Shown here in pieces: positions 1 to 64,000 of a stretch of DNA of 64,000 nucleotides. This DNA is from Phoronis australis (taxonomy: Eukaryota > Animalia > Phoronida), in contig NMRA01000012.1 of NCBI GenBank assembly GCA_002633005.1, positions 1,480,357 through 1,544,356 on the forward strand. Direction: 5' to 3'. The notes under the pieces were generated by a model. The model was given only the letters and a program-made list of their open reading frames with translations, was not told where the DNA came from and ran no database searches. Each line of letters opens with the position of its first letter. Within the stretch, counting starts at the first letter, position 1. The position numbers were made by a program, and so were the translations under genes.

Positions 1-863
1 GATGTTACCAGTTATTTTAAACTTACATTTTGGAAAGGCGAAACCCAACTATGCGGTGCAGCTGCACTCTCGTCAAAGCAAGACTCGCCGAATTGTTCGT
101 TACAAACTAAGGAATTTGCAAGCATGGCGTCTTCGGTTGACTTTTGATTGAAAGTTGTGTAGTCAAATCCACCAACAAACACAGTGCCTCACCATTGCGA
201 AAATTTCTTAAAACAACGCGACGATGTGGAACATAAGCGAAAATTTCTGGCCTCGAGTGCAAGCTAATGTCTTGCGGTCTACGGAACTCTGCCTATCCAG
301 ATCAGGCGTGCTATGATTGTAATGCATAGCGATATCTCCCGAAGTCTTCTGAGTACTACCTTTCCTTGCAAGAAACTAGGTCTATGGAAACCACGCCGGC
401 GTTTTAAATGTTCTTGTCTACTAAAAGTTACGTCAGCATCTAGACATGTGACCGTTTGCTTTGGATTTTTGAGTGAACTTTTTGTTGGTGTAATTTAACT
501 GCACCTAATAATTCGGGGCTGCGAATATTTGTAAAGGCCACGTGAATAGAAAAGAGTGTGGTGACAGGTATGTTTCGGAGCAACTAAAGTCTCGACTCTA
601 ACTAGCTTAGCGTCAACTCGCCAAATGCGACCTGACAAAATTCTCAGGCCGCCAAACGGGAACTGAAGTCTCCAAACCTCGCTTTCAAGAGCCGAAATGA
701 ACCAAGATAACTGAAGTAAAAAGCCGGCGAACTCAACAAATGTCCGATTAGTTAGTTTCAGTTGATACCACAGTAGTTAGTGATTTATTGTTAACAAAGG
801 TCAATTCAAAGGCAGCACGAGACTGAACGAGCTTCGTTAACGGAATAACATTGTCTTTTGCAG

Positions 864-1032
864 GTGCCGATCATCATCCCCATAATCATCCTACTCGCCT
901 CAGCATACCTGGTGGTCGCGCCTATCATTCAGAATCCTGCTATAGAGTTTTTATATGCCTTTTTGTTCATTATCGGTGGACTTCTCGTTTACGTTCCCTT
1001 TGTGCACTTCAAGATGTCACTGCCATTGTTGG
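864..1032 (+). CDS. Gene A penultimate exon (exon 10 equivalent)
   Basis: AG/GT bounded, 169 nt, same length as gene B exon 10. Confidence 0.9.
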
Positions 1033-2545
1033 GTAAGTCGGACATGCGCATCAAAACATGTAACCTGACACCAGTTTTTGTCAAGCATTTCCGTCACAAT
1101 AACAAAAGAGTTGAAAGAAAAAGATCTCGACGAAGAAATCCTTTTGTTGTGGTGAATATTTAGAAATTAATACTGGAATCGTGAGCCTTTCCTATTAAAT
1201 CCAAAGCATTCAGTGCGCAAAGAATTTGCACGCCAAAGCGGAAGCCTTGGGCATCTTGATGACATGTAATTATCGCATACGTTACGTTATTTCAAGTCAC
1301 TTTTTGGAAAACAAAGTCTATTAGCAATAAGAGCGTGACTTGACTGAAGCCACTGGGAAGCAGGTCACTCAGTCTTCTGCAACCCAAGAGTCATGTGACC
1401 ACTGACACATTTCGGGTTGTATCTCCGCAGTTCTAGTTTAACTGAAGGTAGCTAGTCGTTTTACACAGAGACTGCGTTCGCTAGTGACAAGGTGGCGACG
1501 CATCGGTAGAAGTTTTCGCTTCGTTTCTTTTCAAACACATCAAACTTATCGTATGAGTTTCTGATCAGCAGTCATTGAAAACACTCGTAGACATTGATCA
1601 GCGCTAAAACGACGTAATCAGGCTTTGTTCAAGACATTTTGGTAAACAAGTCTACTGGAAATTAGAACGCGACTCGATGTTTTCTTCACCCAAGCCAATG
1701 TCTTGCGTATGTAGAACAAAAACAGAACGAGGTAATAGTCACGCCCTTTGAGGGACCGGGCCCTCTACTTCCACCTGGTCACATATATGGAGCTCAAACA
1801 TGGCATTCGTCAAATTAATGTGTTTCTTGGGAAATGTTAAGATTACAAATTTCCATAAACACTCTCATTGGATACAATATTTGTCATTTTCTGCACGACG
1901 TTATAATGTACTTATAAATATAATAATGTACATGATAACCTCATACGGAAATGGACGAACTTCGTATCGAATGAGCATGCCAGAAAACGCCAAAGAATAA
2001 TGTTATTACAAACGGAATTTTACTGAAACTGGTAGTTAGAGCGGCGTTAAACCCGACGTGCTTTCTGTCAAGTTTTTATATGTAGGCCACTTACCGCTAT
2101 GAAATTAATCTCAAGTTGATCCTAATTGAGTCAAAATAGTTGGGATTCTTGGACTTGGAAGGATTTGACAATTCTTTATTTCTTCACGCTGTGACTTGAA
2201 ATTCTATGAGCTTGGTCTGAAGAAACCAGTCTTCTAAACTGATTAAAAAGGAGGTAAGACCAGTTTTACAATGGTAAGTTGTCTAAATCAAAACTCGCTT
2301 TTGCTTAAAAACACAAGATTGATGCGGCTTTAAAACGTTTTTCATCGTTTTCTATCCAGCAATAGGAATGGAGCTGATGGGGGGTTACTTTTTTTACTTT
2401 TATGTAGTCTTACTTTGAAGTTGGTCGTTTTTGTGATTTATAGCTCAATATAGTTTCAAAATGTAGTGATATTAACAATTTAATTTTTTCAGATTACGTC
2501 ACCATGTTTTGTCAACTATTATTCGAAGTCACACCAACTGATTGA
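864..2545 (+). CDS. SLC7A9: Gene A (3' part only): SLC7/LAT light chain, b(0,+)AT-like; exons 864-1032 and 2493-2545
   Basis: ttttgcag|GTG..ttgG|gtaagt exon encodes [50 protein letters not shown] (TM11-12). Phase-1 join to ttttcag|AT TAC.. DYVTMFCQLLFEVTPTD*. Matches gene B exons 10-11. Confidence 0.88.
2493..2545 (+). CDS. Gene A terminal coding exon (DYVTMFCQLLFEVTPTD*)
   Basis: Polypyrimidine-AG acceptor, phase matches upstream exon, LAT C-terminal Q-x-x-x-EV motif, TGA stop. Confidence 0.85.
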
Positions 2546-5415
2546 GCCTGTCGTCCTTACACGAATGCGACCGTTGACAAAGGAGAGATTTTCAGCGGTT
2601 AGGAACACCCCTGGAAAACAGGAAGCGAATTCAGAAAGAAATTCTGCATTAACCAGATTTAGCAAATATTGATTTAATAGTGCGCCATTGTTGTAGTAGT
2701 ATTTTGATGCTATTTAAATAACATTTATTTGCCAGTACGTGTAAATACATATACAGTGTACCGTAGCGGCCGTTTTATCAAGGGTCGTGAAGTGTAGACC
2801 GGTGGCAGCTGAAATAGTTGTAGGCACGCTTCATGTACTGTGAAACGCCACGCAACGTTTTATAGGACTGCGAATCACAACTTCGACCCTCGACCTCATG
2901 TTTCGCGCTTTTAAGTGCAAATTACGTCTACTGTTTTTATAATTCGCCCCAATGAATTAATGTTCTGCTAAAGTTGTGTGACTGTGCATCTGACCTTTGA
3001 TGAAATGGCTCAGAATTTTGATAAAGTCGCTAGGAACCGGTCTTTGATTTGAACCACTTTTCGCTCTAAAAATGGTGTTAATTTGTTCTTTACTCATATG
3101 TGTTAAGTTTTCTAGGCCGTGGTAGAACAGACAATTTGATAGGGTTTGAGGCGATGCTTGGTGCATAAAATGACACGCCGTGACAAGCCAAGGCTGAAAA
3201 CCTTAACACATATGAGTATAGAAAAATTAATACTCGCTTTAATGGAAGACCTGTTGAGGGTCGCTTGTCTTAGAGGCTACCTAGAAAATATTTTAAATGA
3301 TGTAACAAAAAACTTGTTCAGCGCAATTTCTATTTGAAAGAGTAGGAAAAATGAGCATTGTTTAAAACTGTAAAGAATCTATATTTGTTGATAATTTTTA
3401 CCCCCGATGATAGAACTTTAAGATAAATACCAGCCAGACCAGTGATGAGACATAGGACCATAACAATGATAGAATATTAATTAAAACACCAGATCATTCG
3501 TATAGGGATATAGCAGCTTAACACATACATTTCAGTATTGCCTAGGTAGCTGTTGGATTATTACTTATTGAGATATTTTTCATATTTTTATTAGCATTTC
3601 TGCGCTGGGAAATTTTTAATTTTGATTTTCTTGGTGATGTAGTGTTTGTTTTCTCTGTGGAAAAACTGTTTATTTGGTGATTTGTTTGACATTTTTGTTT
3701 TATTGCGTTTTCCCGTTATTTTTGCAATGTCTGGTAAGATGCATCCTAATTTTCGATGTGGTTGGTGTGGACATTTTGTTAGTAAAATAAAAATTAAAGA
3801 ATATAAGTAAAATGGTAACAGTTTTCGGGTAACGTAGTCAAAATATGACGTCTTTATTCATTTACAAGTATTTCCAATTGTAGTTCTACGGGAACGTTTT
3901 CAAATGGAGTAAGAATGGCATTCATTGATGTATATGTATATGTATATATGTATATAGAATGTTCCACAAATTGCGTTTCTCATTAACCTCACTCTGTTAC
4001 TCCAGTCGCGTCATGTGTGTATAATGTACTACGTTTAAAATGTACTGGCTCGATTTCAATATATATTTCTTAGAATGAGAACGCATATGTCATTGTTAGT
4101 TTGGTGTATAAATTTATTCTGCTACTACGGAATAATTTATATTCCCACCTCGCTTTACTCAGGTTAAAGTTTGGTTCAAGTAGTAGACGCAAAAGGACCA
4201 GTGCTGTGTACGCAGGTGTAGTAGTTTCAAAAAATGTTCCTACAACTCGGTTTGTCAATGGTGTCAATGTTTTCCACGATGTGTTGCGAGAAAAGCCGCT
4301 CTCCATACTAGCGTATGTATCGATACATTACACCAGCGTATCAAGACTACGTTACTCTGAGCAGAAGCAAGCTTAAGAAGTGTATTGCGTGCATGTGAGT
4401 CTGCGCCTCACAACACCACTGCTGGCGACAACATGGTTTGGCATTATGTGATTTTCATCTAGCTCCTGTAGATAACATTTTCAGCAAAAAGCCCAGAAAC
4501 CGTAGCTGTTTTTTTTTGTTTTCTGACATCACTCGATCGCGCACAATTTACATATCGCTTAACACCAAGGCATTCTTACTCGAAAAGTGATTCGTTTATT
4601 GCGTCTTGAAGATTACCACGTGACCTTAGAAGACTCTGTACCGTTCTCACTGGGGTTTTGCCCTGCAGTGCAATACATCTGTGGACTTGCCGATTTTCTT
4701 CCACTCTGTCGAAAACTTCATGAACGAAATAGTCAGTTTGCCTCGGAAACGTTACATATGACCACATAAACATTTATGCCGTATCATACTTTGGCCCTAC
4801 CACTTCCATCGAAAAAGGAAGCGAAGCTCCCCAAAAAGGTGGTAAAAACGCAAAATCGATGGTTTTCAGCCCAAAACCACTGCTTTCCTGCCACTGCTCG
4901 ACACGAGCCAACACTAGACTCCGAAAGCAACTTTTCATTACACATTTCACAAACGTGGTCAAAGAGTGCTGCATTCTAAACAAATTCTTTAGTCGCTGAG
5001 CAACAATGTTACAAGGGCCGCAAGATTATCAACGATCAAACTAATGCACTCTTTTCCAATTTTCATGCTCACAGACACAAGCAAACCATATTCATCGAGC
5101 TTACTTGTAACTCACACCTCAAAACTGCCACCAATCCTGGTCTATCCCCCCAAAAATTGATTTATAGGCAGTGCAGTTTGGCTGCGGCTAGTCCCTAACT
5201 GTATCGTGCCACCGTAATTGGCTGAAATCGAACTTTGGTACGGCGTGGAGATATTTACACCCTTATCAAGGCAGAAATTATCAGTTGAGAACACGTAGCA
5301 TAATTATGTAGTCCTTAAGAAGTTGGAACAGACGAGGCAATATAGTCAGACTGTCCCGCCCTGCTCTCTGCATGTGGACCTGTTTTATCTGGGCATTGGA
5401 GTAAACAGACCGGGA

Positions 5416-5440
5416 ATGGAGGACAAGGCTGACGAAGCAG
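5416..5440 (+). CDS. Gene B exon 1 coding part (MEDKADEA+G)
   Basis: ATG..GCA G|gtacat phase-1 donor fits phase-1 exon 2; homologous 25-nt segment in gene C. Confidence 0.75.
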
Positions 5441-8400
5441 GTACATATGTATTTCATGACGGGGACAATGTAAACAAAGTAGATTTCATAGTTGGAAATG
5501 TAAATAAATAAACTTGTCTCCCGTTATTACGTTGGATATGTACATTTTTTACCTTTCTGTGTGAGTGATTTGATCAGGTTTTCGCTGACAAAAGCACCCA
5601 ATTTTGAGAAATAAGTCTAACCACAAAACGTTGTTGGTCAAGTGTTTTGCGTAGACTTGCGCACGCAAGCACGCTTAATTCAGTGTTTTTGTTGTTTGTG
5701 TTCGAACATAATGTTGATTTCAGGTACTAATACAATCTTCAAGTGCAAGCATGTCTACTACGAAAAACCTCCTGTAATTTGCGAGACCTAGTAAATCATA
5801 GAACACCTGCCGTAGTCTGTGCCAAACCAAATCGGGCTCTGTTATTCATTTTGATGGTTGTTAGATATGCAGTCATTTCACCAACTTTCATATAAATGGT
5901 CTTTTAAAATAGCCGCTTTAAGACAGTGCATTTTTCAAATAATTCCATAACATGAATTTTGGATTACTGTGATTTATCGGTCAGTGTTGTGGAGGACTAC
6001 ACTTGGGTCCTCTTAAGCCATAAAGTTCTCAGTTCCAAATCTAGTTTGACATTGTTTTCTCACCTATTATAGTTTAGGATACCGACTAAACAGTCCATAG
6101 GAATTTTTATTTCTGCTATCACGTTAAAGTTCTATGATACATCTGATAACGAGTTGTAAATATGGCCTTTTCATGTATCTGCTATCGTAGGTGTGACCTC
6201 CAGGCGATAATCGTGACGAAATTTGTTGAAGCTATTGATATAATAAAACCACCCTAGTCGCTGACAGAACGTTGTCTTTTACAATTAATTCGCTACTTCG
6301 CTGCCTTTACACATAGTGATCGTGCCGTTGGTCTGTATTTGGACCAAGACGGAAATCAGTTTTTAAAACACTCCAATGTTTTCCCTGATCGCTTACATGT
6401 TATTTGTTATCTCTTCTGTTCATATGATTTTGAAGTATTATGCACTCACATATTTATACCTGGGTGCATTATGCCATCATCCCCATCCGTCCTTGCATCA
6501 TGTGGCCGCTGCTGTATCTCTAAAACCCCTAGATGGAGGTTCCTGAAAGTTTGTCATTGACAGAGCCGCAGAGCGGATTCTCAGACGAATTCGACTACCA
6601 GTGTGCCCTTGAGCGGCCATTTAATTTTTTGTTTGCCTTTGTATCTTCGGTATCTTCGTTGTTCCTTTTCGGATATTCATGGATTTTGGAAACATGTCTC
6701 TATCGAGGAGACGACGGCGCTTTTTCGTTTTCAGACGAGTCAAAGTACCACTGTGCCCCCAAGTGACAACTTTATTTTTTAATATTTTCCTCTGTATCTG
6801 CGTAATTCCTCGACGAATTTGCATGTAAATTGGCAAATGGATATCTATTAAGAAGACGACGCCAACTTTTCGTTTTCGGATGGATTCGTTATATTTTGCG
6901 TCACGTAGTGGCCTCTTGTACTGTTTTCGATTTTTGTGTCATCCACTTGTCTATTGACTAAACCGCACTAAGAATGATTATGTAAACTGGTATGTGTTCC
7001 TACTAGGAAAAGGACTGCTAACAACGAATTTGGGACGGATCCAACTGTTGGGGGACTCCTAATGGCAGTTGTTGTTTGCGTCTATGTGATGCATTACGGT
7101 CACGAACAATTATTGTGCAATAGATGTGTGATGTTAAATGAGTCTGCAAAATCTGACTACGGTCCTGAAAACCAGCAGACACCAATACCCGAAATCCCCG
7201 GAGCCCGCCCCTAAATTCCACACTCTAGCGTTAAACTGTTGCATATAGAGCTAAACTCCTGCTCTGGGGATGAAATTCGTGTTATTGAAATAATTCCTGG
7301 TGAGGAATTTGAACCCCGAGAATGGAGTTTGGTGCCCTTATATGAAACATTTTCGATTGGTGTGTGGAATTTAAAGACGTGGAACTGCCTTTGGGGATTT
7401 ATATCGCGGGTTTGGTGTACACCGGTCTGGCGCTGAGGTTGGGGGAATTTAGAGGCACTCCAGACATGGAATAGGGTCGTCTCGGATTACACAAAGACAC
7501 TCTAATCTCGTTGTATTTACCCACAATGCTGTAAACATTAGTCAGGCACATTTCTTGCCTCGTTTTCGTGCCACTGGAGTTTCACATATTATTTGTTATT
7601 GTTTGATTCTTCACAAGTGTTTCTCGGTTGCATTACTCTGATCATCCTTCCGATGCCAAAGAAGTATTATTGCTGTGCTGTGGACTGGAACTCCGACGAG
7701 AGAAAGTTTGATAAAATGGACAAATACACGTGGATGAGTGATCTGAAATTTTTAGCCTTTCATGATTTCCAAAACGAGTTCACGGCGCTTTCTTAGATGA
7801 CACTCAACAGTTTTTGGAGTTTGAAAAACCAGGTCGAGTTAGGTTCAACAGTCTGTGTCTCAGGATGTACAAAACCTGAAAATTTGAAGAGACTATAATG
7901 GGCCAAAGACTTCCAAAACCTTGCACAAAGTCTATTGAAACTGATTCCAAAGTCAAAATTTTCACCTTTACGACTACCAGAAGTGCAGCTGGCTACTTGA
8001 AAAAACGAACAAAAATTCCAAATCAGCAGTCTTCACCCCAAAGCCACCACTTGTATGCAATTACTAAGAACTGAGAGACAGTGCACTCAGAGTGCCAAAA
8101 CTGTCCAGGTTCCAGAAATCAGGTGAAAAGTTTGCGTTAACCAGCCAGATTTTTCACAAATCCAAAGAGTCTGAACTGTACCTGAATTTCCTGCTAATTT
8201 TTATCTTCCCGCTTGAAAGCAGTAAATGTTAAGCCATGACTGAGCAAAAAGTGGATCAATAGGTCAACAGCTGACAATCTGTCACACAAAACAGATTCAA
8301 AAATCAAGTGAAGACCGACCGTTCGAAGCCTTCACATTCAAAAATCAAGTGAAGACCGACCGTTCGAAGCCTTCACATGCAGCACAGAACTTGAAATGCC

Positions 8401-11400
8401 CAGCCAACCCAGCAGGCGCCATTTTTTAATAAAATTGGGGGAGCCAAACTGAACCATGGCTCAAAAATATTGAGTGCCTCCTTATCTCCTGAACAAAGGA
8501 GAGTTCTATTGCCGCACAATCTGGGACGGCCCTATTGTTTCTGTTTGTGGAATAAAAACCTTATCTCGAGTTTACCTACATGTACAGGTAATTTCAATTG
8601 CCAGTAGAAAATTAATGAAAATCGGTATCTAATTATGCAAAATTGCAAGATAAGACTAAATTATGTTGAACAGTGGATAACATTTGGCAATTTTTCTGCT
8701 CGATTTTTCTAACATGTCAGAGTCGGTTCGGATTCAAGCTGAGGCTTTCAGTGGACATAGGAATAATTTAAAATAACTTAGATGTCCTTTACGTTTATGT
8801 GGAATCCTAGAAAAATACCAAAATTTGTCTAAATTCGGAACGTCATTTTAAAAAATGGATGATCAGATTCAAATTAAATTTTCAGATACTATGCATTTGC
8901 ACTGTTTCTTTTTTCTTAAATTTTACTACAATATGTTGCCTGGTGACAATTAATGCAGACTTATAAATAGTCTAAAATCAAGCTTTAAAAGTTTTCAATT
9001 CTCAAAAAAATGTATACTTTTACTTAGTATAAATCTATAGTTCTTTGTAGCCTACAAGCGTGACTAAATACTCAGACTTGTCAATAACTTTCCACACACC
9101 CTTAAAAGAATAGTAAACCCTGTTTTTATGATTTTAACCAAAGTCACCGGCTAATGCATCATTGGTGTCCCACTTGAGGGATTTAAGTCACAGCTTTGTA
9201 ACTTTTTTACCTTGGATAAGTAGTAAACAAATTGCCACGCGGTTGAAGGTGGTTCTGTTAAATCTTATTTCTTGCTACAAGGTATATATATTTCGTATTT
9301 GAAGTTCCCGGAGAATGAAGATTAAAAGGTGTTTTGGTAGACATATGTGAAATATTGTAAAAACGGTAAATTTTTGTGAATTTGTTTTTGAAATATTCTT
9401 AAGCTCAGTCCTACAGTAACTCAGTAAATGTAAAATATAATTTTGGTGGTCGACAGTTCAGAGATTACCCCCCCCCCCGTCCCAGACGTTACATGTTTTG
9501 CCAAAGTTGCTAAATTTTAAAAAGGTATGCTTACAACGACAACAAAAATCTTGGATTGTTAAATGATGTTAGAATGGGAAGTTATGAATAGTTAATTCAT
9601 TAAAGCCATAGAGAAGTTAGTTTACTTATGGTGAGTGTTAATAGTTAAGATAAACTTACGTGGGAAAGTACGTGAGAGTTGGCTTGGTGTTGAAGACAAA
9701 AATCTACTCAAAAAGCAACTGTACCTTCACTTTTTGCTTCTAATGATTTCGGAAAATTGAGGTTATACACGTATGAGTTCAGTGGGAAATTTCTGTATCT
9801 ATGTATTGAAAAGTTTTGTCCTACGGTGAGAGATCATAAACTCTATTAAGAAACACGTCAAAAATGGATGGCTCTGAGAAAGGTGTTTCTAGGTTGAAAT
9901 GCATCTCATTCCCACTTACGACCAATATGTTGAAATTCCATCAATACCTCTCGCAAATTTATCTCAAAGATTGATTTGCCATGATATCAATAGGGCCGTC
10001 CCGGATTACACAGCGACACTTGACTCTCGCTGAATTTACCCACAATGCCGTAAACATCCCCCAAGCACATTTTTGCCTTGTTTCGTGCCGCCGGAGTTTC
10101 ACATGTTACATGTTGTTGTTTGATTCGTTACAATTTATTCTCGGTTGCATTACTCTATTCGTCCCTCCAATTCCAACGAAGTAGTGTGTGCTGTGGGTTG
10201 CAACTCCGACGTGAACAAGCTGGATAAAATAGACAAATACCCGTGGAGACTTGGTCAGAAATTCTTTGCCTTCCCAACCTCAATGTGAGACAGGAAAGTG
10301 TATCTGATTTCCAAAACTTGGCCACGTGCTTTCTTATCTCCGGAACAAAGGAGAGTTCTATCCCCGTTAATTCGGGACTTCAGTAGTATTGGTTTGTACC
10401 TTTAAAAGAAGGTTCAACTGGCACTGACTTGGAACAGTCCAAGTTTGGAGGGGTTGTCCAACTTGAACTTTATCAAAAGGGATGTTTATAAACACTCATT
10501 TTGCTTGGTGACGCTCTGAATGACATTTTGAGATGAAAATGCCCATTTTAATCTATAGGACATCTTCGGTGGATCGCCCTGTTATCGCCACAGTTTCAAA
10601 TTCATGCTCAGCTAGTCATTTCACCAATGTGGCCTACTGAAGTCTGAATCCGGGCGTGCATTCAGTAACGCTAGGACCTACGCTAGGACCTAGCTTAAAT
10701 CTAGCCAAAGTCACGTGATATCGTTTGAAATACACGGCAATATCTCACGCGAAGTTTTGCTTTTTAGCGAGGTCCTAGCGTTACTGAACGGGAGGCGGGT
10801 GTGTTTTCATAACACTTACGTCCGTCTCTAAGATTATCTTGGACCTCCTTGACAAGTCTGCGTAATTAAACGAATATCTACAAAAGAATAGAGTTTAACT
10901 TAGTAAAAGGATATATTTCTGAAAGTAGAAAGACCGTAGAATTTGATTTTTGATTTTTACCCAATTGCTATGCCTTTTTAGTAAAATTTAGTAAAATAGA
11001 AAGGTACATTTACAGCAAAACAATAGTGACAATAATATGACCAAAATTTTTTGATATAAATGGTCATGATAAAGTCTGAAAACGTTGTTGCAGTTTTCTA
11101 ACGTTTTCGTTTCATGCAACTTTAGAATTGTCATATAGTTTGTAGCCGCTCATGCAAAAGTGAAACATTTTAAAAACAATTCCCAACAGTGTTCGGGATA
11201 ACAGCACATAAAGCATGGTGCCTGAGAGTTTCACATGAATCCATCCAGCCACTTTTGAGGTATGATGTTCCAGAATTTATCAAATCAATCAACTTTTCTA
11301 CGGTCCTGTATAACCATTGTTTTATTTATTGCAATAGGAACTGGAGATCCCACGCTTGACGTGGACGTGCGACAGCGTTCAGTACCGGGTGTTCTCAATC

Positions 11401-14400
11401 ACTCGGTGTCGACGGTGGAGTTAGTGACAGAAACCAAGGTGGAACTGAAACGAAAAGTTGGATTACTCAGCGGAATTTCCCTTATTGTGGGAACTATGAT
11501 AGGTATAATGAATGATATGCACCTTTCGAAAGCAGTCCATGAGCGTTCAATGTCACTGATGCCAAATTTTAGAGAACGAAAGCTGTGGAAGTACCGTCTC
11601 TAGTTTCTGATTCATGACTGACAATTGACTCAAGAGAGAAGACAGATTGTTGGTCTTACGCTCAGTAGCGTGCAGAGATTTGGTGATGCCCGGGGCGATA
11701 TTTTTATAGGATGCCCCTTTCTCTACTCAAATGCATGGACCCTAATACTAAGAAAAGTAACGAGTGAAATATAAATAGAAAATTTATTCAATTTAGCTAC
11801 TAACCAGTCACAAGTTCAAAAAGTTTATTCATGGGATGCCCCCACCCCCTGATGCGGTGGATGCCCGGGGCCGTCGCCCTGTCGCCCCCCCCTTCTGCAC
11901 GCTACTGCTTACGTTCCTCAAAATTACTCTTGAAACATAATTAAATTTCAGCTGAACAAAACTGCAGTCTCTGAGAATATGAACATAACTGCTAGTTAAT
12001 TCTAAGCTGTCATGCGCTCATAATTACTTGGCTAAAACTTCATTCACCAATAGTTGTGAAGTGGAAGCATAAGACCGAACTTAGACTGATGTCACTTACA
12101 TGAAACAGACTCCCCATTTAATTTGTTCTTTGTCAGAATGTGATTGTATACGCAGGTAAGACTTCTAAGCTCCAGATTTTTCTCTGAGTTTTTTTGAAAT
12201 GGAGAGAAGTTGTCGTCAAGGAGACCCCTTCTCCTTACCTTTTTGTATAATATGTGGAAATAATTCGACGGGATGGTGACATGACTGGGATCAGGATAGG
12301 TGTTTCTGAGGTTAAACTGATCCAGTACGCCGACGACACTTGTTTAATTTTGGACGGTTCTGAATTATCTCTTAGATCATCTTTGAATTTTATTGACCAA
12401 TTTGCGACATTTTCTGATTTGAAGCCAAACATCGAGAAAACAAGATGTGTTTGGATTGGTTCAAAAAAGACTCTGACGAAAAGCTTTGTGTCAATGAAAA
12501 ACTGTTATGGACTAACAAACCTTTCATGTTTTGGGAATTAACTTCTCCTCTGATTATAATACAATAACAGATATTAACTATAGTGGCAGGCTTTTGGAAA
12601 TTAAGAAAATGGTGGGCTCCTGGCCAAGAAGAATTCTTACTGTTTTTGATAAATTTACCGTGGTTAAGACACTTTTATTGCCCAAGATTGTTCATATACT
12701 TCAATCCCTCCCTAGCCCCTTCATTGACATGATTCAAGAATTATAGCGAGTTTTTTGGCTTCATTTGGAATGGGAAGAATGAAATTGTTGCGGGTTAAAA
12801 ACGGTTCATGTTTGTTTTTTATTAAGTCTTTGAAAATATCGTGGCTTCGTAAACTATTCACCTCAAATACCATATGTGACCTTGCTGAGGCAGTTTTGGG
12901 TTGTAAAGTTGATAACTTTTTTTAAAATGGGGCACGCTTTCCTTAAAAAAATAGCTGAAGGAACCGACAATCTGTTCTGGAATGAGGTTTTAAGCGATGC
13001 TGTGCTCCCGTTTCAAATTGTCGGGAAAATTAAAATATAATTTACTCTCCCCTGCGGTATAATTCAAAGATTAAAGTTGGTAGAAAATCTATTTTCTACA
13101 AGACCTGGTATGAAAGAGGAGTCTACCGTGTGTGTGATTTGTTTAATGCTGAAGGTTCTTTTATGTCATACGAAGAACTCTGTAACAGTTATAACTTTCA
13201 ACCTCCAATACTAGAATTCTATGGATTAAGAAGTGGAACCTTTGCAGCGTACATGGGTCTTAAGAATAGACAAGACAGTATCTGTTTACCAAATTTTCCA
13301 AGTTCTATTTATAACATTTTGCATAGTAAATCCCAAGCGGTAAATATTTATGACACCTTAGTACAGTCACTTCGGACAGCTTGTAAATATAAAAACAAGT
13401 GGTCATCTGAGACAGATATAAACATTGTTATAAATAATATAAATTTTAGTGACCCTGATACATGGTGGAAAAAAGTAAATAAACTCTCCTACATTTGTAC
13501 AAAAGATACAAAATTGCGTTGGTTTCAATACCGCTTAATTCACAGAATATTGCCAACTAATAATTATTTGCATAAAATTAAAATAAAAACAAGTGATTTA
13601 TGCTCTTTCAATGGTAAATAGAGTGAAATTTTTCTCCATCGGTTTTGGTAATGTCGTCTTGTCTCCGGTTTCTGGCTCCTGTTTGCTGAGTGACTAAAAC
13701 AAACATATGTAAATTTTCATGTGGACAAAATAACAGTGTTTTTCAGTTTTTTGGGAAAGACTCAGTCGGAAAATTGTGACATTAATCTGTGATCATACTA
13801 GCAAAAAATTACATATTTAGCCAAAAGTTTGTTAAAAAATCTCAATTTCCAAATGTTCGTAAACGTTATTAAGTTATATCCTGAAGAAAATACGGTACTT
13901 GTTGGCTAGTGATTTAATGTTATTCTTCGTAAATGAACTATACTGTATTGTTTTTGTGACATGTAATTATCATGCTTCAGCAAAATAAAAATATTTAAAA
14001 AATACATCTAAGCTTTGACATTCTAAAATACACGTGAAGTTCCCAAGAAGTGTAGATACACTTTGCCTCGAACTTATCTGGCTGCTTCCCGACCTAAACG
14101 CCAGACGATTCGGCAACTAAAAATTTACGTGAGGCGTCTGTGGAAGACTTTTTAGGCATCACAGAGTGTCGCATTATAAACCTCATGCTTTTTTGCATTT
14201 TAGGATCTGGTATCTTCATATCGCCAAAAGGAGTGCTACAGAGTACAGGATCTATTGGATTGAGTCTTTGCGTTTGGGCTGCCTGCGGAATAATTGCTCT
14301 CTTAGGTAACTGCAACATGACGAAGTACAAAATATTTCACGAAATCCCCACGTGCAGTGTTTTTCTATGTAAAGTCCCATGAAATCTAAGCTACGGCAGA

Positions 14401-17400
14401 GCCACGGTACTGGAAACCAAGAAGAACTGCGGCAATCCGCAGTGAAACCCGGGCTGCAACCGTACTCTGTGCCGGATCATCGTAATTTTAAGTGCATAAA
14501 ATTACCGCGCAGGACACCCTATAAATTCCCAGCCTCATATAGGTGCCGAATCCACACGGATCACATCCGGTATGTGAACCATGTAGCTTTTGTAGTGGTT
14601 CTCGGTGATCCCTGTTGGTCCTAGAACGCCAGACAAGGTACTTGGGGGTCCGTAAGGCTAACAAGACAGTCGTGGGGCGTTCAAAACTACTGCCGTGTTC
14701 GTCGGTGCTTATATGGGACTGGGGCTTTAACTTGGAATCGTCTTGTGATTAACGTGCAGGATACCGTAGCGATCTGTTGGTATTACGCGGTGGCCATGAC
14801 TCTAAAAATTCCTCTCCCGGTCGGACCTCATTTCACTTTTCTGTTTTTTGACTTCCCCTGTTCACTGCAAATGCCTACAGCAGTGTTGTCACTCAATCAT
14901 TTCAGGCCTTCCCCGGTCAGTCACATACAGTTTCTTCGAGTAATGAAATACATTTTTTGATTTAAAACTCACTTAAAGGAGAAGCAACCATTTTTCATGT
15001 CATTTTTAGTGAAAATATGGTTCGTTGATTACTCCAGACTTATTTTTCAGTCAATTACGACTTCTCGTATTTTATGTAATTGGTCATGCCCTAGTCCGGA
15101 AGAGACGGTCATGAGGGCTTAGAATTTCCAGCAATTTTGTTTTCATATAGTCTGAGTGTGTGAGCTGTCGAGTCAATCATTGTTTTACGTCTGCTGTGAT
15201 AAGTTCGGTCGTCGTTTGCGTTTGTTTACGAGACAGTCAACATGCCGCACGGTTGCTACGTACCAGTACGTACTCATTATCGTCTCACGTGCACTTAGGG
15301 TATGCCATTACATCGCTTTCCGACGGATGACACACTGCGTCGTACTCACAGGCGTCCTCAGCTTCTGATCGTCCCCAATACACTACATATAATACTACTA
15401 TATGTAGTGTATTGGGGACGATCAGAAGCTGAGGACGCCTGTGGTCGTACTAGGCTCGTTCGTGTGATGGACGCAGTGTTACCCGTCCACATGGCAAGCT
15501 TTTTCTGCCGTCGGATTACGAAAGAGTTATGTACACGGAAGTGATGAAGGTTCCTGCAAAACAACGCCTGAAGAAGTGTGCCATGCCGTCGCTGTTGATT
15601 TCCGGCAGTGCCCCGTTGCCACCTCCGAGAACTGCATTTTTGAAGCGAGAAGCCTCGCGAGCTTTGGCCTCTACAGTGACTCAAGCCCTTCTACTACTGT
15701 CACCCCTGTCTCCGAACGAACCTCAGAGCGTGCAGTTCCGGGAATTAGCGGTGAATTTGCCCTGTGCTTGTGTTGTCTCCAGCTCAGAGCCTGTAAGCAG
15801 CCCTGCAGCGATGTTGAGTTGTGAGATTGAATACAGGCCAGTTCGTCACCCAGTGCGGAAGACAGTTCGTTGTCCAGAGAACTGGCCGGTGAGCCAAACT
15901 TTGGTAAGTTTATTGTGGGATTGACTTAAGCATTGGAGCTATTTAGAAGGTGCCAGGTGTGTCGCAAGGAAGCCCCACGACGGAATGTAAGCTGTTTGGG
16001 TGCTAAGGTCACCATCCAGTGGGTGTGCGTATTCTGCCTCACTATACTCGGACTCAAATATATATCCATCTACTGACTGTTCGTTACCACTGCTTTGAAC
16101 AATGTCTCAGTCGCTCACAACACTGTGATAAGAGTCGGCGACTCCAGCTATTTTCAGGCTACTGCAAACTAAATGATCCTTAAAGGAGAATGCCATCCCA
16201 AAACAATCTATTTTGTATCAGTTTAGATCGAGTCGTTCCACTCGACAACAGCAAGTTCAGTTGTTTTACCTGACACCTAACGGCAGACGGAGGTGTTGAA
16301 ACTAACCAGTGACGTAATCGGTTCGAACGCAGTCTGTTCAGTCGTTCACAACACGCTTACTGGTGTCAACTTATCGCTTGAATTCATCGTTTTACACCAA
16401 TAAATCATCAAAATTCGATGTAAACCCCTTACAATTACATCGAGTTCTTGAACAAACATGTTGTTTTATTTCACTGTTTGGGATTTATAGACATTTACCA
16501 TGGTCAATCGCGTGAGTTTGGGCCTGTTTGGTGATAAATTCGAATCATTCTTCCGTGAAATACAGACGGGGGAACATAGCTGTGTGTTGTACTTTTAGAC
16601 GTACGATTTTTTCAGTTCTAAACGCACAAAACTCTTGTTACTCCCCGCCAGTGGCTCGGAACCCGATCAGGCCCGCCGGGACTGGACATCACGAACATAA
16701 ACCAGCTTAAGTTGGAAACTAAACCTCCAGTCACGAAGAGACTATAACAGTGAGCCAAAGAAATAATGTGCACGTAGCTATTTAGGTGAATTAGCCACGA
16801 AACTGAAAATCTACTTACTTGTTGAGGGCCACGAAGAAGTGAGGTTCCCCTTCCACGAACCGTCAGGACAATAAAGGTTGTACAGTAACAATGAGTTGAA
16901 TAATGTATTTGTGTATCTAAATAAAAATTCCGCTATCATGTGACCATAGCATATAAATCGCACAACAGCTTTGTGTCAGCAAACACTGAATTGGCATGCG
17001 CTCACACGGCCTCGGTGCCTGGCGGGTCAATTATCTTTATTGCATCTAAAGCCGGCCAGGTAACGCAGTGGTTTATTCATTGCTGGCTTCTCAAAACATC
17101 TGCACTCACGAATACTCCAAAGACATTACAAATTGTATCTAATGAGACAGACTTTTTCAGTCTCATATAAGCATTGGTTAGGGTGAGAATAATTCATTTT
17201 GAAACAGAACGCAGAATAATAAACGTCTACATGGCAACTCGCCCGGCGCCAACCCCGACTTAGTCGAGACCACATCCGACGAAGACTTCACGGGTCGGAT
17301 CGTTAGGTTTCACAGGTAATCAGCTCGAACCGGAATACACTGACCAAGAACTATTAGACATGCGCCGTGAGCATGCATAGGCAACGGAACGTATGGGTAG

Positions 17401-20400
17401 TTCTTTGGTAATCCGGAATTCGTCAGAGAAACCACTGTCGACGAAATGCCGGCCACAGACACGGAGATGTTTTACGGCCTCATACTTGTTATTAACAGCG
17501 TACTTTTCATTCTTCACTACCGCAGGCCACTTCCTAAGCATTTCGGGCTCTCGAGGAAGTCGATAAAACGATTTACCAGCTTTCTTCGTAGCTTCATATT
17601 AGTTCGAACAAGCGGGAACTATGCACAGCAATATAGCGGCATTCACTCTGCATAGGAACCACTGACGTCTCTGCGTCGTTTCTCACCTACCTCACAGGTT
17701 AACGCGACACCTCTCGGCAAGGTGAGGTCGACCGTATAAGAGGCGATGTGGATATAGACCGACTAAGATGGTAAAAAAACTAATCAAATCGAGTGGCATT
17801 CTCCTTTAAATCCAACGTAATTGAGTTCTCTATTAACCTAGCTTGTAGAATACTCGTCGATGGGCAGCGGTGAGGACAACTTTAGGAAACCAGCACGAAA
17901 ACGATCGTAGAGCAGAGCCTCATAGTAAACTCGAACGCAGAAACAAAATGGCGGGAAACTCCCTTAAAGGTCACTTCCGGAATAGGACATAGCTGATTAA
18001 TTAAATCACATGAAGCCGTAATTAACTGAAAGATATGTCTGGGATAATCAACAAACCGCATTTTTACTGAAAATGACATGAAAACAGGTTGCTTTCTCCT
18101 TTAACGTTATCAACTTGGTCACGAATTGTTTCTTCGTCAAACCTGTTGTGATTTCTGGGCTTCTAGTAAACTGGCACGAAGTTCACGGCGTGAACGGAAA
18201 TTTTATTAGCTGGGTCTGGAGAAATAACCAATTCTTCCCGAGCTCAGATATCACTTCTAAACTGGGTAAAGAACAATACAAGACCCGTTTTAAAACGGTT
18301 TTTGATAGAGGGCACGAGTTTAATGCTACGTTACTTTCTACTGATGTGTGAATAAACTGAGAGACACCGTAGCTCACCGACTGCCTGACTCAGGCTTCCC
18401 TTGAATGTGGTGTTTAGAATCACTTTGTATTAGGACTATCATGATCATTCATACATTACTGACATAAGCATATTAACTGTTAGTGAATACGGCAAAATAA
18501 GTGGAACCCTTCTTGTTGAATGGAACTCCGTTGATAAAACTTGGTGTACGCATTATGCCGATACGGTATAATTGTTCTTTCTGGACGTTCATCCCGAAGT
18601 TTGCTCTGCTTGGCTGTGTGAAAATAATTTAAGACTATACAGCGTGGAATGAAAAGAACGAGACGTGACGCATACATGTACAATGTTCATACCTGAGTTT
18701 GTGAGTCAAGTGTTAAAATGAAGGCCAGTTTGGGAATTTCCATAGTATCCTTGCTGTAACCTGCTTCAGCCCTGAAAAATAGAGACGAATATGGTTTCAT
18801 CCCTGCAGGCTCCATGTGCTATGCTGAACTTGGCGTGACTATAACGCGCTCTGGCGGCGAGTACGCGTATGTGATGGAAGCATTTGGCCCAGCGTTTGCC
18901 TTCCTCGTCAGCTGGGTGTCTGTACTGGTCATACGACCATCTAGTATAGCAATTATATGCATGTCATTTGCCGAATATGCGTTGGCTCCAATCTTTGACG
19001 CATGCGGGCCGCCAGATCTGATTACCAAGTTAGTCGCAGCAGCCGCCATTTGTGAGTACCGTCCCCATCGTCAGCATGCACTGTCACTGGAAAGTTTTGC
19101 TGTGCACTCGCTAGCTGCTGGCCTAGTCTCGAACCCAGAATCTACTTAGCATTTGAATCTGGTGAAGTTATTAGATAACTGGTTTTTGATTGACCAATCA
19201 AGAATTAGGTTCTCCGCAGTATCTGCTTGTCGATGTATACAAATCTGCTTAACTCGAAATTCACGTTTTACAACCTTAAGGTTATGTAGAACCCTAGAAA
19301 AATGGCCAAATTTGACTAAGTTTGGAAAATCATAGCTAAAAAATGTCTAATTGAATTCATACAAAACTTTGAGATGCTATGGTTCATGCAGTGTTCTCTG
19401 TTAGGAATTATTTTTAAAATGCATGAGAGAGTATAAAATATATGACTTATGATTTTCATGAAAAATCTAAAGTTGCATAAAACGCAAACAAAATGATAAT
19501 TTAAAAAACTGTAAGAGCGTTATTGAGATTCCATTTTGGGGCTATGGGCGGTATTGTTATGTTTTTTATCAATATACATTTCTTTATTGTTAAATTTTAC
19601 CAAATGGACTTGGTCACATGACCCAGTTAATGATTGGCTATTAAAAAAGTGAAAAACGGAATTTTACAGGCTTGCCTCTTTCATGAAATGTGTGTAAATA
19701 CACAGACAAGGGCCTACATAACCTTAACTAGCGTAACTTGTGCTATAATCTAGATGATACACCGTAGTGATCAGCACGCCCAATGCTTTCCGTTGGCACT
19801 CAAGTAAATCATTTTGTTTTGTTTTCAGTAAGTTTACACTTAGACACCCGTTTTTTATGTCATGACGTCTGTCCAAAAAGTACAACATACAACATAAATG
19901 TTTGAGGAGCGATCGAAAAATATATTTGTCTCACAAAATTACAGAAAACGAGAGAAGTTAAAGACGATTTTACATGTTGAAATACGCATACAGAGATTGT
20001 AGATTTGCATAGTAAAACCTAATCAAATGCTCTCGTTTTGAGTCTTCGCCAGACTCAAATGCTAAAATTATCCATAATGCCTTCGTTCGGCTAGAGGCAT
20101 TTTCCATGTCAGGTTCAACGTAGCCTCGCTTTAGCTCACTGCAAACACCATGACGTCACAACAGGCACATTTCGATTGCTTGGTTTCGACACACCGATTG
20201 AATGTTAAAAAATAAACCTGAGATCTCAGTCCGTCTGTTTTATGTATACATGTATAAATACATATGCGTATACATACACATTCACACACACACGCGCGCG
20301 CGCGAGGCTAAGCTAGCTAACGGACAAACGTATTAGTATCGTCTACACACAACCTACCCTAGAACAACTTGCCCCCCTTTAAGTGGAGCGGCCACACACA

Positions 20401-23400
20401 CATACCCGATAACTGGGGGTAAGACGGAAGTTGTCGCTTTGTGCATGACAATGCACAGCTGATGACAATACGGCGCGCAAAAGAAGACCCGTCTGTATGT
20501 AACCGTAGCTGATAAATACTTCCGCCTTGCCAAAGGTATGCGGCCACCCAACGATTAGAATTGGCACACGTTACCCAAGAACATTTTCCCCTACCTCGGT
20601 AAGGTGGAGTACGTGTTGTAGGGTAAGTCTGTGTGTGGACGGCACTTATGGGTGAGTAGTCTTACAAGGTTCTCCGCACTAAACGTGACGAACATTGTTT
20701 TATTCGTCTTGCCAATTGGCAGTGATCTCATCTTTCATCACTTCCCTCAAAGAAGAAAAGAAAACACGCTAAAATGGTTATACGACACGATGGAGTACCT
20801 AAACCTAGTTAGACCTACTCTTACCCTTTCAACCACTGATGATGTCATGAAGATTCCTTGAACAGCTTTTAGCTTAGTGATTTTAAGTCTCCAGTAGATT
20901 GTTTAAACTTGTATTGAAAATTTGTATTAATTCAAAGGATTTAACAGTACTCATTTACGCCAGGGTGGAAAATGTTTCGTTTTGACTCGAACATTAATCA
21001 TCTAGAATTGTTGCCTTGGCGTTATGTATCGACTTTGTTACGTAATATGAAACCGCAACTTCGATACTTCCACCTCGCTGTTAACCTGTATGCGGATCCC
21101 GTGTGTTTTTCGAGCATATCACGTTGCTACCGCAATCTCTGGTACACTTGGTTGCCTTGCACAAGATAGTTACTGAAGCAGTGATGACACAATTGAAGAG
21201 TTCCATAAACTTGGATTCAAGCACTTGGAAATTCTATTGATGTTGGCGAATAATCATGGCCACAGCTTCAGTCTAAGACAGATAAGTTGCACCTTAAAAC
21301 CCGAGGCAACAAATACGTCTTAGGTGATATTTGTGATGTTGTCGAAAGAAAGCTGGAAAAAATCTTCGTTATCTTAGTTTGCATAACAAAGCAACCAAGG
21401 TCCATAATAACAGACAGAATCCGTGAGTCAGATCATGCTTTAGCTTTTCCCAACCGTCGGTCCACAAGTGTGACAGGCCCGACTAACTGATCTTTCTTGC
21501 TTCCAAAATTGAACACCAGGAAAGCCCGTGGAAGGTAATCAAACGTACCAGGTATTGTGCTATCGACGTAAGAGTCTCGAAAAACACGTGGGAATAAATC
21601 TAGAGTCTATAACAGCAAGGCCGAAATATTTTTAGCAAAGTGTTGAAACATGAGATTAATGTCAGAGTAAAGTCAAATTGGATTTTACCCACGTAGAAAT
21701 GTTTCCACTTTAATGGGATTATTTTCTCCATGGGAGGCAATATTTCCACTCCGGTGACAAAGATCTAAATAGGTTTTAAAACAAAAGGAAAATTTGTAAA
21801 TGTCAGAAAAAAAATGTAATCGTTAAGCTACCCAAGACCGAGACGTGACTTGCAGCTGGACTACTACATGTCTAGGCCGATACGAGACTCATTTGTTACG
21901 CCACGTGTGGAATTTTTTGCATAACATTTGAATTTTTTTGTTTAATGATTCGTTCCTGGAGCTACTGAAGCTCATTTTAATAGACTCGCCAACAAATCCA
22001 AAAGTTAAATCAGAAACAAGCGACAGATAGCCTGTAACGAATCGGAGGCACTCATTACGTTTCTATACTCGCTTTCGTATCTAAATGAATATTAATGAGA
22101 TATTTTAATGAATATGTCATGATAAATGAAAAGCGAGTGAAGCAAAATACTGCACATTGAGTATGGAATTGTCTCAACAGGTTTAACATAATTCGACTCT
22201 TAACGTTGCCTCATTCCTCAATGCGACATGAAACGTAGTTGCAGTTGTTCTCACAGGGTACGAGAACGTTCAAGCAGAATAATAACGTGGTTCCTTTGGG
22301 GAAGGCACATTGCAGAAGCATGTCAGGACTAATGGCGAATATTTTCATTAAGCAGATAAAGTGTAACTCACAAGTTAAAAAATTTATCAAATCATAACAG
22401 GATAACTTTAAAAACGGCAACCTGCATTTCATCACGACTTTACCAATACGGCGACCAACAGTTTATGACGGCAACTGCGTTTTTTGAATTTTGGCTTGTG
22501 ATTGACTGGCGACAAAACTTTTATTGTACACGTGGTGATCGTGAAAAGTCATGCTCATACTCGACATCTTTGTAATCACTTTTATTCTATCACTACCTTC
22601 CAGTATGACAATGCCAGCTATTCACACTCACGACATGCATGGTAGCTTGGTACATATATTTGACCACAGTCATATGGTGTCAGTCAGTGTGACGAATAAG
22701 CCTAATTCACGGCTTAATGTAATTACTTGTACAAAAACACTCGGACCATTTTCAAGGCATCAGGAATGATTACAAAGTGTATTGTTCTGCTTATTGGAAT
22801 TTACCATCTTGTCTGTCCCAACTAATCACATAAAATCACCTTAATTCAGGATCACTGTGTTACGCCGAACTGGGAACTTTCGTCGCGCTCTCTGGTGGTG
22901 AATACGCGTATCTTCTTGAGGCGTTTGGACCAATCCCCGCTTTCCTTTTCTCCTGGGTGAAAGTGCTTGTTATTACTCCCTCGTCGCTTGCAATAATCAG
23001 CCTCACCTTCTCAGAGTATGCACTTACAACTTTCTTTGACGATTGTGGACCATCCACGTTTATCACGAAACTTCTCACTGGAGCAGTAATACGTAAGTAT
23101 GCCAACACCTTTCTGCAAAATAGAAGAGTGATAGATCGTGCACGTTCTTTAAAGCAAAGTATGTTTTTACGTCACTGAAGTGTATACTAGACGGTTTTAC
23201 ATAGAGTGCAAATGAACTTTACGCTCATAACCAATGTGCTCTTGCATATACATTCCCTTACGAAGTTTCCAAACCTAAACAAAAAGTTTCAACCTGTCAA
23301 CTCAGTGTAGTATTTCCGCTTCACCAGTACTAATTTATGAAGATTCAAACTTTACTTAAATGAAATGTCAGAGACAAAATAAATGCATTCAGGCTAACGA

Positions 23401-26400
23401 AGCTGCTCATTCATTCGATCAGCAGTGGAGCTCTGTTGCCTTGAATCTATAGTACTGAGTTTGCCGTGTTTGAGTATACATGTACTAGTTGTTTGTTTAG
23501 TTTGCTTAACGTTTGACACTTTTTAGTGTTTATTGTCGTGATGATGCTTTAGCAATTAAAGTGAAACGTTGAGCATGAAAATCTACGTAGTGGTGCTGGT
23601 TTTTAAATTTCTTTTTATGATTTGGCCAAAATGCGTCCATCTTGATCACTAAATTTGTTTTGGTATCAGACGGCAGACCAAAATGGAATGTAATAGGTTA
23701 TTGTATTTGCCTCTCGATATTAAAGAATGTATTTTCAGGTAACTGTTGTTTCAAGTACTTTTCACCAATATTCCAGTGGCGATCGTGATCATAAATTCGT
23801 ACTCTGTCAAGATGGCCGCCAAGGTCCAAGTCTTTTGTATGTTTGCTAAACTGGCTGCGCTTGCCATGATTATTGTCGGCGGTATCATCATGTTGGCACA
23901 AGGTATGAATTTTCTGATCTGCTCACGCCTATCATTTCAGCACCTCTTAAAATGCGTGTTTTCACCAGTGTGTAAAGACATTTCCACGACTTGTATCAGT
24001 GAGCGAACACCAACCGTATGTGAAGTTACACGTACCTCAATGCGAGCTCGTGTGGTCCTACGCTCTTTCGAATGTTTTCATAAATTAAGCCCAAAGAGTT
24101 GTAATAGCGTCGGTTATTGTTTGGGCGTTTTGAATGTAAGCGCCATCAGGGATCGCTTGCTGTATAAAGTCACGTTAACTTATTGACGCCGTTCCTTAGA
24201 TACTCTTTTGGTAGTCTTTGGCTTTAAGGTTGTCTCCAGCCATATTTAGTGGTCTCTATTCTAACTCGTATATAAAAAACTGAGCTTTGTCAACTAGTAG
24301 AAGATTAGGGAATGTGAAAATACTTTTTGTATTAATGTACCATTATTATTTTTCGTAAAAACCTTTTTTAAGTCAAAATTTTATTTGTAGGAAAGGTATA
24401 TTCATAGCAAAATAACCCCTTGGTCGATTTTAATGAAACTTTTTTAAATGAAAACTTCACCAGTTACCTCAATAACGTTGTTAGGAATTTTCGATTAGTC
24501 TTTTTGTTTGGTTTCTATGACAAATCAACTCGCACGTAAGGTATCTTTTTAGAAACCGTAAGTCGTATTCGTTTTGTTACATTACGCAAACAATAGGTCT
24601 TTATATCAAAAATCCTACCAGTGTTTTGAAACTGATGACTAAATATTAAGTTTGGAAAGTTTCAGCAAAATCCACCAAGCCGTTTTCGAGAAATCGTGTT
24701 CCTAATTTCAAATGAAGTCGATTTGCCGAAGCCGAGAAAAAGCCGATTAAACTGGGACAAGTGAAAATCTCCGAGTGTTCGGTTATTATTCGGTGAAAGC
24801 TTGTTTTCGGTACACATAATCTATACAAGCTATTTCAACATTCACTCGCAAAGTCAACTGATTTTGCAGTGCGTAGTTAACTTAAATTATCATTAAAACG
24901 TACCGGTCCCAGCTAACTACTGTTGTTTACGACCATTTGACCTACTTTATATGTAAATAGGTCACAGTTCATTGTTATACACATAGCCTGTACGTCACGT
25001 GCTGGGAGACTGATAGTACAAAACCAAGTAAGAAATGGGTAACAAAAATCGAATCAGTGGTTAAAGCATGTCGTTAGCATGAGACCGAAACATTGAAATG
25101 TCACGTGATTGCTTGAATGAAGGAATTAGGGTGAGGATTTATCTCTTTTCACAATTGGCTGTGTTCATGACCACAGAGGCCTGAGGCGACAGTAGCATTC
25201 GTTCTGAATGCCAACGGTCGTATGCATGTAGACGCACGACTCCCTTAGGATCAAAACAACGTTTTGTCTCTGTTGTCCCCGCAACAGGACGTGCAACTTG
25301 ACTGTGACGAAAACAAATAGCTCACTTGCGAGTTTCTCGCTAGTCACTGTGACGTCACCGGAAAGGGGGCAAAATCCGCCATATTGGTCTTGTTTTGCCC
25401 CGAGTCTTTGCTACACACGCTAAAACTTACTGGAGTTCTTATGGTGAATTTTACGCTTAAAACGTTAAAACAACTTAAGATATGGTAGATGGGTCGTGGA
25501 ATAACTGTGAATAGACGAAGAAAATGTGACCTTATTATGTTGTGCCAAGCTGTGAACGGACTGAAATTGGAACTTAACCCGCTCTAGGCCTGAATGGCGC
25601 AGGCATACAGGGGCGATAGTGTATCCCCTTAAAAAGATATTCACTTCAAAATACAGCAAATAAAATCAAATGAAACATGCATATGTGCACATGAAGTTAT
25701 AATTAACACATACCCTGACTCTGGACACAATTTAGTCTACAAATAACTTGAGCATATTCATGAAAACCTCCGGGTTCTCTCGAGTTTCTCNNNNNNNNNN
25801 NNNNNNNNNNNNNNNNNNNNNNNNNNNNNNNNNNNNNNNNNNNNNNNNNNNNNNNNNNNNNNNNNNNNNNNNNNNNNNNNNNNNNNNNNNNNNNNNNNNN
25901 NNNNNNNNNNNNNNNNNNNNNNNNNNNNNNNNNNNNNNNNNNNNNNNNNNNNNNNNNNNNNNNNNNNNNNNNNNNNNNNNNNNNNNNNNNNNNNNNNNNN
26001 NNNNNNNNNNNNNNNNNNNNNNNNNNNNNNNNNNNNNNNNNNNNNNNNNNNNNNNNNNNNNNNNNNNNNNNNNNNNNNNNNNNNNNNNNNNNNNNNNNNN
26101 NNNNNNNNNNNNNNNNNNNNNNNNNNNNNNNNNNNNNNNNNNNNNNNNNNNNNNNNNNNNNNNNNNNNNNNNNNNNNNNNNNNNNNNNNNNNNNNNNNNN
26201 NNNNNNNNNNNNNNNNNNNNNNNNNNNNNNNNNNNNNNNNNNNNNNNNNNNNNNNNNNNNNNNNNNNNNNNNNNNNNNNNNNNNNNNNNNNNNNNNNNNN
26301 NNNNNNNNNNNNNNNNNNNNNNNNNNNNNNNNNNNNNNNNNNNNNNNNNNNNNNNNNNNNNNNNNNNNNNNNNNNNNNNNNNNNNNNNNNNNNNNNNNNN

Positions 26401-26557
26401 NNNNNNNNNNNNNNNNNNNNNNNNNNNNNNNNNNNNNNNNNNNNNNNNNNNNNNNNNNNNNNNNNNNNNNNNNNNNNNNNNNNNNNNNNNNNNNNNNNNN
26501 NNNNNNNNNNNNNNNNNNNNNNNNNNNNNNNNNNNNNNNNNNNNNNNNNNNNNNNNN

Positions 26558-26597
<40 letters not shown>

Positions 26598-29500
26598 ATG
26601 GCTAGTGCGAAGAAAGCAAAAGTGGATCGAGTCACCTTCAAATTGTTAATGCACTTATTTTACCAAAAATGGCTTGAATGACATCTGGTTAGGCTATTTT
26701 TGGGGGCTGACCAAAGAATGTATATGAATGGTAGCGTTTTAGACTACTGGCAATCAGAAACTTTCCTATTCTATTATGGTGGTCACATAAAAGGAAAACG
26801 AAAATTACCGCAAAATCTGGTAGGCAAGTGAACCGAGCATGCGCACTCCACTGAATTAAAATCCGGAAATTCATTCACTGAAGAAAGCGCACTCTAACAA
26901 TCAATGACGGTAGTAACAAGAATTTCCGAGCATAGTGATGTGTGACACGTGACAAATGGCGCCCTTTTACGTATAAGCATTAGGCGAGCTTTCGTCCGAT
27001 ATAATCGTGGGCAGTGCACCACAGGGGGATGGGGTGGAGCTATAGCCCCCACTTTTTCCAGTGCTGAGTCGCCCATGATAATAGGTACAAAAAATGGATA
27101 CTTGATGCAGTCAGCCCTGCCTGACTACTGTGTAATATTTGAATCCAATTTCTACAGGGCGCACTGAACATCTAGCTACTGGATTTGAAGGAACGAGCGC
27201 AAACCCCTCTTTGATTGCATTAGCGTTTTACGACGGGCTTTGGGCATATGACGGTTGGAACAACCTGAACTACGTCACGGAGGAATTAAAGAATCCTGTT
27301 AAGTAAGTAAGGACAGAAATATAGCTGAGCGTGTGTGAAAATGTGTAGACCAGTTCCTAACACAGGCTGGAGTCTCCGATCTATTCTGGCCCATGAATGG
27401 CCATAAGATGACGACCAACGAAGGCTCATCCTCTCATCAAGGATACAGGTAAGTTTAATAATTTGTGTAATATGCCAGCCCGGTAGTGGCAACATCTTTA
27501 TAAGGTGACATCCCGTTTATACTGCGTTGGTGTTAGTTCGTAGTAAATGCTCTGATACAAACCATATCTTACGGACTGTACTTTTGTCTTTGTCTTCTAC
27601 GGCTTAAATGTATATTTTTGCCGAATTAAATTCTATAGTTTTGCTGATATTTGGCTAAATGTACAAGCTTGTCGATAAGTTCTTACATAACCTTAGAGCT
27701 ATTTTTTTCATTGTGAACTCGAAATCTCGCGTTTTTTCACTACAACTCTCGAGTTTTTACTTAAATTCCAGCTTGAAACTAAAGATCATCAAGTGCAAAC
27801 TTGGACTAGCTGTATAAACCAGACTATACTCAAGCACACAGAAATAGATCTTAATCCCGCGTTTGTAGCAAAGTAGTACGGAAAACGACCTTAATAGTTT
27901 CGAGCTCGAGTTTGAGTTCACTGAAAGATTGGATCCCGGGCCCGGAACACGTTACGCACTTAATGCGTGCATGAATAGTATTTAGGACTACTCTGAAGCT
28001 TGTTGATGTGCGTTTAGACGATCTTTAGTGCAAAAAACTGGGACCTCCTTCACAAAATTGTTCTGGCCAGGGTACCCATGGGGTAAATCAAGCACTGGCA
28101 GTTGGAAAATGCTTTCAGAATTTGTCCCTTTTCTTGTTTTTGTCTTATCTTTGTCCTCCCGAATGCCCCCGACCGTTAGCCTATGCCGATTGTCACAGGT
28201 TCACTCTGATGTCTGCAAATTGTTGGAGGGTGTGTGCCCCCCGCTTCATACGGCCCTGGGCGTTGGTTCTAAAGTATATATTTCACATGTTCTGTTTATT
28301 TTTGGAAGAATTTTATTGCTTGGTCTGCATTTATAAACAAACATCTGTTTGGGTACGAGACATTTCTTTGACTAGGATAAGTCTCTTCAGTGTCTGCCTG
28401 TTTCAGGAATCTGCCGCGGGCCATCATCATTGGTATTCCACTCGTGACGATCCTCTACCTTTTGACCAACATATCATATTTTACTGTAATGTCTGCTCCG
28501 GAACTGCTGGCCTCCAGCGCTGTTGGCGTCGTGAGTAAAAGTCCAACTTTGAGCGCAGTTGTAAGAGAATCGCTGGAAGTACCGTACGTCCGAGACTTTC
28601 CTTATCCTAATGACACAGTAGTCAGCCGCAGGATTTGAAATTAATTATAATGTATGCATAACTTTTTCTCATGAAGTGGCCTCAGTTACAGAATATTGGT
28701 CAGTGGCGGATTTGGGGGGGGGGAGAAGGGGGCCATGCCCCCCACACTCTTCCAGATTCCATTTGGTAATTCGGGGGTGCGAATGTCTGACGGGCAAAAT
28801 CCTGGCTAATACTCTGCTCTGGCCCCCCCATAACTAAAAATCCTGAATCCGCCCCTGGTGGTAACTTAATAAGCATGCAAATTCCACTGGAACTATTGCT
28901 AATACGAAAACCCTAATGTCATTTCCTAGAAAAGCGCTTTCCATGACTACATTCAATAGTATTTTGTAGACGTGGGGCGAGCAAGTTATTGGAGGAGCGG
29001 CCATCATAATACCCATAGCAGTGGCCCTTTCTACGTTTGGTGCAGCCAATGGGACTGCATTTTCCGGCGGTCGTTTGCTCTTCGTATCTGCACGTGAAGG
29101 TCACATGATGAGTGTGTTGTCCATGGTTCACGCTAAACGACTAACTCCGATGCCTTCACTTGTCTTCACAGTAAGTCACTCGAAGAGGTCTTACAGCAAA
29201 AAACTATTCTAGTGGCTCATGCGTTTTGAATAAAAATAGGTACGAATTTTTAAAATTTCTAACTTCAATGTTCAAAATCAATATTTAGAAATCTTTTTCA
29301 GGATACTCGAAATTGTAGTTTTGCTTCGAGTTTTATTCGGGTTATCAGGGGCGCCTTCAATAAGCCTACAGTTTCGAGAGACACTTGAAGTGAGAAATCT
29401 TGGCATTGGAATAATGATTATTTTGTTGTTGTTTTTTTTGTCATAATCCAACATTCCGTCTTAGTCGTCCAATCACTATCTGTGGCAGCCGCTGTGCCAG

Positions 29501-32500
29501 GGTAGCTCATGTACGTTAGTAAGGTCACAAGCTAAGTCGTCAAACGCAGCGAGTGTGCTTGGGGAGTTTGCACGTAATCTCATAAACGCATGGGCGCCAC
29601 AGACAGCGATTTGACGGCTAAGCCGGAATGCTGGATTATGGGAGATTTTACACATCTAGTTACTGGACATGAAATTTTAAGAATACAGAGACGTGCAACA
29701 CCATAGGTTACGTAGTGATTTAGGCAGCTGGGACAAAATTGTAGTGAAACGGAATCATGGAGCAGTTGAGTATGCATACTTAAAGCTGTAATAAGTTTTG
29801 TAAATTTGAATATCTGCACGCACCAGGAGACCTAGGATGAAATGTAGGCACTTGTAACTAATGGGGCACATGTCTCATCACCGCCAGTTCAAATTGCGGG
29901 AGAGGTGTGTTAGCGGTTCCAATTTCTTGGTGACTCTCTTCTGCCATTGTTGAAACCATTCACAAAGTAGATGCTGTCATTTCGGAAGATCGTCGTTTAA
30001 CTTACTCAAGACCTAAAGATTATTGTACGGGCAATTTAAGATCGATGTCTTTATGGTGAATTTACAGGCTCCTTACAACTTCCCATGGCAAACAGGAATG
30101 AGACAATTGTCCCAAGGTTCCGTATGCCGAGAGAACCAACTATTGGCTTTGACAGATTAGTTATTGTCTAAAACATGGTCCTTCAATGTGATCCAGAGAG
30201 TGCAGTCAAATCAATGGAAGCAGTTTAAATAACCATCCCCAAAACTGAGCTGTACTCTCCTGGATCCACTGTGTCCATGTAACAGAAATTTCAGTAGAAG
30301 TTATAGTCTGTAAATTGCTCCATAACCTATGGAGACGCACATCTTTGTGCTGGTGAAACTTTATCTTTCTGCACTACCCAGTAGGGGATTACAAAATATC
30401 CTTATCGAACGCTGCATGTCAACTGTTGGTTCGCTAGCACCAGAATTTCTGAAAGCACGCTTGCCTGCAAAAGCTCCTTGAATTTCTCAATTATCCATTA
30501 CTGTTTTCCAGGGTATAATAGCAATCATTATGATCATTCCGGGAGACATCTTTACGCTGATCGACTTCTTCAGTTTCACCGCTTGGTTGTTCTACGGCGC
30601 CACTATGCTTTCCTTGATCGTAATGAGGTTTACGAAGAAAGACGTCCCCAGGCCCTATAAGGTGACCAGTCTAATATGTGATATTATGCAGCTTCGTCCC
30701 CAAGCCTCAAGATGGCGCTGATCGGTTTAGCCACTTAGGCTTGATGAAGAAATACGTCCCTTCTGCGCGCTGATTGGCCGTAGACGACGTTCACCGCTCA
30801 CAAGAGCTACTCAAGAAACCTTCAAACATTTAAATCTCTGAATACCTAAATACCAGTTCTTGAAAATTCTTGTCCTTGATTATTTTTCCAAAAATTAAAC
30901 AAGATCTAAACACAGAATATAACTATTTTCACTGCCGTTGTTGTTGCTACCATTGGTGATTCGGAAGCATAAGACACTGTTTTCTAACGTAGAAAATAAA
31001 TCCGAAACTACAAAGGGCGATCCAGATCCTCTAAAGGATACACTTGCGTGTTGAAAAGTAGAATACATATACGTAAATAAAACAACAAAAATGGATGCAT
31101 TTTTGTTGTTTTATTTACGTGTACACTGTTTTCGTTATGTTTGAACTAAAAGGTGCTCGCGTAGGCCTACTTATTGTCAATTCTGATTTTTTGAAAGCAC
31201 CATAGAATTTATCCTGTCTTGAATTCAAATAAATCAATTTTCAATGATCTAACTCTAAGTTGCTGCATAAATACCGCTCAATTTGATAATTTGTGTTATA
31301 ACACAGCAATTTTCAGACGTGATGCAACATAATATCATTCGTGATTTTCCGTCGATTTCTGTAAGAATGTGTCAGAATTCTTACAAGTGAATCTCCCCTC
31401 ACCTTTCAGCGCCAGCTTGAGGGTTGCGGAAGACGCTAGGCATTATGATGACATAAACAAACGGATGACTTTTGTATTATTCTAGAAAGAATTCAAAAAC
31501 TTTCTAACTTCGAAACATTATATCTCAGAAATCGCTCACCGGATTCAAATAAAACCTTCAGATTCTATGCTTTACGCTCTGTTCTCCAATACGCTTGCGG
31601 TTGCGAAATGTTTTTACATTGACTCACTTTTGCATGAGGATTATCAAAAATAGGAGTTATGTTAAAAATTTAGGAAACCGTTACTGATTTTTGAGAGTTC
31701 ATCTTGCACATTTATATCAAAGAAACTTGATCACGTGATTGTTGCGTTTGGGTTGATAAGGACGCACCTTTTTTTGTTGAATTTTACTAAAAATACGTGA
31801 TCTCGTAACCCAATCATTGACAGATGGGTATAGAGGGAAGAGTAAATTTCTACAGACTTTCTTCTTTGAGAAAATGTTAACAGACTTGTCCAAAGGTCCT
31901 ACATAACCTTAAACACCTCGCCAACTGCATAAAATTTCTGTTCAAACAAATCGAACTTTAGAAGATTAACAGTTTTGTCACATGTAATTGGGCGAGCCGA
32001 CTTGCTCTAAACTTTATACAAGACTCTTAAAAATGACCTAACTTGCCAAACGAAATAATAATTTTCCTTCGTGCAAAAGTTTACAAAAAGACATAGTCAC
32101 GTGACCTAATTAACAACAGAATGGTATAAAGTCACACCTGACATTGTACCAGCTTTTTACTGTGTGAAAATATATAATTTTACTGAGATAAATCTATAGT
32201 TTTTCAGACATTTGGGTAAATACACAGACTAACAACTCTATGCAATAGTTGGTGAAGTAATCTGTCAAACCAAAGTAGAACATGACAGAACATTCATACA
32301 GAAGAACTGAAAGATTTGTATTTAGAAACGTGATGCAATACAAGCATACAGTATAAGTATTTGTGACGTTACATGGGTTGTGATGCTTGTTCAGCTAATT
32401 GACATTGTCTTTTGCAGGTGCCGATCATCATCCCCATAATCATCCTACTCGCCTCAATATACCTGGTGGTCGCGCCTATCATTCAGAATCCTGCTATAGA

Positions 32501-33342
32501 GTTTTTATATGCCTTCTTGTTCATTATCGGTGGACTTCTCGTTTACGTTCCCTTTGTGCACTTCAAAATATCTCCCCGTTTTATGGGTAAGTCTGTAATG
32601 GAAAATGTCTGCGTAAACCTGGGGTGGGTACAGTAGACCCAAAACACTCGCGAAACACTTGAGGTTAGAAATCGTTGCTGGAAATAAAGCAGTAAAGTCT
32701 GTGCAACATTCCTACCTAACCGACCAATCACATTTTGCTTAAGTACTTGTAAGGCCGCGGGGATACTTGAGAAACTCACCTTTCACTCGTGCGATATCGC
32801 GAGGTCTTGTTTTTTTCTCGAGATTATCGTGTCTACTGAACACATCTTGGATCTTTCCCTTCTGGAATCCTAAAGTAGGGCGCCATGGACGTTGTTATTA
32901 TAGAAGTCCTCATGGGCGGCGCACCATAGGGGGCTGGAGTGCTGTAGCTCCCCACTTTTTCAGTGCTGCGCCGCCCATGGTCCTGAGTAAGACCAACTCA
33001 TGACGACATACGAAAACATATTACTGAAGGCTGGCAGTCTTCCAATGGGACTGGCTGCTTTTGTTTGGCTTCCTGGGGGCGTGCTCTTGGAAACTGAGTA
33101 AAAGTGCACTGGGATAACTAAATACCTGAAACAAAAGTGGATTGATGGCGCTTTTGTACATTTGAAATGAAGGACCTATGAAATTAAACCGATATGTTTC
33201 AATCACATTTATCGTATGAGAACTAATCAATGTTTATAATGAACACTGATGTCAATGACCTAATTTTGTTGTAGATTACATCACAATGTTTTTTCAACTC
33301 CTGTTCGAAGTCGTACCAACCGAGACGATGCCAGAGGATTAA
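5416..33342 (+). CDS. SLC7A9: Gene B: complete SLC7/LAT light-chain amino acid transporter, b(0,+)AT (SLC7A9)-like, 505 aa. Exons 5416-5440, 11338-11502, 14204-14305, [18809-19051 or 22850-23092], 23777-23902, 27158-27302, 28407-28530, 28970-29170, 30512-30661, 32418-32586, 33275-33342
   Basis: All exons GT-AG bounded with consistent phases, summing to 1518 nt with one exon 4. Motifs [63 protein letters not shown]. The TM6 W-A-Y-D-G-W signature is b(0,+)AT-type; exact orthology is untested. Confidence 0.9.
7473..8533. mobile_element. Non-autonomous TIR DNA transposon (AGGGCCGTCCCGGATT-type termini, AT/TA 2-bp flank)
   Basis: atagggtcgtctcggatt ... aatctgggacggccctat inverted ends; empty site (ggaattgttt) in gene C intron 1 near 39184; second copy at 9992. 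Confidence 0.7.
8295..8377. repeat. Perfect 41-bp tandem duplication
   Basis: attcaaaaatcaagtgaagaccgaccgttcgaagccttcac twice. Confidence 0.9.
9992..10380. mobile_element. Internally deleted copy of the 7473-8533 element
   Basis: Aligns to 7473-7790 and to 8480-8530. Confidence 0.65.
10652..10797. mobile_element. Short MITE
   Basis: ttcagtaacgctaggacct (10661) / aggtcctagcgttactgaa (10770-10788) inverted repeat. Confidence 0.6.
11338..11502 (+). CDS. Gene B exon 2 (N-tail, start of TM1)
   Basis: tag|GA..ATA G|gtataa; [22 protein letters not shown]. Confidence 0.9.
11663..11907. mobile_element. hAT-type MITE
   Basis: TIR cagtagcgtgcaga/tctgcacgctactg; 8-bp TSD cttacgct/cttacgtt. Confidence 0.8.
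12172..14002 (+). mobile_element. 5'-truncated, degraded L1/Tx1-clade LINE (RT + C-terminal zinc-binding region)
   Basis: [38 protein letters not shown] motifs broken by stops and frameshifts; A-rich tail; imperfect TSD acttctaagct/acatctaagct. Confidence 0.9.
14204..14305 (+). CDS. Gene B exon 3 (TM1b-TM2)
   Basis: ttttag|GA TCT..TTA G|gtaac; [12 protein letters not shown]. Confidence 0.92.
14977..18100 (+). mobile_element. Kolobok-like DNA transposon (outer), degenerate THAP domain at about 15242-15560
   Basis: TTAA TSD both sides, AGGAGA..TCTCCT termini, long imperfect TIR; [15 protein letters not shown] remnant; empty site in gene C at about 49545. Confidence 0.8.
16184..17805 (-). mobile_element. 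Kolobok-like DNA transposon (inner, nested), degenerate THAP domain at about 17420-17640
   Basis: TTAA TSD, TIR aggagaatgcca/tggcattctcct; minus-strand [23 protein letters not shown]. Confidence 0.8.
18809..19051 (+). CDS. Gene B exon 4a (candidate mutually exclusive; TM2 end-TM3-TM4 start)
   Basis: ctgcag|GC..ATT T|gtgagt, 243 nt, phase 1-1; CYAELG..VIRPSS..FDACGPP. Confidence 0.9.
19280..19723. mobile_element. Kolobok-type MITE (GGTTATGTAG termini)
   Basis: ttaa|ggttatgtag..ctacataacc|ttaa; orthologous copy in gene C about 52744-53430; related ends near 8790-9105, 31910, 40071. Confidence 0.75.
22850..23092 (+). CDS. Gene B exon 4b (candidate mutually exclusive duplicate of 4a)
   Basis: attcag|GA..ATA C|gtaagt, 243 nt, phase 1-1, open frame; CYAELG..VITPSS..FDDCGPS. 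Confidence 0.85.
23777..23902 (+). CDS. Gene B exon 5 (TM4-TM5)
   Basis: ttccag|TG..CAA G|gtatg; INSYSVK..QV..AKL. Confidence 0.9.
25791..26557. other. Assembly gap (N run)
   Basis: Run of n. Confidence 0.99.
26558..26592. repeat. (CA)n microsatellite abutting the gap
   Basis: Direct observation. Confidence 0.95.
27006..27077. mobile_element. About 70-bp mini-MITE (CATGGGCG.. termini, 5-bp TSD ataat)
   Basis: Inverted ends, TSD, homologous to 32911 and 55088. Confidence 0.7.
27158..27302 (+). CDS. Gene B exon 6 (TM6)
   Basis: tacag|GG..GTT AA|gtaagt; [24 protein letters not shown]. Confidence 0.93.
28407..28530 (+). CDS. Gene B exon 7 (TM7)
   Basis: tttcag|G AAT CTG CCG..GTC|gtgagt; [13 protein letters not shown]. 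Confidence 0.92.
28701..28857. mobile_element. MITE with CAGTGGCGGAT/ATCCGCCCCTG termini
   Basis: Inverted ends; ttggt/gtggt flanks; absent from gene C intron 7. Confidence 0.7.
28970..29170 (+). CDS. Gene B exon 8 (TM8-TM9 start)
   Basis: ttgtag|ACG..ACA|gtaagt; [20 protein letters not shown]. Confidence 0.92.
30512..30661 (+). CDS. Gene B exon 9 (TM9-TM10)
   Basis: ttccag|GGT..AAG|gtgacc; [17 protein letters not shown]. Confidence 0.9.
32418..32586 (+). CDS. Gene B exon 10 (TM11-TM12)
   Basis: ttgcag|GTG..ATG G|gtaagt, 169 nt. Confidence 0.92.
32911..32979. mobile_element. 69-bp mini-MITE (5-bp TSD gtcct)
   Basis: catgggcggcgca..tgcgccgcccatg perfect TIR, gtcct on both flanks. Confidence 0.75.
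33275..33342 (+). CDS. Gene B terminal exon ([22 protein letters not shown])
   Basis: ttgtag|AT.., TAA stop, homologous to gene A terminal exon. Confidence 0.88.
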
Positions 33343-36300
33343 TTGATGATTTCAACCGTTTTGTGTTCCTTGTACGAACTATTCGTTTACACCTAGAAAA
33401 ACAAATTGTTCATTTATTGCAACGAATCACTGAAAGATAAGAGGAGTTTCCACTTTTAGTCGAGTTATTGAAAAATTAGAAATCTCTGTAAATTGTTCTT
33501 GAATATGCTGTATTAAAGATGTGTAGGTTTACTAATCTAAATATTTTATGACTCAGCGAATTTAGGAAATAACGAGATGTTGAGGTTCAACCTGAAGAGG
33601 CCTTTTTAAGGAATGTTTACATGTAGATATAGATATTACACTTATATACTATTTGTAAAATGTTATAGTTATAGAAATTATTATCATATTATACTCAGGA
33701 GTGAAATTTTGTCAAGGATTTCGGCGATGCATTTGAGAAAATGTCGAGTTATTTACGCGGAGGTGCAACAGAAATATATAACTATTACATAATGCTTGTT
33801 TCGTACACATTCGTTATTTGATTTAAAATTGTTGAACAAGACACACTTTGATAACATTACCTTCTAAAACCACGGGAATCACTGCATCAACACAAGGATT
33901 ATTATTTTAAGTAACATTTAGACACAAAACCCAACTGTCACAGTTTGAGATTAGAGCATGTGTTACTAATGCAGAGGTGTCCATTTTTGCGATTTCGGTT
34001 TGGCATACAGGCGATCGTTCTATAAATCATAATTTGGACTCTAACCCTTTCTAGTGTACTACTGTCCTTCGAAACCCGAGCTGTAAACATGAAGATGTGC
34101 CATGCATCAAACTTTAACATTTAAGAGTCAATTTTTATCTAACTCACCGGCCAATCATTTAGTTTGTTTAATTTATACTTTGCTGTGAAAGGTCATATGT
34201 ATGTAAGTTAACTGAATAGAAGTGAGCACTTTGTCGATCAGTAATTGATTTTTCAAGTACGTGTATGTAATTGTTATGCTAAATGTACCCTACAGGTTCA
34301 AAGTCAGTATTTTTACTTTTTTAAAAATCTTAGGTATAATTGATCAGGGATTGTGCGTGTGATTTTTTATATTTTCAAAATGAAATGTAATGTAGTGGTC
34401 TGGCGTTATTTATCCCTAGTCATAACCTCAGAATCACTATTTGTGAAAATTAAAAATGAAGGTAGGCGCTCCAGAAGGACACGTGGTAAGTTACTGCATG
34501 TTCTTTCGTTAGCAGTCATTATACTAAGTTACCATCGATGAGACTTGACATAGCCCTGCAGTCAACGTTTACGAGCAGACATTTTGGCAGCATTCAAGAT
34601 ATCTAAAATAGCTGAAAGGGGTCTCTAGCAAACAATGCATTGAGTGGTGCATATTCAAAATCCAGACCAACACCTGGACACGGTTATAAGGGGTATCCGA
34701 GGCAGTACCAAATGACGAAAACTCCTAGCCGAAACCAAATTACTTTCGTCGACTCTTCTTGCCACCACTTGTGTTACTTAGCGAAATTTACGCAAAGTCA
34801 ATGTATCCGAGCAACTGAATACATATACCCGCCTATACGTTACCTGAAAGTGCAAAATATACAGCACCTGAATTAGCAGCATGTCTCTACCAACCTTTTG
34901 CATGGAAGAGTATCCTCAGGATGGGATTCGCATTTTTTTTCTACTCAAGGACCGGATCCCGAGTTGTTTATATAATATAGATATGACTCTGACATTGAAA
35001 CAAAGCATCGGGTGGCGAGTCTTGGGGAATAGAACACTTGACAAATCACTAAAATCATATCTTTTACTCGATGAAACTGCATCTTGAAAATTACCATGTG
35101 ACCTTAGGAGGCACTGTACACCTCTCACTGAGTTTTGCCTGATCTTCCACTCTGTCGAAAAGTCCATTCATAAACAAACTGAAAAGTTTTGAGTCATTTC
35201 ACCTTGAAAGCGATACGTACACCCACAGAAACGTTTATGCTGTCCCGTATTTTATCCCTTTCAATTTAACAAAAAAAAGGAAGCGAGGCTGCAAAAGGGA
35301 GATGGTAAAATCTCAAAACCACTACTTCCCTGCCAATTCTTAACACGATCAACATTAGAATCGTAAAGCAAATGTTTACTTGTACACATTTCAGAACATG
35401 AATTGTAAAAATTTGCGTTATGATTCTTTTTTTTAGCAATAAGCGCATTTACAATAACACAAAAAGACAGACCAACACAGACACGCACACACACACTCAT
35501 ACCCCACACCTAATCCTCTTGACTAGTAAGAAAAACAGTTTCAAAATTACACTATCTTTTTGTACAAATTCTGAATTCAAATCCTTACGAGCACTATACT
35601 TTTCACTCATGTAATATTGTTCAATGAAGTTAAAAAATCTACTTAGAAGTAATCTTTTTTATCCGACATTTAGGGTATAAATAAACGGTTTACCCAATAA
35701 TAATACAATGTTTTTAAAATTTTCCTTTTTATCAAAAAGACAAAAATAACATTGTTGCAGGAGAGAGAGAGAGAGTGCTAAAACACAGGGGATTTGCTTT
35801 GTTTAAAACTTCGTTATTAACTTTTGCCCAAAATGAATTTACTATTTCACATTCCCAAAATAAGTGTTTCAAAGTCTCTTTCGATTGTCGTCATCCGTGT
35901 CAAAATTCTCGTCAAGAGTCTGAAGTGAAGCCATCTATATCTAGGGTCTCTTGTGTTATATATATGAAAAATTATTTGTACTTACGTTCAATTCTTCGGC
36001 CTATTTTGACTCCGCTTTAAATTGAGACTTCGGAACTATAATTTAATTGTGTATAAATATGCTGACACCCTCTCCCACCACTTTTCAGTTTCATTAAAAC
36101 CTTTGGCATAACAAGACAATACGCATCCAAACTAAAAACTCTATCAATACTACATTTCTGTTGGTACTAGTAAATATCACTGAAATTAAGACCATTACAC
36201 TCCATAAAGTTCGTTTTGTTACCTAAAACACCCACAATAAATCTATAGTTTGAAATATTACCGTTTGGGGAAAACAAGTCCTTTATAAAGGCTTATGCCT

Positions 36301-36684
36301 CCATGGCACCAATTCCTGTAGAAAATACTTTTTGCCGCCCCGGCCTGCAGGTTACTGCTAAACGATAAAGGTTGGTTAAGAAAATCTATTTGATTTTTGT
36401 TTTTTTCTTTACGAGTCTGTGGTCCAATAGTGCTGCCATCCCGATTAGATTTTTACAATTCTGGGCTGTTTGAGTGGTACTGAAATCACAGAAGGTTCCT
36501 TGGTCGCTGAGCACCAATGCAATAATTCTGCAAGCTCCGCCAATGCCGAACTAATGGTTTTTTGTTTTCATTTACAAAAACTCAAATAAGGCAGATTCAT
36601 TGTGCTTACTTGTAACGCGCACCTCAAAACTGTCACCAAACTTAGCCTACCAAAAACATTAATTTATAGGCGGTACAAAATCAC

Positions 36685-36863
36685 GGGTGAGAAACAACAT
36701 GACCACCGGTCCTCTAAATCGGACCGACTCACCCAAAACAGGATCGCCGGGCATCAAATGAGACTACCGCACCATAAAATGGGACTGACGCACCTAAAAA
36801 CATGACCTGTTTTGGGTGAGTCGGTCCGATTTAGAGGACCGGTGGTAATGTTGTTTCTCACCC
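36685..36863. mobile_element. Hairpin MITE with about 57-bp near-perfect TIR upstream of gene C
   Basis: gggtgagaaacaacat..acccaaaacagg / cctgttttgggt..atgttgtttctcaccc; absent at the gene B equivalent (about 5170). Confidence 0.8.
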
Positions 36864-37090
36864 TTGAATATCGGCTGCGGCTAATCAAACTGTACATGCC
36901 ACCTCAACAGGGTTAAATTGAACTTTGGTTCGACGTGGAGAAATTTGCACCTTTATTAGAGGAGTATTTATCAGTTGAGAACCCGTTGCATAATTATGAG
37001 GTCATTAAGAAACAGACGAAGCAATGTAATCAGGTTGGCGCGTCTTTCTCTCTGCATGTTTTATCTGGGCGTTGAGTAAACAGGTCTAGA

Positions 37091-37115
37091 ATGGACAGCA
37101 AGGTTCACGAAAAAG
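37091..37115 (+). CDS. Gene C exon 1 coding part (MDSKVHEK+G)
   Basis: ATG..AAA G|gtacg, homologous to 5416-5440. Confidence 0.72.
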
Positions 37116-40100
37116 GTACGTTTGTATTTTATGACGTTACGAACAAAACATTTGAAGTTTTTGTTGAAATATACGGGAACATTGTTGACAAAGTATGTTT
37201 CAATGTTGGGAATTTGAATAAAAATCTTTTTTTCCTGTTGATTACGTGAATATAAATTTGTTTACCTTTCTGCGTGGGTGCGTCAGTGACTTGGCCAAGT
37301 TTTCGCTAACAAAAACACTCAATTTTAATAAATAATTGTAATCATATTAACCGCTTTGCGTAGTTTTACGCACTCAAGCTTGGTTCAGTGGTTGACAACG
37401 ATAATGTTTATACATTATATTAATTTTAGGTGCTAGGACAATCTTCAATTGCAAGTAATTCATGTTTACTACGAAACGTAATCTGTCATTTGGGAGAGCT
37501 AGTCTCCGTCACGTACCGGTAGTGACAGACCAAATCAGGCAAACGTACACGAAGTCTAGATCCCAGTTAATCATTTTTGATAGTTGAAAATTATGCAAGT
37601 TGACAGATATGCAAAGTTTTTTGTAACAGATATGCAGTGTTTTGTGATTTTTAGATAAATCGATTTTAAGTGTCTCCAAGAAAATATATTTCACTTTAAA
37701 GAAAGTATTGTAGCGCCTGTTAAAATATAGACTTAAAGACATATTTCGCATTATTATGATTGTTTATTGGTGTTAAGAAAGACAAGGTGTGATTTTTGTA
37801 AACGACACTGTCTCAGTTCCAAATCATATAGTCCTCTAGTTTGAAACTGTATACTGCTCGTCGTTTAGGATACCTAGTGGCGGTCTTTACTGTTTTCGAG
37901 TCTGATTGTTGACGTGAGCATCTGTCGTTCAAATCTCTCCAAAGGACCGTTGTTAAAATTGGGATGTGTTCATTCTGAGAAGTGCAAATAGCTGAGGGCG
38001 ATGTTTGAACAGGTCCGACTGCTATGGCGCATTTTCACTGTGGCAATTTTATTTATTGCGTGTGGTTCAATACAAGCGTTATCTGCCCATGTGGGAACCT
38101 CAGTCATACGACCAATGATCACTCTCCTGTTTGAAAGTTACGCGACATGCCGTATCTCTGAAGTTCGCACACGCACAGAAGGTGTTCCAAATGCATTTTG
38201 AAAAGTAGGTCAATCATGCATTACATTTATCTGCATTCGCAAAAGACGAGAGTTCAATCAAGTACAGTACTTGTCTCGCGTTCAGATCAGTTCTATTGGT
38301 ATTAGATTCTGGTGAACATACTTGAAATTTGGTTCTCCATTGGTCAATCAAGGATGAGATCAAGCGGTATTTTTAGCTGAACTAGATGAACGTAAAAAGC
38401 ATGCTTTTGCAACTTTTTGAAATTGGCATAACGTGAGTCATAATCCAGATGATAAGCACGGCCGGGTTGTGATCATCATGCCCACTGCACACTATGTCAA
38501 CGGCTGTGTTTCTTCATTCTCGTATCTGTCCAAAACGGAACAGTATGACATTAAAATCATTTAATAAGTATTTGTTTAAATAATTACAGAGAATTAGAGA
38601 AATTTTGAAACACGAATACAAATCAAAGCTTAGCTTTACATGATAAAAGTCTGCTCATATCATGCCCTATTTTCGAATATTGAAACAGAATTAAGAATGC
38701 GCCTATGTGATGCATTACTAACGATTACTCTGTAATACCCTGAGGAACATGAGTGATGTAAAACGAAGGTTTTTATTAGTGCAAATTCAGCGATAGGTAC
38801 GATTCGCTGAACAAGCCTTTAATTTTCGGCTACGATCCTCATGAAGTGAAATCCCCGGACCCGCACCCCTAATTTCCACACACGCGCTGAAAACTTTTCC
38901 GTATACAAGGACCAAATTCTTGTCCTGGGGGATGAAATTCATGTTACTGAAACTTTCAGTGACATGAACGTCCTCCCTAGGACTTATGATAATATAAGTC
39001 CTGGCCGGGAATCTGGACCCCGAGTCTGAAGTTTGGTGCTCTTGTATGCAGCATTTCCGGCTGGTTTGTGAAATTTAAGGGCGCGGGACTGCCTTTGGGG
39101 ATTTATACCGTGGGCTTGGTGTATGCTGGTCCGGGACAGAGGTTCAGGTGGTCCTAAAGAGAATTTAGAGTCACACCCCCTTGGGAATTGTTTTTACCTC
39201 TTTAAATTGTAACTTCGCGAAATAAATACCACCTTATCTCGAATTTACCTATTGGTAATAAGGCAATTAAAATCGGTATCTAATTATGCAAAACACAAGA
39301 TAAGATTTTTGTTTTTCAAATTTATACTTAGTTCAACAATCGTTAACATTACATAACTTTTCTGCTCGAATTCTCAAACATGTTAGAATCGAATTCAAGC
39401 TCAGACTTCAAGTGGATAGAGGAATAATTTAGAATAACTAATATATCTCACTATATAGGTTCTGTTGACCGGTAGGGTTCATGTAAGTAATAACTTTCTA
39501 CTATCACGGCCGAAAATTGAAAGCATACCTTGACAGTTTCGCCGGCTTGATCAACATTAATTCGACAGATGGCGCTTCGTGTTGCTGTGAGGATGAGTAG
39601 TACCATTATCCATCGCTAGGAGTCTATCGTAGGAGTAACACCAAGGAGTGCATACTACACTCCTTGGTAACAAAGTGTGAATTTACACCCAGTCTGTTTG
39701 GACAGAGTTTTCCTCATGGTTATCGCTTCTTTTACTGCACGTTTCTTATTTCTCTGAGAGTCTCTAAATTTGATGTTGTCCGTCTATTACAAGGTCGTTG
39801 ACTTTCACATGATCGGTGACCCAGACTTAGAAAAACAACTTCAGAGTGTTTACGGCAATATCTAGAGCCGATAAAATCCCCATTTATAGGCAACACGTCA
39901 TGCTTGTGCTCTTGGTACGTATACCAAGAGTGAGGCCCGTTTCTCCAATGTATGTTTCTGAACAGTTAAAACAAGTGTCTTCAATTTCATTGCTGGGGTG
40001 ATCTACCAATTTTTTCCTAGAGAGATGAGGTTTCGTAGCAGGTTGTATTTCTTGAATACGTCGTTTTAAAGGTTATGTAGAAGATGTCCAAGTTTGGCTA

Positions 40101-43100
40101 AATTCTACATATCACATCCCAGAAATGAATGACCAAGTTGTAATAAAGCTTTCAGATACTATGCTTTCTGCACTGTTCAGTGGAACTGTGTCCAAGTCCA
40201 CTTTTGCGTTAGGAGCTTCTTGAAAATACCCAAAAGCGTCATAAAACGAAAAGTCAATGACGATTTAGAAACAGTGCTAGTGTTCTTCAGATTTCATTGA
40301 TACTGTCATATTGTTATTAACGTACCATTCTTTTTGCTACATTTAAAAATACATGGTCAAGTGACGCAATTAATATCTGGTCGCTAAAGTATCTAAAACC
40401 AAATTCACAAGCTTTCTATTTTCAGAAAATGTGCATTTTTTACATAGTTCATTGTCATTCCAACAGATCAACTCTATGGTCACCGACTCAGATTTCATAC
40501 ATCCTGGTGAGATATGTTCAAAATGTTTATTCGAAATTTTTGGGCCATTATTTTTTAATTTAGAGCATCACGAATATTTTGGCCTAAAGTAGTCAATTTT
40601 TGGTTCAAAAAAGTTCAGTTATTGAAGTAATTGTAAGACATTGAACCTCTCTATCAGCAGACAACCTTTGCATTTTTGAAAGAGTTTCCGTTAACCTTCA
40701 CTTGAATGCCAAAATTGTATTGTGTACACTAAAATGATCCTAACAACTTTGTGCCACAATAAGTGACTTAGAATGTACTTTAGAAATTTTCAGCAATACA
40801 GGCTGAACCAAAATCACATTAAGTATGAAAATGGACATGCATAATTGCTACCATGGCGACTGAGTACCATAAAAGCGTGGAATGCGAAAGCTCGTCAAAA
40901 AGATCTTTTAGACAATTCCTGACGAACGTACCATCTCGCAACGTCTAGTACAGAGTAATTCACTTTCCCCTATGAGGAAATTTCCAGAAAAAAACACAAA
41001 ATTCACGAAAAAATCTATGGTTACCAGAGTATCTAATTTTTTTCCCACTTATGATAATTGCACGCATGTGCCCACATTCTGTTGCTTGAAGTCGCTTGAG
41101 GTCAAAGGTCACGTTTCCCATATAAGGGAAACGTATTACGTCTAAGTCTTGCCATACCAAATAAGGAGATACGCTTAGCCATGTGGGAGAAAACTCGACG
41201 AAGTGGCAAGCAGGTCGTTTTTTGAAATTTGAAACTGAAAGAAAATGCTTTGATATCAACAGAAATTAAAAATCTTTTTACCTGGTAAGGAGGCTNCTAT
41301 TTTCAGAAAATGTGCATTTTTTACGTAGTTCATTGTCATTCCAACAGATCAACTCTATGGTCACCGACTCAGATTTCATACATCCTGGTGAGATATGTTC
41401 AAAATGTTTATTCGAAATTTTTGGGCCATTATTTTTTAATTTAGAGCATCACGAATATTTTGGCCTAAAGTAGTCAATTTTTGGTTCAAAAAAGTTCAGT
41501 TATTGAAGTAATTGTACTTTCCCCTATGAGGAAATTTCCAGAAAAAAACACAAAATTCACGAAAAAATCTATGGTTACCAGAGTATCTAATTTTTTTTCC
41601 CACTTATGATAATTGCACGCATGTGCCCACATTCTGTTGCTTGAAGTCGCTTGAGGTCAAAGGTCACGTTTCCCATATAAGGGAAACGTATTACGTCTAA
41701 GTCTTGCCATACCAAATAAGGAGATGCGCTTAGCCATGTGGGAGAAAACTCGACGAAGTGGCAAGCAGGTCGTTTTTTTGAAATTTGAAACTGAAAGAAA
41801 ATGCTTTGATATCAACAGAAATTAAAAATCTTTTTACCTGGTAAGGAGGCTGAATTCTGTTTCAGTGGCAGAGAACCAATTTCAATGTTGGAATTTAGTC
41901 TGTTTATCGCGTTCCAAGCCTCTTTAAACAAAACTGGCAATAAAAGATGTGAAGGTGTGAGGCATAAGGATTCGAGTAAGCTTCCCAAGTCATAATCCCA
42001 ATGTAACCTATTTCTGTAAGTCAAGCAAAATTTTTTCACAGTTTTGATGCTTTGATATATCCTGAGGTAGAAATTAAATAGTTACAAAAAATGAATCAAA
42101 AGCGCAATTTATGCATATAATTTAGAAAAAAATATGTGTCCTATAGTGACAAATAATCAAACAAAACCAGTTTCAACAGTCAACTATTCTTTAGCTGAGT
42201 GCGAGGTCAATTGAATGGGCAATTCACATTGAAATAAAAAGAACAGTCATAATAGTTATGGCACAAACACCAGAAAATTGTACAAAACTACTTTTAGTAG
42301 CAGCGTGTCTACAAAAATATTGCAGTTAAATCTTCACCGATGACAATGCAACCGGTTGAACATGCCTTTCAGGTCAGCAAAAGTCGCCATGTTGTCCAAC
42401 ATGAATTATGATCACTGTAACCACCCACTAAGTTACATATGCGTGATTAAGTTCTGGTGTAAACTCTTGGACTGTACCGAATGGTAGCTAAGGATAAGTG
42501 TCACTTAATTTTACTGTTACAATATAGACAGATTCCATTACGGAAACTGCCGAATTCTGTCTATTTGTTAAAATAATTTTGAGCACATATGCAAAATCTA
42601 TCCATAAACATATCTTTCAATGTCCACAACACCGCAAGCTGGCTTGTAAAAGCACTTGAGTGACCCACTTTTAACAGTACAAAAAGTGCCTCCGGATTTA
42701 TGTCCCCTGTCACGTGATGAATGCTGCGCAATTTCAAGGTGATATATATGTTTATTAAAGAATACACAGAACATACAAGGAAAATAATGACAAACCCAGG
42801 GTTGTAGACAGAACATAGATGAAAGTAGTATACATAGCACTATATACATGTAAGTAGTATATAATATAAGTATTCAAATATTTAGATATGCTATGATGAA
42901 CATGTACAGATATGGAAATCAGAAGCAACAAGATTTATAAGCGATGCATAAAATTTACTAACATTGCTTAAGAGGAATTCATTGAGAAAAAAGGTCGACT
43001 TTAGACTACCATTTAACATTAACGTAAATTTAGTAGAGATATTATTACAGGAATTGAAAGCATTTACAATTAATTGGTTTTCATTGAGTGTACGAAAGAG

Positions 43101-46100
43101 TAAGTTTCTCGGGTATTCGAGGGCACATGTGAAGAAAACATGAGGATAAAACTGATGGTCACGACATTTACAGTTTGGAGAGACATTATTAAAATTGTAC
43201 ACAAATTTGTCGGAGTTGAGGAAAAGACCGCATCTCGATCGTTACAATGCTATGTCGTTTTTGGGGGGAAGCGACAATTGTGTCTGGACTATTGAGTTGT
43301 CAAAATTATAAAAATAGTTCTGAAATGGTTTTTTATACTCGTAAATGAGTTGCTTCCCTTAACAGAGACTTGAAGACAATTAAAATTGTCCATGCTGCGC
43401 AATTATGAGTATCAATTTTATTGCGAGTCACACCACGGTCACATACACAAAGTTTAAGCTGATTATAGGTGAACCCTAGAGTGATTTAACTGATTTCTTT
43501 TGATTTTCTCGTGGAAAGGCTATTAATATCCATAGCTTTGTAGTTATTTGGCAAAATACACAGACATGTCTGTAAGGTCTTACATATTCTGAAATCCTCC
43601 CACGGGTCTTGTTTCATGTAAGTGACGTCATACTTAAGACAGAAGTTCAGTGTTTCGCTCCCACTTCACAATTGCTAAATGAAGGTTTAGCCAAGTAATC
43701 ATGTGCGCATTGCAGTCTAGAAATTTACAAAAATAAAAATCATGTCAGTAACTAGTAGCGTGTCTATTCTCAGAGATTGTGCATTTGTTCAAATGAGATT
43801 TAATTATTTTTCTGAAATAGCTGTGTGGAGCGTTAGACCAAATCTCTGTCTTAAGTTTAAGTCACTTTTTTTGGAAGAGACCCCTGCGCGCACATACTAA
43901 AACAACAAAAATGGCCACTTGCATCAGTTTCAGCCAAGGTCTCGTGCTTTTTTCAGAAGAGCTGCACAAGGGCACGTAGGCAAGGTTTGAAACACCACGA
44001 TTTGCCAAGCGATGCATGATAAGTTATACAAAAACGATGCACCGGAAAGCGCTCGACAAGTCAGAGAGCTTGCTTAAGCCACTCACTGGCGATGCAATGT
44101 TTAAAATTGAATCGCCATTATGACTTGAGGGACGCATTTATGCTCAGTTTTGTCTGTTCATTTTGAGAATCATAAAATATTGCTTTATCCATCTTAGCTC
44201 CAATTCTTGTCTTTATGCCGCCAGCCGGTCGTTTTTGCGGCCTTAACCCCGTCAGTGCAGCAACCCTGTAGCGGTAGGGCGGACCTCTCCAAGGTACACC
44301 GTAGAGTATGCCGGCGTGTTTTGCTTCTCAGTTTATTTTCAAAACAGTAGAAGCGTGCTTTCAGATGTGGAAACACGAGCATATGTGCCGCCATCTGTAG
44401 GCCTACATAGAACGAAAAAAATATTTGAACCTGTTTAGATCTGATTAATTAACTTGTATAATGAAACTTCCGTTAAAATCATTTATTATATTTTTACCTA
44501 ACGTAAATCAGTTGGCTCGTCATTAGCCGGCATAGCAAACGATTTATTTGTCCGTTCCATGCAGACGACTGCTGAGATAACTAGATTTGTGTTTGGTTAT
44601 TAAACTGTTGACTACTTCCTGCAATATAATCCACATGCTTGTACGACCTCTTTTGTAAACGTGAACACACTAAGATGAATAAAATTAACCGTTTCTCCCC
44701 TTCATTTCATGAGCGTTTACTGGCGCTTAACCTTTTTAGGAAACTAATGTCAAGGTAGTTGCCCGGTCCCTAACTGCATTCAGTTGTTCTGCATTGTGGG
44801 ATAACCAAGCAGTGCCGAATATCGGAAGGGGATAAATGATTGTGTTTAACAAGGGGGAAAAGTTCAAAATCCGATTTTAAATTGTTTTTTCCCGTTCGAT
44901 CCACAAACATTGACAGTAGTCAAGTAACTTGTGTATTGGGTACCCATTCTACTAGCAATTTTTGCGTAGCCCTGAAGGTTTCTTGTCAACCGGATTAGAT
45001 GTGTGGCGGTCAGTCTGGGTAAGATTACGGGTGGCGGAGTCAAAAAGGGGCGTGCGGACCGCCCAGATTTTTACAGGCAGGTGAATTACGTCATGAGCAA
45101 ACTTTATTCGATATAAGTGCACATGATGAAATCTCAAAAACGCTGTAAACTTTTCTAAAGTATCATTTCATTTTCGTTACAAGCAACTTAAGGTTGTTTT
45201 CATAAAAACTAAGGAACTCCTTTTTGATAGGCCCTCATGCAAAAGTGAAACATCTTAAAAACAATTTCTAAAACTGGTTCGGAGAACATCTCATAAAGCA
45301 CAGTGGCTGAAAACTTGATATGAGCCCGATCAGCCTTTTTGAGATATGATGTTCCGAAGTTTGCCAAATTTGGACATTTTTCTGAGATCCTACCTAACCT
45401 CGACTTGTTTTATTTATTGCAGTAGGAACTGGAAATTCCTCACTTGATCTAGACGTGCGACAGCGTTCAGTACCGGGTGTTCTCAATCACTCGGTGTCGA
45501 CGGTGGAGTCAGTGACAGAAACCAAGGTTGAGCTGAAGCGAAAAGTTGGATTACTAAGCGGAATTTCGCTCATTGTGGGAACTATGATAGGTATAATGAT
45601 GACGTACCATTAGAAAATATTTCAGGAGCGTTCGATGTCGTTGTCAAATTTTAGAGAACAAACGCTGACTGTAATTCTGTGACGCAACTAAGATTTGTAA
45701 GCACGCTCATTCGATACAATTCGTCATTTTCCGTACTATGTTATAATGTACATAGATAGGTTAAGCTTGAGAAACGTTTTACCTCCAATTCAGACCTTCG
45801 TATTTTGGATTTTAAGGAACTGGAACTGCTTTTTTCACAAGCCTAAAGCCATACAGGCGTACGCAATGAAGGTTAAATTTCTTACCTGCACTGTGACCAC
45901 TCACCACTAACTTCACTTCACGCCTTATTCGAACGATCAATCGGAGAATAAATTTTTAAGCACACTGAAGAATAGCCACGCGATCGTGTTTGTGGAAGTC
46001 GTTCATAACAAAATTAGTTATCTGTCGAAAGCATACAGATTTTTCCTGTCATTTTTTAAATTTTGAAAGCTCACAAAGCTTGGCTTTATTTACGATCAAT

Positions 46101-49100
46101 TTTGCTTGAGCGTCCTTAAATTTCTCAATTGCGCATACCTTATATTACGATATAGCTCAAGTGAAAATTTAGCCAACGAGTGGCGAGTGAACTAGTTCTT
46201 AGTTCGAAGTGTGCAAACTCGACGATTTAAGACGTGTCTTGAACACAATAAACGCAGGCCCGTAACCCCGGGAAGAGGGAGGGGGGTCGGGGGATTCGAA
46301 CGACCCCCGCAGAAAAGGTCCAGCCCCAGCCTATCCGATAAGGATAGCATATAGATGGACAACAACAACAAAACTGTTGCAGCTACTGATACTACTAAGT
46401 TAAACTACAATGGCAACTAAGTTATTAATAATTTTGCATTTGCTTTACGTAATCATCAGGCCGTACCCAACTTCGCCCGAATGACGTTCGATGACAGGAT
46501 CATGCAAACGGTTAGAGGAGGCTTTATGTTATTCATCGGCATTGAACGCGCGTGGTGGCTACAACAGGGTAACAATGGAATCTAGAAGTAAATGTCTATA
46601 CCTAGATAGGCTATATAGCAGCGAGAGAGCTCCCAAAAAGTAGTGCGTTGTACCTTGAATGCCTTAAAATCGACCAAAAACAAAACAGCAGAAAGCAGGT
46701 TTGTCATTTGCTATTTTGGTATACTTGCTGGCATAGTACTGTAAAGTGCAGGCACTTTCAAATTTTGATTTGAAGTGGTCGTCAAATGTGTTGTTCATCC
46801 AGTCTCCGCTTTGATTGTGGATTGGTGGATTGACATGCATGTGTGAACACGTGTATGCGTTTCCATTCTTATGAATTCAGTACAGGCCGATGGTATAAGT
46901 ACACTATAGGCAGTCTTCCGTCGTTGCTCAAAAACTAGACATTTAACTACCATGATTTCTTGCATTGAGAAAACCCCATGTTCACATTATTTAGGGACTC
47001 TGTGCCTAATAAAATCTTTGGTCAATGAAGAAAGTCTTCTCTTGTCAATCAAAGCACAGCCTCGCAAACTCCATACGAGCAACAAACTTGATGGAAAAAA
47101 ATCAAATTTACATGTCAATATTTCGAAGGTACACTGCCTTCGAAAGTTCGCAACTTCGAATGTTCACAATTCCAAAACCAGTCCGAGAAAACGAGACAAA
47201 AGTCCGCTAAAAAGGCGCGAATGCACAATTCACAGCTCTGAACGTGGTACCTCGTTTTTTTTCTAGTCCCACGTTTTTTGTTAGTAAAAGGCCAACATTG
47301 TCAAAAATTCGAGCCCCCAATATTTTAGGCTGGGTGACAGTTCATTACTCTGATTGTCTGGTAATGAGTCGAAACTCACGTGAATAAAGTAATCGTTTAT
47401 GTGCCCATTTCATTAGTAACCATTAAAGAGACTGTGCAAAGTTGAATCTAAAACTTTGATTACGTACATTGCTTACAAATGAGCTCAGTTGCAATTACTG
47501 CCAATCGTGATTCTTGAATCTAACTAACGACTCATTCCCAAACAGGGTCAATATCGGGTCAGGGTTGCAGTGACCAATGGCAGTTTTAAATTTAAGAAGA
47601 CTGAATTCGACTCTTTGACTTCGTGAAGACTGGCAGGGACAGGGTAGCATACTAACTACATTTAGTTTCGACCCGACTTTGAGTGTGCGTGGTTCCGGTG
47701 GCTGAGGTTGAGACGCAGTGGCCATAAACTTTTCTGTTACGCTGTGAGTTGATGCGATCTTGACATGGATTTGATGAATGCATCGTGGTTGATAATTCAT
47801 CAATATTCCTACTTTATAATCTTTTAAAAATTCAAGTACGTACCCATTTCGCTTATTCGTAAGACATGCGGGCAATTTCGCATGCGCTGACACATGAAAT
47901 CCAAGCGTTGTTTTGGGTATAGGTACACCACTCAGTGCATCTAATGACCGAAGTATCGTTTATTTTTGCATGTATAACAATACACCCGAGTCCGAAATTT
48001 TCGGAGCAGCGAACCTTCGTAATAGTGAACTTTCAGAGTGAACCTAGTGAATAGTGGACTGTTCCCATTTCCAGCTATGTAAGCAAATTAAGTAACACGC
48101 AAAATACAACCACATAAAACATTGCAAATCACTCTCCGATTAAGTATTTCCGTCCGAGTATGTAATGAGGTATAATCACTCATTTAAGCACGCCTGATTT
48201 GAAAATTTGGCAGGAGGTAACATGAGAACGGTCTCTTTCTGGACCACATTACATCCGAATTTTAGCCCGATTCTTTGCGAGCAACTGTCACGGCATCCTC
48301 ATTTCCGGTGTTACGAATTCCGTCTCATCTCGGGAACAGCCGAGTCGTCGTTGTGTCTATAGATTTCCCTCCCCTTACTTAAACTACGTCATGAGCCTCA
48401 CCAAAAACTCTACAGTTTCGACGTCTGCAAAATATCAAGGGTCCACAGTTCTAGAAATTCGAACCACTCCCGCGCAATTCTGGTTAGTTGCCAGAGGGAT
48501 GGAGACGATTGCCAAGTTGCCAGTGACTATCCACACAGCCTCGAAATATTTCGTTTTTCCAAAATATGGGTTGCCCGCCAAATATGTTGTATGATGTAGG
48601 AATGTATACGATAATGTGGTACACGGAAACTGACGAAATTTGTGTTGAATCAACTTGTTTTTAAACGTCGTAATTGTAAAGTACACATGATGTTCACAAC
48701 AAACGAAACTATAAGCGTCCAAAAGTATTGCATCACTTTTAAATTATAAACATCATGCCAACTCTGTTTCTTTTTTGCCTTTTAGGATCTGGCATCTTCA
48801 TATCCCCAAAGGGAGTGCTACAAAGTACAGGGTCCATTGGATTGAGTCTATGCGTTTGGGGAGCCTGCGGAATCATTGCTCTCCTAGGTAACTGTAACAT
48901 GATGAGGTGGAAAGACATTTCACGACATCTTCTCGTGCAGTGTTTTTATTTTCTCTATAGAGTCCCATGCAGTAGCTATGTCAGAGCCACGGTGCTAGGA
49001 ATCGAGACCAGTTGCAAAACCCGGGCGGCAACCGCACTCTATCCCGGTGCATTATCCCGGTGCATCGTAATTTTTGTTAACTGTTTAAAACTACCGTACC

Positions 49101-52100
49101 GGTCACCGTAGCTTTACTGCGGAATATGTAAAACATAGTTATAAACCCCCAGTCTCATATAGGTGCCGAAATCAATAAGGATCACATCCGGCACACTGCA
49201 ACATGTGAATTGCGCAGTTGCCGTGATGGTTCACGGCTATCCCTGTAGGTCTTGGAACGTCCGGGAAGGCCCTTCGTGGTCTGGGAGGCCAACCCGCCAG
49301 CTTTGGGAAACTTAAGACCACTGCCATGTTCGTCCGTGTTTATATTAGACAGGGCTTTAACGTAGAATCGTCGTGTGAGCTCCGTGCAGGCTACCGTATC
49401 GATCTTTTGACACTTAACGGAACCTGTTCAGTGCAAATGCCTCCAGCGGAGTGCACGTGGCTACTCGATCAATTCAGACCTGCCGCGTGCAGTCGCTAAC
49501 AGTTTCGCGCAATAACACTAAAAAAAATAAGTAAAATATCACTTATCGTTATGAAATTGAACACGAATTGTCCCTAATGTCAAAATATGTGCGATATCTG
49601 GACTTGGAAGAACTGGCACGAAATTCACGGCGAGAACGGAAATTTTATTTTTAGCTGGGTCTGGAGAAATAACGAGTTCTTCCCGAGCACAGAGATCACT
49701 TCTAAACTGGGTGAGGAACAAGATAAAAGCGCTATAAATAACGTCACCTGGGCAGTAAATCTCAAATATCGCTAAAACGGTAAGATGTGGAAAGAAACGT
49801 GTTCCAAAGGCTGATAGCGCTTGTAAAAATCTGTCCACATGTCACATTTTATACAGATCCGTCAGCAGACGCCGAAGATACGATGAAAAACTCATTTCTT
49901 TGGAGACCAGTCCTCGGAAAATTTCGAATAACTCGAGAACGGCAAGAGGTACAAAAAAACAAATGAGGAACTCCCGATAGCTCTGTCGATGATTTATCCA
50001 AAGAAAAAATCAGAAAAATCCGAAAAGAAACAACGGAGCTATTGCTCCGCAAACGAAAAAAGGGAAAATGGCCGCCATAGCGCCATCTTGTATCCTATTT
50101 CAACAGAAAACAATAGGTATCGAGCCATTTACAAAACGTATGCTGTGTGAGTACATTTCACGTTGATCCGATAAGAATTGAAGAGCAACACATGGTGAAA
50201 TAAAAAATAAAGGTGAGATTGACGACGAAATCAAAAACATAAACAATCATGACACTGACGCTTGTTGCACTAATGTATTAAATAGCCCTTGATAAAATAT
50301 ATTTACAAACCACATTTGAAAGTGTTCTACAAAGGATCGCAGAGTTTAAGACCTCCACAAACATAATTCGAAAAATGGTCGTCACAGCTTCATCTTGCGT
50401 CCGATTTCTCCTAAGAACAAAGATCCTCATTCTACTGACTAAGTAAATACTGGACATACATTCCATGAAGATCAGGCGAAAAGTGCGATCTCTAGCTCAA
50501 ATATGCTAACAAAGTGCAGTTATAAATAACGTCAACAAAAGAGCAGCCACTTGACCAGTAAATCTCTAATATCGCGAGAACATTAAGTCTTAGCAGGAAA
50601 CGGGTTTCACAATGCTGATAGCGCTTGAAAAAAATTATGGTTCTACCAAATTTTAGACAGACCCGTCAAAGAACGCCGAAGATACGGCACAAAAACTCAC
50701 TTACTTGGAGACCAGTCGTCGGAAAATCTCGAATAACTATAGAACGGAAATAGCTAGAGAAAAATAAATGTGACGCTTGCAACAGCTCTTAGAATGTGTA
50801 CGTCTACGTCAAAAATTGCGGCCTCTATAAGCATTTGAATCTGAATTCGAAAACAAAATGGCCACCACAGCGCCATCTTCTATCAGGATTGAACAAAAAA
50901 CAAAAGGTTTCGAGCCATTTGTGAAACACATGTGGTGTGTGAATTTCGCGTGGATCCCAGAACAATTTCAATCTGTTGCGTGCGAACAATAACCAAACGA
51001 GAAAACAAAAAACTTACAAATTTTATGACAAAGCGACATACCTGGAGAAATTTTATTTTACCAAGTAATTTTGACCAAGCAACATTCTTGGAGAAATTTC
51101 ACTTCACCAAGTAACAATACCAGTTTTATACCGGTAAGATGCCTAAGTCATGATTTGGTTTTTGATTGACAGCACGGGTTTAATGCCACCTTACTGTCTA
51201 TTGTTGTGTGGATAATAAATACTCAGCAAGAAAACAGTAATTAACAGCGAAAATATCTCTCCAGGATAATCAACGATCTGAACTTTTACTAAAAAGTGAC
51301 AGCGAAAATATTTCTCCAGAATATTTAGCAATCTATACTTTTACTAAAAAACGCCTGCCTTTTCCTGTAAGTTCGAAATTGTTATGATTGTGGTCGTCTG
51401 TTTTTCAGCTAAAGTTTCTCGGCGACCCCAAGCTATAAAAAGTCTGGGCCTCTAGTCATTTCAATTACCCCTTTTCAAATCCCCTCTCCCGGCCCTCCGT
51501 TACCCAGTGTGGACGAGACGGGGGCCTCAATTTTCATTTCTCTTGCTGGTCACAATTTCCCAGCTGCCCCCACCAGTTGCTGCGACTTCTGAGGAGCCCC
51601 TGTGACGACGAAACTTGATCCCTATTTCGTGCGAGGCCCTAAATTGTACTTTTTTAGCTTATTGGATTGCCCCCCGGACACAATTATTTAAATGTACGTG
51701 TAGGGATGAGATGGGCTCCCTATTTTGCGTGGGTCCCCAAGTTATAACGTATAAACTTAAAAGTTAATCACCGGCAATGAAGGTTTTGACACGGTTTTAG
51801 AACCGTGATAAACTGAGTCACCGTAGCTCACTACAGGTTGTGCCGTAAAATTCTGACTTATGCTTGGTTATAGCTTTTAAAAGTACTCTGTAGTAAAATT
51901 GTGATATTCATGCATTACTATAACAACATAGTAACCATACCAATTGTTAGTGAACATGCCAAAAATTTAATTTGTTTCAAATGGAATCTATCTTGTTTCT
52001 TGAATTTAACTGGTTATGAAACTTTGTGTACGGATTACGCCGGTACGGTATACTGTTTTTCCCGTAACGTTCATCCCGAATTTCACTATGCTTGTTTGTG

Positions 52101-55100
52101 AGAAATGTGCTTAAGACTCTACAGAGTGGAATGAAAAGAACAGGACGTGGCGCATACATGTGCAATGTTCATTCCAAAATTTGTGAGGCAACTGGTAAAA
52201 TCAGGACTAGTTTAAGAAATCTCGTGGTACGTTTGCTTCGAAATAATGACAGACATGTTTCCCCATGTAGGGTCCATGTGCTTTATTGAACTTGGCGTGA
52301 TGATACCACGCTCTGGTGGCGGGTACGCGTATGTGATGGAAGCATTTGGCCCAGTGTTTGCCTTCCTCGTCATCTGGGTGTCTGTACTGGTCATTCAGCC
52401 TTCTAGTATGGCAATTATGTGTATGACATTTGCCGAATATGCGTTGGCTCCAATCTTTGACGCATGTGGGCCGCCACGTCTGATTACCAAGTTAGTCGCA
52501 GCAGCCGCCATTTGTGAGTATCGCACCCATTGTCACCATGCACAATGTTACTGGAATGTTTTGCTGTGCACTCGCTAACTGCTGCCCTAGTCTCGAACCC
52601 AGAATCTACTTAGCATTTGCATCTGGTGAAGTTATTAGATATCTGGTTGTTGATTGATCAATTAAGAATTAGGTCCGCCGTATTATCGACTTGTTTGTGT
52701 ACAAAAATTTATTGAACTTGAAATTCATATTTTAGAACCTTACGTTTATGTAGGACCAAATTTGACTAAGTTCGGAAATCATGTTAAAGATGTCTGATTG
52801 AATTTATATGAAAATTTCATATAGTGGACTTCATACACTGTTCTCGGCCAATACGGTATGAGGAGCTTTTTAAAATGCTCCACATCTACGTGTGGGGCTA
52901 TCAAATTGGGATTTTAACGATTTTCATGAAAAACGCTAAAGATTGCATAAAACCCAAACTGAATGATAATTTGGAAAAGTGTTAACAGCTTTTTTGAGGT
53001 TCCATCTTGAACATCTCTGTCAATAAAATTTGTTCATATTATTCATTCCGTTGTTTTGCTATCAATGTATCTTTCCCTTTTTGCTAAATTTTATCAAAAA
53101 GACATCGTCACATGGCCCAATTAATGATTGACTGTTAAAAAGTCATAAAGGAAATTTTGCAGGCTTGCCTCTTTCATGAAATATTTACTTTTACTGAGTT
53201 AAAATCTATAGTTTTGAAGATATCTGGATACATACATAGACATGCCAATGAGGTTCTGTGCTGTAATGGGGCGTAGGCGCACGTAGGCGCAGCCAACCAC
53301 CTTTTGGCATTTGAACGTAGCGCCTACGCACCGTAAGTTACGTTCAGTGCTCAAGGTGATACGGTGGGCTTTGGGCGCCTACTTACCTCGAATTTTGCCA
53401 CTACAGCACTGATGAGGTTCTACACAACCTTAACCAGCGTAACTATATGTCCCACATGATAACGCGCCCACTGCTCATAAATGGCGCTCGAGTAGAACAC
53501 TTGTTTTGTTTGCAGTAGGCTTATACCTATGCATCTGTTTTTGAATCTTATGAAGTACAAAAAGTTCAGGATACAATACTATTCTTTGAGCAACAATCAA
53601 GAATATTTGTCTCAGAAAAGTGCAGCAAATAAGAGAAATGATGACTTGCTGTGTTCAAATATGCATACAAAGATTCTACGCAACAAATTAGCCAAATTAT
53701 GAAATAATAATTTTAAAAACGACAACTTATATTTCACCACGATGTGCCAATACAGCATTCAACAGTTCACGACGACAGTCATGTATTTTTTGCACTTTGG
53801 CGTCTCTGTAGTCAGTTTTAGTCTACGTGTTCGCACAGTCAAGATAAGCATAGTAGCGGGAGTACATTTGACCATTGTCATGTAGTGCCAGTCAGGGTAA
53901 TGGTCTGATACATGTATAACGTGCCCGAATTTTGAGAACCAGTTTTATCCACTGAATAATTGGCATCAAACTGGTTCTCAAAATACGGGCATGTTATTTC
54001 AGATTATGGACTATTGCCGTCAGTCAGTGCGACGAATAAAATGTAAGACATTCAGCTATTTGTGAAAAGATACTGAAGTATTTTTAAAAGCATCAGGACA
54101 AATGATTACAAAATATGTTTTATTGAATGAAATTGGCCATCCTCTCTGTCCCAACTGCATGTAATCTGATAAAATTACTTTGATTTGGTTCACTGTCGAA
54201 CTATGATCGTTCGTCGCGCTCTCTAGTGGTCAATACGCGAATCTCATTGAGGAGTTTATACCTATACTCGCTAATTCCTTTTCTCCGTGGTGAAAGTGCT
54301 TGTCTTTACTCAATAGTCACTTGAAATAATCAGCTTCACCTTCTCAGAGTGTTCGCTTACAACTTTCTTTGACTATTGTGGGCCATCCACGTTTATCACG
54401 ATACATCTCACTGGAGCAGTGACACGTATTATAAGACTTTTAATTTGTGCAATGTAAAAGAGTGATTGACCGTGTAAAGATTGTTTTTACGTCAGTGAAG
54501 TGTATACAAGGCGGTTTTAAATAGAGTACAAACGATCTTTTTGCTCATAATACAATGTGCTGTTACATAGGTAAGCTTTACGAAGTTACCATACAAAAAT
54601 TACGCTTACATCATTATTCAAGCTATCAACTCAATGTAATATTTCTGCTTCATCACCAATTTATGAAGATTCAGGCTTACTTTAGATTTACAAAATGCCA
54701 AACACATGGAAAGTTTGCTCAGAGACGCTAAGGTGCTGTGCGAACCATGCGTCCACCTAAACTCGTTTTGGTGTCAGATGGCAGACCGCAATCGACTATT
54801 ACAGGAACAGGTGGTTATTATATTTTCCTCTCGATGTGACAGATTGTTTTTTCAGGTAACTATTGTTTCAAGTACTTTGCATCAATATTCCAGTGGCGAT
54901 TGTTATCGTAAACTCATACTCTGTCAAGATGGCCGCCAAGGTTCAAGTCTTGTGTACGTTTGCTAAAGTTGCTGCGCTCGCCATCATTATTGTCGGAGGT
55001 ATCATCATGTTGGCACAAGGTATGAATTTCCTGATCTACTCACACCCAATATTTCGTGAGTGAGTTTTTATCGTTAATTATGTAGCGTAAGGGCGGCGCA

Positions 55101-58100
55101 CCAAAGGCCCCACCCACTTTTTCAGTGCATCTCCGCCCATGGTCTACGGGCGGTGCACTACAAGGGGGCTGTGGGGGCTATAGCCCCCATCCCCACATTT
55201 TTTCAGTGCTGCGCCGTCCATGTAGCGTATGGGACATGAAACGACAAACTGAAAAAATCAAGCACCTCCTAAATTGCGCCATGTCACCTAAGGCCATTGC
55301 CACTTCTAGGTTCAGTGGGTGAACGCTTTAGCCATTCATGTATGTGATGTTAGTGCTACAAAACCACGCTACGCTACGCAATTTAGAGTTCAAACTCAAA
55401 CTTTTAGCCTTAATGTTGGGTTTATCAACTGCAAACTAGGACTAATAAATTATTCACATAAGTCATTATGTACCCGAGCATAGAATAATGGACACTTATC
55501 TTGAGTTCCCACAAAAGTAGAGTAGAAAATGCCAAACATAATTTCGTGTTCCATTTCGGGTAAAAAGATTAGAGACCGTGTCCTATTTTACGCGCTGGTA
55601 GCGTTTTCGATGGCTGCCAATCAGAAACGTTCCTATTCTGTTTTGGTGGTCGAGGACACTGCAAAAGAAAAGGAAAATTACTGTAAAATCCTGTAGGTGG
55701 GTCGACCGGGCATGCGCACTCCAATTAAAATCCGGAGATTGAGTCGCTGGAGAAAGTGCACTCTAATGGTCACGGACGGCAATAACAAGAACTTGCTTGT
55801 TAAAGATGTTCACCATTCATCGTTGTCTCATGTGATGATGGTAAAAAGAGAAAAGTTACTTACTAGATGACATTTAGTTAGTAAATCATAACGTTTCAAG
55901 CCTGCAGCTCTCATAGCACTGAGTCTTCCTCGTAATCGCAACCCTACCAGCACTAGTGATGACAGACCTAGGATAACTGCTGGGATCCCATATATTCGTG
56001 GATTGTCTGAAAATTTACGTTGCGTCTTCAGACGCTATGAAGTCAAAGCCTATTTTAAACCCATTAACACTCTTTGCAGTCATCTAGTTAAACTTAAGGA
56101 CTTCACCCCATTTGGCAAACAGTCGTATGTTGTTTATCAGATCCAGTGTGACAAGGATCCTTCGCACGTATACATCGGTGAAATCAAACGTGCTCTCGGC
56201 ACCCACTTTACCGAACACAAAAAAGACAAACTCATGGCCCCCTTGCCCCAACTCTAAATACGCCACTGATTTACACTAAACAACTAAACAGTGCTATCCC
56301 CGTAACCAGGCACTGCAACTTCCTCCCATTTACGGCAAGGTAGTACTTCCAGTTTCACAACGGAGGGAGGATCAGTCATGTGATCAAGGGCCTGAGCTTT
56401 AGGGTTGAAACGTTATGCTTAACTAATTTAACTTAATGTGTTCGAGGAAGTAACTTCACTCGTTTTTGCCAAGAATTTTTTGAGCATGGGGATGTGTGTC
56501 ACGTGACAATTGGCGCCTTTTTACCTGTAACCATGAGACAATAAGCACACAATAGGGATACTTGGTGGTCAGCACAGTCTAACCACAGCGTAATTTGTTC
56601 GTTTATTTTTTTCCAACTTCTTCAGGTCGCACTGAACATCTAGCTACTGGATTTGAAGGAACTAACCCAAACCCGTCTTTGATTGCATTATCGTTTTACA
56701 ACGGACTTTGGGCATATGAAGGTTGGAGCAGCCTCAACTTCGTCACGGAGGAATTAAAGAATCCTGTTAAGTAAGTAAGGACAGAAATAGCGTGTGTGAA
56801 AATGTGTTACGACTGAGGAGGTAGTAAAATAGTTCCTAACACTGGCTCGTCGTCTCTGTTCTTTTCTGGGTCATGATTGGTCATAAAATGACGCCGAATA
56901 ACGTAGCGACGATAGCTCACCCTCTCATCAAGGGCACAGGTAAGTTTAATTCCTTGAGTATGTCCAACCAGAAGCGGCAACATCTTTATAAGCTCATTCT
57001 CCGCGTATACTGTCCTGGTGTTAGTTCATAGTTAGTAAGTGCGCAGCACTAACCTTATCGTACAAACTGTACACTTGTTTTGTCTTCTACTGCTTATAGG
57101 ATACTTAGAATAATTCATTAGGTGCGAAATAATAACAAACAGATGTAATAGTCATTTTTTCTACAACCTTTTCAAATGCAAAAGTAACGACAACTATCAG
57201 ACTAGTCAGGCCACGTGACTTTTCAACTAATGAAGTCAATGTAGTCAGGAACTTGGATGTGTTTTCGACTTGCCGAAGCCGATTGCACGCTGGAGGCAAC
57301 AACGAGGCTAGGGAGGTAGTCAACTTTCATGAGAAGGTCGCAAGATGATAAACATTATGGAAGGGGGCCGGCCACAAACTATTACGACTTCGCCGAACTT
57401 TTGACCCGGAACCCCTTTTGGTTCCAAATTTCAGATTTCTTTCGAACGCCATTATCCTCCCCATCGATCCTCGCCAACTTAGCAGGCACACCCAGTCATA
57501 GTTGTGCACCAGATTTTGTTGTTAGGGGACAAACTGTAAGAGACGTAGCAAACACAGTTTGGTTGTCGATGTTTCAACAAATATGCGTTTTAGACTAGGA
57601 TCCGTGGCCCAATCATTATACTCGAAATCAAATTCGAAATCATTTTCACCATTTTCCATTTTATTTTTTGCTCTCTCAAGATTTGTGTCTAGTATTCCGA
57701 AGGAGTAACTTATGGCTCTTCAGTGTCTGCCTGTTTCAGAAATCTGCCGCGGGCCATCATCATTGGTATTCCACTGGTGACGATCCTCTACCTTTTGACC
57801 AACATATCATACTTCACTGTAATGTCTGCTCCGGAACTGCTGGCCTCCAGCGCTGTTGGAGTAGTGAGTAAAAGTCCAAATAAAGCACAGCTGTAAGAGA
57901 ACCGCTGGCAGTACGATACGTCCTAGACTTTCCTGATCCTAATTACAGAATCGTCAGTCGCAGGGTTTGAAAATGAGTTGAATTTTGCGTAACTTTTTCT
58001 CATAAAATAGCGTTAGTTACGGACTGGTGATAACTTAGAAGACGTAGAAATTCAACTGAATTTATAGTTAATGCGAAAACCCTAATGACTTTTCATAGTA

Positions 58101-58339
58101 AAGCGCTTTCCGGGATTACATTCGATCGTATTTTTCAGACGTGGGCCGAGCGAGTTATAGGAGGAGCGGCCATCATAATACCCATAGCCGTGGCTGTCTC
58201 TACGTTTGGCGCAGCCAATGGAACTGCGTTTGCCGGCGGTCGCTTGCTCTTCGTATCTGCACGTGAAGGTCACATGATGAGTGTTATCTCAATGGTTCAC
58301 ACTAAACGACTAACTCCAATGCCTTCACTTGTTTTCATA
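37091..58339 (+). CDS. SLC7A9: Gene C (exons 1-8): divergent b(0,+)AT-like SLC7 paralog. Exons 37091-37115, 45426-45590, 48786-48887, 52271-52513, 54894-55019, 56626-56770, 57740-57863, 58139-58339; 3' exons not in window
   Basis: Each exon has the same length and phase as its gene B counterpart, with GT-AG sites and open frames. Confidence 0.85.
40416..41851. repeat. Near-identical duplication across a single-n join (40416-41295 vs 41297-41851); probable assembly artefact
   Basis: Copies nearly identical; second lacks about 327 bp. Confidence 0.8.
42745..43430 (-). mobile_element. 3' fragment of a CR1/L2-group LINE
   Basis: Minus-strand [25 protein letters not shown] motif, followed by AATAAA on the minus strand. 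Confidence 0.55.
45426..45590 (+). CDS. Gene C exon 2
   Basis: cagtag|GA..ATA G|gtataa, 165 nt. Confidence 0.9.
48786..48887 (+). CDS. Gene C exon 3
   Basis: 102 nt, [12 protein letters not shown]. Confidence 0.92.
49722..51112 (+). mobile_element. Helentron/HINE-like non-autonomous element with two internal repeat units
   Basis: Absent from gene B intron 3; blocks near 49730-50190 and 50520-50990 are similar; terminal hairpin cttggagaa..ttcaccaag; aacaa on both flanks. Confidence 0.55.
52271..52513 (+). CDS. Gene C exon 4a
   Basis: atgtag|GG..ATT T|gtgagt, 243 nt; CFIELG..SGGGY..VIQPSS. Confidence 0.9.
53256..53411. mobile_element. hAT-type MITE nested in a Kolobok-type MITE
   Basis: 8-bp TSD atgaggtt both sides; ctgtgctgtaatgg/ccactacagcactg TIR. 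Confidence 0.8.
54188..54425 (+). pseudogene. Decayed exon 4b (pseudoexon) of gene C
   Basis: Aligns to 22850-23092 but acceptor AG is lost, with indels, in-frame TGA/TAG, and donor gtaagt changed to gtatta. Confidence 0.88.
54894..55019 (+). CDS. Gene C exon 5
   Basis: 126 nt, [17 protein letters not shown]. Confidence 0.9.
55088..55222. mobile_element. Tandem dimer of the 70-bp mini-MITE
   Basis: Two units, outer flanks tagcg/tagcg. Confidence 0.6.
55792..56469 (+). mobile_element. Penelope-like element 3' fragment (GIY-YIG endonuclease)
   Basis: [34 protein letters not shown]; caagaa flanking duplication; absent in gene B. Confidence 0.85.
56626..56770 (+). CDS. Gene C exon 6 (TM6)
   Basis: 145 nt; [24 protein letters not shown]. 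Confidence 0.92.
57740..57863 (+). CDS. Gene C exon 7
   Basis: 124 nt, protein identical to gene B exon 7. Confidence 0.92.
58139..58339 (+). CDS. Gene C exon 8
   Basis: 201 nt, tttcag|ACG..ATA|gtaagt. Confidence 0.9.
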
Positions 58340-58400
58340 GTAAGTCACCCCATGAGAGCTCTAGCCCTGGAATGCCAACTTCCATCTCGTACTGCTGAGG

Positions 58401-61400
58401 TTGGATTTTCAAAAATGGCGCCGGTAAAATGGATTTCGCCCAATATCTCCGCTTATGGGTCACTTAGAATGTTGGTTTTTATGGCTACACCTGCATTTCA
58501 CAGGTCAAAGAATTGGAAATTTTAATTTTTTGGGCGCCTTCTTGGATTTGTAAAAATGGCGCCAGTAACATACATTTTCCTCAGTATCTTTGCTCTTGGG
58601 TCACTTAGAATGTTAGTTTTAATGGCTGCACCCACATGTTTGAGGTCAAGAGATCTGAAAATGAGAAACATATTCAAAAATCCATTTATAAGCAGCCACA
58701 ATTTCTAAATGCATTCTTCATGTAATCCGACATATAATAACTATGTTACTTTCCTGTATATTTTGTTCGGAGCTTGTTTCCTTCAAGACACTTAAAACTA
58801 AACCAGTACCTAGACAACTTATTTAGGTTTGAAGAACACAAAAGCATGTTTTTTGTAGTGTCAACAGTCTTTCAAATCTTTGAAATCAGTCTATAGATTT
58901 TTACTATAGCCATCACTGTCACCAGGAATCACATCATCATCACCATTCTGATATTCTGCACTATACTGACATAGATATGTGTAAGATAGGTCCTTTGATC
59001 GGCAAGAGTATATTTGGAAAGAGGAATTGTTTTTGCATTGGCATCTAACCATCTCAATGATAACCTCTGGCGCCGGAAGCTCCTCAGTTGTGAGTATTGC
59101 AGCTAGTCATCTTTGCATCTTTGTCCTTGTAAATTCATTCTGCAATGAGTCAAGGAACTCCTGTCAAGCAATGACTGCCTGGCCCCACACTCTGGCTTGA
59201 ATAAACACTCTCAGCATAAATGCTGTTTCAAAGCACCAATGGTTGGTGGACCTTTGTCGCTGTCAGCCATATGTTTACAGAAGAGGTGCCATCTCAGCTC
59301 TGGGATGCTATTTGTGTCTATACCCTGTGGTGAGTATGTACATGTAAAAGGGGCTAATGTGAGAAGAGGTTCACCTGTTACTTCATAAGCAGTACAAAAA
59401 GACTGCTGTGCATTGACATCACCGGTGTTTGCCTTCAAATATATATTCAAACTAAATAATGGACGAGTGTAAAAGCATGAAAATCAGGGAGAGCCTTTGC
59501 CCGGACAGCACCTAATGTTGTCCATATTGGATTCACGTCCACAATCCCAGATGCTATGGGGACTGAAGTATTTCTGAGGAGCCTGTCATAATAGGCAGTG
59601 ACGAGTACCAGTAAATCTATGTCAGGTGAAAAAAAACATTAGCTGAGAATCAGGGACGTTTTGATATGATTCTAGAACTGCATGATGTACAGTGTATTAG
59701 CAATACATCTGCTTTTTCGTGATCGTTTTCTAGATCACGTCGGTTGCTCTTTGTGCATCCTGAAGCTGAAGTAATGGCTATCTTGGCAGAATCATGATTA
59801 TATTCAAGTGTCTTTGCAGACAGATATTCAGTAAGATGAGCCTTTTTTGGTCATGGAAGAGGAAACGGATCATTGTCACGTTTTCCCCGTGTGTGGGTGG
59901 GCGCAGGTTGTTACAGACCGGTGCTAAGAGCTTTCGGTGCGACGATAGACTGAAGACTGGTTCGAGTTAATCCTTTATTAATCCCGACCGTACGTTCACA
60001 AGCCTACTCAAACAAAACGTCCGACGTAATGTCTGTTCTATGCTCCAGCCAGTGCTGCAAAGCCTTGACTTGTGATGAACTTCTGAGACACGTTCAGCAA
60101 CTGTTACACTCGTCGATTCAATAACCTGCTGTCTCTATAGCTGGCTCTCTATTGACTATCGTTGTAACTGCTGATTCTCTTGACTGCAACTCAACTGTAG
60201 TTCTCCTGATTAATTTTCTTGAACTCACCGATTAACTGACTTGATCTTCTTTTGAACTGACTTGATCTGACTAACACAAACCCGTGCTTGTGTATTTATA
60301 GCCTAATGCATCGTTCTTTTGAACTTTTCATCAGTTCAAGCACATTCTAGAACTTTTCTGAATCTACCCAACCATTCTACAAACACATATTAGTCTCTAG
60401 AATATTCCAGACTGCATTAATCACTGTGAAGCGAAAGTCTTCAAGAAAGTTCCACACTATACTGCAGTAAACAAATTACATCATCACCACTGAACTCAGT
60501 TTACTAGAAACTTCCATACTATTCTGTAGTAGACAAATTACATCATCATTGTACTTAACTCGGGGTCATGCCAATCAAACAGAATAACAAAACAAAACAA
60601 TACAACTAAAAATACTGTCAGACTATATTCTGACACTCATTGGGATGTTCTTTATGTAAGTCTCATCTCTTATCTGGTACTGTACTTAACCCTTTCTCAG
60701 TCTCCTTTTTTCTCTTGTGGCTTGTTTCAAAGAGTTGTCTTTGTGGGTGTCAAAAACCAGAATGATATCGTCATAATCTCTAGTTAAGAAAATCACGTCC
60801 ATGCTATCCACACGTGCAGTTCTGTAGCTTGGGTGAACACGCTCATTGGATGTTCTTACTTGTTTTCTGGGTCTAAAACCTCTCTTGCAGCTTGATGACT
60901 GTCCTGTTCTAAGACGTTTGCTTCGGAAAGGTTCTACAGAAGGTGGATTCGATTCGATTGTCTGTGCATGACAGCAATGCCCCACTGGCAGCAAAGATTG
61001 CTCTTGTTGTTAGGGTGAATTCATAGTGGCTGAAAGCATGTTTATGGTCAATTTGCCCAGCAGGCTACAACTCCTGTTGTTCTCGTCATTGATCCTCAGC
61101 CTGGTTACTGCCAAGCTTATCTGCCGTCCGACTGTCAAAGGCAAAATGCATTTCCAATGAGTAGAGGAGAACTGGATTCCAAAGTGAACGGTGGAAATAA
61201 TAACGAAATCTTCAAAAGATATGTCTCAAATGTCTTTTCAAAAAGATATAGATATACACTGTAAATATACATGTAGGTTAATGTGCGTTTTTGTGATTCC
61301 TTTAAATGTTCTGGGGGTTCGTATCTGGTATTTAAATCATTTAGATTATATATATCATTTTAGAAATAGTGTTTTTTAATTCCTTACCCCACAAAATGTG

Positions 61401-61793
61401 GGTGCAGCCATTAAAACTAACATTCTAAGTGACCCAAGAGCAGAAATACTCTGCTGAGCAAAATGTAATTTACGGGCGCCATTTGGAAAATTTCAAGATG
61501 ACCATCAAGATGGCCGCCAATAAAATTAAAATTTCCATTTCATTGACCTCAGAACTGCAGGTGTAGCCATAAAAACTAACATTCTCAGTGCCCCAAGGGC
61601 GGATACATTGGGCAAAATCTATTTTACCGGCGCCATTTTTGAAAATCCAAGATGGCCGCCAAGATGGCCACCGAAAAAATGGAATCAATTATTTTCTGAT
61701 TCGTCATTTCATGAGGTTTACAAAAATGTATAGTTTCCACTTTTCCCAAAAATTCCAATGAATGTCAAAATTTCGGCATAGTGAACCTGACTA
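58401..61793 (-). mobile_element. Academ-like (XPG-type) DNA transposon, degraded, left end truncated
   Basis: About 240-bp inverted repeats (58401-58640 / 61395-61650); right terminus reads TAGTCAGG on the minus strand; minus-strand SPD.DLLVL..ALPDFHAFT, PPT.GALKQH..QARVW and decayed Cys-rich C-terminus (RCQCK..SC..LC). Confidence 0.72.
59874..60635 (-). mobile_element. Solo LTR inserted in the Academ-like ORF
   Basis: TGTCA..TGACA termini, atcat/ctcat TSD, minus-strand TATAAA (about 60295) and AATAAA (about 59975); transposase remnant reads through when it is removed. Confidence 0.8.
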
Positions 61794-62171
61794 TACTGTG
61801 GATAGCGCATTACACAGACTACAGCGCAGGACTTTCAGTTTAGAAAGTAAAAAATAGTGATCCCAGTCCATGCAGTGTGTGTTACCGTAAACAAGAGACA
61901 TTGGAACACATTTTACGGTTGTTATGTTGCTAAAGAATGTGGGCTCTGGAAAATAACAATATTCATAACAGAGATACAATCTTAGTTTAAATACCTTTTG
62001 CTTGTGCTGTAGGTGGGGCGAAGAGGTACGCAAAAGTAGTACACCATATTTTTCTTTTTCAATGTAGCATCTACGTATCGTGTAACATGCCTGTTGCATA
62101 TAGTTGTCACAGTCAACATTCGAGAGTGAAAAAACGGGACAACTGGATTTAAAAAGGGGACTTTCAGATGG

Positions 62172-63581
62172 AAACTAGAAAGATTATTGTCACGGCGTGA
62201 CTCTGCGCGTGCGTATTACTGGAATTATTATGGAAAGTTACTGACAGCAACCCGTTTACCGATATGAAAAGGAATTCTTTAAAACTGTAGGAGAAATTAC
62301 ATATTAATTTTTTGATGACCTTTCCACTAATTGACCTCTTCCGGTTTATTATGAGCCCTGATGAGGGAGTAACTGTTAACTCGATTAAAAGTGTGGTTAA
62401 TGCTAATAATCACAGATGTTTTACTTTAAGCACTTCAGAAGCAAAAAGCACCTAATGACCCCATGGGTGCACCAAATGACCTGAAAATTTAGAATTCAAA
62501 CTCAATTGCACTTAGTAAACAGATACGTAATTCTGAAGTCTCTAGTTCAAAATTTTAGTTTGCACTCAATGACCTTTGACCAATTTTTTCTGATTGGTTA
62601 GGCCTATTGTAAAGTAAATTAGGGTATTCAATTGGAATGTTGACTTACACCAGTGTTCTGAAATTGAAAAGAATTCCTTGAAAAACGTAAGACATATAAC
62701 ATTTTGAACGTTACATGACCTTTGCACTAATTGACCTTATCCGGAGCATTTTAAGCATCTTTAGGAGAATTATTGCAAAGCCCATGGAAAATGTGTTTAA
62801 CGCTGAGAATCACAGTTGTCTAACGGTTGACACATCAGAAAACTTGCTGATTGAAAAGGTCAAATTTTCAGACGAAAACTGCACCTAATGACCCCATGTT
62901 TGCACTAAATGACCTGAAACTTTGGATTCCGATTTGATTTACCTGTGGCAATCAGACCTGTCAATTTGAAGTGTCTAGCTCAAAATTTTAGTTTGCACCT
63001 AATAACCTTTGACCTATTTCACCTGATTGGATGACTCGATTACTTAGAAAAGTAAGTTTTTAAATTGTCATGTTGACTTATACCTGTGCACCGAATTTGA
63101 AAAGAATAGCTTTAAAAATGAAGAAGGAGTAGCATTTTGAATATTACATTACCTTTGCACCAAATGACCTCTTCCGGTGCAATATGGATTATGATTATAT
63201 AACCAATCAAAATTTATATACTGTCAAAAGTCATATGCTGAATTAAAAGACCGTACCTGCACCCAGTTTGGAGTTATTAAGCCTCAAAGTTGGTCGGAAG
63301 AAGAATAAGAATAAGAAGAATAAGAAGAAGAATAAAATTGAAGAAAACCCAGGAACAACAGTACTCTGCGCTTACACGCGCAGAGTAATAAGAAGAATAA
63401 AATTGAAGAAAACCCAGGAACAACAGTACTCTGCGCTTACACGCGCAGAGTAATATGAAGAATAAAATTGAAGAAAACCCAGGAACAACTCTGCGCTTAC
63501 ACGCGCAGAGTAATAAGAAGAATAAAATTGAAGAAAACCCAGGAACAACAGTACTCTGCGCTTACACGCGCAGAGTAAAAA
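62172..63581 (+). mobile_element. Helentron-associated (HINE/DINE-like) non-autonomous element
   Basis: AACTAGA start with gtcacg-g-cgtgac hairpin plus actctgcgcg, about 400-430-bp TGACCT-rich internal repeats, (AAGAAT)n, terminal hairpin actctgcgc-ttacac-gcgcagagt. Confidence 0.65.
63298..63577. repeat. (AAGAAT)n microsatellite plus 4 tandem copies of an about 60-65-bp hairpin-containing unit
   Basis: aagaataaaattgaagaaaacccaggaacaacagtactctgcgcttacacgcgcagagtaa x4. Confidence 0.92.
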
Positions 63582-64000
63582 TGGGACATCTGGATCTATG
63601 CCAAACCACAAGGGTGAAATGTTCGCCTCAACACACAAAAGCGCCCTGTCAGCGTTTTTTTGTCAAACGGGAGACTTAACTCCCAGAAGGGCCCGAGTGC
63701 GTTTTTGTTTTTGTTTTAGTCGAATGGAAAATTGCAGGTGTCGCAGAAATCCATGGAATGGCCCGTTTTTCTTGTGGTCGAACGGGAAAGTTGGCTATTT
63801 CGCGTGGAAAATTAAATAGTATATGATAATACGTCAATTTCGCCGTTTGCCGTGGGACGGTATGGCGGGAAAAATAAAAAGGGACAGTCCGCCAAGAGTA
63901 GGGCAATTGGCAAGTACGTTGTATACTGTCAGCAACGCGAAGTATTAAATTTGATTCTGTTACAAGTTAAACTTATCATTTTTTTAAATTTTATTTCACG

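What the first reader, a model, noticed from the sequence alone, without database searches (positions are those of the whole stretch)
18809..23092. Candidate mutually exclusive exon pair (4a/4b) swapping the TM3 substrate-pocket module of an SLC7 transporter
Seen: two intact exons, both exactly 243 nt and phase 1-1, with canonical splice sites and 52/81 identical residues. Both join exon 5 to give Leu (T|TG, C|TG), and both keep the extracellular Cys (FDAC/FDDC). Known: that Cys is the one LAT light chains use to disulfide-link to SLC3 heavy chains (LAT1 C164, b0,+AT C144), and TM3 lines the substrate pocket. Inference: including both exons would duplicate two helices in a LeuT fold, so they are probably spliced mutually exclusively. 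One gene would then encode two transporters with different pockets. Heavy synonymous divergence with both frames open implies an old, selected switch. I cannot tell from here whether it has been described.
Basis: partly seen in the sequence, partly recalled or inferred. Interest (0 to 1): 0.85.

Follow-up and report, generated by a model that had tools for sequence, protein, structure and literature searches.

The report
Swappable pocket exon in amino-acid transporter
An invertebrate amino-acid transporter gene carries two old copies of the exon for a helix that lines its substrate pocket; RNA shows one copy dominant and the other rare, joining both creates a stop codon, and the swap likely yields two transporters with differently charged pockets, a trick already known from another member of the same family.

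Summary
Both exons are 243 nt, AG..GT, phase 1-1, 52/81 identical, in a b0,+AT (SLC7A9)-like gene. RNA reads join exon 3 to 4b (44 reads) and 4b to exon 5 (28), and exon 3 to 4a (4 reads, one run); 4a>5 and 4a>4b were not listed (under 3 reads). So 4b is the main exon here. Joining 4a to 4b reads T|GA, a stop. A tandem paralog in the window kept 4a and let 4b decay; both exons of this gene show purifying selection. Lingula RefSeq isoforms X1/X2 differ only in this same module; crustacean models carry it twice; crayfish and an acorn worm have a second alternative block at TM8. 4a keeps the basic residue equal to xCT Arg135; 4b has Thr there and a Lys five residues earlier. Altered specificity is inferred, untested. 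It works like SLC7A2 CAT-2A/2B. No paper on this exon pair was found; the scan noted an analogous SLC38A9 case on other DNA.

The parts
11340..11502 (+). gene B exon 2 (first coding exon found; the exon with the start codon was not located)
   Evidence: junction 11502>14204 in 14, 7 and 8 reads
14204..14305 (+). gene B exon 3, common upstream exon
18809..19051 (+). alternative exon 4a (end of TM2, IL1, TM3, EL2 with the Cys, start of TM4); Arg at the xCT Arg135 / b0,+AT Lys121 position; minor in the RNA examined
   Evidence: 4 junction reads from exon 3 in run X1; helix map
22850..23092 (+). alternative exon 4b; Thr at the Lys121 position, Lys at the Ser116 position, both EL2 prolines replaced; major in the RNA examined
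   Evidence: 44 reads from exon 3, 28 reads to exon 5, plus one contig
23777..23902 (+). gene B exon 5, common downstream exon
27158..33342 (+). gene B exons 6-11 (27158-27302, 28407-28530, 28970-29170, 30512-30661, 32418-32586, 33275-33342 with stop)
   Evidence: canonical splice sites and one open frame; predicted, not checked with RNA
52271..52513 (+). intact exon 4a of tandem paralog gene C (90.5% identical in DNA; Gln at the Lys121 position)
54188..54425 (+). decayed exon 4b of gene C: acceptor AG lost, a 7-nt deletion, a 2-nt insertion, two stops, weakened donor

Best explanation
Exons 4a and 4b are an old tandem duplicate of one exon in a b0,+AT-like SLC7 light-chain gene, and they are likely used one at a time, so that one gene likely makes two same-length transporters predicted to differ in the charge of TM3 and in the loop that meets the heavy chain. 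Shown: 4b is spliced in between exons 3 and 5 and is the main form in three RNA runs; exon 3 is also spliced to 4a, rarely; a transcript with both exons has a stop at the join. Inferred: 4a is spliced on to exon 5 in some tissue or stage not well sampled here; double inclusion is removed by nonsense-mediated decay; 4a (Arg at the pocket position) behaves like an ordinary b0,+AT/xCT-type pocket, while 4b (Thr there, Lys five residues towards the cytoplasm) has a shifted substrate preference or affinity. After the whole gene was duplicated, copy C kept 4a alone.
For: Junction reads 14305>22850: 22, 7, 15; 23092>23777: 8, 8, 12 and one contig; 14305>18809: 4, 0, 0 (about 18-19% of each run read). 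4b>5 counts did not change at 85% likeness, so paralogs do not inflate them. 4a>4b reads T|GA. Gene C's 4b differs from B's evenly over codon positions (12, 11, 11), and at 21 of 21 changed residues B holds the residue commoner in homologs. B4a and C4a differ at 12 residues, at most 5 assignable to the B line against about 12.7 expected if neutral (P 0.013, rough); branch lengths 0.04 and 0.15-0.18. Lingula XP_013381449.1 and XP_013381450.1, both 519 aa, differ at 32 positions, all within 122-190, inside this module; Lingula is the closest held relative, 68-70%. Position 42 of the module is b0,+AT Lys121 and xCT Arg135; Arg135 binds glutamate and cystine, and Ala or Lys there is inactive (PMC8654953, passages). 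It is Lys or Arg in 258 of 265 aligned copies from 252 held proteins, Thr in none (a redundant, vertebrate-heavy set).
Against: The 4a>5 junction was not listed in any run (threshold 3 reads); about 1.5 reads would be expected in X1 from the 4b ratio, so the blank is uninformative but the join is not shown. Depth over 4a (0-3) is no higher than over the neighbouring intron. The 4 reads come from one run and could belong to a half-spliced or stop-containing transcript, or to gene A, whose 5' part lies outside the window (its exon 10 is 92.9% identical). Crustacean RefSeq models include both copies together. In the wider family position 42 varies (Lys or Arg in 122 of 151 copies that cover it), and other pocket residues of TM3 (b0,+AT Thr123) are the same in both exons. 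No transport data exist. No cis mechanism was found.
Confidence: 0.72

Rival explanations
1. 4a is now a rarely used or poison exon in gene B: when included it is joined to 4b, the stop at the join sends the transcript to decay, and only 4b makes protein; the 4a protein survives, if at all, in a paralog.
For: 4 of 48 exon-3 junction reads go to 4a, none listed from 4a to exon 5; 4a>4b is T|GA; 4a depth is at intron level.
Against: 4a has kept its amino acids in the B line since the gene duplicated, which a poison exon need not do; Lingula has both as full-length alternatives; gene C, with 4a only, adds no visible reads at 85% likeness.
Confidence: 0.15
2. The exons are mutually exclusive, but what the swap changes is mainly pairing with the SLC3 heavy chain or trafficking, not the pocket.
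For: 11 of the 29 differences lie in EL2 and the start of TM4. In LAT1 these parts form the heavy-chain interface and EL2 starts and ends with conserved prolines (10.1101/577551, passages); 4b has Thr and Ser at these two places (mapping).
Against: The disulfide Cys and three of the four TM4 interface positions are the same in both exons; the most unusual changes in 4b are the charged ones in TM3.
Confidence: 0.2
3. 4b belongs to another or a collapsed gene copy, or is an assembly artefact.
For: The window is a tandem array of three paralogs and holds an N gap.
Against: Reads join 4b to this gene's own exons 3 and 5 and cover the intron between 4a and 4b on the gene's strand; gene C has the same 4a-4b order; no other SLC7 exon lies between.
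Confidence: 0.01

Closest known systems
SLC7A2 CAT-2A / CAT-2B (PMC12714141, passages read)
   Same: An SLC7 gene whose mutually exclusive exons 7 and 8 give two transporters that differ in arginine affinity and capacity.
   Different: CAT subfamily, not a heavy-chain-linked light chain; its exons cover a shorter stretch around the TM8-TM9 loop (recalled, not checked), not TM3-EL2-TM4; function measured there, not here.
Lingula anatina b0,+AT isoforms X1 and X2 (XP_013381449.1, XP_013381450.1)
   Same: Same gene family, same 81-residue module replaced, same total length.
   Different: An automatic annotation only; both Lingula forms keep a basic residue at the Lys121 position. Whether the two pairs share one origin is unresolved (AU p 0.31-0.49 for all groupings tried).
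Crustacean sobremesa / b0,+AT-like gene models (Oratosquilla, Panulirus, Procambarus, Hyalella, Cyprideis)
   Same: The same exon module is present twice in tandem.
   Different: The models held include both copies in one open frame; the two copies group together in the tree (85-91 bootstrap, not starred), suggesting a separate duplication; Procambarus also has at least five alternative blocks at TM8.
Invertebrate NALCN alternative pore exons (PMC3557258, abstract read)
   Same: A duplicated exon swaps a charged selectivity residue within one invertebrate gene.
   Different: An ion channel; unrelated fold.
Tandem duplicated exon substitutions as a class (PMC9741552, passages read)
   Same: Old, often convergent, enriched in membrane transport genes.
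   Different: The main text has no occurrence of 'SLC7'; its supplementary tables were not read and may list SLC7 genes.

Membership tests
SLC7 heteromeric light chain, b0,+AT (SLC7A9)-like | best solved-structure and database matches are b0,+AT | tested here: met
   both exons hit b0,+AT chains first, E 2.8e-27 and 6.4e-25; homologs named b(0,+)-type, Pfam PF13520
SLC7 heteromeric light chain, b0,+AT (SLC7A9)-like | extracellular Cys for the disulfide to the heavy chain (Cys144) | tested here: met
   aligned in both exons; role from PMC7159911 passages
SLC7 heteromeric light chain, b0,+AT (SLC7A9)-like | pocket residues Trp230, Asp233, Trp235, Ser379, Trp383, Tyr386 | tested here: met
   all six kept in gene B; Gln237 is Asn (macaque protein as numbering proxy)
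SLC7 heteromeric light chain, b0,+AT (SLC7A9)-like | pairs with an SLC3 heavy chain and exchanges cystine and cationic amino acids | not testable with these tools
mutually exclusive tandem duplicated exons | homologous neighbours of equal length and phase with working splice sites | tested here: met
mutually exclusive tandem duplicated exons | each exon joined to both flanking exons in RNA | tested here: inconclusive
   three of four junctions seen; 4a>5 under the 3-read threshold
mutually exclusive tandem duplicated exons | not included together, not both skipped | tested here: inconclusive
   4a>4b not listed and would be a stop, so decay could hide it; 3>5 not listed, where one joint row was hidden
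mutually exclusive tandem duplicated exons | both copies under purifying selection | tested here: met
   strong for 4b, moderate for 4a
SLC7A2 CAT-2A/2B switch | CAT-subfamily gene with the exon 7/8 pair | tested here: not met
   the gene is b0,+AT-like and the pair covers TM3; no second copy of exon 8 in the window
SLC7A2 CAT-2A/2B switch | isoforms differ in transport kinetics | not testable with these tools
   needs an assay

The most novel reading that the evidence does not exclude
Invertebrate b0,+AT/sobremesa genes are modular transporters: two pocket-lining cassettes, the TM3 exon (this window, Lingula, crustaceans) and the TM8 block (crayfish, acorn worm), were duplicated repeatedly and are spliced to build several substrate pockets from one gene, where vertebrates used separate genes; 4b's move of the TM3 positive charge (Lys at 116, Thr at 121), seen again in two mollusc-type exons, is a recurring specificity switch.
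Probability: 0.3. Interest if true: 0.72.

Novelty: new variant of a known kind. Interest (0 to 1): 0.52.

Why it matters
If the two forms transport different amino acids, they are a natural swap experiment on TM3 of the cystinuria transporter family: same protein, one exon changed, with the residue that decides specificity in xCT replaced. The repeated duplication of the TM3 and TM8 exons in several phyla would show where this fold tolerates retuning. Annotation also matters: gene models that join both copies may be wrong or may be a real enlarged form. As a splicing phenomenon it is of a known kind, with a precedent in the same family.

Tried and rejected
No whole genome is held for the window, so gene A's 5' part, the end of gene C and the heavy chains could not be examined. 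The run search listed no RNA holder; three raw RNA runs and one contig set came by species label. Same-length isoforms of Mya and Dreissena differ only near the N-terminus (and one site at 423), not in this module; oyster and mussel cluster members show scattered differences only. A profile of TM8 variants found one exon 8 per gene, and a profile of the module found no third copy in gene B. A 22-nt inverted repeat (19146-19167 with 20044-20065) looked like a splicing stem, but 2 of 25 shuffles did as well, no pairing downstream of 4b stood out (23 of 25), and the partner is absent from gene C; a larger scan timed out. Trees on 80 columns do not decide the origin: window exons as one clade p-AU 0.49, 4a with Lingula X2 0.31, 4b with Lingula X1 0.44, 4b with the two mollusc-type exons 0.44 (10 and 9 rows left out as long or redundant, named in the scripts). 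An AlphaFold model of the Panulirus double-module protein gave pLDDT 43-57 over the second copy against 86-94 over the first; 39 of the 42 alignment rows have one copy, so this is no evidence against co-inclusion. No paper passage on b0,+AT Lys121 or Ser116, or on LAT1 Glu136, was found in four papers searched by term. The Atlas look-up did not run. An earlier count said that 4a+4b keeps the frame and that gene C's 4b donor is lost; both were corrected later (stop at the join; GT kept but weakened). The exon 8 frame was wrong and was redone.
Full report
Observation. Exons 4a (18809-19051) and 4b (22850-23092) are each 243 nt with AG before and GT after, and are open in the same phase. With either one, exons from 11340 to 33342 give a single open frame of 496 residues before the stop. 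They share 51 of 80 whole codons in residue, 52 of 81 with the split Gly; third positions agree at 23 of 80 and synonymous sites are saturated (pS 0.88, pN 0.25).

The gene. Both exons match human and sheep-type b0,+AT chains best among solved structures. The closest held protein is the b0,+AT of the brachiopod Lingula (68% overall, 70% outside the module), so the animal is likely a lophotrochozoan without close relatives in the collection; no exon hit exceeded 65%. Six of seven b0,+AT pocket residues on TM6 and TM10 are kept (roles from PMC7159911, passages). By the helix map of a crustacean homolog the exon covers the end of TM2, IL1, TM3, EL2 and the start of TM4.

RNA. Three raw stranded RNA runs and one contig set under the same species label were laid on 11200-24400 at 94% likeness, about 18-19% of each run. 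Exon 3 joined 4b in 22, 7 and 15 reads, 4b joined exon 5 in 8, 8 and 12 reads and in one contig, and exon 3 joined 4a in 4, 0 and 0 reads (4 starts, up to 75 letters on the shorter side). So 44 of 48 exon-3 junction reads go to 4b (95% interval 80-97%). One joint row was hidden in that call. A second lay on 18500-24000 at 85% likeness hid no joints and listed neither 4a>5 nor 4a>4b (threshold 3 reads); 4b>5 counts were unchanged and depth over 4a stayed at intron level. This refutes the idea that 4b is foreign to the gene, and shows 4a as rare in these samples. It does not show the 4a>5 join. Gene C reads across the 3>4a join would be about 88% alike and cannot explain a read with 75 letters on each side; gene A cannot be excluded.

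A built-in bar to double inclusion. 4a ends in T and 4b begins with GA, so 4a>4b reads TGA. Such a transcript would encode a truncated protein and would likely be degraded (established knowledge of nonsense-mediated decay). About one pair in ten would have this by chance (my estimate from the codons possible at the join), so it need not be selected, but it also means that absence of 4a>4b reads says little about the splicing step itself. Skipping both exons keeps the frame (G|TG). I found no significant RNA pairing of the docking-site kind.

A natural control next door. The window holds three tandem paralogs: the tail of gene A (864-1032 and about 2494-2545), gene B, and gene C (45.4-58.3 kb). 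Gene C has an intact 4a and a dead 4b (acceptor lost, two indels, two stops). The 34 differences between the two 4b copies fall 12, 11, 11 on the codon positions, and at all 21 changed residues gene B has the residue commoner among homologs: B's 4b is selected, C's is drifting. B4a and C4a differ at 12 residues; C carries most of the unusual ones, at most 5 fall on B's line against about 12.7 expected without selection (P 0.013, a rough test). So 4a was kept under selection in gene B too, although it is rare in the RNA seen. The exon pair is older than the gene duplication.

Other animals. Lingula RefSeq isoforms X1 and X2 are both 519 aa and differ at 32 positions, all between 122 and 190, within this module. 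4a is slightly closer to X2 (48 against 46 of 80) and 4b to X1 (47 against 43), but trees cannot tell one shared origin from separate ones. Models from Oratosquilla, Panulirus, Procambarus, Hyalella and Cyprideis carry the module twice in tandem, in one open frame; whether that is real co-inclusion or a merged annotation I could not test, and single-copy isoforms may lie in clusters I did not see. Procambarus isoforms (at least five variants) and Glandiceps X1/X2 differ in a second block that maps to the first half of this gene's exon 8, TM8; this window has no such second copy. Bivalve isoforms examined do not differ in the module.

What the swap may change. Position 42 of the module equals b0,+AT Lys121 and xCT Arg135. 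In xCT, Arg135 on TM3 binds the distal carboxylate of glutamate and cystine, and Ala or Lys variants are inactive (PMC8654953, passages); a review places side-chain selectivity on TM3, TM6, TM8 and TM10 (PMC8399266, passages). 4a has Arg; 4b has Thr, and a Lys five residues earlier where Ser is usual. In 265 aligned copies from the first 252 held proteins, position 42 was Lys or Arg in 258 and never Thr, and position 37 never Lys. In 153 aligned copies from 148 more distant representatives, Thr at 42 occurred twice, both times with Lys at 37 (P0368, P0369). These two are single-exon frames that group with molluscan sequences (93/92), not with 4b, though a common origin is not rejected (p-AU 0.44); their gene context is unknown. 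The pairing suggests a moved positive charge; its effect is inference. The rival is the heavy-chain interface: 11 of 29 differences lie in EL2 and TM4, and 4b lacks both prolines that bound EL2 in LAT1 (10.1101/577551, passages).

Known and new. Mutually exclusive exons that retune an SLC7 transporter are known: SLC7A2 exons 7 and 8 give CAT-2B and CAT-2A with different affinity and capacity (PMC12714141, passages). Invertebrate NALCN swaps a pore residue the same way (PMC3557258, abstract). Searches for 'mutually exclusive exon' with SLC7, CG9413 with 'mutually exclusive', sobremesa with isoform or splicing, exon duplication with heteromeric transporters and SLC7A9 with splice variants listed no paper on this pair; I saw listings only, the library lacks most subscription papers, and supplementary lists of mutually exclusive exons were not read. 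The scan's index held no look-alike of this DNA and one analogous, unchecked note on SLC38A9.

Verdict. A real, old, selected exon pair, likely mutually exclusive (0.72 for the whole explanation), with one junction and all function still unshown. A new variant of a known kind; interest 0.52.

Noticed in passing
window 45400-58340 (gene C): Gene C has changed several pocket or conserved residues at once (TM3 Arg to Gln, the Glu of the GGEY motif to Gly, and in TM6 the Asp233 and Asn236 equivalents), adds no visible reads over 4a at 85% likeness, and its exons 9-11 are not found up to 64000: a retuned paralog or a young pseudogene.
   Followed up: partly
P0127, P0209-P0212 (Procambarus 429-462); P0152, P0195 (Glandiceps 301-332): A second alternative block at TM8 in b0,+AT-like genes of a crayfish (at least five variants) and an acorn worm (two).
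   Followed up: partly
P0095, P0103, P0127, P0406, P0256: Crustacean gene models include both copies of the TM3 exon in one protein; real enlarged transporter or merged annotation is open.
   Followed up: partly
P0368, P0369, P0387: Unnamed single-exon frames with a basic residue at the 116 position and Thr or Ile at 121, the same pattern as 4b; two are mollusc-type.
   Followed up: partly
window 23731-23745 and 54848-54860: A second acceptor-like site 37-38 nt upstream of exon 5 is followed directly by a donor-like GT in both genes B and C; no reads were listed for it.
   Followed up: no
window 19060-19200: The intron just downstream of 4a is 86-96% identical between genes B and C, more than flanking intron (70-85%); possibly a splicing element.
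   Followed up: partly
window 12251-13618 and 14970-18100: Repeat-derived sequence in introns 2 and 3: a reverse-transcriptase-like remnant (motif recalled, not scanned) and nested inverted ends (14973-15064 with 18012-18104; 16180-16195 with 17794-17809) with RNA reads on both strands.
   Followed up: no
window 63290-63570: A short tandem repeat near the end of the window.
   Followed up: no
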